55,946 nt of DNA. Origin: Candidatus Iainarchaeum sp. (GTDB lineage Archaea; Iainarchaeota; Iainarchaeia; Iainarchaeales; JAZDDZ01). Positions within the stretch are counted from its first letter, which is position 1, and every line of letters starts with the position of its first letter. Below, piece after piece: positions 1-55,946 of the stretch. The notes beneath the pieces were generated by a model that made no database searches, was not told the origin of the DNA, and saw only the letters and a program-made list of their open reading frames with translations. A program made the position numbers and the translations under genes. The DNA is taken from contig JAZDDZ010000003.1 in assembly GCA_043809245.1 (NCBI GenBank), forward strand, positions 1 through 55,946, written 5' to 3'.

Positions 1-139
1 AGAAAAATCATTGGCGGACTACGCCGCGAAACCGGCGCACGAACAATGGAAACAATCACTTCCATGTTCGCCACATGGAAACAACAAGGCAAACCCCTCT
101 ACCCAACCCTCAAAAAAGCCATAAGCGGTTAGCACTTAC
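1..139 (+). mobile_element. Right end of an IS66-family insertion sequence (transposase C-terminus plus terminal inverted repeat)
   Basis: Frame 1 reads RKIIGGLRRETGARTMETITSMFATWKQQGKPLYPTLKKAISG* (stop 130-132). This resembles the IS66 transposase C-terminal pattern RK-x-SGG-x-RS-x-x-GA...T-x-K-x-QG. It is followed by ...GCACTTAC ending at 139, which is GTAAGTGC on the minus strand, and IS66 ends begin with GTAA. Confidence 0.8.
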
Positions 140-152
140 TTAAAAGAAAATG

Positions 153-160
153 TTTAAATA
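153..160 (+). promoter_or_regulatory. Archaeal TATA box upstream of the pilin-like gene
   Basis: TTTAAATA preceded by a purine-rich BRE-like stretch, about 35-40 nt before ATG 194. Confidence 0.5.
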
Positions 161-193
161 GTAGAAAGCAGTCTTATCTTAAGTGATGTTTAA

Positions 194-739
194 ATGAAAT
201 TCTCATTAAATCAAAAAGGCCAGGAATTCTCGGTTTTCAAGTTGCTGATTTCAGCGATTGTTGCAGTCACGATTCTTGCAATAGTTCTGGCAATCATTGG
301 CTCGATTCCAGGCATAGGCAACACTGACCCCACAAAGGCATCGGTTGAAGCTGTAAGAAGCCAGTTAACGCAGCTCGGAACCCCGAAAAAGGTTCCAAAG
401 GTTAACTTCGGTGACGGCGTTGTGTTAAGCAGCGTTACCATTGCAAGGGGCACAGGCGAGATAAGCAGCAACCAGGTTTGCGTTACCACGGGCGGAAGCG
501 TTTCAGATGATTCACGTTTTGTGAACGACCCTGAGGGTGTAATAGTTAAATACGTTTCATCTGCAGCGCAGACAACAGGCCTGCTTGTTTTCTGTGACAC
601 TGCAAGGGAATTTAATGATGACGCTGACATCACAGGGGTAACGGGCAAAGCATACCTTGATGCATGCGAAGGGGACCTATTCACAAGCCCGGGCGATGAA
701 ACCCAGAGAATATGCGTTGTTGCAATAGTGCCAGAATAA
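194..739 (+). CDS. Class III signal peptide (type IV pilin-like) protein
   Basis: N-terminus MKFSLNQKG/QEFSVFKLLISAIVAVTILAIVLAIIG: basic leader, KG/Q cleavage site and hydrophobic helix, then a soluble domain with several Cys. Confidence 0.75.
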   Translation: MKFSLNQKGQEFSVFKLLISAIVAVTILAIVLAIIGSIPGIGNTDPTKASVEAVRSQLTQLGTPKKVPKVNFGDGVVLSSVTIARGTGEISSNQVCVTTGGSVSDDSRFVNDPEGVIVKYVSSAAQTTGLLVFCDTAREFNDDADITGVTGKAYLDACEGDLFTSPGDETQRICVVAIVPE

Positions 740-840
740 TCCCGCGGAAAATGCAGATTCTTCTTGGGCTGCAGCAGCATTTGAACGCGAACAAAGCCAT
801 TCAACAAGCTTTAAATACTTCTTTCCTTATTTTATTAATT

Positions 841-996
841 ATGCACAGGCTTTTGTCAGAGCAGAAAGCACAGGGCGAATGGAGCTCAATTTATTTATTG
901 ATTGTCTTCATGATTGCCGCGCTTTTATTGATTGCATTGGTGAAGCCCATGTTTTCGCGCTCACAGCAGATAGTGAAGCCGATTGTGAACAAGTGA
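841..996 (+). CDS. Small class III signal peptide pilin-like protein (51 aa)
   Basis: ATG 841 follows TTTAAATA at 810-817. MHRLLSEQKA/QGEWSSIYLLIVFMIAALLLIALVKP shows a KA/Q motif plus hydrophobic helix. The ORF-track start at 712 overlaps the upstream gene. Confidence 0.65.
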   Translation: MHRLLSEQKAQGEWSSIYLLIVFMIAALLLIALVKPMFSRSQQIVKPIVNK

Positions 997-1002
997 AGAA
1001 AT

Positions 1003-1899
1003 ATGGCTGGAACGCTTGAAGCATTGGGGGAGATTTTTGGAAACCTGTTAAAGGCAAAAATGTGGCTTGTGGCAATTGCCTCTTTTGCAGTATCCATTGG
1101 CATGATTATAGTTGCAGTAGTGGTTGCTATTCTAGCCGCGATTTTTGCCGTTTTATTCGCTTCAATGGGCGCAAGTGGAATTGTACTGCTGCTTTTGATG
1201 CTCTTTGCACTAGGAATCATAGGGCTCGCGGCCGTTCTCATTGTTGCGGGAATAATAAACGGAATGTATGTCAAGGCGGCTGAAGGGCTTTTCAACAAAA
1301 AAGATTACAAGCTGGAGGAAATGTTCAACGCCGCGAAAGCCAAGTGGAAAAGGCTCGCACTTATCATTCTGGTTGAAGGAATAATTGTCGGGCTTATTGC
1401 GCTTATCACGCTTGCACCCGCAATAATAAGCTTTGCAAGTGCGTTCGGCGCACTAATCAATGACCCAGGCGCATTGTTGCAGTTAACTGCAATGAGCGGC
1501 GAAACCGACCCCTCGGCATCCATCTCGTTTTTTATGGCATTTTTCGGGGAATCCCTCTCATTGCTTTTCATTGGAATCGCGTTAATGTCTTTGGTGAATT
1601 TCCTGATTTCGCCTTTCCTCGTTCTATTCCTCCCGCTTGTTATGCTTGAAAATAACGGAGTAATCGCGTCAATCCAGAGGGCATTTGACCTAGGGGCAAA
1701 AAACTATTTGCCTAACCTGCTGATTCTTTTGCCCGTTGCAATTTTTTCTCTTGCAATCGGCGCAATTTCATTCCTTGTCAGCTTTTTTTCCGGGATAGGG
1801 TTCATTGCATCAATGGTTTTTTCATTCATCACGGAAATAGTAAGCTTTTCCGCTGCAACAAAAATTTATCTGCTGAACTCAAAGACGATGGGAAAATGA
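1003..1899 (+). CDS. Polytopic membrane protein of unknown function
   Basis: 298 aa with about 6-7 hydrophobic segments; overlaps the next gene at ATGA. Confidence 0.75.
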   Translation: MAGTLEALGEIFGNLLKAKMWLVAIASFAVSIGMIIVAVVVAILAAIFAVLFASMGASGIVLLLLMLFALGIIGLAAVLIVAGIINGMYVKAAEGLFNKKDYKLEEMFNAAKAKWKRLALIILVEGIIVGLIALITLAPAIISFASAFGALINDPGALLQLTAMSGETDPSASISFFMAFFGESLSLLFIGIALMSLVNFLISPFLVLFLPLVMLENNGVIASIQRAFDLGAKNYLPNLLILLPVAIFSLAIGAISFLVSFFSGIGFIASMVFSFITEIVSFSAATKIYLLNSKTMGK

Positions 1900-2441
1900 G
1901 CGGGCAGGAAAAAAAAGAAAGAAAAAGCACAGGGGGCTTTTCACGGAAAGAAGCCTTGCAGGCAGGAAAATTCATTCTCGGCATAGCGGTTTTCTTTGCA
2001 GCAATAACTTTTTTTCTCTCGCTTTTTCCCATTGAATGGTTTGAGTTTTTTTTCGCGCAGGCAAGCGCTTGGGCTTTAGGCTTTTTTGGAATCCCGACAG
2101 CGGTTAACGCGGCGCGCGAGCCGGTGCTGATGATGGTGCAGGGCATTCCCTTGCCCATTGCAATCTCCTACCTCTGCACCGGCCTGCTTGAAGCAACTGT
2201 TTTGGTTTCAGCGATTGCGGCTTCATTCGGAATTGAAACAAGGAAAAGATTGAAGGGAATTGCGGGCGCGGTTGCTGTTTCAATTGCATTCAATTTTCTC
2301 CGCATAGTCGCGAGCATTCTTGCAATCGCTTTCCTTGGATTGGAGGCAGGGGATTTGGCGCACAACATTCTTTTCCGCTTCACGCTGTTCATTGTAATTG
2401 CGGGCTATTACTGGGTTTGGATTAAAAAAAGCGAAAAATAG
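1896..2441 (+). CDS. Archaeosortase/exosortase family transpeptidase
   Basis: Multi-TM protein with the Cys-Arg-His triad context: YLCTGL (Cys), FNFLRI (Arg), DLAHNIL (His), ending YYWVW plus a basic tail. Confidence 0.85.
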   Translation: MSGQEKKERKSTGGFSRKEALQAGKFILGIAVFFAAITFFLSLFPIEWFEFFFAQASAWALGFFGIPTAVNAAREPVLMMVQGIPLPIAISYLCTGLLEATVLVSAIAASFGIETRKRLKGIAGAVAVSIAFNFLRIVASILAIAFLGLEAGDLAHNILFRFTLFIVIAGYYWVWIKKSEK

Positions 2442-2446
2442 GAATT

Positions 2447-2812
2447 TCAAACAGGTATCGCGATTTTCAGCCTGCTGTATTTTGCTTTCGGCGCAAGGTT
2501 GCGGTCAGATGCTTCCAGTTCAATCAGGCCGAGCTCTTCAAGTTTTTTCACGTCATTGAAGACATTTGAATAAGGCCTTTTCGCGATTTTTGCAAGCGCA
2601 TAAATTGTTTTGGGCTTCTCAGTTCTGATGAGCCTGAGAAGCCTAAGCCTTTCATTGGTTATTATTTTTCTCAGCGTTTCAATGTTCTCAAAGGAAAGTA
2701 TTTCCTGCTTTTCAATTTTTTCGCCGCGCTTAATTTTTTCGTATGCCTCAACAAACCTTTTCCCGCTTTCCTCCAGGCTATCAACCATTATCGTTATTTC
2801 CCTAACCTTCAT
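2447..2812 (-). CDS. wHTH DNA-binding protein (HVO_A0114-like antitoxin/regulator family)
   Basis: LSFENIETLRKIITNERLRLLRLIRTEKPKTIYALAKIAKRPYSNVFNDVKKLEELGLIEL fits this family pattern. ATG at 2812; GTG 2821 is an alternative start. Confidence 0.75.
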   Translation of the reverse strand: MKVREITIMVDSLEESGKRFVEAYEKIKRGEKIEKQEILSFENIETLRKIITNERLRLLRLIRTEKPKTIYALAKIAKRPYSNVFNDVKKLEELGLIELEASDRNLAPKAKYSRLKIAIPV

Positions 2813-3022
2813 TTTCAGCACCCTTTATTTTTTCCACTGCCCGGCAATATATGGTGCGTCAGGCTATATATTAAGATGTGGCACAAAAAACGGGTTTTTC
2901 CTGTTTTTTCCCTGATTCGCGCCTGTGGCAAATTTATATATTAGTTTGATTTTTAATTAGTAGTAAGCATTTAATATATTTAAAACTGGTTTAACTTTAT
3001 TTAGTGAAGTGAAGGCATTCGA

Positions 3023-6000
3023 ATGGGCTTGAGTGAAATTGTCGGCGGGGTTTACGCGAAAATAGAGGGCACGTTTTACGCTGTAATGGATTCCCTTGAA
3101 TTGAAGGGAATTCCCGTATACAATGTAATAGAGCCATTGGAGAAAAGGGGGATTCCGGCTTTCCCTGTTTTTATCGCAGCGCTTGTCCTCATAATCGCGC
3201 TGATTTTCGGATTGTTTGTAATTGGAACAACAACTGACGTGAGCCTGAGCCTTAGGCTTGTTGATGACGCGGGAAAAGGGTTAAGCGGCGTGAGCGTTTC
3301 CGCTGTAGGGCCTGATGGAAAGGCTTTCGCGCTTCCAAAGCCATTGTACTCTGACGGCGCAACTATTTCCCTGGCTGGAATTCCCATTGGCGCGGAAATC
3401 ACGCTTACCGGCGAAAAGGAAGGCTATGAAAGCGGCACAGGCACCGTGCAATTCAAGGGAGGCAAGACTGCAACAGCAAGCATTTCCCTGAAAAAGCACG
3501 TGAACGCAATCATTGGAACACTGAAGCTCGTTGACTCTGATTCAAGGGCCTCGGTTGATGATGCAAGGGTGTCGGTTTTGTTTGAAGGCGGCCAGGAAGT
3601 CAACTGCCCTTTCCGCGATGAAAACAAGTTTTATGCGTGCGCGGGAGTGAATGACGGCGAAACCTATCAAGTCAAGGTTTCATCTTCAAACTATGAGGAC
3701 AAGACAATCGCGCACAGTTTTGTGAATGGCTCTGTTGCGGAAATAACAATGGTGCCAAAATCCCCGGGTCAGTTCAGCGCGGCAAACCTTATCGTGAGGA
3801 TAAGGGATGCGGAGACAAATGAGTTGGTGCCTGGCGCGAAAATAGAGTTGTTTGACGCGCAGGACAACACAGTCATAAGCTCGGTTACAGACGATGACGG
3901 AGAATACATCGAGCAGGAAATTTCCACGGGAACAACGCTGAGGCTTGTTGTGTCAAAGGACGGTTACGTTAAATATGATTCAGGTGCAAAGGGAACAAGC
4001 AGGACGATTAGGGGAGAGGAAGAAATATGGGATGTGCAGCTCATCAGGGGCGGAAAAGCCGTTCTTGTAAGCGTTGTGGACAAGGATTCCACTTTCCCGA
4101 AACAGAATGCAAAAGTGATGCTGTTCAACTCCAACGCGGAACTGATTGACTCGAATGTAACCGGTTTTTCCGGAACCGTTGAATTTGCGGGCCTTGACCC
4201 GAATGAAACTTACGCGGTAACGGCTTACGCTGACAGGTATTTGCCTGCGCGCCAGGAATTCACGACCGCTGCAACAACAGAAATACAGCTTGTGTTAGAG
4301 GCTTTGACAGCGCAGAACTCTGCTTCCTTCAGCGCGACAGTGGTTGACTTCAGCAGCTTTGCAGTCAATGACGCAACGCTGAACTTTTTTGAACTGCTTG
4401 GCGGAAGAAAGCTTCCCTTGGGCTTGCCCTCACAGAAAACGGATTTAAGCGGAAGGTATTTGGGGGTTGCAAAAAAAGGAATAAACCTCCTTGTTGAAGC
4501 GTCAAAGGGGCCTGCAACAGGCGACGACAACAAAATGATTGGCGATGAATTGAATGATTTGCTTATACAATTGCAGAGGCCTGAGGGAATAGTTTGGCTG
4601 ACGCTTGTTGATGCGCTCGGCAACCCGGTAACCGATGGCAGGGTGCTGATTGAAAGCGGCTCGGGCGCGGAATTGTTTGACGGCAACGCTTCCGCTGACG
4701 GCATCTTTTTTGATGCGCAGGGAAACAAGTTCGCAAAGCTGACTTACACTTCCCCTGATGGAAAGGTTTTCACGGAAGAGATTAACCTTGAAGGCGAAGG
4801 TGAAATCACTGTGACAATACAGGAAGGTGAAGTGCCTGGGCTTTCCCCGAAAGTTTCATTCATCGGCGTGTTCAATATTCAGGGCGAACAGGTGCAAGGT
4901 TTGACCAAAGGAAACGATTATTACCTGAAGTTTGAAACTGTCTGGCCGAAAGGAGACTTCATGCGCGGCCTGCACGTGCGCATTGGAAAGGATTCCGTCA
5001 AATACGCTGACTCAGAGGACGCTGGCATCACTGGCTTCAGCGCGACAGGGGTTTCGGGATTTTTTTATGGAAGGACCTATTCCCCTTTCCCCGAGCCAGG
5101 CTATGAATCCGTTGACTACTCCAATTCAGGCGAGGCAGGGGAGTACAACAAGTGGCTTGAGCTTTATTTTGGCCAGAGCGCGGAGACAAGGATAGTGAAG
5201 GTTAAGGTTAAGGCAAAGGAAACAGCAGAGGCAAGTGACGTTGAATTGCATTACCGCGCTTGGGCGCAGATTGGAGGCAGCTATTACCGCTCCCCAGAAG
5301 ACCAGACAATCCTGCTGTCGGCTTACTCCGCGGAAAAAAGCGGGCTTTACGCCGAGACAACAATTGCAAGGCTGAAAATATTCGCATCAGAGGCAAAATG
5401 CAAAAACGATTTGTGCACTTCATTCAAGTTCATTAAAGCGGATGGCTCGGAGTTTTTGCCAGAGGAATTCAAGGCGGTTCAGGGAGAGCTTTACGCCTTG
5501 GAAATAGAATTGAATCCATTGAAGTCAGTTGAGGCAACTGTTAAGGCTTCAACTTCCAAGACAAACCCGAAAATAGCTTTCCAGGGATATGGAGTGGAAA
5601 GCTTTGCGGAATTCCCGGACAACAACAAAACAGACACTTCAATTGAAATCACAAGCCTTGCAGTAGAGGAAAGCGAATCACTTAAGGCTAGAATTTACTT
5701 TAAGGCTCTTGCATTGGAGAACACGTTCATCACCGCGCAGATTGTTACCGCGGAAGACGCGATAACGCAGAACCTTTACTTCAACATTTACCTGGAAAAA
5801 AACCTTGAAGTGAAAATAAGGCCTGAAACAGTTGAGCTTGGAAAAGACTTTTCAATCACTGTTGCAGATGAGCAGGGAAATGGAGTGAACAACGCGCAGC
5901 TAAAGCTTTACGCGCCGTCAGGGGAATTAAGCCAGACAATCATCGGCGACGGAAGGAAGGGAAGCGGTGAATCAGGGGTTTACGACATCACTAACTCTTT

Positions 6001-9000
6001 TGACCCGGGCACAGTAAAACTTGAATTGAAGGCAGAGGGATTCAAGCCGCTTTCAAGGGAAATATCGGTAACTAAAGGAGGCGTCCTGCAATTGCCGCAG
6101 GAAATAAGGATTCTAATTCCAAAGGCAGACAAGAGCGCGCTGAAAAGCATTGAGCTTGTCAACACCTCGGATGAATTGATTCAGGATGTAACAGTTGAAC
6201 TGCAGAAAAAGGCAAACTTTCCGCAGGAAATGCTTGTAAACCCCTTGCCTCCCGCAATGATTGAAAGGAATTCAACGCTTGACATGGAGATTGACGCGGA
6301 GTACACGGGAAAAAAGGAAAGCGCACACGCGGAAGCCACAATGATTGTAAGGGGAAGGGTTTTGGGAAAATACTCGGTGAGCGCTGAAACAAAATTAATT
6401 CTGGACTATAATCCCGCGCTTGACTCAGGCTGCCTTGAATTCAGCAAAGGGGCGTTAAGCGCGCTTATTTTGGATGAGCAGAGCTCAAGCCAGGAAATTT
6501 CTTTCACGGCAAAAAACAACTGCGAACTGGATTTGGTGTTAAAGCCAGAGGTTGTTGCATCAGGAACAAAAGACGACAACATAAAAGTGGATGTCGGGGA
6601 AATAAGGCTTGGCGCTGCGGGCAGTGAGGGAAGCACGCAGGAAGTCATTGTAAGCGTTGTCAACCTGATTAACAGGAATATGCCGCAGAAAAAAACCGTT
6701 AAGTACGATTTGTTCTTCAAATCCGATTCGCTTACAAAATCAGTTCCACTGGAAGTCATGGTCTGGAACAGGCTGTTTGCATTGGAAATGACGCGCAACA
6801 TAGAGCTTTGGATTGCTGACACAGGAACAGGGCAGGCGGCTGCAGCCCAGTTGCCGTTATTCATCAGGAATTCAGGCGAGGCTGACGTGGAGAACATTTC
6901 CTTTTCAGTTTCCGCGGCTTACTCCGCTGGAACAACGCAGGTCACAGTGGTTTCGCCGAACAGCACGACAACCGACATTCCCTTGCTGAAGAAAGGGGAA
7001 ACAGTTGTTCCGCCAAGGTTTGTCTTTGCAAAGGCACTGCAGACAGAGAAAAGCACGATTGCTGATGTTTCGCAGATTGAGGTCAGGGGAACAATCAATG
7101 GAAAGCAATATGATTTCGGGCCGATAACTGTTACAACGCACATAAGCAGCCCGAAATGTGTTTTGGTCACGCCAACGAACATTGAATTCATAAGCGCGAA
7201 AACCTCTTTCGGCCAGTTAAGCCAAGGCATCCGCGTGAAAAACAATTGCACGGAAGAAGTCAGGGTTGCTGACATTAACCCAAAGGTTTTCGGCTCAAAT
7301 GTTTTGATGCTTTTGCCTTTCGGTGCAACAGTTTCCCCTGGAAGGGAATTGCCATTGCAGTTAGTGCTAACGAAAAGAGAGGACTGGCAGGCACAGCAAC
7401 CCCTTTACCTGAATCTTTTCCTTGTGAGAAGCAACCAGTGGCTTGTGTCACAGCCAATCCAGATGAATCTGCAGCTTGGGGAAAAAGGCATTGGCGACAA
7501 AAAGGCATCCTACCAGGAGGAACTGCCTGTTTGCTCCGATAATGGAAGCAAGGAGAAAAAACTTGTAAGCTTTCCGCGCATTGCCACTGGAGCGGGCTGC
7601 AGTGACGCTTACTGTGACGCGGAGCAATTGGCTGAATTCCTTTCGGATAAAATAGACGCAAAGGTAAAGGACGCGAAAAACACGGTGGGAAGGTATAACG
7701 GGGAAATACTTAACACGCCCTGTGACAAGGAATCAATTTACGGCGGTTTCTGCTCATTTGACCAGCTTGGCGTCAAAACCGAGACGTTTTTCGTTTACTT
7801 CATGAACGACAATTTGAGCGCGGATATGATGGAAAGCGTGCTTGACAAGAAAAGCTCGCTTGGAAGCTACCGCGTTGACTTCATTGGAAGCGGCTCAAAC
7901 ATTGCAAACGCGGGAAGCCTTTTAGGGGGATACGGCGGCCAGATTCTTTTCACAGCGCCATTCCAGGGCTGCGGAAGATACACTGTGAAAATAAACGGCG
8001 CGGTAAAAGTGCAGGGAAACGCGTTAATTCCGGACATAATGAACGTGCTTGTTGAAGTCACTGGCGATGAAACAGGGGCAAGGGAAATCACGGAGCAATG
8101 CGAAAACAAAATCCAGAACGTGAACAATTTTTTGCCAATAGACAAAAGCTATTCCTCCGCGAATTCAAATGATTCGTGGCTTGCAATGGTTTCAGCGGAC
8201 GAGGAGTCACTGCAGCCATTGGGCCAAACTGTTGCGAAAAGCCTTTTCGGAAAAGACGACAGGTTTTCTTCAATGGCTTCACAGCGCACTAACACACTTA
8301 ACCTCATTTTAGGCAGCGAGGAAAATTATCTGGTCAAATTGGAAATGGAAAGGGAAGGCGGAGCAGAGCCGAAAACAATCAACGCCTACATAAAGGAATC
8401 GGTTGGAACTGAAACCGCGGATGGGACTGCGAAGATTCAGGATGCGATTGCGAAAGAGGCTGCAACAGCAATCGCGCAGATAAAGTCAGGGCAGATTGAC
8501 GGCTGCATTTCAGCTGACGACGATTATTTGCTGATAAAGTCCACTTCAAAGGTTGCAAAAATTGCGCTCACTGGCTGCGCGCAAGGCCATTTGCCGGTTG
8601 TTTTCGGCGAGCCAAGCTGCTGTGACTTCAATGTTTCAAGCGAATTAAAGGAAAGGGTGTCGGTTGAAGCACTGTTAAAGGACACAAGGCAAGGCACCGG
8701 AGAGCCGTGGATTCAGACAAAGGCAGGGGAGAAAACCGATGAAGTGGAATTAACTCTCGCAGAGGATGAAAAAAGCTTTAACGCTGAATTAAAGTTATGC
8801 ATTGAAGGCGAACAGGACTTGCAGTTAGCGCAGGGCAAAAAAGTCCAGCTGAAAGCCAAATCAGCTGCCGACGGGGGAAGGAAAGCGGAAGAAAAAGAAG
8901 TGGAAATGCAGGTATGCGGCATACACCCCTACAGCCTGCTGGAGCAATTGAATGAAAAAGCAAAGGCATTTGATTCGGCAAAGCCAAAGGATTACTATGC

Positions 9001-11356
9001 AACGCTTGTATGGAAAGGCGATCCCGACACAATCAAGCTAAGCGACCTAGTGAAATTAAACGCATGGAAGGAAAACCTCGCGAAAGCGGAGCAGATTGTT
9101 TCGGGAAGCGGAAGCCCGAGTGCCAAAGGGTTCAAGGACTGGATTAGCAGCAATGAAGAATTAGTAAGCATTACTGCTTATGCAGTTGGATGCGGCGCAA
9201 CATCAATAATGCTCGGGATATGGAAAGGCGGCGTGGGCGGATTTGTTGATGCAGCGCTTAACTGCGGCCTGCCCGCGGCATGGGCATATATGGGCTTAAC
9301 TGAGGGTGGAAAGAAAATGCAGGACTGGGTTAAAAGCACGCTTGGCGGGTTATGGGATACTATAAAATCTACTGCAGGTGCTATTGGCTCTGTGCTGGGA
9401 ATAAAGAAAGACAATCGCACATTCAATGACCTTATAGAGGGGGAGATTGCAGGCGTTAGCACCTACGCGTTAAAGCACGGAATACAGGAAAGTGCAGGAG
9501 TTGTCGGCGAGCTTACAGCGCGCTCGGCAGCGGAACAGGTCGCGCACAACATTGCCGATCAGGTTATGAGCCAGAATATTCAAGGCTGGACTGCAAGCCT
9601 ATACACGCCAAAATATATTGCCCCGGACCTAAGAAACACATTTCAGAACGCGCTGGAGAAAAAAATAGTTGATAAGCTCAGGCCAAGCTTTGGCTCAGGC
9701 AAAAAAATCAGCGACGTGCTGACACAAGACCTAGTTAATTCCGCGTTAAGTGAAGTCGGAACTGATGAAAAGCTCGCAGGGCTGCTTCTAAACTCGCAAA
9801 ACCTGACCACCGACGGCAAGGATACGCTAAAGAAGTTAAGGACCGCAACAATAAAGGAAACAATCAATTCAGAAGAACTTTCAAAAGCAGTTTCACAGGA
9901 TTTAACGTTCCAGGATATGAGGATACGACAGACACCTCTTTCAGCAAAAGAAACCGAAAAGATTCTTGAAAATTTTGCAAAAACAAAATCAGACTCAATT
10001 GCAAATGAGATAGCAGAAAAGATTAAGCTTAAAACCCCTGAAGTTGATAAAACAAAAATTAAAGATAAAGTATTTGAATTCTTAGAGAAAAGACTTAAGA
10101 GTCGAGCCAACGTAGAATTAGAACTAAAAGTGCCGCAGCAGCTGCAGGGCCAAATCCCTGCAAGGTTCAACATAAACAAAATGCCAACAGACCCTGCTGA
10201 ATTGAAAGCATTTAATGACGCATTGGATAGGATTGCCAAGATTTCTGGAGGATCAGCTGCAAAAGAGATAGATATAACGATAAAGGTCCCACAAAGCGTT
10301 ACCGAAAGCCTTGCTAAAGGGGTAATAGATGATAGTTCAATAGCGCTTGCAGATGATTTGGGTAAAAGCCTGAAATCAGCGGTTTCAGAAAAATTCTTCG
10401 CAAAGGCAGGGGCAGAAGCAAATGAACAGATACTTAGGGAAGGCAAATATATGCTCAAGTGGACCAACTTGAAGTCAGTGCTCAGGACTCCATTCAAGCT
10501 AAGTTTCTGGACAGAAATGGGGAAAGGCCTTTTCAAGGGCGCAATAGCTAATTTGGCAGGGGATGCCTTGGCAGGGCTTGTCAAGTATGGAATAGAAAAA
10601 TGGATTGCCCCGCCTGAAGAGCTGCAGAAACAGCTTGAATCAATGGCAGGCGATCTATCCGATGACGACGGAGACGGTTTGGTTGATGAGGAAATATGCG
10701 ACGGCATAACAAACGACAAGGACGACAGGGTTGACGAGGACTGTTATAAGTCTGTTACTGACATGGAGCTGTTAAAGCACAACACTTACAGTATTGAATT
10801 GAAGAAAGACGAATTCGGAATGAAAACTTACACAATGGAAAAGGTTTCAAACTTAGACACGATTCCCTCGGATGCGGAAAGGATAGAGGAGTGCTCTGGA
10901 GCTGCACTCGAGCAGACAATTGAAGGTTATTTGTTCACGCTTATGCCTGACGCGGATTTGCTTGAGAAAAGCGAAGAGCAATATGCAATTGCATACTACA
11001 AGTACTTCGGCAAATACTTTGCGTCAGCGCAGAAAAGGCACAATGTTCCGGAGGCATTATTGGTGACAACCGCAATCAATGCAACTGGAATGAAGCCCGG
11101 AACAAATTATCTTATGGGCTGCGATGTCGGCAATGCTGAAAGAGCCGAAGCAGAGCAAAACATTGAGTGCGCTGCAGAGGCTTTGGGAAATGCATGGAAT
11201 GCGTGCTCTTCACAGCAGGGCGATGCGCAGGTGAAATGCGCATTACAGGGATACGGCAAGGCGCCGAACAAGCTGAACAACGCTGACTACGACGCGATGG
11301 TAAGCACTTACAATAAATGGGATTCGTTTAAAGTGAAAGGCGCTGAAGCAAGCTGA
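3023..11356 (+). CDS. Giant surface protein A (2777 aa): N-terminal anchor, carboxypeptidase-regulatory/Cna-B-like Ig repeats, internal hydrophobic segment, acidic metal-binding motif, degenerate lysozyme/SLT-like C-terminal domain
   Basis: Long intact ORF with a TM near aa 45-68 and repeated V-x-D...G-x-x-V...T...G...KxGY beta-sandwich units. Paralogous motifs are shared with the genes at 12908, 21183 and 29091. Confidence 0.9.
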   Translation: MGLSEIVGGVYAKIEGTFYAVMDSLELKGIPVYNVIEPLEKRGIPAFPVFIAALVLIIALIFGLFVIGTTTDVSLSLRLVDDAGKGLSGVSVSAVGPDGKAFALPKPLYSDGATISLAGIPIGAEITLTGEKEGYESGTGTVQFKGGKTATASISLKKHVNAIIGTLKLVDSDSRASVDDARVSVLFEGGQEVNCPFRDENKFYACAGVNDGETYQVKVSSSNYEDKTIAHSFVNGSVAEITMVPKSPGQFSAANLIVRIRDAETNELVPGAKIELFDAQDNTVISSVTDDDGEYIEQEISTGTTLRLVVSKDGYVKYDSGAKGTSRTIRGEEEIWDVQLIRGGKAVLVSVVDKDSTFPKQNAKVMLFNSNAELIDSNVTGFSGTVEFAGLDPNETYAVTAYADRYLPARQEFTTAATTEIQLVLEALTAQNSASFSATVVDFSSFAVNDATLNFFELLGGRKLPLGLPSQKTDLSGRYLGVAKKGINLLVEASKGPATGDDNKMIGDELNDLLIQLQRPEGIVWLTLVDALGNPVTDGRVLIESGSGAELFDGNASADGIFFDAQGNKFAKLTYTSPDGKVFTEEINLEGEGEITVTIQEGEVPGLSPKVSFIGVFNIQGEQVQGLTKGNDYYLKFETVWPKGDFMRGLHVRIGKDSVKYADSEDAGITGFSATGVSGFFYGRTYSPFPEPGYESVDYSNSGEAGEYNKWLELYFGQSAETRIVKVKVKAKETAEASDVELHYRAWAQIGGSYYRSPEDQTILLSAYSAEKSGLYAETTIARLKIFASEAKCKNDLCTSFKFIKADGSEFLPEEFKAVQGELYALEIELNPLKSVEATVKASTSKTNPKIAFQGYGVESFAEFPDNNKTDTSIEITSLAVEESESLKARIYFKALALENTFITAQIVTAEDAITQNLYFNIYLEKNLEVKIRPETVELGKDFSITVADEQGNGVNNAQLKLYAPSGELSQTIIGDGRKGSGESGVYDITNSFDPGTVKLELKAEGFKPLSREISVTKGGVLQLPQEIRILIPKADKSALKSIELVNTSDELIQDVTVELQKKANFPQEMLVNPLPPAMIERNSTLDMEIDAEYTGKKESAHAEATMIVRGRVLGKYSVSAETKLILDYNPALDSGCLEFSKGALSALILDEQSSSQEISFTAKNNCELDLVLKPEVVASGTKDDNIKVDVGEIRLGAAGSEGSTQEVIVSVVNLINRNMPQKKTVKYDLFFKSDSLTKSVPLEVMVWNRLFALEMTRNIELWIADTGTGQAAAAQLPLFIRNSGEADVENISFSVSAAYSAGTTQVTVVSPNSTTTDIPLLKKGETVVPPRFVFAKALQTEKSTIADVSQIEVRGTINGKQYDFGPITVTTHISSPKCVLVTPTNIEFISAKTSFGQLSQGIRVKNNCTEEVRVADINPKVFGSNVLMLLPFGATVSPGRELPLQLVLTKREDWQAQQPLYLNLFLVRSNQWLVSQPIQMNLQLGEKGIGDKKASYQEELPVCSDNGSKEKKLVSFPRIATGAGCSDAYCDAEQLAEFLSDKIDAKVKDAKNTVGRYNGEILNTPCDKESIYGGFCSFDQLGVKTETFFVYFMNDNLSADMMESVLDKKSSLGSYRVDFIGSGSNIANAGSLLGGYGGQILFTAPFQGCGRYTVKINGAVKVQGNALIPDIMNVLVEVTGDETGAREITEQCENKIQNVNNFLPIDKSYSSANSNDSWLAMVSADEESLQPLGQTVAKSLFGKDDRFSSMASQRTNTLNLILGSEENYLVKLEMEREGGAEPKTINAYIKESVGTETADGTAKIQDAIAKEAATAIAQIKSGQIDGCISADDDYLLIKSTSKVAKIALTGCAQGHLPVVFGEPSCCDFNVSSELKERVSVEALLKDTRQGTGEPWIQTKAGEKTDEVELTLAEDEKSFNAELKLCIEGEQDLQLAQGKKVQLKAKSAADGGRKAEEKEVEMQVCGIHPYSLLEQLNEKAKAFDSAKPKDYYATLVWKGDPDTIKLSDLVKLNAWKENLAKAEQIVSGSGSPSAKGFKDWISSNEELVSITAYAVGCGATSIMLGIWKGGVGGFVDAALNCGLPAAWAYMGLTEGGKKMQDWVKSTLGGLWDTIKSTAGAIGSVLGIKKDNRTFNDLIEGEIAGVSTYALKHGIQESAGVVGELTARSAAEQVAHNIADQVMSQNIQGWTASLYTPKYIAPDLRNTFQNALEKKIVDKLRPSFGSGKKISDVLTQDLVNSALSEVGTDEKLAGLLLNSQNLTTDGKDTLKKLRTATIKETINSEELSKAVSQDLTFQDMRIRQTPLSAKETEKILENFAKTKSDSIANEIAEKIKLKTPEVDKTKIKDKVFEFLEKRLKSRANVELELKVPQQLQGQIPARFNINKMPTDPAELKAFNDALDRIAKISGGSAAKEIDITIKVPQSVTESLAKGVIDDSSIALADDLGKSLKSAVSEKFFAKAGAEANEQILREGKYMLKWTNLKSVLRTPFKLSFWTEMGKGLFKGAIANLAGDALAGLVKYGIEKWIAPPEELQKQLESMAGDLSDDDGDGLVDEEICDGITNDKDDRVDEDCYKSVTDMELLKHNTYSIELKKDEFGMKTYTMEKVSNLDTIPSDAERIEECSGAALEQTIEGYLFTLMPDADLLEKSEEQYAIAYYKYFGKYFASAQKRHNVPEALLVTTAINATGMKPGTNYLMGCDVGNAERAEAEQNIECAAEALGNAWNACSSQQGDAQVKCALQGYGKAPNKLNNADYDAMVSTYNKWDSFKVKGAEAS

Positions 11357-11372
11357 ATGTAGGTGAATTTGG

Positions 11373-11504
11373 ATGGCTAGCCGGATTGTTAAAAGAAAAG
11401 CAAGAGAATTAGAGGAAGACAAAATGATTTGGATGCGGTACGCCCACGAACACGCGGTGAAGAGAGGGTGGAGTGAGGCGCATGAACTTATACGCAAAAA
11501 ATAA
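11373..11504 (+). CDS. Small hypothetical protein (43 aa), below the ORF-track cutoff
   Basis: AGGTGA Shine-Dalgarno-like site at 11361-11366, ATG 11373, MASRIVKRKARELEEDKMIWMRYAHEHAVKRGWSEAHELIRKK*. Confidence 0.4.
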   Translation: MASRIVKRKARELEEDKMIWMRYAHEHAVKRGWSEAHELIRKK

Positions 11505-11584
11505 AGGAATTGTACGAAATCAAAGATTAGGCAGACTGCGTTAACTATATTAATTTCCTTTCCCTTTAATTTAGCGTGCTGAAA

Positions 11585-12784
11585 ATGAACCGCAAGGGTT
11601 TCACGCTTTTCACTGCGCTTGTCTCATTCGTGCTGATTGTTTTGGCCGCAATACTTGTGCAGGCAATGGTTGCATCAGAGGGAAACACTGTTGACATACT
11701 TGCGGATGTGTCCGAGCAGCAGGAAATGCAGGCAATAGCAGACCTTGCGAGGGCTGATGCGCTGCACCTTTTCAATTTTGGAATGCGTTACTCGATAGAG
11801 GAATGGCTCACGGATGACAAGGAGCCAAAGGATGATGTGCCGGACAACTCATATCTCTTGGACCCGGGCAACATGTCCTGGAACGGCATAGTGGATGACT
11901 TTGCTTCAAGCAATTTTGGGGGAAGTGGAAGCGAGAACATAAAGTTCGCGCAAAGGACCGCGATTCATTTGCAAAGCATTCTTTCAACCGCGCCTGATGT
12001 CAGGGGATACCGCGTGGACTTGCTGACTGCGCCGCAGCAGAAAAACAGCAGCCTTGCACTGCAGGAATCACTTACCGATGCAACAATAGCAAGCACTGAT
12101 GCCGGGGACTTTTTCAAGGTCATTCAATGCGACAGCGGGGAATTCCGGAACTGCCAGGGAACCTTTTACGTGAACCTTAACCTCAAATACCTTACTGACG
12201 AGAAGTTCGAGGTTTTCCCGCAGATACAGGTAAGCAAGCCCACAACAATGAGGGCCTTAAGGGAGGCAGTGCTTCCCCGCGAGAATTTCCAAATGTTCGT
12301 GCCATTGCGCGTATTCAAGGCGCTTGCAGGCGGAAGGCAGATGGCCGTGGAAGCAGGAGGAATTAAGGGGCTTTACAGCGGGCCATTCAAGCAAGAGCTG
12401 AACGAAATTGAAAAGCAATTGGACCCTTCGGGAAGCAACTGCAACGAAAACTCGGGCAAGGCAAATGAAATGGGCAACACGCTTAAGGCGAGCGCTGCAG
12501 CGCTAATAGAGGAAAGGGGCGACGAGTTAGCGCAGGCAATTGGCGCGCTTGACTCTGGCTCTGATTTCCACATTGCCGAAGATTTTACAGGGCATGTGCT
12601 GAAAAAAATCAATGTTCTGATTGACAAGCCTGAAAAAGATGAAGGCGGAAAACACCTGTACTGTGTGGAGCTCTCGAGCTTTGAAGCTTACGCGGTTTTC
12701 GTTGAAGAGAACCCGAATTACATGGTGATAGACAAAACCGATGGCCAGATGTACGGCGTGAGGTTCAGGCAAAGCCTTAACTGA
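11585..12784 (+). CDS. Large prepilin-type (class III signal peptide) protein
   Basis: MNRKG/FTLFTALVSFVLIVLAAILVQAM: a GFTL prepilin cleavage motif lacking Glu+5, followed by a soluble domain of about 370 aa with Cys pairs. Confidence 0.75.
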   Translation: MNRKGFTLFTALVSFVLIVLAAILVQAMVASEGNTVDILADVSEQQEMQAIADLARADALHLFNFGMRYSIEEWLTDDKEPKDDVPDNSYLLDPGNMSWNGIVDDFASSNFGGSGSENIKFAQRTAIHLQSILSTAPDVRGYRVDLLTAPQQKNSSLALQESLTDATIASTDAGDFFKVIQCDSGEFRNCQGTFYVNLNLKYLTDEKFEVFPQIQVSKPTTMRALREAVLPRENFQMFVPLRVFKALAGGRQMAVEAGGIKGLYSGPFKQELNEIEKQLDPSGSNCNENSGKANEMGNTLKASAAALIEERGDELAQAIGALDSGSDFHIAEDFTGHVLKKINVLIDKPEKDEGGKHLYCVELSSFEAYAVFVEENPNYMVIDKTDGQMYGVRFRQSLN

Positions 12785-12907
12785 ATGCCTGAAAAAAGAC
12801 GGGCAAACGTTAATATATAAGAAATTAATAATAATTAGGGCAGTCCAGGCAAAAGAAAGGTTAATATTAATTAATCCGCTTGGATTATTAAGTGAGCAAG
12901 TGGTTTG

Positions 12908-15900
12908 ATGGCAAACGGGCAAAGCGGAATTTATTCTTCCCTGGAGGAAAAGTTTTACGGTTTCCTTGACGCGCTTGACGCGAAAGGAATTCCCGTTTAC
13001 AAAATAGTTGACCCGCTTGAAAAAGCAGGGGTTCCCGCATTCCCATTGTTCATTATCCTCGCTCTGCTTGTAATTGCCGCACTTGCTTATCTCACAATAT
13101 TTGTTTTCAACATTGTTCCATTGAACGGCTCGCTGACAGTCAGCGTAATTGACTCTGATGGAGCCTTGCAAGGCGCAACTGTTACAATAAAGCCGGAAGG
13201 CGCCGCTGCATTGGACCCGAAAACAACCGATGCAGAGGGAAAAGCGGTTTTCAGCGTTCCAATGGGAAAAGAGCTTTCAATCACGGCAAAAAAAACAGAT
13301 TACCTGGAAGACACAAAGCCTTTGACTTTGAATGAAAGCACTGGCAAAATAACCTTGACGCTTGAAAAAGAAACCCTTTCATTGAAAAAAACCGTGCAGC
13401 TCATGAAGGCTGGAACAACGCAGTTGATTGATGATGACATAACAGTTAATTTTTCATGCAGCTCTAATTCCTCTTACACAAGGTCTTTGAAGTCAAGCTC
13501 GGGTTTAATCCAATTGAATGATGTGCCAAGCGACTGCGGATTGCTTTACGTCAAGCCAAGCGACGGCTACAGCACAGCGGATGACTCGTTCAGCGTTTCA
13601 GAAACAAGCGCACCAGTTTTTGAAATAAGGCTCTCCGGGCAGGGCACTGCAAAGGGAACAGCGCTTGTTGTGATGACAAATGCTGACGGCGCACCGCTTG
13701 TAGGAATAAGCGCTTCATTAAAGGACAGTTCAAGCGGAGTGTCAATTGCAACGAAAACAACTTTGAGCGCGGGAAGCACTTCATTCACTGACGTGCCTGC
13801 TGGAAAATATTATGTCACGTCCTCGGACCCGAGCGGCGAATACGCTGAATACGATTCCTCAGTCGAGGGAATGGTGAAGGAAATTGCCAAGGCAGGGGAC
13901 AGCATTTCTTTTTCAATTAAGCTCACGAAAAAAACCGCGGGCTCGATTAGGCTTTTGGTGAAAGACGCTGCAACACAGCAGCCAGTGCAGAATGCAACAA
14001 TTACCGTGAGCAAGGGAAACACCTCGCTTACGCCGAAGCAGACTGACGCTGACGGAAAAGCAGAATTCAAGGTCAGCGAAAATGTTGAATATGATGTTAG
14101 GGTTGACCATGCAAATTATTTGCTTTACCCATCCGAATCCGATGTGAAAAAATTCAGGCCTTCAAGCGATTACCAGCAAATTCTTTTGACGCAGGCAACA
14201 GCGGAAAACAGCAGGGCTGTAATCGCAACAGTGCTTGACGAAAAGGGAAGGCCGGTTGAGGATGTAAGGCTGCAGCTGAAGCAATTGCCGGAAGGAGTGC
14301 AGGTGGGCGAAGAGCTTCTTACAGGGGCGAACGGCAAGGCGACCTTTTCAAGGGTTGATACAGGCCAGTATTTTGTTTATGCATTCAAGCCAGGCTTCGG
14401 TGAACAGTCATCGACTTCCTTCACGGTTCAGGAGAGAAGCGTTAACGAGCTTCCGCCGATAAGGCTTGCAATAGGCGAGGGTGAAATAGAGCTCAATGTT
14501 TTGGATGAAAAAAACCAGCCGATTGCCGGGGCAAACATAAAGGCAGTGAACCTTTACTCTAGCGGGGCAATTGAAGCAGAGGGAACAACTGCTTCCGATG
14601 GAGTGAAAAAAGTCAAAATAAGGGCAGACAAAGCGGTTTTCTTCCGCGTTAGCGCACAGGGCCTGATGCCTTACACAACTGTTCCGACAATTGCGCCGAA
14701 GGACACAACGCAGAAAATAAGCGTAATGCTGTTAAGGGACATTTCCTCATTTGAGGTAAAGCTTGAAGCCATACTGCTTTCAACCGGGGAAACAGTTCAA
14801 AGCGGCGGAATCTCTCCTACAGACCTTGCGCTTAACCCAGGGCAAAAATACATTGTGCAGTTTAAACTGCTTGTCCCAAAAGGAGCGGCATTCAATGAAG
14901 CGGGAATACACATTAGGACAGGCGCAGATCAAAGCACTTCAATTGAAAAGGACTCATTGTTCATTGCGGATGCGATTGCCGCAACAGGCGCGATAGTGAA
15001 GGGAACAACCTATAACCCTCCAACAGGTTACGCCACTGACGCGCAGCATTTGACAACAGGGAACGCGAAATGGGTTAACCTTGTGATGCAGAATGTTTCC
15101 GAGGGAGTGATTGAGGCCGTTGCGGAAATACAGGTGAAAGAGACAGCGCCAATGGGTTCAAAGGTAGACTTATGGTTCAGGGGCTGGGGGAAGACTGGAA
15201 GCTATGTGAGGTTCCCGCAGGACACCTCGCTTGGAAGCGCTGAATCAACAGGGGAAAAGCAGGCGCTTTACGCGCAGGCAAAAAACCAGCCTTTCACAAT
15301 CGGGCCGAGCAATTTATGCAGCGAAGAATTCTGCGCGACAACAACAATTGAAAACGTAGCGCAAGGCATCCAAACAACAGTCATAGACGAATACCCTGCA
15401 AAGGTCTCGCAGAAATACAAGCTGAGGTTTGCATTGACTAGCCTGAGGGAAAGCGTCATGCCAATGGCTGAATTAAAACTGGCCAACGATTCGGGAAGCA
15501 TTACTTTAGGCGAATACCAGGTGACTGATGTTTCAGGCGGGCTGAGAAAAGGCACAGAGGATTCATCCGAGTTAAGCCTTATGGTTGGCGATGTGAAGAA
15601 AAACGACATAATTGCGGGAATAGTTGAATTCACTGCGAAAAAGGAAGGCGCGGCAATACTTGAGCTTTCACTTGTATCAGACAACGAAAAGGCATTCTCA
15701 AAGGAAATTGTCTTCAATGTAAGCGCTGCCGCGCAAATGAACATGGACTTGCTGCCCAAAGTCATTGTGCCATTCGTTAACAACATAGTGCTTGTAAGGG
15801 CTTCAGCGGAAGACGGAACAGCATTAAGCAATGCATCAATTACAGTGAAGAAGGACAATGATGCCATTGCCTCGGGCCAGACAAACTCAGAGGGCGTTTT

Positions 15901-18900
15901 CCAATTCACGCTTACCTCTCCGAACGCGGGAGTTACAATTAAAATACAGGCTGAAAAAAATGGTTATGCGTCAATAGCGCAGGAAATTGCAGTAAATGAA
16001 AACATTTTGACCACTATTCCAAGCACATTAAGCGAACAGCTCATTGTCGGCGCAGCGCCCGAAAAGCAAACAGGTTTCCTGATGAGAAATGCAACGCAGA
16101 TTCCGTTCGAAATAAGCGACATCAAGGCAAGCGGGTTTGAGGATTACGCGGCAATTTCATTTGATGAAAGCATTATTGGAACTGTACTTGACGTGAACAG
16201 CGATGCAAACACAACGATAAGCATTTCATTGGCTGGAAAATCATTCAGCTTAACGGAGCCCAAAAAAATTGACGGAACAATAAGCATTTTCCTTTCAAAC
16301 AATGCAGCGCAAAAAACATGGGTTGCCTCCATCCCATTGACTGTAAGGATTGGGTTTGGCGGAGAGGTTGATGACGAAACATGCTTCAATTTTTTCCCAG
16401 ACAAATGGGAAATATTCTCGGGCGGGGATAAAAAAACAATTTCCCTGACATTGAACAACCAGTGCACTGTCGGCGGAAACAAAACCCCGCTGAAAAATTT
16501 GAGCGCGAAAATAGTGCAGTCAAACCAGCCAACGCTTGGAAGCTTCAAGGCAGGCTCTGACTTAGATTCAAGCAGGAGTGTTTCCCTGACAACAAAAGCG
16601 CAGCTGATTGCGGAAAACATTCCCTCTGACGCACAGAACACTGTTACACTTGAATTTTTGCCGGATGACATTCAGGGAGGCGCCGCAAAAATAGCCCTGG
16701 AGCTGAGCGCAGTGAATTTAACTGAGCAAGGCAATGAAACGCTTTCACAGAAATTAAATGTAACTGTTAACGTGAACAATCTGATTGAATGCCTGCAGGT
16801 AAACCAGGACCAGCCGCTCATCATTGAGACAAGCCCATTCAACACAGGCTACGGGCAGTACAACAATTATTCCAGCGGCTATAACCCCTTGACAGGAACA
16901 GGCACGCCAAGCTATGTGCAGCCCGCAGCAGCGCCAATTAATGCAGGGCTGACAGGAGGATACGCAAACAATTATGCAGCAGGCATTTACCCATCCAATT
17001 ACACTTATTCAGGAGTACAGCCCACAACTTCTTACAGTGCATTAAGCGGCTCAAGCTATTACCCCTACAATTACCCTTCAACCAACTACAACCAGCCATA
17101 CTATGCAGGCGACCAGTACAATTCCTCTTACAACAATTCTTGGAATTACGGCTCAAAGGGAACAAGCTTTTTCACTTTAAGGAACAACTGCGCAAGCGAA
17201 GTCGAAGTGCAGTTGTCCCCTGACCCCGCGCTGATTGTAACTCAGTCAAGCCTTTCAATTGCGCCATTGGACGAGTCAAGAGTGGATGTCCAATCAGCTT
17301 ACTTTGTCGGAAACTATCCGTTAAAGGTTTCCGCGAGAGTCAAGGGAAGCAGTGAGGCATTCAAGGAAATCGCGACTCTTAACGCAATAGTTCAAAACGA
17401 ATTGATTAACGGTTACAGGGACTGCATCAGCGTTTCGCCTTATCCAACGCTTCAATTCAACAGCTATCTTTCAAAGCCAGTTAAGCTGACCGTGACAAAC
17501 ACCTGCTTTAATTCAGGCGTGAGATTGCTTGAAAGCAATGACACACTGCAATTCCAGGCACTTGGAACGGCTTATCCTGCACAGCCACTGCAGCAGCCTT
17601 TCGGTGCGGGTGCAACGGAACTGATAAGCAATGCGGCTTACAGGAATGCAAGTTATTCAACTGACCCCTCGGGAAAGGTCACTCAGAGGCTTGACTTTGA
17701 CATAGTTAAGAACACGGATTATTACATGAACCAAGCGCCTCCTTTCCCGACAGACGAGCAGAACTTTTTCCAGCAGATTGGAGGGTTAAGGTATTTCACT
17801 ACAAGGGGATATTATGCGGTTAGAGGCAATGCAAATCTCACGGTTAATGCGTTAACAAAGTACGGCTCAAGTGTGCCGGTCACATTTAACATGACTGTTG
17901 AGGACATGTGGGCAGCGCTTCCATACGGAGAACAGGTTGTTTCATACGGTGACTCTACTACAAGCGCAAAGGCATGCATTAAAAGCACGGATTTGCTTGA
18001 CTTGAAAAAAGCATGGGCCGGGGCAAAAGGAAGCTGCATTCCGGCTGGCGCATTTGAAAAAGGGGTTTACGTTTACAGCACAAAAGACGATGGCGGATTG
18101 TTCAATTTCGCGAAAAGAGATGCTACGGGAAAAGAAGTCGGTGGCTGCGGAAGCATGGACAAAATAACGAAATTGATTTACGATGAGGCCGCATTCAGCG
18201 GCAAAGGAGTTTCATTGAAGATAGCAAACAACGGCCACGACATAGAGATAAGGGTCGTAAACACAGGCAGCGCGGTGAACATAGAAAAAGAGCCGGTCGT
18301 AGCGGTTGTAACAAGAGTTTTGGGCGCCAAAACAGCGAAAGTAGTTTTGCCTGTAAGGCTTTGCGTGCAGGGAGAAACCACTCCGCCGATATGCGACAAC
18401 CCGCCGTGCGGAACAACAATTGAAGGAAAAGAATGCGAAGGGCTTCCGGGAACAACCGAGGGCTCAAGCACGCAATTCGAGGCATACGGATTAGACAAGC
18501 TGTTATTCAAATGGGACATCAAAGATTCTACACTGAACAAAAGCACGTGCAACGCTTACCTCACGCAAACTTCATGGAGCAAAGACGCCTCTCCAAACGC
18601 CAAGGCATATTTCTGCGACGCAGCGCAATTCGGGTTAAGCCTGCTGGACAAAGCTGCAGCTTTAAAGACAACAATTAATTCAACAACGCTTAAAACCTGC
18701 AAAGAGGAATCCGAGGGAATTTGCGTGAAAGACTCATTGAACCTTTTCAGGCACTTGCTTGACCAAGTGGAAGTAAGCGATCCAAGCGGCAAATACGTCT
18801 TCTTCAAGGACGAGGAAGGAAAGGAATTGCTTGAAAACGCACCTCTGCTCGCGCAATACAAGGACAAGGAAGGATTGTATAAGGATTTGAAGGCTGCTGT

Positions 18901-20518
18901 TGATTCAGAAAGCAGCAAAATAACAACAGACTTTGCGAACCCTGCAAACAACAGGACAACTGTTAGCTCGACAAAAACAATTCTTGAAAAATTGGCTGAA
19001 TCCCCTGCGTTCTCGGATAACCTTGTCGCAAAAATTGATGTTAGTTCATTCAGTGCAGAAAACAAGACAATACTTAACAAATTGATCGGGCAAGAAGCCG
19101 AAGTAACATTAAATGGAAAACTGACACGCTTCATGACTTTCAACGAATTCAAGACCTTTGAAGAAGCAATAGAAGCAAAATGCGGATTAAACAAAACCGA
19201 TGCAAGCTGTACAAACCCGAATGGAACAATCCAGATAGGAACAGCAACTGTAAATGTCTCCTTCATGCAGGCTTTGCTTAATTCAATCACTTTCACTCTC
19301 GGCGTGAGAAACAAGGCGGATTTAAGCGAGGCGGAAAAGAAATACGTGATGGAGAGAGAGGGCATACTCGACGAGTACACCGAAGACGTGGAGTTCAACG
19401 CTTTGCTGATGAAGGACGGATACAGCAATGACTTCAAGTCTGACTTTGAGGAAGTATACGAAACGGAAAAAATAAAAGACAAAATTGGCGTGAAATTCAA
19501 CGAATGGGTTTTCGTGGGAAGCGACGATAAAGAATTAAGCGCGCCGCTTGAAGCAGGAAGATACAAGGTGCAGTTAATCTACAACTTTGAAGACAAGGAA
19601 TCGCCATCAATAACAGTGAAATTCTTCAACTCCACTGAAGGCGACGACAAATTCGTTTCGCTTAAAGACATTGATGCGGAGAACAAGGAAGCAAATAGTG
19701 GCGAAGACAAGACTTTCTATGAGAAAAACATCTGGTTCAGCACTCCGCTTGACGGAGCGCTGGGAATAGACAGTGGCAGCGGAAGGGATGGTTACGGCAC
19801 TGGCTTTGACATTGTTTCAAGCGCTTTAAACGACAACGAGCCAATGTTTTTCAACAGCAAGGAAGAAACAAAAATCAATGCAGATGTTTCGGACGGCGCA
19901 ATAAAATTAAAGCTCGATTATTACAACAGCTTTGTGCGCATACTAACGAGCAACATACAGGGAAGGCTGCTGAACCTGACTGGCAGCACAATCGATTACT
20001 CGCCTGTGGCAAAGAAATCCGAGTCGCTTAGGATAGCAAAATCAAGGGCTGACACAAGTGAAATAGGCGTGGTTTACCAGTTGCGCGAAAACGACAAGGC
20101 GCTCTCAGGGCCAACTGAAATGCTCAATTGGCTTGTCACAGCGGATTCAACAGGAGGGGCAAGGCAGGGAAGCGTTGTTGCAGACGCATACATGAACACA
20201 GACCAGCTTTGCGCTAATACTCTTAATGAGGGATACGGCCTTGCATTCAGCGCTGACAAGACGGGAAGTGTGGAACTAAAAACCGATATTTACGCCCCAA
20301 TAAGATGGAATCTTGTGCTGAAAAACCTCTGCGAAAAAGATTCAAGCTCTTTCGGAGACACAGAGCCAATCTTTACAGGGAACAAGACGCTGTTCAAAAG
20401 CCAGTACAGCCTCGCAGACATTGTGAAGCACGTTGGTGAATCGGATTACTGCTTTGTCTCTGAAGCGGATAAATTCCAGGTTTTCTACAAGCCACTTGAA
20501 GGAATTGGTGCGCAATGA
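12908..20518 (+). CDS. Giant surface protein B (about 2536 aa) with Ig-like repeats and a Tyr/Asn/Ser/Gly-rich insert
   Basis: Shared leader YSSLEEKFYGFLDALDAKGIPVYKIVDPLEKAGVPAFP plus TM; motifs GNAKWVN, CSEEFC, GGEVDDETC, YFCDAAQF, LMKDGYSNDF, PLDGALG, GRDGYG. Confidence 0.9.
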   Translation: MANGQSGIYSSLEEKFYGFLDALDAKGIPVYKIVDPLEKAGVPAFPLFIILALLVIAALAYLTIFVFNIVPLNGSLTVSVIDSDGALQGATVTIKPEGAAALDPKTTDAEGKAVFSVPMGKELSITAKKTDYLEDTKPLTLNESTGKITLTLEKETLSLKKTVQLMKAGTTQLIDDDITVNFSCSSNSSYTRSLKSSSGLIQLNDVPSDCGLLYVKPSDGYSTADDSFSVSETSAPVFEIRLSGQGTAKGTALVVMTNADGAPLVGISASLKDSSSGVSIATKTTLSAGSTSFTDVPAGKYYVTSSDPSGEYAEYDSSVEGMVKEIAKAGDSISFSIKLTKKTAGSIRLLVKDAATQQPVQNATITVSKGNTSLTPKQTDADGKAEFKVSENVEYDVRVDHANYLLYPSESDVKKFRPSSDYQQILLTQATAENSRAVIATVLDEKGRPVEDVRLQLKQLPEGVQVGEELLTGANGKATFSRVDTGQYFVYAFKPGFGEQSSTSFTVQERSVNELPPIRLAIGEGEIELNVLDEKNQPIAGANIKAVNLYSSGAIEAEGTTASDGVKKVKIRADKAVFFRVSAQGLMPYTTVPTIAPKDTTQKISVMLLRDISSFEVKLEAILLSTGETVQSGGISPTDLALNPGQKYIVQFKLLVPKGAAFNEAGIHIRTGADQSTSIEKDSLFIADAIAATGAIVKGTTYNPPTGYATDAQHLTTGNAKWVNLVMQNVSEGVIEAVAEIQVKETAPMGSKVDLWFRGWGKTGSYVRFPQDTSLGSAESTGEKQALYAQAKNQPFTIGPSNLCSEEFCATTTIENVAQGIQTTVIDEYPAKVSQKYKLRFALTSLRESVMPMAELKLANDSGSITLGEYQVTDVSGGLRKGTEDSSELSLMVGDVKKNDIIAGIVEFTAKKEGAAILELSLVSDNEKAFSKEIVFNVSAAAQMNMDLLPKVIVPFVNNIVLVRASAEDGTALSNASITVKKDNDAIASGQTNSEGVFQFTLTSPNAGVTIKIQAEKNGYASIAQEIAVNENILTTIPSTLSEQLIVGAAPEKQTGFLMRNATQIPFEISDIKASGFEDYAAISFDESIIGTVLDVNSDANTTISISLAGKSFSLTEPKKIDGTISIFLSNNAAQKTWVASIPLTVRIGFGGEVDDETCFNFFPDKWEIFSGGDKKTISLTLNNQCTVGGNKTPLKNLSAKIVQSNQPTLGSFKAGSDLDSSRSVSLTTKAQLIAENIPSDAQNTVTLEFLPDDIQGGAAKIALELSAVNLTEQGNETLSQKLNVTVNVNNLIECLQVNQDQPLIIETSPFNTGYGQYNNYSSGYNPLTGTGTPSYVQPAAAPINAGLTGGYANNYAAGIYPSNYTYSGVQPTTSYSALSGSSYYPYNYPSTNYNQPYYAGDQYNSSYNNSWNYGSKGTSFFTLRNNCASEVEVQLSPDPALIVTQSSLSIAPLDESRVDVQSAYFVGNYPLKVSARVKGSSEAFKEIATLNAIVQNELINGYRDCISVSPYPTLQFNSYLSKPVKLTVTNTCFNSGVRLLESNDTLQFQALGTAYPAQPLQQPFGAGATELISNAAYRNASYSTDPSGKVTQRLDFDIVKNTDYYMNQAPPFPTDEQNFFQQIGGLRYFTTRGYYAVRGNANLTVNALTKYGSSVPVTFNMTVEDMWAALPYGEQVVSYGDSTTSAKACIKSTDLLDLKKAWAGAKGSCIPAGAFEKGVYVYSTKDDGGLFNFAKRDATGKEVGGCGSMDKITKLIYDEAAFSGKGVSLKIANNGHDIEIRVVNTGSAVNIEKEPVVAVVTRVLGAKTAKVVLPVRLCVQGETTPPICDNPPCGTTIEGKECEGLPGTTEGSSTQFEAYGLDKLLFKWDIKDSTLNKSTCNAYLTQTSWSKDASPNAKAYFCDAAQFGLSLLDKAAALKTTINSTTLKTCKEESEGICVKDSLNLFRHLLDQVEVSDPSGKYVFFKDEEGKELLENAPLLAQYKDKEGLYKDLKAAVDSESSKITTDFANPANNRTTVSSTKTILEKLAESPAFSDNLVAKIDVSSFSAENKTILNKLIGQEAEVTLNGKLTRFMTFNEFKTFEEAIEAKCGLNKTDASCTNPNGTIQIGTATVNVSFMQALLNSITFTLGVRNKADLSEAEKKYVMEREGILDEYTEDVEFNALLMKDGYSNDFKSDFEEVYETEKIKDKIGVKFNEWVFVGSDDKELSAPLEAGRYKVQLIYNFEDKESPSITVKFFNSTEGDDKFVSLKDIDAENKEANSGEDKTFYEKNIWFSTPLDGALGIDSGSGRDGYGTGFDIVSSALNDNEPMFFNSKEETKINADVSDGAIKLKLDYYNSFVRILTSNIQGRLLNLTGSTIDYSPVAKKSESLRIAKSRADTSEIGVVYQLRENDKALSGPTEMLNWLVTADSTGGARQGSVVADAYMNTDQLCANTLNEGYGLAFSADKTGSVELKTDIYAPIRWNLVLKNLCEKDSSSFGDTEPIFTGNKTLFKSQYSLADIVKHVGESDYCFVSEADKFQVFYKPLEGIGAQ

Positions 20519-20958
20519 CAACAATAACCCTGCAGGAAATTGTTTTGTTTTTTTTCGCTTTGGCGTTCATTGGATTGGGAATACTGCTTGGGCTTTTCTT
20601 TGAATGGAATGACGCGCTGATGCCTTCACTCGGCACGGGAATGAGCGTGATATTTGTTTCATTCGCTTTCTTTATTTTAGGCGCATTCTTTTACGGTTAT
20701 GCAGCGCCGTTTCTCGGCCTTTTTTACGGATTGGTTAAATGGAAGGCATTCATTGAAATGCCATTTGAGCAAACTTTTCTCGCTGTGCCAATAATGTTCG
20801 CGCTGCTGCTAGGCGGAGTCGCTGGAAGAATGCTGCAAAAAGACATGGAAGAGCCGAAACACATTGAAAATCAGTGGAAAACCCTCGCTGTTTTTGCAGG
20901 CGCGGTTTTTGCAATTGCAATAATCGTTTCAATGCTATCCCTATTTGTATTCGTTTAA
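20515..20958 (+). CDS. Small polytopic membrane protein
   Basis: 147 aa, about 4 hydrophobic segments, translationally coupled (ATGA) to giant protein B. Confidence 0.7.
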   Translation: MTTITLQEIVLFFFALAFIGLGILLGLFFEWNDALMPSLGTGMSVIFVSFAFFILGAFFYGYAAPFLGLFYGLVKWKAFIEMPFEQTFLAVPIMFALLLGGVAGRMLQKDMEEPKHIENQWKTLAVFAGAVFAIAIIVSMLSLFVFV

Positions 20959-21182
20959 GCGAAAAACACGCACTCCAATTTCACGCAAACCCCAATGCAA
21001 GGCATTACAGGGGCTGAAAAGCAAAAAAAGGCTGCGGATAGGTTTAAATATTACAATGCATTAATTATTGAGAGACCCAGGCACCCAAAGGGTGCAAGGC
21101 CTCGCCCCCTTGCAGGGGGCAGGGATATATATAAAAGAAGAAAACAAACAATATTATCGGGTTGCGGTTAACGGGTGAAGCA

Positions 21183-24100
21183 ATGGGTGCGCTTGACGGT
21201 TTGAAGGATTTTTATTTTTCCCTGGAAGACAAGTATTATTCCGTGCTTGACAGGTTTCCAGCAGTATACAAAATCGTTGACCCGATAGACAAGGTCATTC
21301 CAAGCTTTGCGCTTTTTCTCATTATAATTGCAATCATAATAATTGCACTGCTTTTTATCTTTGTCTTGCCTGCATTAATGCCAGGCACTGTGACTTTGAC
21401 AGTCAATGTGCAGGACTCTGAAGGGAATAGCCTTCCGGGTGCAAGCATTGAGGCAACGCTTGACGCAAACACAATGGCTTTTAACACAGACCAGTATGGA
21501 AAAGCGGCAATAGGGGATTTGCCAAAGGGAAGCTCGCTTAGTTTGCTTGTGAGAAAAGAAGGATTCCAGGACAAAACAATTTCAATTGACATCACGGAAG
21601 CAAAAGACACGCAGCAGGAAACAATTAATCTCAGGGCAGAGGCAGAGGACACTTTCACGAAAACAATTAAAGTTGTTGATGAATTCAACAGGCCGATAAC
21701 CGAAAGTTTGCGGTTGACTTTCTCGTGCAGCAATGTTTTTGCAACTCCGCCCAGCGCTGCAATGCTTTCGCCATCAGACCAGGGCTCAAAGGAAATAACT
21801 TATCCGACTAATTGCGGAACGTTAAGCGTAAGCATAACTGATTCAACGGGATATGAAAAAATTGACGGCTTTGAAGTAAAGGACGCATTGACTGTCATAA
21901 AGCTAAGCGAAGCAAACATAGTTGACGGGACAATAACTGTTAGCGTGAAAAAAGCAGACGGAACGCCTTTAAGCGGCATTAGGGTGGAATTGTACCGCTA
22001 CAACGACTTGGCAGCAAACCCAAATGTTGGACCGGTTGATGTTGAAACAAGCGATGCGGGACAGGCATTGTTCACTCATCCCCCGGGAGCATACATTGTG
22101 AAAACCTATGACCCAAGCGGAAGATACGGAGACAAGGAATCAGGCAAAATAACGCTCGCATCTGACGGAACTGAAACCGTTAACTTTATCCTCAGTGAAA
22201 ACGTTGTCGGAAGCATCAAGATAAGGGTTGTAAGGAAAGGCACTAGCACGGTTATTTCAGATGCAAAGGTCACGTTAAGGTATGCGCAGGATGACTCCAT
22301 TGTTTCAAGCCTTAATACAACCTCTGACAACAACGGAACAGTTGAATTCTTTTTAAGCCAGGACACAGAGTACAGGGCAACAGTTGAGGCAAAAGACTAC
22401 CAATTGAAAAAATTAAGCGGCTTGAAGATAGGCAATGCGGTTGTGAACGCGGAAATGGAGTCATGCACTCCCACAACCTGCGGGACACTTATAGTGAAAG
22501 TTGAAACACAGGAAGGGAAAAAGGTTGAAGGGGCAACGGTTTACCTCTATGATGACAGCACAAAGTCTTTGACCGGCTACAGCAGCAAGTCAACTGACAT
22601 CAACGGCCTTGCAAGGTTTTCAGGCATTGGACTGGGAACATATTACGCTTTCGCATACAAGGAAAGCGTTTCAGGGCAAAGCGATTCAAAGTACTTCAGT
22701 GCGCAGACAAACGATGATGACGAGATTGATTTGACTGTTAAAATAATTGTTGAAGACGGAACAGTCGCGGCAAAAGTCGTGGACAAGGACGGAAAGCCAG
22801 TGCCGTTTGCCACAGTTGAAGTGCACAACTCATTGAATGGAACAATTGAGAACAGGGGCTTGACTGACGGGGATGGAAACTTTTCATACGAGACCCCAGC
22901 GGACAAAAGAGTATATTTAGTGGTTAGCAAAAAGGATTCAGTGCCAAGGCTTGCGACTTATACAACCGCTGAAAAGCCAGTGCTGCCGCAGACCATACAG
23001 CAGTTCAAGGTAATGCTTGAGCCTGAAATCATAAACAAGGAAGTGGAACTGAAATTCATTGGATTGTACAGTGGCGCTAATTACGTTGCGGGCTCGGAGA
23101 AAACCGGCATCGTGGGAATTGTTGCCGCGGGGCAGGAATACACTGCAAAACTCCAGTTGCGCATTCCAGAGGAATCGGATTACATTGAAACAGGAGTGCA
23201 TTTAAGGACAGGAAAGGCAACCATGCTGGAGAAAGACCAGCTGTTCATCAAAAAAGTGAATGCGCCTAACGCCTCGGTTTTCAAGGCAGCGGCATATGAC
23301 GAGGTATCCGGCCTTGGGCAGGACGAATACAAGCAGACTGTGAGCGACGCGAAATGGGTTAATTTTTCATGGCAGGATTTGGCTCCTGGCGTTTACGAAA
23401 TAGAGGCAGTCATAAAGATTAACAGCACTGCTTCTCTTGGGGAAGAGCTGCCGATTTATTACCGCGCATGGGCTGAGAACAGCGATGGATTGCGCGTTTT
23501 TTACCCTGAAGACGAATTAATTGAGTCAAGCGAATTATACAACAACTCAAAGCAGGCAATTTACCAGGTTGGAATGGCCACAATCTGCGACGAAAAATTC
23601 TGCTTCAGCTCAACTATTTCAGACATTAAGGCTGGCCTGATTGAAAGCGTCAGCGACAGCTACTCGGCAAAAATGCTGAACGAATACAAAATGGATTTTG
23701 CAATAATAAACAATTCAGAGACAGACATTCACAACAACGCGAATTTGCGCATTGCGAACAGCGATGAAAGCATTTTGTTCACTGACTACAAGTTGTTTGA
23801 CGCTGAAACAAACGAGATTTCAGGCGTTGTCAACGGCTATGAGTTCCCGCGCATTGAAGTCGGCAACCTGGACAAAAAGAAAAAAATTTCCGGCACGATT
23901 TACTTTGTGACGCAGAAGCCAATCAGCGGCGCGATTAACTTCAAGCTCGTGTCAGCGCTTAACCCAGGGGAAGCGGGCGTGATTGTTTTCGAGAAAAACA
24001 TTATTGTTAACACCTCTGCTGCAAAGGATTTGAGCGTTGTGGTTTCCCCGACAAGCTATCCTTCAGGCATAGAGAATGACTTAAACGCCTTGGTGAAGAA

Positions 24101-27100
24101 TTCCTCTACAAAACTGGAATTAGAGGATGCAACTGTCAGGATAAAGGACAGGTTCGGCAACACAATAGTGTTTGACCAAACAGGAAAAGACGGATTGGCG
24201 TTCTTAACGCTGCCTGCACAGGTTCCGGGAACAGAGCTGACTTTAGAGGTTTCAAAGCCAGAGTATAACACGAAAACAGTGAAGCTAAGCATTGAGGCAG
24301 GCATACTTGAATTCAACCCAGACAGTTTAGGGGTTTCATTGAATGTTAAAACAAAAATTGAGGCGGATTCAAAGCTTTCAATTTCAAACAAAACTTTCTT
24401 CCCGGTAACAATTGACTCAGTCAGGCTGACCGGTGACTTCCAGAACTTATTGGATGAAACAGCAATTGATAACTGGCTTGAGGCAAGCTATAATGGAACA
24501 AGGATTGACGCGGGCAAAAGCAAGGAAATCATTTTGAAGACTTATTTAAGCGATGACGGCAAAGCGTTAGAGGAAAGGAAAAGCCTTGAAGGCGACCTGT
24601 ACTTTGTTGCATCAAATTTCGGCGAGCACTGGTTCTTCACAGTGCCAGTAACGATTTCCATTGGCTTGGGCGGAGAAGTTGATGACCCCACGTGCCTGCA
24701 GTTAACGAAAGCGGAGTGGACTGCTTCCACGGAAGGAAAAGCCATTGAAACAGAATTCATGATCCAAAACAACTGCACCGTGGGCCAACAGCCTGTTGCA
24801 TTGAAAAACCTTGAGGCAAAAGTAAACCAGCAGGGAAACCAGTTAGGCGAATACACTTTAACCATTGGCTCAACCACTTCAACGCTGAGAAGCGGTTTCT
24901 TCAAAAAACTTTTAGGCAACCTTGATGCAGGGGAAAGCGTTTCCGCGATTTTAAGCTTTACGCCGTTCGGCGGAGTGCAGGGAACAGATGAATCTGAGTT
25001 GCTTATTCAGGCAACAAACCCGGTTGAATCAAAGCCGGAAGTATTGGCTGCAAAGCCCTCGCTTAAGGCAACAATAAGCGTTGTAAGCATCCTTGAATGC
25101 GTTTCCTTTGACCGAACATACCTTGAAATGGAAAAACAAGGCAACGCTGCATTCACCATTACAACAAAGGGCTGCGGTGCACCAGTTGACTTTTCACTTG
25201 AATCTCCGTTAAAGGTTTCCTCAAAGGAATTCACTTTGCCTGGAGACGGAAGCCAGGCAATACAGGTTTTCTCACAGGACAATTATGCTGGGCAGTACGG
25301 AATCAAAGTGAAAGCCACTGGCGCCTCATTCAAACAGGAAGGCTTGTTGAAAAACATCCGCGCGCTAATCAAGCCGGCTCCAACAGATTGCCTTGAATTA
25401 AACCGCTATGAGTTTGACTTGCTTGACTTGGAGAACGATGCCTTTGACGGCTATGACACTGCAATGCTGTTAAACAAATGCTATGACAAAAGAGTTGAAA
25501 TAACCGTGAACATGCGCGACTGGGGCGACGCATTAGGCGACGCAATCCTGCCGGCAGTCCTCACACTCGGATTAAACATTGCAGGCAACATGCTCACAGG
25601 AAAAACCTGGAGCGGCGCGGAGAAAGGCGCGGCAGCAGCTGCAGCGGGAAAAGCCGCGGTTGCAGGCGGATATTCTGCTCCAACCCCAAGCAATGCAAAC
25701 AACAAAGCGCCAACAGTAAATGCAGGCGCAACTTCTTATAGCGGTAAAGCCGGCGAAGCAATAAGTATACTTGGCACGGCAAATGATGATACAAAAATAA
25801 CTGGAATAAACTGGACTTCAAGCGATTGCACAATTGGAACACAATCACGCGGCGGCGTAAACTCGCCAAACGCATCAGACAGCACGCAAATAACCTGCAA
25901 TAAGGCCGGCAACTTTACAGCAACCTTAACCGCTGTTGACAATGACGGTAGTTCGGTTTCAGCAAACGCGCAAATAACAGTTGCTGCCGCAGGCAGCGGA
26001 ACAACGCCTGCAGGGGAATTCACTGCAAACGCAGGCGGAACAAACGGGACATACCAGATAACGCACGGTGGAACCATTGTACTAACTGGCACTGCAACCG
26101 ACAATTCAGGCGGCAAAATAACAAAAATCGAATGGACGGAAAACAGCACTGACTGCAGCTTTACAGATACAACAGATATTTCAAACCTGAATACAAAGGA
26201 AGCGACTGCAAGAATATCAATAACGTGCACCGGAAACTTTGGAACCCAGTATGCAACGCTTTCAGTCACAAACAGCAAAGGAGAAACACAAAGAGTCACT
26301 GCAACAATAAATGTTGTTGCTGGAAGTAGCGCAAATACTGCTACAGAAACATGCAACGATTATGACAAAACTCCAATTAAAACCTGCTCTAAACAAAAAC
26401 CATTATACTGTACTTCCGCAAAAGAGATTACTAATAATTGTTTAGCCTGTGGTTGTGATGTTGGGACTTGTAATGAACAAACACTATTATGCGAATTAGG
26501 CGAATTAGCAGCTATCCCCTCTCACTCACCAACAGCCCTCGCTTCTCTTTTTGATTTTGGAGGCGGTTCAGGCGGAGTGCTGGGAATGGCCACTTCAATG
26601 ATGTCTTCTTTTACTGGAACTGCGAACCCGATTTTGAATGCTGGGGCGGTTCTTGTGGGCGCAACGCTGATTAATTATTATGGCGAGGATGAGGCAAAGC
26701 CTTTCACTGTGATTAAGCCAAACCTTGGAATAAATAATTCGGGCATTGTTTTATGGGCTGGGGAGACAGCTGAGGGTGGAACGGTTGACGGGGACGTGAA
26801 AGTTGCAGTGCAGGGCGAACCCGAATACAGGGGAAGCCCGACTGATGTTGCATTGAAATGGGAGACGAGAACGCTTATTTTCACAAATGAAACGCAGTTC
26901 ACTACAATGGAAGACAGCCCGTTGTACAAAATATTGGATGTGAAGGGAAGCCAGGAGAATTACGATAAGGGAACGTACTCGAAAGACGAGATAATAAGCG
27001 GTGACAGGCTGAATGAAGGAAAGGTAAAGAAAACAAAAGCGGATGCATTTGAGCAGAAATTCCACTTGGAGTTCAACGCTGTGCCCCCAGAAGGCCCTTC

Positions 27101-29060
27101 AACAGAGTTCCCGCCATTGCTTAACTGCCAGGCAGGCTTAAGGACAGGGGACACTGGAGCCAACGCTAAAAACTTCCAGGAGCCGGATTTGCCGAGAATC
27201 AAACTGGACTGGGGTTTCGGCGCAATAGACGACGATTCATGTGACGCTTCCAACAATGGCTTCATTTACTGTGATGCAACACAGTTCAGCATTGAAGTGT
27301 TAAAGAAAATCAACTTGATTGACAGCGTTATTTCAAACAACGGCATGGCATTGAACAACTGCCCCTCGCAGTTGCAGGGAACAGGCGAGAACACTTCAAG
27401 CATCACGGCATTTGACACTGGCATCACAAAAATTGCGGCAAAAAAACAAGGGGCATCAGACATCAATGTGGCTGTAACGGTTGAAAACACTAATCCAGGG
27501 GCAATTGAAACAGATGTGAAGATTTCCGTTAAAAACCAGCGCACAAACGCTGTAACAAATTGCCCGATTGGAACGCAGAAAATAACTGTTTTAAGCAAAA
27601 ATGTTGTTGGATGCGTGTTCTCAGGCCTTGAGGCAGACACCTATCAGGCAACAGCGCAGATAGTGCCGAAAATTGACTGCGAGAACTGTGAAAACAAAAC
27701 AGCTTCAGACAGCTTAACAGTTGGATTTTCAGTTGGAGCGGAAGGGCTGCAGGAATGCGAGCCTTATTCAACGACAAGGCTCAAGGATTTCTTTGTTGCA
27801 AACGGAATTGACCCGGAAAACGGGGAAGCACAGGAAGTCCTTAATGCAGTGAGCTTTGACGCTTACCTCATAAGGGACGGCTACAGCTCTGACTTCCAGA
27901 ACGACTTTGACGATTATGCAATGACAAAGGCTTTCTTTGAAACACCGAACTATTACAATGAAAGCCAGGGCTTAGGCGTTTACTTCAGAAACCATGACTT
28001 GCTTAGTTTCGGCCCAAGGTCAGGCACAGAATCTGATTCAGGCTACACTTTGCCCGCGCCGGGAGCATACAATGTGGAGATTGACATCACTTACAACAAC
28101 GACAACTGGAATTTGTTCACTTCAGGCTCTGACTCTGAACCGGATGCGACAATCAGGGTTAAGCTGAACAGGGCTGACTCCCCAAACCCGGATAATCCGT
28201 TTTATTACATTCCATTTGATGGATTGGTTGGAACAGACAGTGGAAGGAACGGTTACGGAGTCAACTTTAACGGAAGATCTGTTTACGTTAACGAGGAAGC
28301 AGGGGCTGCTCTGCAGACAATTGAAATTCCAGGGTCAACGCCTATTCCAAACGGAAACGTGAACGTGGACATTTCAGATGACTTCAAGCATTTGAACAAC
28401 GATGACCGAGGAACAGTCTTAACTGTTTCAAGAACCGGAACGCCTTCAATTGTTTTCTCGCCGAGTTATGCGACGCCAGTGGTGCTGGAAATATCCAACC
28501 AGCTTGACGAGGCATGGGGCTTTTACTCGGTTGGAGTTGACGGCTCGGCAATAAACACCGGGCCTTATTTGAGCACATGGCAGGGAATAGGAATAAACTG
28601 CAAGAGCTTTAATGACCGCGCAGTGGTTGACGAATTCAAGGATTCAAAGGACACGCATGGAATTAGCACTAGCTGTGCATTGGTGCCCGGAGAACAGGCT
28701 CCAACCTCTTATGGCTTTGAGTTCTGCGACCCAAAGCAAAGCGGAAACATGTTCTTAAAGTCAATATTTTACACTCCGCAAAAACATGATTCATTGGTTG
28801 ACGCGGTTGTCGGAAACGATTCAATGCAGTTGCTGGGCGTGGGCGCTGCAAACAACCAGGTTCCGTTGAATGGGTTAGAGGGCGGTGCAACGGTTATTTC
28901 AAGCATTGAAAAAGTGCTGCAGATGGTTGAAGAGGGAAGCCTCTGCGTTTCAGGAACAGACGCGAAAGCAGAGTTCTGGTGGAACCCCAAGCCATTGTAT
29001 GAGGCAAAGGCAATCCAGGCAATTGAGAACAAAGCCTTGAATGAATGCATAACGGATTAA
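21183..29060 (+). CDS. Giant surface protein C (about 2625 aa) with Ig-like repeats, two PKD-like domains and a Cys-rich module
   Basis: Leader MGALDGLKDFYFSLEDKYYSVLDRFPAVYKIVDPIDKVIPSF plus TM; SDAKWVN, CDEKFC, GGEVDDPTC, YCDATQFSIE, PFDGLVG, FWWNP. ATG 21183 is preferred over TTG 21162. Confidence 0.9.
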   Translation: MGALDGLKDFYFSLEDKYYSVLDRFPAVYKIVDPIDKVIPSFALFLIIIAIIIIALLFIFVLPALMPGTVTLTVNVQDSEGNSLPGASIEATLDANTMAFNTDQYGKAAIGDLPKGSSLSLLVRKEGFQDKTISIDITEAKDTQQETINLRAEAEDTFTKTIKVVDEFNRPITESLRLTFSCSNVFATPPSAAMLSPSDQGSKEITYPTNCGTLSVSITDSTGYEKIDGFEVKDALTVIKLSEANIVDGTITVSVKKADGTPLSGIRVELYRYNDLAANPNVGPVDVETSDAGQALFTHPPGAYIVKTYDPSGRYGDKESGKITLASDGTETVNFILSENVVGSIKIRVVRKGTSTVISDAKVTLRYAQDDSIVSSLNTTSDNNGTVEFFLSQDTEYRATVEAKDYQLKKLSGLKIGNAVVNAEMESCTPTTCGTLIVKVETQEGKKVEGATVYLYDDSTKSLTGYSSKSTDINGLARFSGIGLGTYYAFAYKESVSGQSDSKYFSAQTNDDDEIDLTVKIIVEDGTVAAKVVDKDGKPVPFATVEVHNSLNGTIENRGLTDGDGNFSYETPADKRVYLVVSKKDSVPRLATYTTAEKPVLPQTIQQFKVMLEPEIINKEVELKFIGLYSGANYVAGSEKTGIVGIVAAGQEYTAKLQLRIPEESDYIETGVHLRTGKATMLEKDQLFIKKVNAPNASVFKAAAYDEVSGLGQDEYKQTVSDAKWVNFSWQDLAPGVYEIEAVIKINSTASLGEELPIYYRAWAENSDGLRVFYPEDELIESSELYNNSKQAIYQVGMATICDEKFCFSSTISDIKAGLIESVSDSYSAKMLNEYKMDFAIINNSETDIHNNANLRIANSDESILFTDYKLFDAETNEISGVVNGYEFPRIEVGNLDKKKKISGTIYFVTQKPISGAINFKLVSALNPGEAGVIVFEKNIIVNTSAAKDLSVVVSPTSYPSGIENDLNALVKNSSTKLELEDATVRIKDRFGNTIVFDQTGKDGLAFLTLPAQVPGTELTLEVSKPEYNTKTVKLSIEAGILEFNPDSLGVSLNVKTKIEADSKLSISNKTFFPVTIDSVRLTGDFQNLLDETAIDNWLEASYNGTRIDAGKSKEIILKTYLSDDGKALEERKSLEGDLYFVASNFGEHWFFTVPVTISIGLGGEVDDPTCLQLTKAEWTASTEGKAIETEFMIQNNCTVGQQPVALKNLEAKVNQQGNQLGEYTLTIGSTTSTLRSGFFKKLLGNLDAGESVSAILSFTPFGGVQGTDESELLIQATNPVESKPEVLAAKPSLKATISVVSILECVSFDRTYLEMEKQGNAAFTITTKGCGAPVDFSLESPLKVSSKEFTLPGDGSQAIQVFSQDNYAGQYGIKVKATGASFKQEGLLKNIRALIKPAPTDCLELNRYEFDLLDLENDAFDGYDTAMLLNKCYDKRVEITVNMRDWGDALGDAILPAVLTLGLNIAGNMLTGKTWSGAEKGAAAAAAGKAAVAGGYSAPTPSNANNKAPTVNAGATSYSGKAGEAISILGTANDDTKITGINWTSSDCTIGTQSRGGVNSPNASDSTQITCNKAGNFTATLTAVDNDGSSVSANAQITVAAAGSGTTPAGEFTANAGGTNGTYQITHGGTIVLTGTATDNSGGKITKIEWTENSTDCSFTDTTDISNLNTKEATARISITCTGNFGTQYATLSVTNSKGETQRVTATINVVAGSSANTATETCNDYDKTPIKTCSKQKPLYCTSAKEITNNCLACGCDVGTCNEQTLLCELGELAAIPSHSPTALASLFDFGGGSGGVLGMATSMMSSFTGTANPILNAGAVLVGATLINYYGEDEAKPFTVIKPNLGINNSGIVLWAGETAEGGTVDGDVKVAVQGEPEYRGSPTDVALKWETRTLIFTNETQFTTMEDSPLYKILDVKGSQENYDKGTYSKDEIISGDRLNEGKVKKTKADAFEQKFHLEFNAVPPEGPSTEFPPLLNCQAGLRTGDTGANAKNFQEPDLPRIKLDWGFGAIDDDSCDASNNGFIYCDATQFSIEVLKKINLIDSVISNNGMALNNCPSQLQGTGENTSSITAFDTGITKIAAKKQGASDINVAVTVENTNPGAIETDVKISVKNQRTNAVTNCPIGTQKITVLSKNVVGCVFSGLEADTYQATAQIVPKIDCENCENKTASDSLTVGFSVGAEGLQECEPYSTTRLKDFFVANGIDPENGEAQEVLNAVSFDAYLIRDGYSSDFQNDFDDYAMTKAFFETPNYYNESQGLGVYFRNHDLLSFGPRSGTESDSGYTLPAPGAYNVEIDITYNNDNWNLFTSGSDSEPDATIRVKLNRADSPNPDNPFYYIPFDGLVGTDSGRNGYGVNFNGRSVYVNEEAGAALQTIEIPGSTPIPNGNVNVDISDDFKHLNNDDRGTVLTVSRTGTPSIVFSPSYATPVVLEISNQLDEAWGFYSVGVDGSAINTGPYLSTWQGIGINCKSFNDRAVVDEFKDSKDTHGISTSCALVPGEQAPTSYGFEFCDPKQSGNMFLKSIFYTPQKHDSLVDAVVGNDSMQLLGVGAANNQVPLNGLEGGATVISSIEKVLQMVEEGSLCVSGTDAKAEFWWNPKPLYEAKAIQAIENKALNECITD

Positions 29061-29090
29061 TTTGCCTTGAATAATTGAACAGTTGAGTTT

Positions 29091-32000
29091 ATGGGCCTGA
29101 AGGACTTTTACTACTCACTGGAAGACAAGTACTATGCCTTGCTTGACAAGATTGACTCGCATCTCCCGGTGTACAAAGTCGTTGACCCGATTGACAAGGT
29201 TGTTCCATCCTTTGCATTGGCGCTTGTTGTAATCGCCCTAATTGTTGCATTGCTTGCCTTTTCTTTAGGCGGCTTTAACCCCTTGGCGCAGGAAAAAACA
29301 ACCCTTACAATCACTGTAATTGACGATGCCGGCGTGCCACTGAAAAACGTTGAATTGACAATAAGCGGGCTTGAGGCCACAATAAAGGATTCAACTAATT
29401 CAAAGGGGCAAAAGGTTTTGGCTGACATTGAAATGGGAAAAACGCTTACAATAACTTTAAAGAAAGCAAATTACGGGGACGCAACGGAAAGCGTGACTGT
29501 CACGGAAAAAAACCAGGAGAAAACAATCACTTTAACGGCAACCGCGTTGCCTTCAACCACAAGGTTCGTTGAATTCCGCGGGCCGGACGGAAAAAAGCTC
29601 TCGGGGAAAACGCTTACCGCTGAATTCAGCTGCTCCAGCGGAACACCAATTGAAAACGCTTTGAGGACAATTACAAGCGGTGAAACAACTGTTGTTGTGC
29701 CGGGAGACTGCGGCAATCTTGTTGCAAGGGTCAGCGGGACAGGCTTCAAAACAAATTCTTTCACATTAAACCAGGGCGGAGTCATAAGCCTTGAAGCGGA
29801 AAACATCCCAAAGGGAACAGTGCTTTTCAGGGTGAAAGACATTGAAACCAAGAGGGCCTTGTCAGGCATTAACTTAAAGGTTTATTCTTTGAACAACCAG
29901 TTGAAGGCTGAGAAAACCACTTCTTTCGGCGAAGCCGTTTTCTCGCTGGAAGCAGGTGATTACTATGTTGTCGCGGAAGACCCGAACGAGGATTACGCGA
30001 GCGAGACAAAAAACTTTGAGGTCAGTGAAAATGATTCCAAAAGCGAGGAAATTCTTTTAGGCAAGGAAATAAAGGCATACATAAAGGTTTTCGTGAAAGA
30101 CAAGGCAAACAATGCAATAATTCCGAATGCAACTGTTTTTTTGAAAAAAGATGACGGAAGCCTTTACGGGCAGAAGGCAACGGATGAAAATGAGGGAAAA
30201 GCCACATTCACTGTAAGCGAGAACGGAATCTATTACATTGAGGCAGCGCACGACTCATACCTTTACTCCGACGCAAACAAAATCGACACAAGAAGCGTTT
30301 CAGTTGGCGCGACAATCACCGCAACGGTAAAGCTGGAGAAATTAACCGCTGCAAACAGCGGAAGGCTCAATGTAACTGTTGTTGACGAGGACAACTGGCC
30401 GGTGGAGAATGCCACGGTTAACTTATTTGATGCGAACAGCGGTTTCCTGTGCAGCGGCTGCGGGCAAAAAACCACGGATGTAAACGGAGTAGCGAAATTC
30501 TCGGGCATTAAGAAAGGAAAGTATTACGCTTTGGCTTACAAGTATCCCGCACAGGGAACAAGCGACGCAAAAGACATTGACAACCGCATTGAAAACGAGT
30601 TGACTGTAAACCTGATTATCGGTAACGGCACTATTCAGGTTAAAGCAGTTGACTTGGATAACAAGGCGATTCCGTTCGCAACCGCTGAACTTAGGACTGA
30701 GACAGGGGAAGCGCTTGGCGCGATTTCATTGGATGCACAGGGAATTGGCTCAAAAACGCTTAAGGCAGACAAAAAAGTTTACGTGAAGGTTTCAGCTGAC
30801 GGATACAGCAGCTGGACAAGCGCTTCAAGGCAAATCATGCCAAACAAAACAGTTACGGTTACCGCAAAGTTAGAGGAAGAGATTTTAGGCGACAAGCCAA
30901 CAGTGGAGTTTTTGGGTTTGTATTCAACGGGAAGCGTTTCCTCGCAAATGCAGCAGCTGAATTCAGGGGAAGAGGTTACTGCAAGGTTTTTGCTGAAAGT
31001 GCCGAGCGAAACAAGTTTCAGCGAAATAGGATTGCATGTGAGGGCCGGGGCTGATGAAACAAAAACAGTGCAAAAAGACCAGTTGTTCATAAACGGAGTT
31101 AATGCGCCTTATGCTTCATCACTGAAAAGCACAACGTACAACGCTTCAAATGGCACTGCAATTGACGAGGAAAACATCACAAATGGAGACGCAAAATGGG
31201 TGAACATCTGGTGGCACTCTGATTCAGGCATTGAGCCGGGAGTTTACAATTTGGAGATACAGTTAAAGGTCAAAAATAATACAACACAGGGATACGAGTT
31301 GCCGCTGCATTACCGCGCATGGGGAGTGGATTCAGGGGAAGCCTATCTCCGCGACCCAATTGACACTGCATTGGGCACTGCCTCGGATTCAGGGGCAAAA
31401 GAAGCGCTTTACGCGCAAACATACGACAAAACTTATTACGAGGGAATTCCCGATGTGTGCAGCGAGGACTTCTGCTATTCGGAAAGAGTCATTGACGGAA
31501 GGGAAGGCTCGATTCTCTCCGACGCGCCGTATCCAATCAGAATGTTTGACGACTACAATGTTGTTTTTGCAATAACGAATAATTCAGGAACACTGCACGA
31601 CAACGCAAACATAAGAGTGAAAAGCACAACCGATGGAATAAAAACTGATGACGTGGTTAGCATCAAGCAGTACTCTTTGGTGAACGCGGACAGCTCGAAT
31701 TTTTCAAGTTCCGCGCCAAAATTTGAAATTGACCCAATTGATTTGGGTTACTTTGCAACCAATAAAACGATAATGGGCAGCATGGTTGTTCAGGCAAAAA
31801 AAGAAGAGCAAAGCAGCGTTCAGTTAACTGTTGTCTCAAGCCAGAACACGGTTTTTGAAAAAATTATTGACTTTCAGCCATACAGCGAACAGGACATTAA
31901 CGTGACGGTTTTGCCTGACGTGCTGGCCTCAATGATTGCCTTGGAGTTAAAGGTTCACGCTGAATACGAGGGCGGAGAAAAAGACGGCTTTCCCTTAAGG

Positions 32001-35000
32001 GATGCAATTGTAAGGGTTACACGTACAGCGCCTGACTTAAGCCAGACAACAATGAACGGGGCAACTGACGCACAGGGAAACGCGGTTTTCAGCATTCCCG
32101 CTTCATCAAACGGCACAAAAATAAAGGTGGAAGTTGAAAAGCCGGGTTATGGAAGCAAGGCAATTGAAAAAACAGTGGGGGAGGGAATAATAAAATTTAA
32201 TCCCAATGAAATGAAGTTCTCCCTTAATTTAACAAACAGGCAGGAAAAAGAATCAAATCTCACAATAACAAACCTTATCCCCCCTGAGCTAACAATTTCA
32301 AAGTTGAAGGTAACGGGAAGGTTTTATGGTTTGCTTGACGAGGAAAGAATGAACAACTATCTCCAGCAATTCATTGGCTTGGACTTGAATAAAAGCCACA
32401 GTGAAACAATAAAGGTGCTTGCTGCGCTAAGCGACAACGCACAACTATTGGATGAAAGCACAATCGTGAAGGGAAACCTGATAGTTAATGCAACCGATGA
32501 AACACAGGGAAGCACCTGGAGCTTTAATGTGCCATTGGAAGTAGACATTGGCTTGGCGGAAATGTGCAAATACAATGACCCCATTTCAATTTCAGTAAAG
32601 GAATGGAAGGGCTCAACGCTTGACAACAAGATAATGAAGGAATTCCTCATCACAAACAACTGCGTTAACGACGATGATGAAGTGATGAACGTTGCAAACC
32701 TGAAGGCGCGCATAAAATGGAGGTCAGACGCAATAGGAAACGTTGAACTGACAATCAACGACCCCTCGGGCGGAAGCTATTCACAGGTACTGCAGGAAAC
32801 AATCTGGGCAAGATACTTCAATGAAGTTGAGGGAGGAAAACAGTATGTTGCAATTGCAACCTTCACGCCAAACCCGGGGCATTTGGGTGAAACAGCTGCA
32901 TTTGACATAGAAATTGACGCGGAGCTATTGACTGACAGGGGAAGGCAGGATGTCGGCGCAACAAATGCAATCCAAGCCGAACTTTTAGTGATTAACTTGG
33001 AGCAATGCATTAAGTATTCGCCGCAGCCACAGGAAGGAATTAAAATTAGCAGAAGCGAAAAGGAAACAAGTTTTGAGTTAGACACAAGCGAGTGCGGTGA
33101 CATTGCGCTTGACTTCAAGTTCTGCGACAACGACAATTGCAGGGGAGGCACAAGCGAGGGCGGAATTTACTTGAGGCCCACGACTTTAAGCAATGTAATG
33201 CCCGATGACCCTAAAACAGTCACGGTTGAAAGGGGTGACATTCCCGGCTTTTACGGAATACCAGTCTCTGTTAGGCCTCCTGGGGGAAGCTTCAGGCAAG
33301 TGGCTGAAATGGAGGCAATAATTGAACCACAGACAGGCAAATACTTCACCTTAGACCGCTATGACTTCACAATAATCGGCAAAGGCTCCAAGGATTCAAC
33401 CACGCTGAACAACCAAATGCTGCAGGAACCAGTTGCGGTTACGGCAGACATGTGCGCGTGGGGAGACGCGACAAGCAATTCAAACTTTGGGTTGGCTGTT
33501 GGGGCAGGGGCGGCGACAGCCACTCTTACCGCATTTACTTCAGTTGGGGCTGCCTCTGCAGTCAGTTTTTCAATAGGAATTGGCGGGTTTAATGGATTAG
33601 TACTCGCTGGTTCTTGGTGCCCTCCGTGTATAATAGCAGGAATCGCAGTAATGATTGCAGTCATGCTTTTCATGGGTGACGACTGCCATGACTCGCATCA
33701 AACCAACACTTTAACCGATTACGTGATTTACTTGGTTGGTTCCGGCACTGACCGCACTGGCGACAGGTTTTTGCCTGCAGACGCGCAAAGCATTATCCTT
33801 GACAACGAGAAAATAAAGGCTTCATGGAACCTTGAGGCAAGGGATATTTACGCAGGGCAGGGAGCGAACGGAACAGAAGAGGTAGGCGTTGTCTTCGAAA
33901 ACCTTGGGTTAGAGGAACAGCAGCCGACTTATTCAATCGGAACGATTCAGGCAAAAGAGCACGTGCACGGCGATGTGGCTCACGCTGGAAACGCAAAAGT
34001 TGACTGCGGAAACGGCAACTTCGGCAATTACTGGATTGGCGCAAGCGGCAACCAGGGAAGCTGCAAGGGCGCAAACGACACAACGCACTCGCAGAAATTC
34101 CATTTGCGGTTCAAGACAAGCGACATAAACGAATCCCTGCCCGCGATTCCGTTTGATGCATACGCGTGCAGCTCAGGCACGGAATTCGGATTGGCTGGAG
34201 TTGGAGCGCTGCCGAAAATAAAATTTAACTGGAACTGGGACGAGGACACTGGAGGAATAGCCTACAATGGCTGCGACCAGGGAAACGACAAGGCGATTTA
34301 CTGTGATGCAACACAGTTCAGCATTGAATTAAACAAGCGCCTGATAAACCTTGAGGAATTCTTCAGGGGAAACAACTATGACTTCACCTGCCCAGCGAAA
34401 AACGATGGAAGCGCTGCAACAGAAGAATACAACAATGAAAACTCCACTCATAACGTCGGCATTGGCTCGCTTGGATTAAGCAAAATAGAGTCAAGTTTGG
34501 TTGACAACACTGCAACGGTAAAGGTAACAGTGAAGAACGGCACAGGCGCAGACCAGAACGCATACTTTAAGGTTACATTGAACGGGACAAATGTTGCACA
34601 ACAGTCATGTGACAAAGAAGTGCTTAACTTAGCAGCAGGGGCAACAGGTTCAGGCGAATGCGTTTTCACTGGCTTAAGCGAGGCAACCTATGCAGTGGTT
34701 GCACAGATTTCAAGCGCTTCAACTTCCTCAATTGACTCAAGCACGGTTTCAAGCACATTCCTTGTAGGCGACCCCCTTGGCTTAGGGGGAGTGGAAGTAG
34801 GCGGATGCTGGGCTCCACGCACAACTGAAACGCTTTACGGAGAGCCAATGATAAAGAGGTTCATTGAAGCGGATTCAAGCATACACTGGACTGCGGCAAT
34901 CAACAACCCGCAGGCATTATATGACACCTTGAAATTCAACGCATACCTCATAAAAGACGGCTACACTGATGACTTCCAGAACGATTTCGTGAAATACTAC

Positions 35001-36191
35001 ACAGAACAGCAGTTCGCTGACACTGATGCAAGGTTCACGGGTTACGGGTTTGACAAATACTTTGAATCCGACAATCTTTTCTTCACGCAGAAATACGTGG
35101 AAAGCCCACAGCTGCCTGCAGCAGGAGTATACGAGGTGGAGATTGCGGCTTACTTTGGCGACAACTGGCGCTTTGTCAAGGAAAACGGAGAGTTGGCTGC
35201 AGGAATTGGCGTTGTGTTTTACCGCTTGGATGACCCAACTCCAAACAGCCCGTTTTATTCAATGCCGTTTGACGGATTGGTTGGATACGAGAACGGAGCA
35301 TACAACAGGCAGGGATACGGAGTGAGTTATAATAATGCTTCAACAGAGGAAATGCTGCAAATAAACAGGGCGGCAACCCCTGTGAAAAGCTATGATGACA
35401 CTGGAAGCAATGCAGTGCTCTCAATTGATTCAGCGATTGAAAGGGACTTCTATGAATTGAATACCTCTCCAGACAGCAGGGGAGCAGTGCTAATAGTGGA
35501 CAAAACAAAGGGCAATGCTGCAAAGCTAACGCTGCAGCCTGCTTATGCAACGCCTGTAATGCTGAAATTGAACCATGGCCTGGACACAGAGCCATTCGGC
35601 GCATTTTATATTGCAACTGAAACAGATGTTCCAGTGGACACGGGAAGCGTTCTGGCTTACTGGAGCGGGGCTGGAAGCTGCCTGGATTTCAGCGGAGTTC
35701 CTGTAACGGAAATTTTCACAGGAAAACCCGACAGGCAGGCGACAACAGCTGACAGGGGCGTAACCAATTGGATGGCTGCATTTGGAGTTGGATGGGAGAA
35801 AGCCGATTACGCTGGAGACGTTTATTTGAGGACAATCTTCTACACTAACCCGAAAAAACAGAGCACATTGAAGGTGGAATCGCCCTTAAGGGGCCTCTCT
35901 TTTTACACCCCTGACCAGAGCGGTTCAGGAGTTTCATTGAACGGAATAAGCTCCATGCCTTACAACAGGCCTGGCGCCGGCTCTGCTGATTCAATTGGCA
36001 CAATGGAGGATGTCTTTGGTTTGGTCGAAAATGGCCAGATGTGCGTAACCAATTCAGGCAACAAGACAAAGTTCTGGTGGAACCCGCAGACAATCTATTT
36101 GCAGCAGGGAACCGCGAGAAGCATACACGAAATGACAATGTCCTTGGTCGGCGGCGTAAACTGCATTGGCTATGACTCAGAGCACAACTGA
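29091..36191 (+). CDS. Giant surface protein D (2366 aa) with Ig-like repeats and an internal hydrophobic hairpin
   Basis: Leader MGLKDFYYSLEDKYYALLDKIDSHLPVYKVVDPIDKVVPSF plus TM; GDAKWVN, CSEDFC, YCDATQFSIE, PFDGLVG, FWWNP. Confidence 0.9.
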   Translation: MGLKDFYYSLEDKYYALLDKIDSHLPVYKVVDPIDKVVPSFALALVVIALIVALLAFSLGGFNPLAQEKTTLTITVIDDAGVPLKNVELTISGLEATIKDSTNSKGQKVLADIEMGKTLTITLKKANYGDATESVTVTEKNQEKTITLTATALPSTTRFVEFRGPDGKKLSGKTLTAEFSCSSGTPIENALRTITSGETTVVVPGDCGNLVARVSGTGFKTNSFTLNQGGVISLEAENIPKGTVLFRVKDIETKRALSGINLKVYSLNNQLKAEKTTSFGEAVFSLEAGDYYVVAEDPNEDYASETKNFEVSENDSKSEEILLGKEIKAYIKVFVKDKANNAIIPNATVFLKKDDGSLYGQKATDENEGKATFTVSENGIYYIEAAHDSYLYSDANKIDTRSVSVGATITATVKLEKLTAANSGRLNVTVVDEDNWPVENATVNLFDANSGFLCSGCGQKTTDVNGVAKFSGIKKGKYYALAYKYPAQGTSDAKDIDNRIENELTVNLIIGNGTIQVKAVDLDNKAIPFATAELRTETGEALGAISLDAQGIGSKTLKADKKVYVKVSADGYSSWTSASRQIMPNKTVTVTAKLEEEILGDKPTVEFLGLYSTGSVSSQMQQLNSGEEVTARFLLKVPSETSFSEIGLHVRAGADETKTVQKDQLFINGVNAPYASSLKSTTYNASNGTAIDEENITNGDAKWVNIWWHSDSGIEPGVYNLEIQLKVKNNTTQGYELPLHYRAWGVDSGEAYLRDPIDTALGTASDSGAKEALYAQTYDKTYYEGIPDVCSEDFCYSERVIDGREGSILSDAPYPIRMFDDYNVVFAITNNSGTLHDNANIRVKSTTDGIKTDDVVSIKQYSLVNADSSNFSSSAPKFEIDPIDLGYFATNKTIMGSMVVQAKKEEQSSVQLTVVSSQNTVFEKIIDFQPYSEQDINVTVLPDVLASMIALELKVHAEYEGGEKDGFPLRDAIVRVTRTAPDLSQTTMNGATDAQGNAVFSIPASSNGTKIKVEVEKPGYGSKAIEKTVGEGIIKFNPNEMKFSLNLTNRQEKESNLTITNLIPPELTISKLKVTGRFYGLLDEERMNNYLQQFIGLDLNKSHSETIKVLAALSDNAQLLDESTIVKGNLIVNATDETQGSTWSFNVPLEVDIGLAEMCKYNDPISISVKEWKGSTLDNKIMKEFLITNNCVNDDDEVMNVANLKARIKWRSDAIGNVELTINDPSGGSYSQVLQETIWARYFNEVEGGKQYVAIATFTPNPGHLGETAAFDIEIDAELLTDRGRQDVGATNAIQAELLVINLEQCIKYSPQPQEGIKISRSEKETSFELDTSECGDIALDFKFCDNDNCRGGTSEGGIYLRPTTLSNVMPDDPKTVTVERGDIPGFYGIPVSVRPPGGSFRQVAEMEAIIEPQTGKYFTLDRYDFTIIGKGSKDSTTLNNQMLQEPVAVTADMCAWGDATSNSNFGLAVGAGAATATLTAFTSVGAASAVSFSIGIGGFNGLVLAGSWCPPCIIAGIAVMIAVMLFMGDDCHDSHQTNTLTDYVIYLVGSGTDRTGDRFLPADAQSIILDNEKIKASWNLEARDIYAGQGANGTEEVGVVFENLGLEEQQPTYSIGTIQAKEHVHGDVAHAGNAKVDCGNGNFGNYWIGASGNQGSCKGANDTTHSQKFHLRFKTSDINESLPAIPFDAYACSSGTEFGLAGVGALPKIKFNWNWDEDTGGIAYNGCDQGNDKAIYCDATQFSIELNKRLINLEEFFRGNNYDFTCPAKNDGSAATEEYNNENSTHNVGIGSLGLSKIESSLVDNTATVKVTVKNGTGADQNAYFKVTLNGTNVAQQSCDKEVLNLAAGATGSGECVFTGLSEATYAVVAQISSASTSSIDSSTVSSTFLVGDPLGLGGVEVGGCWAPRTTETLYGEPMIKRFIEADSSIHWTAAINNPQALYDTLKFNAYLIKDGYTDDFQNDFVKYYTEQQFADTDARFTGYGFDKYFESDNLFFTQKYVESPQLPAAGVYEVEIAAYFGDNWRFVKENGELAAGIGVVFYRLDDPTPNSPFYSMPFDGLVGYENGAYNRQGYGVSYNNASTEEMLQINRAATPVKSYDDTGSNAVLSIDSAIERDFYELNTSPDSRGAVLIVDKTKGNAAKLTLQPAYATPVMLKLNHGLDTEPFGAFYIATETDVPVDTGSVLAYWSGAGSCLDFSGVPVTEIFTGKPDRQATTADRGVTNWMAAFGVGWEKADYAGDVYLRTIFYTNPKKQSTLKVESPLRGLSFYTPDQSGSGVSLNGISSMPYNRPGAGSADSIGTMEDVFGLVENGQMCVTNSGNKTKFWWNPQTIYLQQGTARSIHEMTMSLVGGVNCIGYDSEHN

Positions 36192-36236
36192 AGCGGAAGA
36201 AAAACTATTTAAACCAGAAACCCATTATCTTACTGC

Positions 36237-36620
36237 ATGATGTTCTTCCTTTTCAGCATAATGGAGTTCGCAGGCGACTTCAATTTAGTTCTGAAAATAC
36301 TTGTTTTGCTTACGATTGCGAATTTCTCCCTGACACACCTTGGCAAGGGGCCAATGAGCTGGATTGTAATCATCGGCTTTGCGTACTTTGTTTTGTTCAG
36401 CAATTTATGGCTCTTGTTCGGGGGAGTATACCTCCTGTACATGCTGTTGATGTTCGGCTTCGGGCATATACTGATAGACTTCTTCTTCATCAGCGCTGGC
36501 TCAGGGCCAAAGCCAGAGGAAGAAATGGAGAGCCCTGTAAGCCACGGCGTGGACCTGGCAAAAAGGCAGAACCAGCTTGCCCATGCGAGAAGCTTTGCGC
36601 AGAAGTTTGTGAAAAGGTGA
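36237..36620 (+). CDS. Small membrane protein (paralog 1 of an LG-x-G/A family)
   Basis: Hydrophobic 127 aa; THLGKGPMSWIVIIGFAYFVLF. Confidence 0.7.
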   Translation: MMFFLFSIMEFAGDFNLVLKILVLLTIANFSLTHLGKGPMSWIVIIGFAYFVLFSNLWLLFGGVYLLYMLLMFGFGHILIDFFFISAGSGPKPEEEMESPVSHGVDLAKRQNQLAHARSFAQKFVKR

Positions 36621-36628
36621 ATGGATAA

Positions 36629-36985
36629 ATGCTTTCAAGAAAGGAATTTTTAGGGGAATTCGGGTTCATTGCAATTCCGCCAATACTCCTGCTTATTCTG
36701 GCGGGAATCGTTCTCCTGTTATTGCTTCCTCCTGCAGTGCTGTACATTTTTCCGCAGGCAAAGCTTTTGTTCCAGGTGATAATGATTTTCTCGGTTTACA
36801 TGCTTGTAAGGGGCTATCTTGGCAGCGGAATGCTTACAATCATTATTACCGCGGTGCTAATCTGGTTCCTTGTGTTCAAATACCCTGAAGTTACGGCTTC
36901 ACTTTATGTTTTCTGGATGCTTGTGATGTTCGGTGGGGTCTCAGTGCTTATCTGGGGAATTGGCACTGTTTTCCGGCCGCACTAG
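36629..36985 (+). CDS. Small membrane protein (paralog 2)
   Basis: Hydrophobic 118 aa; GYLGSGMLTIIITAVLIWFLVF. Confidence 0.75.
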   Translation: MLSRKEFLGEFGFIAIPPILLLILAGIVLLLLLPPAVLYIFPQAKLLFQVIMIFSVYMLVRGYLGSGMLTIIITAVLIWFLVFKYPEVTASLYVFWMLVMFGGVSVLIWGIGTVFRPH

Positions 36986-37038
36986 CGAAAGCGCAAGCAA
37001 TGAATGGTTTAAATAATTGAATGAGCAAAGATGTGTAA

Positions 37039-37302
37039 GTGAGCGGAATGTTTTTGGCAACAATTTCAAACGATCTGGTTGCGGACCTGGAAATAGTAAT
37101 CCTCCTGTTCATTTTCATATGGTTTTTTGCATGGTCAAAGGATAAGCTGGGTTCGGCAAAGCTGGCTGTGCTTTTCGCGGTGATAGCGATTTATTTCACT
37201 TTTTTCAGGTACAGGTACCTAATATGGATTGCGGTGGGCGTGCTTATTCTCGCGACATTCGGAAAGGACTTGTTTGAGAAAGCCGTGCCGTTCAAGAGCT
37301 GA
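37039..37302 (+). CDS. Small membrane protein (paralog 3)
   Basis: Hydrophobic 87 aa (alternative ATG 37048); DKLGSAKLAVLFAVIAIYFTFF; TTTAAATA at 37008-37015. Confidence 0.7.
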   Translation: MSGMFLATISNDLVADLEIVILLFIFIWFFAWSKDKLGSAKLAVLFAVIAIYFTFFRYRYLIWIAVGVLILATFGKDLFEKAVPFKS

Positions 37303-37308
37303 TGAAAA

Positions 37309-37629
37309 ATGGATACGTTTAATTTTCTGCTGGCATTGCTGATGATGATGCTTGCAATACAGTTCGGGCAGAACTGGATTGTCGCGGGCATAGTGCTGCT
37401 GCTTATTTTGACAGGAAAATCAATTATGGATGGGGTGCTTGTGATTGTTGCCGCTGCAGCGCTTTACTTTGTCGGCGCAAGCGACCTGAACACGTTCTGG
37501 CCTTACGTTGTATTCGGCCTGATGATTCTCGCAGTGGTCATAGGGCAGTCAAACAAGCCCGAACAGCAGCCATACGACATGTTAGGCGGCCTGGGCGGCT
37601 ACGGGGGCATGGGCGAAGGAATGATGTGA
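37309..37629 (+). CDS. Small membrane protein with Gly/Met-rich C-terminal tail
   Basis: About 4 short hydrophobic segments, ending GGLGGYGGMGEGMM. Confidence 0.7.
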   Translation: MDTFNFLLALLMMMLAIQFGQNWIVAGIVLLLILTGKSIMDGVLVIVAAAALYFVGASDLNTFWPYVVFGLMILAVVIGQSNKPEQQPYDMLGGLGGYGGMGEGMM

Positions 37630-38013
37630 ATGATTTTCCTTTACTCGCTTCTCTTCTTTGCACTGGCAATAATTCTCGCATACTATAATATGGGTGCGCT
37701 TGCGGCTTTCAGCGCATTCATCGGCTTCCTGCTTCTCATTGCATCCTTCCTTTCAAAGACCACAGGGGCTGCCAAAAAAATCGGCGGTGCGTTAAAAGAG
37801 GAAGGCAAAAGGGAATGGGAGGAAATGGAAAAGGCAAAGGCAAAGCTTCCTGACAAAGGCTATATGGTGAGCGCAGTCGGCGAAGCCGCGAAAAAAGCCG
37901 GGGAGGCAACTTTCGCGAAAAAAGAGGCAAAGTACACTTCCAATAAAATCTTTGAACGGCTTGAAAAAGGCGCAAAAAACTTCATCAATGCGTTTGGGAA
38001 AATATTCAGGTGA
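37630..38013 (+). CDS. Membrane protein with two N-terminal TM helices and a basic amphipathic C-terminus
   Basis: Abuts the previous stop codon; hydrophobic for aa 1-40, then Lys/Ala/Glu-rich helices. Confidence 0.7.
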   Translation: MIFLYSLLFFALAIILAYYNMGALAAFSAFIGFLLLIASFLSKTTGAAKKIGGALKEEGKREWEEMEKAKAKLPDKGYMVSAVGEAAKKAGEATFAKKEAKYTSNKIFERLEKGAKNFINAFGKIFR

Positions 38014-38017
38014 AAAA

Positions 38018-38365
38018 TCAGTAGTTGAATTTTCTTTCGTATTCTTTGTGGTTGTACCATTCAATTAAGACTGATATTATCTCAATGTCATTGCCCCGCA
38101 AGGTATAAATCAGCCTCCAGCCACTGGGCAAATCATATTTTCGCAGGTTGTCAATGTTGTATTTTTTTACGTATTCCTTTGGCCATAGGCTTGAAGGGAT
38201 TCTTATTCCACAAAGGGGATTTTCCTTCAAGTCATCAATTGCCCTTTTCAGAAAAGAAAATAACTGCTGCTCCTCGAATTTTCCCTTTCCAAGCTCTTCA
38301 AAGGCTTTCTTAATAGAATCATCGGCAAAAGCAACCAGCTTTACTCTCGCATGCCTTTGAGTCAT
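38018..38365 (-). CDS. RelE/ParE-like toxin
   Basis: LKENPLCGIRIP...NLRKYDLPSGWRLIYTL...HKEYERKFNY fits a RelE-fold pattern; overlaps the upstream wHTH gene by 4 nt. Confidence 0.65.
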   Translation of the reverse strand: MTQRHARVKLVAFADDSIKKAFEELGKGKFEEQQLFSFLKRAIDDLKENPLCGIRIPSSLWPKEYVKKYNIDNLRKYDLPSGWRLIYTLRGNDIEIISVLIEWYNHKEYERKFNY

Positions 38366-38646
38366 TTAACCACCAAACCGGAATTTTTGAGTTTTTGTAT
38401 TTCCGCAGGGGCCCAAACCCAGGAAACATGCTTGTCCTCTTCAAGCAGAATTTTTCCTGAATACTCAAGGTAATCAAGGGTTGTCAGATAAGTCTGCCAC
38501 ATTACCTTTTTGGGAAGCTTTTGCCAAATCTGCCTTACCGTAAGGTCACCTTTGGCTTTTCTTATGGTTTCCTCAACCATTAAAACCGTGTCAAGCCTCG
38601 GATAACGCAACACGCCTTTCTTGAAAATTTGCAGAGTTGATTGCAT
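38362..38646 (-). CDS. wHTH protein, probable antitoxin
   Basis: YPRLDTVLMVEETIRK...QIWQKLPKKVMWQTYLTTLDYLEYSGKI; coupled to the downstream toxin-like gene. Confidence 0.6.
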   Translation of the reverse strand: MQSTLQIFKKGVLRYPRLDTVLMVEETIRKAKGDLTVRQIWQKLPKKVMWQTYLTTLDYLEYSGKILLEEDKHVSWVWAPAEIQKLKNSGLVVK

Positions 38647-38722
38647 ACAAACCACTATATATCAATTGATATACAAAAATATTTAAACCTTCCCATACTG
38701 GAAAAAATCGCATAAACCGCGC

Positions 38723-39247
38723 CTATTTCTTTTTTGCAATCGCTGTTGCCAGATCCTTGTCGGCGAGCAAGACTTTTTTAAGCAGGGATTGGAGCGCGTC
38801 CTCTGAAGCCTTTATTTCCCCCAAATCCTTTTCAAGCTTTATTAATTTTTTTTCAACCGAGGAAAGCTTTGCGGAAACAGCATTTAACTCAGGTGGAGAC
38901 TGGATTGATGAAATTCTTTCGCGCAGTTCCTGCACGCTGTTGTGCACTTCTCCAAGCCTTTCACCGTGCTCTTCAAGTGCGGCGTGTGTTGTGGTGTGGG
39001 CAAGCGCCTGCTCTTCCGCAGCGGAATCAATGTGTTCCCTCATGCTTTCCGCGGTTTTTTCCGAAATCAAATCACCGGAGCCTGCTCCCTCCAATGGCTT
39101 TCCCGCGCCCTTTGCCTCTGCCATGACGCTTTCAATTTCATCCCTGCCCAATCCGATGTCTCCAAGCGTTTCCTTAACTGTTTCGTCGCCAATGCCTGAT
39201 GCGTACATTTTTTTCACTGTTTCAATGACAACTTCCTTATCAACCAT
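38723..39247 (-). CDS. Coiled-coil protein of unknown function
   Basis: Short helical N-domain followed by heptad-rich LSSVEKKLIKLEKDLGEIKASEDALQSLLKKVL; divergent from the HerA-like gene across an AT-rich TATA region. Confidence 0.7.
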   Translation of the reverse strand: MVDKEVVIETVKKMYASGIGDETVKETLGDIGLGRDEIESVMAEAKGAGKPLEGAGSGDLISEKTAESMREHIDSAAEEQALAHTTTHAALEEHGERLGEVHNSVQELRERISSIQSPPELNAVSAKLSSVEKKLIKLEKDLGEIKASEDALQSLLKKVLLADKDLATAIAKKK

Positions 39248-39337
39248 AACAAAACTCCCGCCAGATGATGCAAAGCCACTATAATTGAAAGGGCAACAAA
39301 TATATATACTTTATTTTTCTATTAATAGGGTTTCTTA

Positions 39338-40870
39338 ATGGAGCTTTTCAAGATAGCAAACGGCCCCTGGAGGCAGATATTCCAGGGAAGCTTTCAGGGC
39401 CACGAACTAGAGGTTTACGCAAACCCTGACAACATACTGCTTTCAATGGTGTTAGACATTGAAAAAAAGCAGATTGTAGGCACTATTTTCCAGCTGTACA
39501 AGGTTTTCTCCGCTACAGGGGAAATAGAGGGTTTTGTGGAAAGCCTTCCAAGGGAAGTGTTAGTACTTGAAAGGCATGAAAAAAACGAAACCTTGAAATT
39601 TTTGATGCTTGGAAGCAATGCGGCTTACGTGAAATTCAAGGAAAACGAATTCATCAACGAAGTGGAGGCTGCATTCAAGCGCGTTGAAATGTCCTCCACA
39701 ATGATCAAGGACATATCCAAGGCTTACGGCTTAACGCTTGATGAATTAAAGGACGCGAGCGAGAAGGCAAAAGGAAGTTTTTTCGCGCAGCCGCTGCTTA
39801 TCCCAATGCTTGGCGCTTCAACAGGCGGCGGAATACAGCCGGGGGAAACGCAGGAATCTTCCCCGGGAACATTTGCCCCTGTGGCGAAAGGAGAAGTGAT
39901 GCTTGGCTTGACAAAGGAAAAAAAGCCCGTGCTTGAGCCGTTCAACTTTTTCCAGAGGACAATAATTGCGGGAGGGGAAAACGCGCAAAGAAAGCACGCG
40001 CTTCACGTGCTAATCGAGGGAGCGCTCCTTTCAAACATCGCGGTTACATTGATTGATTTTGGCAACGAATTCCACGGGTTAAGCGAGGGCTCAAAGGAAA
40101 CAGGGGAGCTTAAAAAATACGGGATTGACATGGACCCGATTGGCTTTCCTGTAAAGCAGTTCAGGCCCGGAAAAGAGGTTTTCGTGGATTTTGAGGCAAC
40201 AGACGGAAAAGGGCTGCTTGATTTGTTCGGCGCTGGTGAAAGCGCAGCGGCAGATGCAATAGACCTTGCGATAAGGAAGGAAAAGCCAAAGGACGCAAAG
40301 GACCTGAGCCAAAAAATAAAGCTGATGCCATTGACCGATGAATTCACGGATTACCAGAAAAACAAGGCGGTAAGAATTGTGACCCTGATAACCCTGAGCT
40401 ATCCTGAGCTGTTCAAGGCAAAAAACACTTTTGACGAGATATCGAAAAGCTGGGTGAAGTCAATTGGAAGGGCGGGAATAATTAACCTGAAGGATACTGA
40501 TGCAAGGCAGGCATTGCTTATAGTGAACAATGTCGTGAACGGAGTGATTGAAAGGTTCAAGGCAACGGAGAGGACGATGAGCACCAAGGCGCTTATCGTG
40601 ATTCCGGATGCGGAAAAAATAATAGGAAGGGCAGGCAAGGAGATTCTTGCAGTGCAGACCGCAAAGGCACTGGCAGAGGGCCCGCTTTACGGAGTGGCAT
40701 TCGCTGTCAGCGCGGAAAGGGAACTGGACCTGGCGGAAGAACTGTCAAAAACAGCCGACGCCAGAATCGAGCTAATATCGGGAAACGACGCGGGAGTGCA
40801 GCTGAAAAACAAGAAGGCATACAGGGTTTTCCTCAGGCCAGCGTTAAGCAAATGCACTGAAAAAAATTAG
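39338..40870 (+). CDS. Degenerate HerA/VirB4 (DUF87/DUF853-like) ATPase homolog
   Basis: FQRTIIAGGENAQRKHALHVLIEGALLSNIAVTLIDFGNEFHGL follows the HerA-like strand, P-loop, helix, hhhD layout, but GKT is absent. The Walker B-like segment reads LIVIPDAEK. Confidence 0.65.
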   Translation: MELFKIANGPWRQIFQGSFQGHELEVYANPDNILLSMVLDIEKKQIVGTIFQLYKVFSATGEIEGFVESLPREVLVLERHEKNETLKFLMLGSNAAYVKFKENEFINEVEAAFKRVEMSSTMIKDISKAYGLTLDELKDASEKAKGSFFAQPLLIPMLGASTGGGIQPGETQESSPGTFAPVAKGEVMLGLTKEKKPVLEPFNFFQRTIIAGGENAQRKHALHVLIEGALLSNIAVTLIDFGNEFHGLSEGSKETGELKKYGIDMDPIGFPVKQFRPGKEVFVDFEATDGKGLLDLFGAGESAAADAIDLAIRKEKPKDAKDLSQKIKLMPLTDEFTDYQKNKAVRIVTLITLSYPELFKAKNTFDEISKSWVKSIGRAGIINLKDTDARQALLIVNNVVNGVIERFKATERTMSTKALIVIPDAEKIIGRAGKEILAVQTAKALAEGPLYGVAFAVSAERELDLAEELSKTADARIELISGNDAGVQLKNKKAYRVFLRPALSKCTEKN

Positions 40871-41401
40871 TCACTTTTTTTTCTTTTCAGAGCCGGAAAG
40901 CCTTTTATCGATGAGCGCTTCCACGTCGTCAAAGGAGACAAGCTTTAATGGGTTAATTGCCTCAACCATCAGCTTCAATTCCTTCACGTCGCTAGACTTT
41001 GCATAAGTTTCCCTAATCGTTTCAACTGCGGAACGCAGTTCCTCTAGTGCCGCGGTGTTCCTTGAAATCTCGGACTGCAGGGAAGAAACATTGTTGCTCA
41101 AGTCGACTGATGCCTCGCCATTGCCTCCCCCTGAGCTTAATGCAATTCCGGAGCCAGATGCAATGGATTCCTCAATGCTTTTGATTTTCTTGTTCAAAAC
41201 AAGGAGATTCCTGCCCAAAATCTTTTCATTTCTCACGAGATAGTTTATTTTCTGCGAAATAATGAGTACGCTTGAATTAAGCGCCCTTATGTCGCGGTTA
41301 AGCGCGTCAAAGAGGAAGGTTGGCTTGCTTACAACAACCCTCTGCTGTCCGGGAACCTGATTTGATACTTCTCCAGGCCTCATGGGCCTTTCATGCGGCA
41401 T
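40871..41401 (-). CDS. Coiled-coil protein of unknown function
   Basis: Two heptad segments joined by a Gly/Ser linker, with C-terminal INPLKLVSFDDVEALIDKRL. Confidence 0.7.
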   Translation of the reverse strand: MPHERPMRPGEVSNQVPGQQRVVVSKPTFLFDALNRDIRALNSSVLIISQKINYLVRNEKILGRNLLVLNKKIKSIEESIASGSGIALSSGGGNGEASVDLSNNVSSLQSEISRNTAALEELRSAVETIRETYAKSSDVKELKLMVEAINPLKLVSFDDVEALIDKRLSGSEKKKK

Positions 41402-41446
41402 TTGGATGACACCTAAAATTAAATAGCAGTTGATGCTTAAAAATAT

Positions 41447-43870
41447 ATGCCCATGAACGAAGTGAAAGGACTGCTATTGGACATTGACTATTCCGCCAAC
41501 GAAAAAGAAGAGTCGGAAATAGAGCTTTACGTCAAAACCGAACAGGGAGTTAAGGTTTTCAGGGAGAAAAAATTCAGGCCCTATTTTTATGTGATTGCAA
41601 AAAACGCGCTGAAGCTGAAAAAAGAGCTGGATGCAATGGAACTCGGGGAGGAAAAAATCAGGCCGTTAAAAGTTGAGCTTGCGGAAAAAGAAAACGAAAA
41701 AAACGCGCTGAAGCTTTCCTTCAGGAACACAAAGGAGTTAAGCATTGCAAGGGAATCTGTGAAGGAATTAAGCGATGTAATTGAGCGCAGGGAATACGAC
41801 ATTCCGTTCACGAAAAGGTTTCTCATTGACAATGGCCTGGAGCCGATGAATGGTGTTCGGCTGAAGGAAGAAAACGGGGAGATAAAGGAAATCCGTGCGT
41901 TAGATTTGGGGGAGAAAAGCATTGCTGATTTAAGGATAGGCGCTTTTGACCTTGAGACTTTCACGAGCGCGGGCTTCACAAATCCCGCGAAAGACGAAAT
42001 AGTGATGATTTCATACGCGGACCAGGAAGAGTCTGTTGTGTGGACAACGAAGAAAGTGAATGGGGCTGGCTTTGTTAAAACCGTTGAAAGCGAATCCGAA
42101 ATGATTAAGGCGCTTGTTGAAAAAATCAGGGAAAAAAAACTGGACTTGATTGTCACTTACAACGGCGACCTTTTTGATTTTCCCTTCATCGAGGAAAGGG
42201 CGAAAAGGCTTGGGGTGAAGCTTTTCTTCGGGGAACTGGGGGCAAAGCCCATAGTGAAGAGGAAGGGATTGCATAACGCGGTAAGGCTCAGGGGAATGCA
42301 GCACATTGACGCATACCAGCTGATGAGGCTTGCCGCGCGCTTTGGAATCGTGAACGTGTTAAAGTTTGATTTGGAAACAGTGGCTGAGGCGCTTTTCGGC
42401 AAAAAGAAATCGAAAATCCACATGAAGGAAATAAACGAAATCTGGCTGACCGGAAAAGGCCTGAATGAGTTGGCGGTTTACAACAAAGAGGACTCTGAGG
42501 CAACGCTGAAAATTGCGTTAAGGTTTTTGCCATTGGTTGTCGAGTTAAGCAAGCTCGTGAAGCAGACGCCTTACGACATAGTGAGGGGCTCAAGCGGAAT
42601 TCTTGTTGAATACCTTTTGATAAACCGCGCGTTCAATTCAAACCAGCTGATTCCCAACAAGCCAATGGAGGCTGAAGTGAAGGCGCGCGTGATGCAGACA
42701 TTCAAGGGAGGATATGTCAAGGAGCCGATGCCTGGATTGCATGAAAACATTGCAGTGCTTGACTTCCAGAGCCTGCATCCATCAATAATGATTTCGCACA
42801 ACATTTCCCCTGAAACAATCAACTGCGCGCACAACGCCTGCAAAACGGGAAAAAATGTTTCCCCTTCCAAGGACTGGTTCTGCGAAAAAGAAAAGGGATT
42901 CATTTCAGGGGCACTTGAAGAAATACTGAACAAAAGGATTGCAATCAAGAAAGAGATGAGGTCGCTTGACAAAAAATCCGAGGAATTTGTTTCGCTTGAC
43001 GCAAAACAGCATGCGCTGAAAATTGTCCTGAATTCATTTTATGGTTCGCTTGGCTATTCAAGGTTTCGCTGGTATAGCCGCGAGTGCGCTCAGGCGGTAA
43101 CCGCCTGGAGCAGGCACTACATCCGCGACGTATTGCATGATGCGGAAAAAAAAGGATTCACAGCGCTTTATTCTGACACTGATTCGGCCCTATTGATTGT
43201 GCCAAAAGGAAAAACAGTTGATGATGTGAAAAGTTTTGTTGAAAAAATCAATGAAGGGCTGCCGGGCGTGATGGAGCTGGAGTTCGAAGGCTACTACAAG
43301 CGCGGGATATTTGTCACGAAAAAAGAGGGAGGCGCCGCGAAAAAAAGATATGCCTTGGTTGACTTCAACGGAAACCTGACAATTGTTGGCTTTGAGTATG
43401 TTAGGAGGGACTGGGCGCGAATTGCAAAGGAAACCCAGCGCGAAGTCATTGAAGCTGTGCTCAAGGAGGGAAAGCCTGAGAAAGCGATTGCAATTGTCAG
43501 GGAAAAAATAGAGGCGCTCAAAAAAGGGAAAGTGAAAAAAGAAGAATTGGTTATACTTACGCAGGTGAAAAAAGGTTTAAGGGAGTATGAGTCAATTGGG
43601 CCGCACATTGCCGCTGCATTGAAGGCGGAAAAAATCGGAAGGATTGTAAGCACAGGGGAAACTGTTGGCTACATTGTCACAAAGTCAGGGAAAAGCATTT
43701 CAGACAAGGCAAGGCTAGAGGAGTTCGTTAAAGAGGGGGACTACGATGCAGACTACTACATAAGCCACCAGGTTGTTCCCGCTGTCAGCAAGATAATGGC
43801 TGAACTGGGCTATAGCGCAGAAGACCTCGTGCACGGTGGAAAGCAGAAAACCCTTGGGGCTTTTTCTTAA
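41447..43870 (+). CDS. polB: Family B DNA polymerase (archaeal type), no intein
   Basis: Exonuclease motifs FDLET, YNGDLFDF, YNKED; polymerase motifs DFQSLHPS, KIVLNSFYG, YSDTDS, KKRY, RRDW. Confidence 0.97.
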   Translation: MPMNEVKGLLLDIDYSANEKEESEIELYVKTEQGVKVFREKKFRPYFYVIAKNALKLKKELDAMELGEEKIRPLKVELAEKENEKNALKLSFRNTKELSIARESVKELSDVIERREYDIPFTKRFLIDNGLEPMNGVRLKEENGEIKEIRALDLGEKSIADLRIGAFDLETFTSAGFTNPAKDEIVMISYADQEESVVWTTKKVNGAGFVKTVESESEMIKALVEKIREKKLDLIVTYNGDLFDFPFIEERAKRLGVKLFFGELGAKPIVKRKGLHNAVRLRGMQHIDAYQLMRLAARFGIVNVLKFDLETVAEALFGKKKSKIHMKEINEIWLTGKGLNELAVYNKEDSEATLKIALRFLPLVVELSKLVKQTPYDIVRGSSGILVEYLLINRAFNSNQLIPNKPMEAEVKARVMQTFKGGYVKEPMPGLHENIAVLDFQSLHPSIMISHNISPETINCAHNACKTGKNVSPSKDWFCEKEKGFISGALEEILNKRIAIKKEMRSLDKKSEEFVSLDAKQHALKIVLNSFYGSLGYSRFRWYSRECAQAVTAWSRHYIRDVLHDAEKKGFTALYSDTDSALLIVPKGKTVDDVKSFVEKINEGLPGVMELEFEGYYKRGIFVTKKEGGAAKKRYALVDFNGNLTIVGFEYVRRDWARIAKETQREVIEAVLKEGKPEKAIAIVREKIEALKKGKVKKEELVILTQVKKGLREYESIGPHIAAALKAEKIGRIVSTGETVGYIVTKSGKSISDKARLEEFVKEGDYDADYYISHQVVPAVSKIMAELGYSAEDLVHGGKQKTLGAFS

Positions 43871-43925
43871 AGCATGGTTTTTTATCCCTTTTCCGGTAAA
43901 AGCTTTTGAAAGGCGGGATTAAAGG

Positions 43926-44822
43926 ATGGATGAAGAAACAGTTGAAAAATACGTTAAGGCAGGCAAAATACTGAAAAAGGTGCAGGAAAACGCAAGAAAA
44001 AGCATCAAGCCAGGGCAAAAAATGCTTGAAATAGCAGAAAAAATAGAGAAAGAGATAGTTGGCGAGGGTGGACAGGCGGCTTTTCCCGTGAACCTCTCCA
44101 GGAACAATTTTGCAGCGCATTTCACGCCTTCAACCAGCGATGAAGCGGTTGTCGGTGAAAAGGATGTATTAAAAGTGGACATAGGGGTTCACATTGACGG
44201 TTTTATTGCGGATTCGGCTTTCACGCTTGATTTTTCAGGGGAAAACGGAAAGCTTTTGGAGGCATCAGAGAAGGCGCTGCAGAACGCGCTTTCAATGGTG
44301 AAAGAAGGCCAGGAAATCGGAAAAATCGGCGCGGAAATAGAGAAAACCATTAAATCGTATGGCTTCAATCCAATCCAAAACCTTTCAGGCCACGGCTTAG
44401 GGCAATGGGTTCAGCATGGTGCGCCGACTATCCCGAATATCGCCAAAAATGACAAAAGGAAATTAGAGGATGGAATCGCGTTTGCAATAGAGCCATTTGC
44501 AACAGACGGATTAGGTTTTGTCAAAGAAGGCGTGCAGGCGGAAATATTCCAGCTGGATGAGCCGAAGCCGACTAGAAACAAGGATTCAAGGAAAATAATT
44601 GAATTCGTTGATGAAAATTATAAATCGCTTCCATTCGCGGAAAGGTGGATTGCAAAAGAATTAAAGCTAAGCGACTTTGCGAGAAAAATCGCGTTAAGGG
44701 AGCTGTTGAAAAACAAGGGCATCAGTGCTTTTCCCATACTCCACGAGGAAAACGGAAAACTTGTGTCCCAAGCGGAAACCAGCATAATTTTAAACAACGG
44801 CAGCGTAATAATTCTGGTTTGA
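43926..44822 (+). CDS. map: Type II methionine aminopeptidase
   Basis: AFPVNLSRNNFAAHFTP, KVDIGVHIDGFIADSA, NLSGH, FAIEPF, LPFAERW, SQAETS. Confidence 0.96.
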   Translation: MDEETVEKYVKAGKILKKVQENARKSIKPGQKMLEIAEKIEKEIVGEGGQAAFPVNLSRNNFAAHFTPSTSDEAVVGEKDVLKVDIGVHIDGFIADSAFTLDFSGENGKLLEASEKALQNALSMVKEGQEIGKIGAEIEKTIKSYGFNPIQNLSGHGLGQWVQHGAPTIPNIAKNDKRKLEDGIAFAIEPFATDGLGFVKEGVQAEIFQLDEPKPTRNKDSRKIIEFVDENYKSLPFAERWIAKELKLSDFARKIALRELLKNKGISAFPILHEENGKLVSQAETSIILNNGSVIILV

Positions 44823-44823
44823 A

Positions 44824-45828
44824 ATGCCTTTTCCTTCAATTGAAAAAAAAGAAATCACGGTAATTGCACTGATTGCGTTAAGTTTAATTGCCGCGCTTTA
44901 TTTTTTTAATTCAAGCAGCCTTACGCTTGAAGGCGTGCTGAAATTCTCGGAAATAAGCAAAACAATTGCAAAACTGCTTTCCGCTGAATTCCTTTCCTTC
45001 CTTGTTCTCGCGCCGCTGCCATTGGCTTTGACTGCGGCTTACGCAAAAAACGAGCCGGAAAAAAACAAGGCTATCCTTGTTGGAGTCTGTGGAACGATAA
45101 TCGGCGCAATTGTTTCGCTTGCATTTTTTTCAGGCATAAGCGATTTTGCCTTGCTTCTCGTTTTCCTTGTTTTGGGTGTCTTCCTGCTGGTGGAAAACCT
45201 TTATCTGCGCTTAAGCGAGCTGAAAAAATGGGCGCTATTCAGGGCAACTGCTGAAAGCGCTTCAAAGGCGCTGCTTTTGGTTGGCGTGGGGCTTTTTGTT
45301 ATTGCAATACTTTTCTCGCTTTCAAACCAGAAAATGCTTGTGGACGAATTCGAGCAGACGCTTGTTGAAAAAATTTTTCCAAGCGGTTCCGGCAATTCAA
45401 GCCAGTTATCGGATGCGACAGCGGCACTGCTAATTAATTCGCAGATGCAGACACTGGATGCGTTAAGCTCCAGCCCGCAGTTCAAGGCATTAACGGAAAA
45501 GGAGGACGCGGATGTGCAGGCATACGTGCTGAGCGTTTACGCATTAAAGCAAGAGGTTTCATCGGATGAATTCAGGGAAAAACTCGTGAAACAAATAAAC
45601 GAACAGCAGCAGGGAATCGCAGGCGAAAACGGAAACCTGTTTGAGTTGGTGAAAAAACAGGTGCCGTTGTTCTCGGAATTCGAGGAATTCTTCTGGCTGA
45701 TTGCCTCGCTGATTATGGTTTCATTTTACTTCTTAATTGCAAACCTTGTGATAAAGCCGCTTGCGGTTCTTTACACGCTAATCATTTCACAGGCAATGCG
45801 GGCAACACAGCCAATTAAAAACAATTAA
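44824..45828 (+). CDS. Polytopic membrane protein of unknown function
   Basis: 334 aa with about 6 TM segments and a helical soluble loop; coupled to map. Confidence 0.75.
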   Translation: MPFPSIEKKEITVIALIALSLIAALYFFNSSSLTLEGVLKFSEISKTIAKLLSAEFLSFLVLAPLPLALTAAYAKNEPEKNKAILVGVCGTIIGAIVSLAFFSGISDFALLLVFLVLGVFLLVENLYLRLSELKKWALFRATAESASKALLLVGVGLFVIAILFSLSNQKMLVDEFEQTLVEKIFPSGSGNSSQLSDATAALLINSQMQTLDALSSSPQFKALTEKEDADVQAYVLSVYALKQEVSSDEFREKLVKQINEQQQGIAGENGNLFELVKKQVPLFSEFEEFFWLIASLIMVSFYFLIANLVIKPLAVLYTLIISQAMRATQPIKNN

Positions 45829-45864
45829 GCAGGAAACTTATTTTACCGTAATGGCACATTGCCT

Positions 45865-45936
45865 GCCCCCATGGTGTAGTGGATAGCATAAGAGCTTGCG
45901 GAGCTCTCGACCTGGGTTCGACTCCCAGTGGGGGCG
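45865..45936 (+). tRNA. tRNA-Arg(GCG)
   Basis: Acceptor stem GCCCCCA/TGGGGGC, anticodon arm AGAGC-TTGCGGA-GCTCT, T-arm CTGGG-TTCGACT-CCCAG; no encoded CCA. Confidence 0.95.
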
Positions 45937-45960
45937 CTTATTCTTTTAAAATTTGATTGA

Positions 45961-46040
45961 ATTTTGCCCAAGCAAAATTCCTTTTTTGATAACCTTGCAA
46001 AGCTAAAGCTTTGCGAGGCCTTGGAAACCTTTTGGTTTCC
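45961..46040. terminator. Hairpins and T-tracts between convergent tRNA genes
   Basis: CCTTGCAAAGC-TAAA-GCTTTGCGAGG (45993-46018) and GGAAACC-TTTT-GGTTTCC (46023-46040), plus T/A runs. Confidence 0.35.
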
Positions 46041-46064
46041 CAGGACATTTTTTACAAAAAGGTT

Positions 46065-46148
46065 TGCAGGGGGAGAGATTCGAACTCTCGTAAGCCACTA
46101 AGGCGCCGGCCTCTGAAGCCGGTGGAATTGCCGCTATCCGACCCCTGC
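46065..46148 (-). tRNA. tRNA-Leu(CAG)
   Basis: Minus strand GCAGGGG...CCGGC-TTCAGAG-GCCGG, long variable arm, GAGAG-TTCGAAT-CTCTC, CCCCTGCA. Confidence 0.95.
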
Positions 46149-46239
46149 AGAAAAAATTGAAAAAAGCGGTAAATAATTCTTTCACAAACAGGTTTAAATT
46201 AGTTCATCTGGCTAAAAAAAACCTAATTTAAAAAAAAAC

Positions 46240-46521
46240 TTAGGTTTTGCCCATCCTTGTAAGGATATCCCGTTTTGTAGCGGGGGACATATTTTTCCAC
46301 CTTTCCTTCAACCTTTCACTATACTCTTTATTTGTCTGCAGTCCCCTCAAAGCAGCAATTTTGTTTCTAACCTTAAAGTCTAAAAGCTCTCTTAAAAAAT
46401 CCAAAATGCTTAGCCCCCTTGTCTTTGCCCTGCCCAAGATAATTTGGGGAGCAGTAAGTCTTCTAAGCGGGCTTTGTGTTAACCGCGAATAATCCATTAC
46501 CTTAGGAGGCATAACAATCAT
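46240..46521 (-). CDS. Small basic hypothetical protein
   Basis: 93 aa Arg/Lys-rich ORF filling the gap between tRNA-Leu and tRNA-His; start uncertain and no recognisable motif. Confidence 0.45.
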   Translation of the reverse strand: MIVMPPKVMDYSRLTQSPLRRLTAPQIILGRAKTRGLSILDFLRELLDFKVRNKIAALRGLQTNKEYSERLKERWKNMSPATKRDILTRMGKT

Positions 46522-46725
46522 AAATATTAGGCGCAGGCTCTTATATTAATTTTTCCCGTGTTATGGCCTTTTTTTGCCTTAAAACAAGGTTTTTTAAAGC
46601 CTTTTAACGAAAAATTTAAATGATGGCTATGAAAAATATGAAAAAAGGCGAGTGCCTTCATATCGGATAGAAACTTTTTCTTTGAATTGAATAGCTATCG
46701 GTTTAACTGTTTTTTTCCTTTAACT

Positions 46726-46797
46726 GGCTGCGGTAGTGTAATGGCAGCATTGAAGCCTGTGGAGCTTCCGGACCGGGTTCGAGTCCCGGCCGCGGCC
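46726..46797 (+). tRNA. tRNA-His(GTG) with genomically encoded G-1
   Basis: G(-1)GCTGCGG...CCGCGGC-C73; anticodon arm GAAGC-CTGTGGA-GCTTC; T-arm CCGGG-TTCGAGT-CCCGG. Confidence 0.95.
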
Positions 46798-46831
46798 CTT
46801 TCATTCGATTTTTTCAAGGGAGGCAACTGAA

Positions 46832-48079
46832 ATGGCTTTTCAAACAGTTCGCGGAATGCGGGATTTTCTGCCCGAGCAGGCAAAGAAAAAACAGGCAATA
46901 GAGGATTTGATTAGGAACTGCTTTGAAAAATACGGCTTTGAGCCACTGCAGACTCCAATCGTTGAAGAGTTCTCCCTGCTTTCAGCTAAAGGCTCAGGCG
47001 GAGAGGCGGTAAAGGAAGAGATTTATTACTTCAAGGACAAAAGTGAAAGGGAGTTAGGGTTAAGGTTTGACTTGACCGTGCCCCTTGCAAGGATTTGCGC
47101 TTCAAACCCGCAGCTCGCAAAGCCATTCAAGCGCTATTCAATTGGGCAAGTGTACCGCTATGACAGGCCAGGGGCGTCAAGGTACAGGGAGTTCACGCAG
47201 GCAGATGTGGACATTGTTGGCTCGGATTCAATGCTGGCTGAAGCTGAATTGATTGCATTGATGAGTGAAGTGCTGCAAAAACTTGGCATTGAATTTTTTG
47301 TGAAAATTTCCTCGCGCAAATTGCTGGAGGAAATGGTTTCAAGCGCGGGAATACCCAAAGAAAAAGCGGTTGACTGCTTTCGGAGCATTGACAAACTGGA
47401 TAAAATCGGATGGGGGGGAGTGGAAAAAGAACTGAAGGAGAAAAAAATCAATGCGGGAAAACTGGTTGAAGTGCTGAAGCAGAATGATTTGAAAAAAGTT
47501 GAAGGATTCCTCAAAAACAAAAAGCCGATTGAGGAATTAAACGAATTGATTGCATTGCTGAAAAAAATCGGATTGGAAAAAGAAGTGAGGCTGGATTTGT
47601 GCCTTGCGCGCGGATTGGAGTATTACACCGGCACAGTTTTTGAAGCGGTTGCAAAAAACGGGCCCTCGATTGCGGGAGGGGGAAGGTATGACAAATTGGT
47701 TGAATTGTACGGCGGAAGGCCTTCGCCTGCAGTGGGCTTTTCTTTCGGAGTGGACAGGCTGCTTGACTTGGCGCAGGAAAAAGTGAAGCCGGAACAGAGA
47801 ACAAGAATATTCATTGCGGCAATCGGTGAAAAGGCTGAAGTTGAAGCGCTTGCACTGGCGCAAAAGATAAGGGCGATTGGAATCGGCGCGGAAATTGACC
47901 TGATGCGGCGCTCTGTTTCAAAAAATTTGGAGTATTTGAACAAGAAAGGCATTCCGTTTGCAGTTGTTTTAGGGGAGAACGAGTTAAAGGAAAAGGCATT
48001 CAAGCTAAAGGAAATGAAAAGCGGAAAAGAAACAAGGCTGAAATTCGGCGAAGTGGAAAAGTTGAGGCAATTGGTGTGA
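46832..48079 (+). CDS. hisS: Histidine--tRNA ligase
   Basis: RGMRDFLP, LRFDLTVP, YRYDRP...RYREFTQ, ARGLEYYTG, GGGRYD, and a C-terminal anticodon-binding domain. Confidence 0.96.
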   Translation: MAFQTVRGMRDFLPEQAKKKQAIEDLIRNCFEKYGFEPLQTPIVEEFSLLSAKGSGGEAVKEEIYYFKDKSERELGLRFDLTVPLARICASNPQLAKPFKRYSIGQVYRYDRPGASRYREFTQADVDIVGSDSMLAEAELIALMSEVLQKLGIEFFVKISSRKLLEEMVSSAGIPKEKAVDCFRSIDKLDKIGWGGVEKELKEKKINAGKLVEVLKQNDLKKVEGFLKNKKPIEELNELIALLKKIGLEKEVRLDLCLARGLEYYTGTVFEAVAKNGPSIAGGGRYDKLVELYGGRPSPAVGFSFGVDRLLDLAQEKVKPEQRTRIFIAAIGEKAEVEALALAQKIRAIGIGAEIDLMRRSVSKNLEYLNKKGIPFAVVLGENELKEKAFKLKEMKSGKETRLKFGEVEKLRQLV

Positions 48080-48100
48080 ATTAAGGCAAGGCAGGTTTTT

Positions 48101-49378
48101 ATGGTTCCAATAATCAGGATAAGAAATGAAAGTGATTTGAAAAATCTTTTTGGCAGCGGAGCAAACCTCGGCAAGGCGGAAAGCAAAGCCAGGGAAATCG
48201 TTGAAACTGTAAGGAAAAACGGGGACAAAGCATTAATTGCTTTCACAAAAAAATTTGACGGCGTTGATTTGGCTGGAAAAGGGTTAAGGGTAAAGGAAAA
48301 GGAATTCGCGGAAGCCATGGCAAGGGTAAGCCGCAAAGAAGTTTCAATGATTAAAAGGGCCGCTAAAAACATTGAAAAATTCCACAAACAGCAGATGGTG
48401 AAAGGATGGAAGATTGAAATTGAAAGGGGAATAACCGCAGGGCAGCTTGTTAAACCGATTGAGAGCGCAGGGGTTTATGTTCCGGGTGGAAGGTTCCCGC
48501 TTGCATCAAGCCTTTTAATGGGGGTAATCCCCGCAAAGGTTGCAGGGGTAAAGGAAATCATTGTTTGCACGCCGCCGCAAAAAGACGGCAAAGTTAATGC
48601 AATAATTTTGGCTGCCGCGAGGGTTTTAGGAATTAAAAAGGTATTCAAGGCAGGTGGAGCGCAGGCAATTGCGGCAATGGCTTACGGAACCAAAACAATT
48701 CCAAAAGTGAACAAAATAGTTGGGCCGGGAAATGTCTTTGTTACCGCGGCAAAAAAATTGGTTTACGGGGATGTGGGAATTGATTTCATCGCAGGGCCAA
48801 GCGAAGTGGGAATTCTCGCTGGCGGAAAAGCAAACGCTGCATTCATTGCGGCAGACATGCTTGCGCAGGCGGAACACGATGAACTGGCAAAATCCATTCT
48901 TGTGACTGATTCAAGGGAATTGGCAGTGAAAGTAAAAAGGGAGATTGGAAAGCAGATTAAGGGATTGAAGACAAGGGAAACCGCTGCAAAATCACTGGCA
49001 AGGAACGGAAAAATCTTCCTTGTGAAAAACATGAATGAAGGGGTTAAGGCAATAAACGCCATTGCGCCGGAGCACTTGGTTTTTTTGGCTGAAAAAAAAT
49101 ACCTTAAGTCAGTGGAGAACGCGGGAAGCATTTTCATAGGCGCTTATAGCCCGGTTAGTGCAGGAGATTATGCAAGCGGCACAAACCATGTTTTGCCTAC
49201 AGGGGGCTTTGCAAAGGCAAGAGGCGGTTTAAGCGTTCTTGATTTCTTAAAGCTGCAGAGCTTTCAGGAGCTTTCAAAAAAAGGGCTGGAAAGGATTGGC
49301 AAAACAGTGGAAGGCCTTGCGGAACTGGAAGGATTGGATGCACACAGCAAAGCGGTAAAGAAAAGGCTTGGTGAGTAA
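48101..49378 (+). CDS. hisD: Histidinol dehydrogenase
   Basis: GVYVPGG, GGAQAIAAMAYGT, GPGNVFV, AGPSE, QAEHD, APEHL, GDYASGTNHVLPT. Confidence 0.97.
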   Translation: MVPIIRIRNESDLKNLFGSGANLGKAESKAREIVETVRKNGDKALIAFTKKFDGVDLAGKGLRVKEKEFAEAMARVSRKEVSMIKRAAKNIEKFHKQQMVKGWKIEIERGITAGQLVKPIESAGVYVPGGRFPLASSLLMGVIPAKVAGVKEIIVCTPPQKDGKVNAIILAAARVLGIKKVFKAGGAQAIAAMAYGTKTIPKVNKIVGPGNVFVTAAKKLVYGDVGIDFIAGPSEVGILAGGKANAAFIAADMLAQAEHDELAKSILVTDSRELAVKVKREIGKQIKGLKTRETAAKSLARNGKIFLVKNMNEGVKAINAIAPEHLVFLAEKKYLKSVENAGSIFIGAYSPVSAGDYASGTNHVLPTGGFAKARGGLSVLDFLKLQSFQELSKKGLERIGKTVEGLAELEGLDAHSKAVKKRLGE

Positions 49379-49401
49379 AACTGTACAAAGAAATCAAGGG
49401 A

Positions 49402-50322
49402 ATGCTTGTAAGAGAGGGAAAGCCGTTCAAGGCAGGCGAAGCCGATGCAGTTGTTTTTGACATTGATGGCGTGCTGGTTGACGTGAAGGAATCGTACTGG
49501 CAGGCAATAATTAAAACCACCCAGCATTTTGCAGGGGAAAAAATCAGTGAAAACGAGATAAGGCTTTTCAAGGATTCAGGAAAATTCAACAATGACTGGG
49601 ATTTGGCTTACGCGGTTGGGCTTTACTTTGTTTTAAAGAAAGAAGGCCTGGCTGGTTTCAGCATCGCAGAGTATGTTGAAAAAATAAGGGAAAAAGGCGG
49701 GGGAATAAAAAACGCCGAAGAACTTGCAAAGGGCCTTGCGGGAGAAAAATGGGCCAAGGTTGAAATGGAATGGGACAGGAAAAGAATCTGGAATATTTTT
49801 CAGGAAATATACCTTGGAAGCAAAAAATTCTCCGAACTGCATAAAGGCAGGCCGGAGCTGAATGTGGAAAAAGGCTCAATGGAAAAAGAAAAGGTATTGG
49901 TTGAAATGAAGACAATTGAAGCACTGGAAAAAAAAGGCATTAGGATAGGGATTCTTACAGGCAGGCTTTACGCGGAAGCAGCCATCACGCTGAAAAAATG
50001 CGGGCTTGAAGGAAAGATTGAAAGGAAATATATAGTGTCAGAGGATGATTTTGCGCGTTTCCCCGATGACAGGCGAAAGCCAAATCCTTTCGGCTTGCTT
50101 GAGTTAAGCCAGAGAATGAACGCGAAAAAAATAATTTACATCGGGGACATTGTGGATGACATTGCAGCGGCGAATGCCGCGAAAAAGGAAAAAAAAGGCT
50201 TTTACTCTGTTGCTGTTGCAGGGGCTTCTGATGAGGCGGCTATCGCGCTTTTCAGGCAAAGCCTTGCGGATGCAATTGTTCCAGACGTTAACTGCCTTTC
50301 AAGGCTGTTTGAGGTGGGATGA
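49402..50322 (+). CDS. HAD-superfamily hydrolase, probable histidinol-phosphate phosphatase
   Basis: FDIDGVLVD, FNNDWD, LTGR, KPNP and YIGDIVDD HAD motifs; lies within the his operon, whose HisB is monofunctional. Confidence 0.75.
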   Translation: MLVREGKPFKAGEADAVVFDIDGVLVDVKESYWQAIIKTTQHFAGEKISENEIRLFKDSGKFNNDWDLAYAVGLYFVLKKEGLAGFSIAEYVEKIREKGGGIKNAEELAKGLAGEKWAKVEMEWDRKRIWNIFQEIYLGSKKFSELHKGRPELNVEKGSMEKEKVLVEMKTIEALEKKGIRIGILTGRLYAEAAITLKKCGLEGKIERKYIVSEDDFARFPDDRRKPNPFGLLELSQRMNAKKIIYIGDIVDDIAAANAAKKEKKGFYSVAVAGASDEAAIALFRQSLADAIVPDVNCLSRLFEVG

Positions 50323-51380
50323 TGGTTAAGCCGAGGAAAGAGATTCAGGAAATGAAGCCCTATGACCCGCCGCTTGAGGGAAGGGAAGGCAAGTTAAGGC
50401 TTGACTTCAATGAAAATACAGTTGGGCCTTCGCCGAAAGTAATTGAGGCGCTGAGGGAAATAAGCGCAGAAGCGGTGTGCAGTTATCCCGAGTACTTTGG
50501 GTTAAGGGAAAAAATCGCGCAATATGCGGGAGTAAAGGGAGAAAACATCGCGGTTTTGAATGGCTCGGATGAGGCAATAAGGAACATAATGGATTTTTTC
50601 CTTGAGAAAGGGGACACGATTGTTTTGCCTGTGCCCACATTTGTGATGTTTGGGTTTTACGCGCAGGCACTTGGAATGAAAGTGAAAAAAATTCCATACA
50701 TGGGGGATTTGGGTTTTCCTGTAAATGAAGTGATTGATGCAATCGGCGCGGGGGCAAAACTTGCTGTGCTTGTGAACCCGAATAACCCGACAGGCACAGT
50801 GATTGAAAGGAATGACCTCGTGAAGATTATAAGGAAATGCAAGGAAAATGATGCGATTGCGCTTGTTGATGAGGCGTACTATGAATTTTTCGGCGAAACC
50901 GCGGTTGATTTAATAAACGAGTTTGACAACCTCGTTGTGCTCAGGACTTTTTCAAAGGCATTCGGATTGGCGGGGTTGAGGGCAGGGTACGCGGTAAGCT
51001 GCAGGGAAAATATTGAGGCCATAAGGAAGGCTTCTTCGCCTTACAGCGTTAATGCGCTTGCTGTAACAGCAATCAAGGCTGCACTTGCTGATTTGAATTA
51101 CATGAAGAGATATGTTGGTGAAGTTAAGAGGGAAAGGGAAAGGGTTTTGAAGGAATTCATGGAAATGAAAATAAAGGTTTTTCCAACCAATGCAAATTTC
51201 TTTGTTGCAAGGATTGGCAATGATGCAAAACGGCTTGTGAAAGGGCTTTCGGAGGAAAAGATACTCGTGCGCGACAGGTCAGACTATACGCTTCTTGAAG
51301 GGTGTGTAAGGTTTGGTATTGGCATAAAAGAGCAGAATGATAGGCTTATTAAAAAAACGAGGGAAATATTAGGTAAATAA
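50319..51380 (+). CDS. hisC: Histidinol-phosphate aminotransferase
   Basis: LDFNEN, NGSDE, NPNNPTG, DEAY, RTFSKAFGLAGLRAGY. Confidence 0.95.
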   Translation: MMVKPRKEIQEMKPYDPPLEGREGKLRLDFNENTVGPSPKVIEALREISAEAVCSYPEYFGLREKIAQYAGVKGENIAVLNGSDEAIRNIMDFFLEKGDTIVLPVPTFVMFGFYAQALGMKVKKIPYMGDLGFPVNEVIDAIGAGAKLAVLVNPNNPTGTVIERNDLVKIIRKCKENDAIALVDEAYYEFFGETAVDLINEFDNLVVLRTFSKAFGLAGLRAGYAVSCRENIEAIRKASSPYSVNALAVTAIKAALADLNYMKRYVGEVKRERERVLKEFMEMKIKVFPTNANFFVARIGNDAKRLVKGLSEEKILVRDRSDYTLLEGCVRFGIGIKEQNDRLIKKTREILGK

Positions 51381-51400
51381 AACTGCAGAGGGTTAATGCA

Positions 51401-51991
51401 ATGGAGAGAAAGGCAAGGGTTGAAAGAAAGACAAAGGAAACGGACATTGCTGTTGCGTTGAATCTTGACGGCAAAGGTGAAAGCAACATTTCCACTGGAA
51501 TCGGGTTCTTTGACCATATGCTTGAATTGTTTTCAAGGCACTCACTCATTGACCTGGAAGTTAAGGCAAAAGGCGACCTTAAAGTGGACGAGCACCACAC
51601 TGTTGAGGACACTGCAATTGCCTTGGGCGAGGCAATCAACAAGGCATTGGGTGAAAAAAAAGGGATAACACGGTTTGGCAATGCAATTGTGCCAATGGAT
51701 GAATCGCTTGCAATGGCTGCAGTGGACCTTGGAGGAAGAAGCTATCTCGTGATTGACGCAGAATTCGGTGAAGCAAAGCTAGATGATTTCAGGACTGAAC
51801 TGGTTGAGGATTTTTTTAAATCGTTTGCTGACAACTGCAAATGCAACATTCACTTGAAATTGTTTTACGGCAGGAACGAGCACCACAAAATAGAGGCGCT
51901 ATTCAAGGCATTCGCAAAGGCAATGAAGGGCGCATGCACAATGGATGAAAATGCAAGGGGAACCCTGCCCAGCACGAAAGGAAAATTGTGA
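51401..51991 (+). CDS. hisB: Imidazoleglycerol-phosphate dehydratase
   Basis: RKTKETDI, FFDHML, DEHHTVED, PMDE, NEHHKIEALFKA, PSTKG. Confidence 0.97.
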   Translation: MERKARVERKTKETDIAVALNLDGKGESNISTGIGFFDHMLELFSRHSLIDLEVKAKGDLKVDEHHTVEDTAIALGEAINKALGEKKGITRFGNAIVPMDESLAMAAVDLGGRSYLVIDAEFGEAKLDDFRTELVEDFFKSFADNCKCNIHLKLFYGRNEHHKIEALFKAFAKAMKGACTMDENARGTLPSTKGKL

Positions 51992-52012
51992 ACAAGCTTT
52001 TGGCTATTTGCA

Positions 52013-52615
52013 ATGATAGGCGTAATTGATTACGGTGCGGGAAACATAAGAAGCGTTTTGAACGCGGTTTCAGCAGCCGGCGGCAAAGCAGAACTGGTTA
52101 GCGATGCAAGCAGAATCTCCTCTTATGAAAAGCTCATTCTCCCGGGAGTCGGAAATTTCGGGAAAGTCGCGGAAAACCTTGAAAAAAAAGGAATGGATAA
52201 GGCAATAAAGGAATTCATTGCAGGGGAAAAGCCTTTTCTCGGCATATGCCTTGGGCTGCAGCTTTTGCTGGAGGGAAGCGAGGAAAGCAAAGGCAGCAAA
52301 GGATTCGGCCTGTTCAAGGGGAAAAATTTAAGGTTCGCGGGAGAGTTAAAGGTGCCGCAAATCGGCTGGAACCAGATTGAAATGCAGGGCAAGGCATCCC
52401 GTCTGTTTAAGGGAGTTAAAAGCGGTTCGTTTGCATACTTTGTCCACAGCTATTACGCGAAACCAGAAGATGAAACAATTGTTGCCGCGGAAACAGAGTA
52501 CGGCATAAAATACGCAAGTGCTTTTGAGAAGGGAACTGTTTTTGCAACACAGTTTCACCCTGAAAAAAGCGGGGAAGTTGGGTTGAGGATATTGAAGAAC
52601 TTTGTTGAATTATAG
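52013..52615 (+). CDS. hisH: Imidazole glycerol phosphate synthase, glutaminase subunit
   Basis: DYGAGN, LPGVG, GICLGLQ, VPQIGWN, YFVHSY, QFHPEKSG. Confidence 0.97.
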   Translation: MIGVIDYGAGNIRSVLNAVSAAGGKAELVSDASRISSYEKLILPGVGNFGKVAENLEKKGMDKAIKEFIAGEKPFLGICLGLQLLLEGSEESKGSKGFGLFKGKNLRFAGELKVPQIGWNQIEMQGKASRLFKGVKSGSFAYFVHSYYAKPEDETIVAAETEYGIKYASAFEKGTVFATQFHPEKSGEVGLRILKNFVEL

Positions 52616-52621
52616 GTTGTG

Positions 52622-53440
52622 ATGCCATTGATTGCGAAAAGAATCATTCCGTGCCTGGACTGCGATTTAAGCGTGCCGGAAGGAAGGGTAGTCAAAGGCG
52701 TTGAATTCAAGCAGATAAAATATGCGGGCATTCCATGGGAGAGAGCTGAACTGTACTACAAGCAGGGCGCGGATGAAATTGTTTTCCTTGACATTACTGC
52801 TTCATCTGAAAAAAGGCACACAATGACAGAGGTTGTGAAAAAAACCGCAGAAAAAGTTTTTGTGCCCATAACAGTCGGAGGCGGGATAAAATCTTTGGCT
52901 GACGCTAAAGCAGTGTTTGAAGCAGGGGCGGACAAGGTTTCATTAAATACCGCTGCAATAAAAAACCCGAAACTGATAACTGAGATTTCAGAGAGCTATG
53001 GAAGGCAGGCGGTTGTTCTTGCAATTGACGCTAAAAGAAGGCTTGAAGGAATTGAAGGCAAAAATGTTGTGAAAACGAAGCAGGGAGATTGTTGGTTTGA
53101 GTGCTCAATTTACGGGGGAAGGGAGTTCACTGGCATTGACGCAATTGATTGGGCGAAAAAAGCGGTTGAACTTGGCGCAGGGGAAATACTTTTGACTTCA
53201 ATGGACCGCGATGGAACAAAAGAAGGCTTTGATTTGGGGTTAACAAAAAAAATAGGTGAAGAAACAAGCGTTCCGGTTATTGCTTCAGGGGGGGCGGGAA
53301 AACTTGAAAGCATTGCAGAGGTTTTAACGAAAGGAAAGGCCGATGCGGCGCTCGCCGCTTCAATTTTTCACTTCAATGAATTCACTGTGGGTGAAGTGAA
53401 AGAATATTTGAAGAAAAAAGGGATTAATGTGAGGCTTTGA
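52622..53440 (+). CDS. hisF: Imidazole glycerol phosphate synthase, cyclase subunit
   Basis: [47 protein letters not shown]. Confidence 0.97.
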
Positions 53441-53441
53441 A

Positions 53442-54122
53442 ATGATTATTCCAAGCATTGATTTGATGGATGGAAAGGTTGTACAGCTGGAGCAGGGAAA
53501 AAAGAAAAAGCTGGAAATAAAGGAAAGCCCAGAAAAATTTGCGGAAAAATTTTCCTCATTCGGGCAGGTGCAGCTGATTGATTTGGATGCGGCAATGGGA
53601 AAAGGGGACAATTCAGCGGTTGTGGGCAGGATATGCAGGATAGTCAATGCGCGGGTCGGCGGCGGGATAAGAACCGCGGAAAAGGCAAAAGAATTGGTTG
53701 AATTGGGGGCAAAAAAAGTCATTATTGGCACAAAGGCGAGCCCTGAATTCCTTCAGGAGCTATGCGGGGCGATAGGAAAGGAAAAAATTGTTGTTGCCTT
53801 GGACAGTTGGAAGGGGGAAATAGTGGTTAAGGGCTGGACTGAGAAAACAGGTGTTAAAGTGGAGGAAAAAGTCAGGGAACTGGAGCCTTTTTGCGCGGAG
53901 TTCTTTTTCACTTTTGTTGAAACTGAGGGAACAATGAAGGGCGTTGATTTTGGCAGGGTTAAGGATTTAAAAAAGCTAACAGGGAATAAAATATCAATTG
54001 GCGGGGGAATTTCCTCAATTGAAGAGGCAAAAGAGCTTGAAAAACTGGGAGTTGACTCTGTTCTCGGAATGGCTCTTTACACTGGAAAAATAAGGCTGGA
54101 AGGGGTTTCAATTGAATTATGA
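53442..54122 (+). CDS. hisA: ProFAR isomerase
   Basis: IIPSIDLMDGKVVQLEQG, IDLDAAMG, VGGGIR, EGTMKG, GGGI, GMALY. Confidence 0.92.
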   Translation: MIIPSIDLMDGKVVQLEQGKKKKLEIKESPEKFAEKFSSFGQVQLIDLDAAMGKGDNSAVVGRICRIVNARVGGGIRTAEKAKELVELGAKKVIIGTKASPEFLQELCGAIGKEKIVVALDSWKGEIVVKGWTEKTGVKVEEKVRELEPFCAEFFFTFVETEGTMKGVDFGRVKDLKKLTGNKISIGGGISSIEEAKELEKLGVDSVLGMALYTGKIRLEGVSIEL

Positions 54123-54501
54123 TTTCGGCATTGACTTCAAGAAAGGTAACGGAATAGTGCCTGTAATCGTGCAGGACTGGAAGACAAATGAAGTGCTGAT
54201 GCAGGCGTATTTGAACAAGGAAGCCTTTGAAAAAACAATGAATGAGAAAAGGTTTTACTATTTTAGCAGGAGCAAGAACAGGGTGAAGCTGAAAGGAGAG
54301 GAATCAGGCAATGTACAGCTTGTGAAAGGCGTTTTCGTTGACTGCGACAACGACTGTGTTTTGTTAAAAGTTGAATCAACTGTAGGAGCCTGCCATAAAG
54401 GATACAAAAGCTGTTTTTACAGGAAAATCGAGGGAGAAAAACTCGTTGTGGCCGCTGAAAAGGTTTTTGACCCTAAAAAGGTTTACGGTGAAAAAAAATG
54501 A
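54112..54501 (+). CDS. hisI: Phosphoribosyl-AMP cyclohydrolase (monofunctional)
   Basis: [34 protein letters not shown]; no HisE domain; TTG start. Confidence 0.94.
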
Positions 54502-55382
54502 ATCACAATGAAAAAAAGCTGACGCTTGGAATTCCAAAGGGAAGCCTGCAGAAAGCCACAATGAACCTGTTCAAGAAAGCCGGCTACAATATCATTGTTG
54601 ACGAGCGAAGCTATTACCCTAAAATTGACGACCCGGAAATAGACTGTATCCTTGTAAGGGCACAGGAAATGGCAAGATACGTCGCGCAGGGGGTTATTGA
54701 CGTCGGGCTTACAGGCAAGGACTGGATAATTGAAAACGATGCGGATGTTGTTGAAGTCTCGGAACTTCTTTATGCAAAGCAAGGGCTCGGAAAAGTAAAA
54801 TGGGTGCTTGCAGTGCCGGAAAATTCAGGGATAAAAAGCGCGAAAGATTTAGAGGGAAAAAAGATTGCAACAGAACTAGTAAATGTAAGCAAAAAATACC
54901 TGCAAAAAAATGGCGTAAAAGCGGATGTTGAATTCAGCTGGGGTGCAACAGAGGTAAAGCCCCCGCAGCTGGCTGACGCAATAATTGAGATAACGGAAAC
55001 CGGCTCTTCGCTGAGGGCAAACAAGCTTAGAATAATTGAAACAGTAATGGAAAGCAGCACTAGGCTGATTGCAAACAAAAAGGCATGGGAAGACAAGTGG
55101 AAAAAGTCAAAAATAAGGAATATTGAAATGCTGCTTAAAGGCGCGCTCAAGGCAGAGGGAATGGTTGGCTTAATGATGAATGTTTCAGAGGAAAACCTTG
55201 AAGCAGTGGTGAAATTAATTCCCTCGCTCAAAAGCCCAACAGTCTCGAAACTTTACAAGCTGAATGCCTATGACATTTTCACCATAATTGAAGAAAAAAA
55301 GGTAAGGGAACTCGTTCCCCAGCTCAAAAAGGCAGGCGCTGAAGGCATAATCGAGCTGCCGTTGAACAAAATAATCGAATAA
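54498..55382 (+). CDS. hisG: ATP phosphoribosyltransferase (long form)
   Basis: [38 protein letters not shown], and a C-terminal regulatory domain. Confidence 0.96.
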
Positions 55383-55443
55383 GCTGATTGCCTCAAAACC
55401 CAGCCAATTGGTATAAAAGCCTTTTTTGGATGAATTCTTTCAC

Positions 55444-55534
55444 GCCGAAGTAGCTCAATTAGTGGAGCACGTCACTGGTAATAACGAGATCGCTGGAAAT
55501 GACGAGGCCGCGAGTGCAATTCTCGCCTTCGGCT
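55444..55534 (+). tRNA. tRNA-Thr(GGT) with an 18-nt intron at 37/38 (55481-55498)
   Basis: Acceptor stem GCCGAAG/CTTCGGC; CGTCA-CTGGTA[intron]A-TGACG. C32-G35 can pair with intron CTGG flanked by 3-nt bulges (relaxed BHB). T-loop TGCAATT. Confidence 0.9.
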
Positions 55535-55817
55535 TTATTTTGCTCAGATGTCGGCTGTTTGAAAAGCCAATCAATTGCATCCACTTTGACAATTGCTTCC
55601 AGCCATAAACTTCCAGATAGTACATGTTTCTTTTACGGCTGTGCTGAGTGTAAAGGGAAAAATAACCACTGAGAAAAGACTTTAATTGCAAAAAAAGGGG
55701 TTTACTTGCGATCTGCAAGCTAATGCGAGGATACGGCATTCTGTAGGCTTTTCTTTTATCGAAAAAAACCGCGCCATCAGTGTCAAAAATCCCTCTGATT
55801 GTGGAAAAAATGACAAT
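55535..55817 (-). pseudogene. LAGLIDADG homing endonuclease remnant (C-terminal domain) running antisense into tRNA-Thr
   Basis: The minus frame upstream of ATG 55739 reads IVIFSTIRGIFDTDGAVFFDKRKAYRMPYPRISLQ...IGFSNSRHLSKI. IRGIFDTDG is a LAGLIDADG motif. There is an in-frame stop at 55893-55895 and no first domain. Confidence 0.7.
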
Positions 55818-55946
55818 AGGGGCTCCGCCCCTATGACCCTGTGAATTTACTCTGCGGGCTCTTCGCTTGGGCTTCGAGCCGCGCAGTATCTTTCAAATTC
55901 ATTCCTGGATGCTGTCCTCTATAACTGAAACATTGTGGTGTGCTTG

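Follow-up and report, generated by a model that had tools for sequence, protein, structure and literature searches.

The tiny DPANN archaeon Candidatus Iainarchaeum sp. encodes, within the 55,946-nucleotide stretch of DNA analysed here (the window), a giant protein of 2,777 aa that is predicted to be a membrane-anchored surface protein. The C-terminal end of this protein, protein A, raises the question of what a lysozyme-like domain of the SLT type (GH23) might do when the position of its catalytic glutamate is occupied by alanine. A first-pass annotation, made from the sequence, had read such a domain from four strings at the end of protein A (YFASAQKRHNVPEALLVTTAINATG, YLMG, AEQNIECAAEALG and KCALQGYG), and all four are found in the translation of the open reading frame.

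Layout of the giant protein

Protein A has a single strong transmembrane helix, which serves as its N-terminal anchor, and the lysozyme-like domain lies at the opposite end (Table 1). Its gene is adjoined by three further giant genes, and each of the window's three other giant ORFs also has an N-terminal anchor like that of protein A. Two glycine-rich segments fall under the threshold for a firm transmembrane helix in the hydropathy scan (1.58 and 1.22), and with these weakly hydrophobic segments the topology of the C-terminal third of the protein is not fully certain. The second of them, residues 2502–2520, is kept in L064 and L065, two homologues that end in canonical SLT domains. An Asp-rich, Cys-flanked stretch follows at residues 2546–2575 and, as read from the sequence, is likely to bind cations. 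The β-hairpin that directly precedes the domain (strands E152–158 and E164–170, pLDDT about 63–79 in AF2 model 2) is likewise conserved in L064 and L065. Over its upstream portion of ~200 aa, the same model has pLDDT below 50 and no fold is claimed, and for linker residues 2030–2600 the best ESM Atlas score was an uninformative 0.76. Together, the one N-terminal anchor and the cysteines of the tail fit an extracellular tip at the anchor-distal end of the protein.

Table 1. Features of protein A and its downstream neighbour, with positions in the window
Feature	Residues or length	Position	Strand	Basis
Giant protein A ORF	2,777 aa	3023..11356, stop included	+	ORF list and translation
Sole strong transmembrane helix, N-terminal anchor	49–67	3167..3223	+	Kyte-Doolittle mean 3.35, 19 residues
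Best CarboxypepD_reg-like (Ig/transthyretin-like) repeat, one of three stretches		3794..3979	+	Pfam PF13620, E 6.4e-21
PEGA-like stretch of protein A	990–1026			Pfam PF08308, E 3.2e-6
Glycine-rich, weakly hydrophobic segment	2048–2066	9164..9220	+	Hydropathy 1.58
Second glycine-rich, weakly hydrophobic segment	2502–2520	10526–10582	+	Hydropathy 1.22
Asp-rich, Cys-flanked stretch	2546–2575	10658..10747	+	Read from sequence
β-hairpin directly N-terminal of domain	2589–2607	10787..10843	+	AF2 model 2
Lysozyme-like (GH23/SLT-like) C-terminal domain	2646–2772	10958..11338	+	VIA-align, Foldseek, hhalign
Ala-Thr at SLT catalytic Glu-Ser position	2687–2688	11081..11086	+	Codons GCA ACT; hhalign register
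Tyr of SLT 'AYN' motif	2744	11252..11254	+	Codon TAC; hhalign to canonical SLT AYN
Pilin-like neighbour	402 aa	11576..12784	+	Translation; prepilin-type N-terminus by reading

Fold of the C-terminal domain

Two independent AF2 models of the tail reached pLDDT 83 and pTM 0.80, with pLDDT of 87–98 across the domain. Its borders were taken from structure matches, which cover model residues 46–172 of the 177-aa tail (residues 2646–2772 of the protein), and the range that had been annotated as SLT-like, 10990–11335, lies inside the domain delimited in this way. With VIA-align, the models matched MltF (5aa1_A), at Z 12.1 (rmsd 3.2, 122 aligned) for one model and Z 12.6 (rmsd 2.8, 120 aligned) for the other, values to be read with the caveat that all-helical models may reach Z about 13 through a common arrangement. 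MltC, Slt, MltE and g-type lysozyme gave Z 9.2–10.2, and with Slt70 included the range was 8.6–10.2. For both models, ranks 1–40 were held exclusively by lysozyme-like folds from one superfamily, which covered the whole domain. The best Foldseek matches were also MltF and g-type lysozymes (E 0.03–0.05), with nothing at E ≤ 0.001, and ESM language-model features of the tail fell with the SLT and lysozyme-g clusters (0.95). The first-pass annotation had set a lysozyme-like fold beforehand as the point on which its reading would stand or fall; AF2, VIA-align and Foldseek agree on that fold and so do not refute the reading.

Searches with the sequence of the tail found far less. Pfam gave no significant match, with AceES-2 and Csm6_6H below threshold only; NCBIfam and PHROGs had no match below E 0.01, and phmmer and profile searches of the PDB returned chance rows only (E ≥ 0.12). 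PF01464 (gathering cut-off 21.3 bits) matched neither the tail nor 12 of its relatives at E ≤ 1, and SLT_2 was matched by one of these 12 relatives, at E 0.08. A word-index search for homologues of residues 2601–2777 recovered the query alone, and a profile search among proteins of 400–2,000 aa yielded three fragments, for which the sole name was 'hypothetical protein'.

The family profile aligned by hhalign with 32 canonical SLT domains from the same phylum at E 0.0018 (A2) and 0.00034 (A1) over 96–97 columns, with an hhalign probability of only 15–38%, against E 0.6 over 10–11 columns in reversed-alignment controls. This alignment reproduces the motif order and register that had been proposed from the sequence: tail and GH23 domains have in common a helix ending at the 'ES' position, NI-x-x-G/A and the Tyr of AYN. 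When the family profile was set against four giant-tip SLT domains alone, the match was weak (E 0.045, 44 columns), and the family HMM A2 found no match on the SLT domains of the canonical-SLT giants, so that homology is argued here through flanks, fold and profile–profile comparison.

For a chance helical arrangement, with an unrelated domain having replaced the SLT, one would cite that HMMER gives no significant SLT match, that A2 does not reach the SLT domains of the canonical giants, and that helical folds can attain middling Z by chance, as VIA warns. However, a single superfamily fills the first 40 ranks twice and over the entire domain, the hhalign matches are set off from their reversed controls and preserve the motif register, and the ESM features concur. 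In addition, the flanks are kept in L064 and L065 as far as the domain's first helix, and one relative, L029, still has the E-T-G-F-G of canonical SLTs. A chance likeness is thus highly improbable; the two AF2 models, the ESM features, hhalign, the SLT-tipped homologues and the details of the motifs carry the resemblance beyond chance.

Homologues and descent of the tip

Homologues colinear with protein A are 2,706–2,832 aa long and 33–41% identical to it, five of seven aligning end to end and two over most of their length. The relatives found with the six-row alignment A4 are labelled Candidatus Iainarchaeum. A tip that lacks Glu and is invisible to the Pfam SLT model occurs in the genome of protein A and in 34 further genomes, and 27 of these 35 have no canonical SLT match anywhere. 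Where protein A has its tip, full-length homologues from sister genomes have an SLT domain of canonical type in which the catalytic Glu is present. Among them are L064, L065 and L066 (2,731, 2,904 and 2,735 aa), which align by blastp with 2,074–2,261 residues of P0001 at 30–31% identity (E 0) and have C-terminal PF01464 domains with Glu present (E 1e-11 to 2e-14). PF01464 scores in the canonical homologues are 38–54 bits, and some of these proteins also bear Amidase_2 or GDSL.

The tip of protein A is positionally homologous to these active SLT tips. An HMM built on the C-terminal 340 aa hits L065 with E 6e-23, in a match that spans the glycine-rich segment, the Asp-rich stretch (paired with its L065 counterpart), the hairpin and conserved Cys up to the border of the domain; in both L064 and L065, each SLT-bearing, the flanking elements are kept as far as the first helix. 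Orthologues with a terminal canonical SLT, SLT+Amidase_2 or SLT+GDSL show that the original task of the tip was to act on murein-type walls. A quick tree, midpoint-rooted and carrying long-branch warnings, places seven of the eight Glu-less giants in one clade (aLRT 100) with the SLT-bearing giants outside. The genome also has a 614-aa SLT protein of its own, which was considered as a split-off giant tip and rejected, being similar only to a 627-aa homologue in G022 and not to the giants.

The domain is conserved within the family. Identity is 21–37% in the tail and 33–41% over the whole protein, and in 30 of 30 loci no more than 10 residues separate the domain from the end of the frame. With this tail identity, invariant residues, conserved cysteines and a constant terminal placement, the lysozyme-like domain is, by these comparisons, under maintenance and not decaying.

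The active-site position

The catalytic ES had been reported to read AT, and the codons confirm Ala2687-Thr2688; the equivalence of Ala2687 with the Glu is drawn from the hhalign sequence register and the position of the helix. Among the 32 aligned tails (two rows of which, P0007 and L012, are identical in sequence) the Glu column contains Lys in 26, Gln in two, and Tyr, Glu, a gap and the Ala of protein A once each. In canonical SLT domains from the same phylum Glu is present in 32 of 32. The single Glu belongs to L029, where E-T-G-F-G stands at this position. A check of the orthologues, suggested with the annotation, therefore shows the loss of Glu to be shared across the family and not the product of a sequencing error. 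With Lys in most relatives and Ala here, the family seems to have been remodelled and not simply to have decayed.

The remaining motifs are retained to different degrees. In the region of GLMQ the family motif is [YHFW]-[MIL]-[FTL]-G-C, of uncertain equivalence as hhalign puts GLMQ in a gapped loop. A conserved Gln was sought in the 32-row tail alignment and none was found, whereas the GLMQ Gln of the canonical domains is invariant. AYN reads GYG in protein A, as had been noted, with an invariant Tyr (32/32 rows) followed by Gly in place of the Asn that 17 of the 32 relatives keep. Ser or Thr follows the Glu position in 28 of 32 rows, and an aromatic residue precedes the GC motif in equally many. 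These two positions and the Tyr of AYN correspond to sugar-contacting positions in SLTs. A117, Y144 and W166 are invariant in the tail alignment, and five cysteines are each present in 29–31 of 32 rows. The sole conserved acid in the tails is Glu77 of 'PEAL' (Asp or Glu in 28/32), at the start of a helix and roughly 10 residues away from the active-site end. This residue, in the context 'VPEALL', was considered as a substitute acid and rejected, given its place at the N-terminal helix end, where Glu is common in canonical SLTs too.

Could the tip nevertheless still be an enzyme, cutting glycan or some other bond in a non-canonical manner through the Lys, the upstream segment or a residue of a partner? 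Lys at the former Glu position in so many rows suggests selection for chemistry or charge and not simple loss, L029 has kept its canonical motif, and the fold that forms the cleft is otherwise retained. On the other hand, the tails have no other conserved acid, protein A has Ala instead of Lys and lacks the Asn of YN, and the invariant Gln of canonical GLMQ is without a conserved counterpart. In GH23 a single Glu serves as the acid, and Lys is not known to play this part in any lysozyme-like glycosidase. Continued catalysis by the tip seems quite unlikely to us.

The pilin-like neighbour

Directly after the gene for protein A lies a gene for a pilin-like protein, whose match to an NCBIfam pilin model reaches E 0.052 only. 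By tblastn, a pilin-like gene directly follows the giant gene in 24 of 35 loci that were searched, among them L064–L066 with their canonical SLT. A two-gene unit conserved to this extent, with three more giant genes adjoining, would suit a tip that does not recognize glycan and instead acts as a structural cap or docks a protein, such as the pilin-like neighbour or one of the other giants. The loss of Glu and Gln, two of the three residues that are invariant in canonical SLT domains, would suit it as well. Yet the pilin-like gene also follows giants with a canonical SLT, which leaves the change in the tip unexplained, and the positions presumed to contact sugar (the AYN Tyr, the Ser/Thr and the aromatic) are kept. 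A purely structural or docking role is thus rather unlikely.

Proposed function

As the catalytic Glu has been lost, the tip of protein A probably holds a wall sugar chain, or another glycan, and does not cleave it. We consider it fairly probable that the tip is an SLT-derived GH23 pseudoenzyme which now holds glycan, whether murein or another ligand. The ancestor would have been a surface protein of ~2,700 aa with one N-terminal membrane helix and a murein-cutting SLT at its far end. In one Iainarchaeum-type DPANN group the catalytic Glu would then have been replaced, by Lys in most members and by Ala in protein A, and the GLMQ Gln would also have been lost, while the helical fold, the five cysteines and the sugar-contacting AYN Tyr were retained. 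With no general acid, the domain would be unable to cleave a glycan strand. It would now sit in or on the wall glycan of a partner cell, be this murein or some other polymer of GlcNAc type or acidic nature, and hold it, which would make the tip an attachment device instead of a cutter.

The conserved Lys of the relatives could have a chemical role, and protein A, which is without it, may differ from them in this respect. Taken further, the Glu-to-Lys tip would be a retargeted lectin whose positive charge grips an acidic glycan, with the switch from cutting to holding marking a change of partner or lifestyle; we think this unlikely. Candidate ligands would be murein that has lost its peptides and exposes free lactyl groups, or an archaeal envelope glycan rich in uronic acids. 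If true, it would mean that within Iainarchaeota attack on bacteria gave way to attachment to a host.

Comparison with known systems

For most DPANN archaea, hosts and attachment mechanisms are obscure, and the occurrence of murein transglycosylase domains in giant proteins has been taken as a sign that some DPANN attack bacteria or attach to them. A 2021 study (PMC8204110) describes DPANN giants that reach ~3,000 aa, have a predicted extracellular location and carry an SLT-type murein transglycosylase domain, proposes that such giants of small-genome DPANN bind or degrade bacterial walls, and calls their family (fam00969) specific to Woesearchaeota and Pacearchaeota. The canonical-SLT homologues of protein A, which come from its own phylum, resemble the giants described in that study. 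The relatives of protein A itself differ from them in being labelled Candidatus Iainarchaeum and in having a Glu-less tip that escapes the Pfam SLT model, although fam00969 may include such members. In our literature search no SLT domain without its catalytic Glu was found described, nor such a tip or a Glu-to-Lys clade in Iainarchaeum-labelled genomes or Iainarchaeota.

In at least 35 species-level genomes, then, a giant protein retains an SLT-type module that appears disarmed, and surveys based on domains overlook this tip entirely because Pfam fails to detect it. The orthologous tips form a natural pair, active and dead, for asking whether such giants cut, hold or do both. The tail, at about 180 aa, is small and tractable, and its binding could indicate the wall type of the partner organism.

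With GH23 (PF01464: MltF, MltC, MltE, Slt70) and goose-type lysozyme, the family of protein A has the helical fold and the order of motifs in common, but it differs in the replaced Glu, a GLMQ Gln that is not conserved, five conserved cysteines and the lack of a Pfam SLT match. Lectin-like pseudoenzymes derived from glycosidases include the GH18 chi-lectins and, with the c-type lysozyme fold, alpha-lactalbumin and the sperm lysozyme-like proteins; in these the fold and sugar groove are kept, the catalytic acid is replaced, and binding takes place without cleavage. If protein A is indeed a glycan holder, its tip would work alike, in this case with a GH23 fold, in another domain of life and at the far end of a membrane-anchored giant.

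Architecture and genomic context

Giant protein A (P0001) combines beta-sandwich repeats with a long stretch lacking any family match, and its C-terminal end is a helical domain. Its single N-terminal anchor and conserved cysteines suggest that the bulk of the protein, including the tail (the last 177 residues), lies outside the cell, with some doubt left by two weak glycine-rich segments.

Features of giant protein A, its neighbours and the ordinary SLT proteins of the source genome (G000)
Feature	Location	Strand	Remarks
P0001 ORF	window 3023-11356	+	encodes 2,777 aa
Strong hydrophobic helix, single	P0001 residues 49-67		
Beta-sandwich repeats, CarboxypepD_reg-like and PEGA-like	P0001		Pfam, PF13620 E 6.4e-21
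Glycine-rich, weakly hydrophobic segments (two)	P0001 residues 2048-2066 and 2502-2520		
Asp-rich stretch, Cys-flanked	P0001 residues 2546-2575		
Beta-hairpin	P0001 residues 2589-2607		AF2 model
Ala2687-Thr2688 at expected Glu-Ser position	window 11081-11086	+	codons GCA ACT
Pilin-like ORF, 402 aa	window 11576-12784	+	prepilin-like N-terminus: basic residues, Gly, hydrophobic helix
Three further giant ORFs, tandem	window 12905-20518, 21162-29060, 29091-36191	+	2,537, 2,632, 2,366 aa
181-aa ORF just upstream of giant cluster	window 1896-2441	+	
tRNA-Thr(GGT)	window 55444-55534	+	91 nt, long for tRNA-Thr
614-aa SLT protein, Cys-rich, membrane-anchored	G000 contig C47, L002:1264-3108	-	
343-aa SLT protein	G000 contig C2, L003:136-1167	+	

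A pilin-like gene directly follows the giant gene at 24 of the 35 loci searched (21 of 29 with a tip lacking the catalytic Glu, 3 of 6 with a canonical tip), and the two look like a conserved two-gene unit. The three further giants have an N-terminal anchor of the same kind as P0001 and different C-terminal ends; no lysozyme-like tail was found in any of them, and the third contains a strong internal hydrophobic helix (residues 1510-1528). The 181-aa frame has a sub-threshold exosortase/archaeosortase match (PF09721, E 4e-5; 23.6 bits, cut-off 25.7). The tRNA-Thr(GGT) gene may contain an intron.

Relatives of the tail are few: only 12 were found among the 1.84 billion representative proteins searched, seven of them proteins of 2,706-2,832 aa with the domain at the C-terminus. 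All seven align colinearly with P0001 (33-41% identity), five end to end and two over most of the length. The relatives with named records are from Candidatus Iainarchaeum MAGs. Among 215 species genomes of the phylum the Glu-less domain occurs in 35, all of one order; open frames of at least 2,000 aa contain 24 of the 36 matches, and at 30 of 30 loci no more than 10 residues separate the end of the domain from that of the frame. At L012 (G152) it is divided between two overlapping frames (239 and 926 aa), and the matches at L018 (G091) and L022 (G092) each contain one in-frame TGA; frameshifts, gene breakage or errors of assembly may account for these cases.

A lysozyme-like fold

Searches with sequences and profiles gave little. 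The Pfam SLT model matched neither the tail nor its 12 relatives at E up to 1, the PDB yielded chance rows only for the tail by sequence and by profile, and NCBIfam and PHROGs gave no match to it with E < 0.01. Structure prediction, however, indicates that the final domain is lysozyme-like, as the first-pass annotation had proposed. One model covers 177 aa (12-row alignment; pLDDT 83, pTM 0.80) and a second 340 aa (23-row alignment; pLDDT 87-98 in the domain, below 50 in the helices upstream). In a VIA-align search of 48,161 PDB representatives, ranks 1-40 are lysozyme-like folds for both models, from GH23, 19, 73 and 24-type families. The Z scores against models 1 and 2 are 12.1 (rmsd 3.2, 122 aligned) and 12.6 (2.8, 120) for MltF (5aa1_A), 9.8 and 10.2 for MltC, 9.5 and 10.2 for Slt (5o2n), 9.3 and 9.6 for salmon g-type lysozyme, 9.2 and 9.5 for MltE, and 7.8 and 8.6 for Slt70, values that helical models may attain through a common arrangement, so independent evidence was sought. 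Foldseek places the same families on top at E 0.03-0.05, with no match to the models at E <= 0.001.

ESM Atlas features of the tail fall in SLT and lysozyme-g clusters (0.95). Two alignments of the Glu-less family were compared by hhalign with 32 canonical SLT domains of the same phylum; A1 gave E 0.00034 (probability 38%) and A2, of 32 rows, E 0.0018 (probability 15%), over 96-97 columns, against E 0.6 and 10-11 columns for reversed-alignment controls. K/A-S/T is aligned with E-S, N-[IAF]-x-C-A-A with N-I-x-x-G, and Y-N with A-Y-N. This is the motif register first proposed from the sequence, and the strings then quoted are all found in the last domain of the translated P0001.

Lost and conserved residues

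In the canonical SLT domains of the phylum (n = 32) the Glu, Gly and GLMQ Gln are invariant. The absence of the catalytic Glu from P0001, also noted initially, is borne out and extends to the family: the Glu column of A2 holds K in 26 rows, Q in 2, and Y, E, A and a gap in one each, the Ala being that of P0001. Two rows, P0007 and L012, are identical in sequence. The following column is Ser (21) or Thr (7) in 28 of 32 rows. The sole row with Glu, L029 (G158), has an SLT-like E-T-G-F-G string; in its family mates L023 and L030 the position reads Lys-Asn. GH23 enzymes rely on this single Glu as acid, so canonical catalysis by the Glu-less domain is excluded, judging from sequence. Strong conservation of the Lys suggests that the former Glu site has taken on a new role. 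P0001 is the only row with Lys at position 91, four residues on (Gly in 29 of 32); whether or not this Lys compensates for the Ala is speculation.

The sole conserved acid of the family is Glu77 of 'PEAL' (D/E in 28 of 32), which lies at a helix start where Glu is common in canonical domains too. No row departs from A117, Y144 (the AYN Tyr, Tyr2744 of P0001) or W166; each of five cysteines is found in 29-31 of the 32 rows, and 28 rows have an aromatic residue ahead of the G-C motif. Because tail identity to P0001 (21-37%) is similar to that of the whole protein (33-41%), the domain is maintained rather than decaying.

Orthologues with a canonical tip

The Pfam SLT model matches 62 of the 215 genomes, in some cases within giant frames, of which six were compared. 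Three of these, L064 (2,731 aa), L065 (2,904 aa) and L066 (2,735 aa), share 30-31% identity with P0001 over 2,074-2,261 of its residues and end in a canonical SLT domain (PF01464, E 1e-11 to 2e-14); the first-pass annotation had asked whether orthologues retain the Glu, and these do. More distant homologues, L067 (G006, 3,466 aa; SLT and GDSL), L068 (G003, 2,922 aa; SLT and Amidase_2) and L069 (G010), combine SLT with an Amidase_2 or GDSL esterase domain. Amidase_2 is an N-acetylmuramoyl-L-alanine amidase, and by domain content these tips are multi-enzyme murein-degrading ends on archaeal proteins of ~3,000 aa.

An HMM of the last 340 residues of the Glu-less type matches L065 (E 6e-23) across the glycine-rich segment, Asp-rich stretch, hairpin and conserved Cys to the domain border, and L064 (E 0.003) as far as the first helix of the domain. 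Together with the homology of L064-L066 and the common pilin-like neighbour, these matches indicate that both kinds of tip occupy the same position in orthologous proteins. A quick, midpoint-rooted tree built from the first 2,050 residues, which carries long-branch warnings, unites seven of eight Glu-less giants as a clade (aLRT 100), leaves the eighth unresolved beside L065 and L066, and places L064 and L067+L068 outside. This is consistent with the Glu-less tip having arisen from an ancestor that carried SLT, although a single origin is not proven.

The ancestral tip would have cut a murein-type glycan, a reading made coherent by those relatives in which Amidase_2 or GDSL accompanies SLT. 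In its disarmed form the tip most probably still binds a glycan strand without cleaving it, and would serve as the gripping end of a very long tether. The observation that opened this work is confirmed, and its interpretation as a dead glycan-binding module is supported as far as testable. On other contigs the source genome encodes two ordinary SLT proteins that possess the catalytic Glu; the 614-aa one, unrelated to the giants, is homologous to a 627-aa protein of G022. Since 27 of the 35 genomes with a Glu-less tip (completeness 67-99%) have no canonical SLT by the Pfam model, the family does not generally pair a dead tip with a live enzyme.

Comparison with known systems

Castelle et al. 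(PMC8204110) describe a giant SLT-type family that is found widely in Pacearchaeota and Woesearchaeota, propose that it attaches to walls or degrades them, and cite Rinke 2013 and Castelle 2015; PMC10936187 describes genes of this kind from three DPANN MAGs. Our literature search found no paper on an SLT domain without the catalytic Glu, nor any on such proteins in Iainarchaeota. The family of PMC8204110 may already include Glu-less members, unnoticed. Giant SLT-tipped surface proteins of DPANN archaea are known; the tip in which Glu is replaced by Lys or Ala, invisible to Pfam, appears to be new. Chi-lectins and alpha-lactalbumin, pseudoenzyme lectins derived from glycosidases, offer a functional analogy to it.

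Follow-up and report, generated by a model that had tools for sequence, protein, structure and literature searches.

The long uncharged segment of giant protein D, encoded in the window (the whole stretch of DNA that was analysed, 55,946 nucleotides), is regarded here, with moderate confidence, as a disulfide-clamped helical hairpin held in the cytoplasmic membrane of the archaeon itself, where it would constitute a second anchor placed between the stalk and the head of a type-II (N-in) giant. The protein is organized as an N-terminal anchor, a stalk of Ig-like/CarboxypepD_reg-type domains, the hydrophobic insert, and a Cys-bearing head of about 830 aa. The stalk comprises about 1,400 residues, all Pfam matches of D are confined to residues 244-1016, and the tail of about 40 aa N-terminal of the anchor presents a similar pattern in paralogs A-D. 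The gene and its first anchor are placed as follows:

29091..36191, plus strand: giant protein D, one continuous open frame of 2366 aa (homologs 2150-2500 aa)
29211..29276, plus strand: N-terminal membrane anchor of D, F41-F62 (Kyte-Doolittle maximum of 3.06 in a 19-residue window)

The translation of positions 33399-33750 exactly reproduced the string quoted in the sequence-only reading, whose interval, 33459-33690, spans approximately W1457 to H1533. In this region, the CAWGDA motif corresponds to C1455-A1460, the hydrophobic stretch to F1466-G1529 and the DDC motif to D1530-C1532. The run devoid of D, E, K, R and H comprises 70 residues, A1460-G1529 (nt 33468-33677), with the composition A14 G11 S7 V6 I6 T5 F5 L5 N3 M3 C2 P2 W1. 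This run is real and far beyond chance: with a charged fraction of 0.23 outside the two hydrophobic parts of D, the expected number of runs of at least 70 residues was 6e-6, and the longest uncharged run in 2000 shuffles of the protein averaged 26.7 residues and never exceeded 53. Since the N-terminal anchor (approximately F41-F62) is the only other hydrophobic segment of D, the ectodomain was rightly described as otherwise hydrophilic. No second copy of the segment, of the kind that would act as a template repeat for diversification, was found by BLASTN against the window. Scanned alone, residues 1451-1537 had no match in Pfam at E up to 1, glycine-zipper families included; for residues 1380-1800, NCBIfam gave no match and ESM Atlas no usable one, and the PDB sequence search with residues 1201-1800 returned only a chance rhodanese row (E 0.75). 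No public sequencing run, RNA included, was listed as covering positions 32691-34490.

The evidence for a loop closed at its base comes from the two cysteines that flank the segment:

33453..33455, plus strand: upstream clamp cysteine C1455, motif C-x-W, nearly invariant column C255 of alignment A1
33684..33686, plus strand: downstream clamp cysteine C1532, in the acidic context G-D-D-C-H-D, co-varying with C1455

Among the 99 homologs presenting both flanks, the two cysteines occurred together in 92, were both missing in 7, and in no case was one found alone; the C-x-W motif was preserved at the upstream position in 74 of the 99. On a FastTree tree of 98 rows, in which many forks are weak, the double loss required five changes, at least two of them forced by well-supported branches, and both cysteines are also absent from paralog C of the window. 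This perfect co-variation, together with the repeated double loss, bears out the suggestion that the flanking Cys residues could close the segment as a loop, and argues for a C1455-C1532 disulfide clamp at its base. Because the two cysteines co-vary and their double loss recurs, both ends of the insert would meet on a single, oxidising side, and we infer that neither is separated from the other by the membrane. That side is probably the outside, since the head of D carries cysteines invariant among homologs and has a sequon density of 1.08 per 100 aa, compared with 1.44 for the stalk and 0-0.37 for four of five cytoplasmic proteins of the window.

In the AlphaFold2 prediction, the flanks of the insert, which contain conserved cysteines, formed beta-sandwiches with pLDDT above 90, the middle of the loop had pLDDT of 33-39, values below 50 were found at fragment residues 268-310 (the first limb), and a helix was placed at fragment residues 311-328 (residues 1511-1528 of protein D) with pLDDT of about 60-68. 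The loop therefore lies outside the confident beta-sandwich flanks, in agreement with the proposal that it projects from a beta domain instead of being buried. A helical bundle around the loop, as in the hairpins of colicin/ClyA-type pore formers, is absent from the prediction, in which the flanks are beta-strands. No fusogen or pore-former fold was recognized either, Foldseek and VIA giving only generic Ig/FN3 matches on both models. The rows for Fsx1 and HAP2 (Z 8.2-8.6) covered only an FN3-like domain at residues 259-365 of the head model, far from the loop, in a search that took the head as one 837-residue model.

Within the loop, two limbs and a turn were delimited:

33486..33611, plus strand: first limb, F1466-G1507, Gly/Ala/Ser/Thr-rich and marginally hydrophobic (Kyte-Doolittle windows of about 1.5)
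33618..33629, plus strand: CPPC (C1510-C1513), at the start of the last helix, putative hairpin tip
33630..33677, plus strand: second limb, I1514-G1529, strongly hydrophobic helix (Kyte-Doolittle maximum 2.39)

On the Hessa scale, taken without position terms, the best 19-residue window of the first limb of D scored +3.3 kcal/mol and that of the last limb +1.1. By the same figures, the first limb was in no case below 0 kcal/mol across 66 short inserts of the family and was at or below +2 in nine, and the free energy of the last helix in homologs went down to -5.3. The most hydrophobic window was situated at the C-terminal end in most short inserts, its summed free energy was negative in 34 of the 66, and Kyte-Doolittle values of at least 1.6, 1.9 and 2.4 were reached by 57, 49 and 29 of them, respectively. 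In 16 of these 66 sequences, a CxxC motif preceded the end of the insert by 14-23 residues, a distance that fits one bilayer span of the predicted last helix; two or more cysteines were present in 30, one in a single insert and none in 35. The [GAS]xxx[GAS] pattern was found at 15 of 66 positions in the segment of D, and the motif positions were not conserved among homologs. Regarding charge, the hairpin interiors of 62 short inserts (4061 residues) contained 109 D+E and 45 K+R, and 23 of the 62 interiors were uncharged, that of D itself having no charge. The enrichment in Lys/Arg that the positive-inside rule predicts for a hairpin turn was thus not observed, acidic residues being more frequent than basic ones.

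An insert of like composition was found at the same alignment position in the homologs of D, with a length that ranged from 25 to 615 aa in the 99 sequences with both flanks (66 short, 33 long). The insert of D shared only 23 of 75 positions with that of its closest homolog, the surrounding 600-residue stretch being 56% identical, so that in this comparison of hydrophobicity with sequence conservation the composition was kept and the sequence was not. Some homologs have hydrophobic parts of just 28-34 aa, or Trp-rich loops of 25-40 aa (P0066, P0062 and P0064, Trp/Phe-rich), and weakly hydrophobic forms are scattered within hydrophobic clades of the FastTree tree. The long inserts have glycine-zipper-like helices (G-x-x-x-G-type) at both their start and their end, of borderline hydrophobicity, only 12 of the 33 reaching a Kyte-Doolittle value of 1.6, and the parts in between are rich in Ala, Thr and Gln, 6-26% of the residues there being charged. 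No Pfam domain was found inside the inserts of four long-insert homologs, with a sub-threshold OEP row in P0147 only. Ahead of either helix, no motif was conserved beyond C-x-W and the Pro/Gly turn. As judged from these alignments, the site is a hypervariable, fast-evolving insertion point.

The other genes of the cluster, whose giants A-D were compared by pairwise BLASTP, were found in the same order in three other genomes:

3023-11356, plus strand: giant A
11576-12784, plus strand: pilin-like A2
12905-20518, plus strand: giant B
21162-29060, plus strand: giant C
25530..26711, plus strand: homologous insert of paralog C, residues ~1457-1850 (C aligns with D up to 1457 and again from 1951)

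In every paralog type, a Gly-rich element without charges occupies roughly this position. In paralog C, the insert consists of a Gly-rich helix, PKD-type domain(s), a stretch with nine Cys residues and a second Gly-rich helix, the PKD-type domain at its tip being recognized as PF22352 (29.5 bits, cut-off 27). The cluster contains two pilin-like genes, and none of A, A2, B, C and D ends in a hydrophobic C-terminal signal. A 600-residue query detected giants in 131 of the 140 genomes sampled from the order.

A hydrophobic stretch of some 40 residues that contains a turn-former inserts as a helical hairpin, and marginal helices are aided by their neighbours. In the case of D, export would be started by the N-terminal anchor and, when the uncharged stretch reached the translocon, the strongly hydrophobic last helix would partition into the lipid, carrying in the marginal Gly/Ala-rich first limb, for which packing through small residues is plausible. 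Both ends of the insert would remain outside, the C1455-C1532 disulfide would form at the outer base of the hairpin, and the last helix would have CPPC at its inner end. Such an insert site would be topologically neutral, so that changes in its length or a loss of its hydrophobicity could be tolerated while the flanks kept their fold; the weakly hydrophobic forms within hydrophobic clades would be the pattern expected of such an accessory anchor.

Several observations weigh against a second anchor. The first limb would never be membrane-competent independently, with none of 66 below 0 kcal/mol on the Hessa scale. A cytoplasmic turn should be basic and the interiors are acidic, so that the charge would be the wrong way round. 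Hydrophobic parts of 28-34 aa and Trp-rich loops of 25-40 aa could not span a bilayer twice. Moreover, a cytoplasmic location would be unusual for a PKD domain, so the two limbs do not form a spanning hairpin in every member of the family, and no VKOR homolog that could serve as the oxidising machinery was found in the genome of D itself, which is 91.8% complete.

Most of these same features would suit the possible, though unlikely, alternative that the clamped loop, located where stalk and head join, enters a partner's or host's membrane, as a fusion loop or peptide or a translocon hairpin does, its state in the own membrane being at most a resting one. The architecture agrees in outline, with two cysteines shutting a loop that is set between beta-strands, and so do the Gly/Ala-rich, marginally hydrophobic first limb, the short Trp/Phe-rich variants at the same site, the acidic interior, the fast evolution of the insert and the PKD domain at the tip of the paralog C insert, and the tip CxxC, present in 16 of 66 inserts, could bring about a rearrangement of the clamp, the number of cysteines being even. 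The two pilin-like genes of the cluster and the cluster of five large membrane-anchored proteins in PMC5905446, similar by its description, point in the same direction. However, contact with another cell was seen in no result obtained here, a helix such as I1514-G1529 should be held by the own translocon during export, the hairpin was repeatedly reduced or lost within clades, and the structural matches were generic. In addition, the introduction of PMC10936187 cites as reported for Iainarchaeota an anabolic capability sufficient for a free-living lifestyle. The interpretation given by the sequence-only reading thus stands as regards the clamped loop and its projection from beta-sandwiches, and finds no result in its support as regards entry into the membrane of a host. 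The case that the sequence-only reading had named as its refutation, a second anchor in the own membrane, is more economical, because the last helix is hydrophobic enough for the own translocon and the two ends appear to be on the same side.

It is doubtful that the loop does not span the membrane at all, being instead a monotopic or re-entrant wedge in the own outer leaflet, or a hydrophobic helix pair rich in small residues that bundles with its equivalents in other copies or in paralogs A-C as the core of a larger surface assembly. The uncharged Gly-rich element shared by all paralog types would agree with this possibility, as would the borderline end helices of the long inserts, the charged middles and the PKD domain of paralog C, which suggest an extracellular tip, and the short inserts whose hydrophobic parts are too short for two spans. 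Nevertheless, the last helix of the short class resembles a normal transmembrane helix, with 29 of 66 at 2.4 or more, and, given the low confidence of the loop in AlphaFold2, the monomer has no predicted packing.

An internal processing or sorting signal, cut by an archaeosortase-family enzyme that might also attach a lipid, with the two resulting chains joined by C1455-C1532, is very improbable. A gene for such an enzyme is found at the head of the cluster:

1896..2441, plus strand: exosortase/archaeosortase-family gene (TIGR04178, 41.9 bits, cut-off 23)

This gene, which passes its signature cut-off, is located 29-44 kb upstream of a D-type match on the same strand in 14 genomes of 8 families and directly adjoins giant A in three genomes (G000, G014 and G002); the absence of a C-terminal signal on the five proteins leaves the enzyme without an evident substrate of that kind among them, and a nicked, disulfide-joined product would resemble certain toxins and viral fusion proteins. 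However, only one of 151 genomes lacks the family, and 10 of the 11 genomes without giants have it, so it is not specific to giants and its co-occurrence is uninformative. Known signals of exosortases and archaeosortases are C-terminal, with a helix that follows a short motif and precedes a basic tail, but the element of D is internal, 834 residues from the C-terminus, is followed by the acidic G-D-D-C-H-D and lacks a conserved motif before either helix other than C-x-W and the Pro/Gly turn. Finally, burial of the segment in a globular domain or an artefact of gene calling is scarcely credible, given the continuous frame, the collinear homologs, an insert of 25-615 aa conserved in composition rather than sequence, and a predicted position outside the confident beta-sandwiches.

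A tentative proposal, itself rather improbable, would combine several of these elements. The clamped loop would be a triggerable membrane-insertion device, parked in or on the own membrane and freed or rearranged by the attack of the tip CxxC on C1455-C1532 or by an archaeosortase nick, after which the Gly/Ala-rich limb would enter the partner membrane. If true, the giants would be the means by which an order of DPANN archaea makes contact or fuses with other cells, and the position of the insert as the fastest-evolving part of the protein would be accounted for.

Among the main texts searched in full, only PMC5905446 mentions a giant-gene cluster of this kind, and the hairpin was found in none. 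PMC8784108 makes no mention of giant, large, transmembrane or surface proteins, the word giant appearing once, in a reference title, and in the available part of PMC11329633 host-made nanotubes are described and the giant protein family is not mentioned. In Ca. Forterrea, a cluster of five large membrane-anchored proteins was reported and tentatively linked by its authors to cell-cell interaction (PMC5905446). As far as the available part of that source goes, it resembles the genes described here in belonging to the same phylum (Diapherotrites/Iainarchaeota, by homolog names) and in comprising giant, membrane-anchored proteins, encoded in tandem and occupying several percent of a small genome. 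It is treated in one sentence, which names no internal hydrophobic insert, cysteine clamp or archaeosortase-family neighbour, so that the comparison with A-D is one by description.

These results bear on how DPANN archaea hold on to other cells or exchange material with them, and the giants occupy about 30 kb of a 1.48-Mb genome. With the clamped hypervariable loop at the stalk-head junction, the CxxC at the tip of one in four short inserts and the archaeosortase-family gene at the head of the cluster, what would otherwise be a loosely defined giant adhesin becomes open to specific tests. Even if the hairpin were only an anchor, pinning a surface protein longer than 2,000 residues at two points would still be unusual.

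Compared with known systems, the element is like PGF-CTERM/PEP-CTERM sorting signals in being a hydrophobic helix of a surface protein whose gene neighbours that of an archaeosortase-family enzyme, but it is internal, is followed by an acidic stretch and has neither basic tail nor conserved tripeptide. With glycine-zipper and small-xxx-small packing motifs it has in common the [GAS]xxx[GAS] positions of D and the G-x-x-x-G-type starts of the long inserts, although no such Pfam family was matched and the motif positions vary. Class II/III fusion loops, including those of HAP2 and the archaeal Fsx1, are hydrophobic or aromatic loops projecting from a beta-sandwich and braced by a disulfide, an outline with which the loop of D and its putative clamp may be compared, and the Trp-rich variants of 25-40 aa in the D family come closest to them; the loop of D differs in its 70 aa, too long for such a loop, in its full transmembrane-like helix and in having no fusogen fold detected around it. 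Helical-hairpin anchors of polytopic membrane proteins consist of two helices and a tight turn, with marginal helices aided by their neighbours. Unlike them, the hairpin of D would lie between large extracellular beta-domains, closed by a putative disulfide, without a basic turn and with hypervariable length, but it has in common with them 45-70 successive residues without charge, a turn of the Pro/Gly or CPxC kind, two ends that would share one side, and the pairing of one strong with one weak helix.

The giant surface protein D carries a run of 70 residues without D, E, K, R or H (A1460-G1529, nt 33468-33677), with C1455-A-W-G-D-A on its N-terminal side and D-D-C1532 on its C-terminal side. 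Translation of the window reproduced exactly the string quoted by the sequence-only reading, and the hydrophobic segment noticed there proved to be real and family-wide. With 23% charged residues elsewhere in D, the expected number of such runs is 6e-6, and the longest uncharged run never exceeded 53 in 2000 shuffles of the protein. Apart from this run, D is hydrophobic only in its N-terminal anchor (~F41-F62). Pfam matches in D (CarboxypepD_reg, SpaA, Big_1 and MG-type Ig domains) are confined to residues 244-1016, and its last 1350 residues gave no Pfam match. D belongs to the following gene cluster:

1896-2441, +: exosortase/archaeosortase-family gene, cluster head (TIGR04178, 41.9 bits; cut-off 23)
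3023-11356, +: giant A, 2777 aa (ORF)
11576-12784, +: pilin-like A2, 402 aa, between A and B (ORF)
12905-20518, +: giant B, 2537 aa (ORF)
21162-29060, +: giant C, 2632 aa (ORF)
25530-26711, +: insert of giant C at the same site as in D, residues ~1457-1850 (sequence and Pfam)
29091-36191, +: giant D, 2366 aa (ORF)

The region 3′ of the giants encodes ordinary housekeeping functions of archaea (family-B DNA polymerase, HisRS, histidine biosynthesis). The assembly comprises 1.48 Mb and is 91.8% complete, and homologs of D are labelled 'Candidatus Diapherotrites archaeon' in the source records. A D-type query detected giants in 131 of the 151 sampled genomes of the phylum, corresponding to 131/140 genomes in its own order and 0/11 in the other orders of the class. 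A2 and an ORF at 194-739 (+) have the N-termini RKG/FTLFTALVS... and KG/QEFSVFKLLIS..., which we take to resemble archaeal type-IV-pilin (class III) signals; neither matched a Pfam or NCBIfam family. Directly 3′ of D there are five small, very hydrophobic ORFs of 87-127 aa (36237-38013, +), followed by a 510-aa ORF (39338-40870, +) with no family match. Giant B presents a 94-aa uncharged low-complexity stretch rich in Tyr, Gly, Asn and Pro (residues 1309-1402), and comparable stretches of 67-122 aa occur in the B-type proteins of genomes G014, G001 and G002. The C-terminal third of giant A (residues ~2040-2777) is unlike B-D; it comprises a moderately hydrophobic Gly-rich part (2047-2066), an extended charged region and an end that bears cysteines, and no Pfam family reached its cut-off there.

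A word-indexed search with residues 1250-1750 of D retrieved 48 proteins, nearly all of 2150-2600 aa, and a full scan by HMMER, with residues 1201-1800 as query, retrieved 302 cluster representatives at E ≤1e-3 (109 at ≤1e-30), many of whose matches were split in two stretches with the break exactly at the segment. HMMs of the flanks (78 residues before and 71 after the segment) were run against 177 proteins longer than 300 aa, and recognized at least one flank in 168 and both in 100, 99 of them usable. In these 99 proteins the insert ranged from 25 to 615 aa. Short inserts (≤165 aa, median 68; 66/99) had a median Gly+Ala content of 34%, and their Kyte-Doolittle hydrophobicity was ≥1.6 in 57 and ≥2.4 in 29. 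Long inserts (172-615 aa, median 348; 33/99), of which only 12 reached 1.6, have a G-x-x-x-G-type helix at their start and another hydrophobic, Gly-rich helix at their end, with a middle rich in Ala, Thr and Gln and containing 6-26% charged residues. D and its closest homolog agree at 23 of 75 positions of the insert, with indels, against 56% identity in the surrounding 600-residue stretch; the insert changes faster than its surroundings. As to whether hydrophobicity or sequence is conserved in orthologs, site and composition are kept and the sequence is not. Closely behind the insert, at D residues ~1620-1660 (nt ~33950-34070), there is a His-rich motif, E-H-V-H-G-D-V-A-H (homolog consensus EHIHGDPTH), which the homologs conserve and which might bind metal.

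The cysteines flanking the insert were both present in 92 of the 99 proteins, both absent in 7 and never single (Fisher's exact p = 7e-11, with rows taken as independent although they are related). In a FastTree phylogeny of the flanks covering 98 rows (one row with too short a flank was omitted), the six cysteine-free rows required 5 changes, at least 2 of them forced by well-supported branches, and 52 of 500 label shuffles needed as few, so that these rows are not significantly clustered. Paralog C, whose alignment to D stops at residue 1457 and resumes at 1951, lacks both cysteines. Since a structural disulfide predicts paired presence and paired loss, the ends of the insert would meet, in an oxidising compartment; closure of the loop by its flanking cysteines, as proposed earlier, is supported by this co-variation and the repeated paired loss. 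The head, downstream of the insert, has several invariant cysteines. Sequons per 100 aa amount to 1.08 in the head and 1.44 in the upstream stalk, as compared with 0-0.37 in four of five cytoplasmic proteins of the window and 1.01 in the fifth, an M24 peptidase. Both flanks would be extracellular, judging from these features.

AlphaFold2 modelled residues 1201-1800 with 43 homologs at a mean pLDDT of 82. The flanks formed beta-sandwich domains, mostly above 90; a short helix begins at C1455, fragment residues 268-310 fall below 50, and a helix at D1511-1528 (~60-68) is followed by a confident strand. This confidence pattern indicates that the loop, lying outside the confident beta-sandwiches, is not buried in a globular core. 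The head model (residues 1530-2366) reached a mean pLDDT of 89.9. Foldseek and VIA searches, each with a whole model as query, revealed no fusogen, toxin or enzyme fold; only an FN3/Ig-like domain (model residues 259-365) was recognized in the head, and only generic Ig-type matches in the 1201-1800 model.

The two limbs of the insert are unequal. Hydrophobicity was assessed by summing Hessa 2005 central-position values over 19-residue windows, with approximate values and without position or length terms, so that the figures are rough. On this scale, the best window of the 66 short inserts, almost always at the C-terminal end, was below 0 kcal/mol in 34 and ≤+1 in 43, and the best second window was below 0 in none, ≤+2 in 9 and ≤+4 in 30. 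In D, the CPPC (C1510-C1513) plus its helix scored +1.1 and the first limb (F1466-G1507) +3.3. These scores point to a marginal limb, rich in Gly, Ala, Ser and Thr, ahead of a single helix of transmembrane grade. A CxxC (such as WCPPC, FCPPC, WCPAC or FCPVC) lies 14-23 residues from the insert end, where the strong helix starts, in 16/66. Of the short inserts, 30 contain at least two cysteines, 35 contain none and a single insert contains one, which again points to paired cysteines. Summed over 62 short inserts, the interiors contain 45 K+R against 109 D+E, and 23 of these interiors are entirely uncharged.

The most economical reading, to which we give an even chance, places the insert in the cell's own membrane as a helical hairpin. 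The strongly hydrophobic helix of a chain in mid-export would partition into lipid at the translocon and, since the clamp needs both ends on the same side, the marginal first limb would enter along with it. The distance of about one span from the CxxC to the insert end fits this hairpin. Moreover, a topologically neutral accessory anchor would account for weakly hydrophobic forms scattered inside hydrophobic clades; for example, FastTree placed the 25-aa loop of protein P0066 as sister to the 135-aa insert of P0027.

The fit is not clean, as the first limb is weak and the turn is acidic where a basic one would suit such a hairpin. Some homologs have hydrophobic parts of just 28-34 aa, or Trp-rich loops of 25-40 aa, which are unable to span a membrane twice. 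In addition, the insert of C, framed as a whole by two Gly-rich helices, contains a PKD-type domain (PF22352, 29.5 bits; cut-off 27) and probably another Ig-like repeat. It also has a 9-cysteine stretch, and this stretch and the PKD-type domain, both at the tip, would place the tip outside the cell. Jointly, these points keep three other explanations alive. An element inserting into a partner's membrane, the idea of the sequence-only reading, is unlikely; a second anchor is more likely than insertion into a host membrane. A wedge that does not span the membrane, or a bundle of helices from several subunits, is rather improbable.

A processing signal for the neighbouring archaeosortase-family enzyme is very improbable. 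At their C-terminal ends, the four giants and A2 show no hydrophobic signal. The cluster, with the archaeosortase-family gene followed by A, A2, B, C and D, has the same gene order in G014, G001 and G002, with the enzyme gene abutting A directly in G014 and G002 and separated from it by ~10 kb of other genes in G001. Among the matches listed, the D-type match follows the enzyme gene on the same strand at a distance of 29-44 kb in at least 14 genomes of 8 families (G000, G001, G002, G009, G010, G011, G014, G020, G031, G037, G038, G060, G064 and G122), a figure that is not a systematic count, many assemblies being fragmented. Of the 151 sampled genomes, 150 contain the enzyme family, 10 of the 11 without giants among them; therefore, its presence alone is uninformative about the giants.

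In the full-text literature searched, no description of the internal insert, its clamp or the enzyme synteny was found, and one relevant sentence, in PMC5905446, concerns a cluster in Ca. Forterrea of five large membrane-anchored proteins, to which its authors tentatively assign a role in cell-cell interaction. The hairpin in the cell's own membrane would belong to an already known kind, the membrane hairpin anchor, here placed in a giant surface protein and accompanied by testable features: a CxxC at its tip, a hypervariable site and an archaeosortase-family neighbour.
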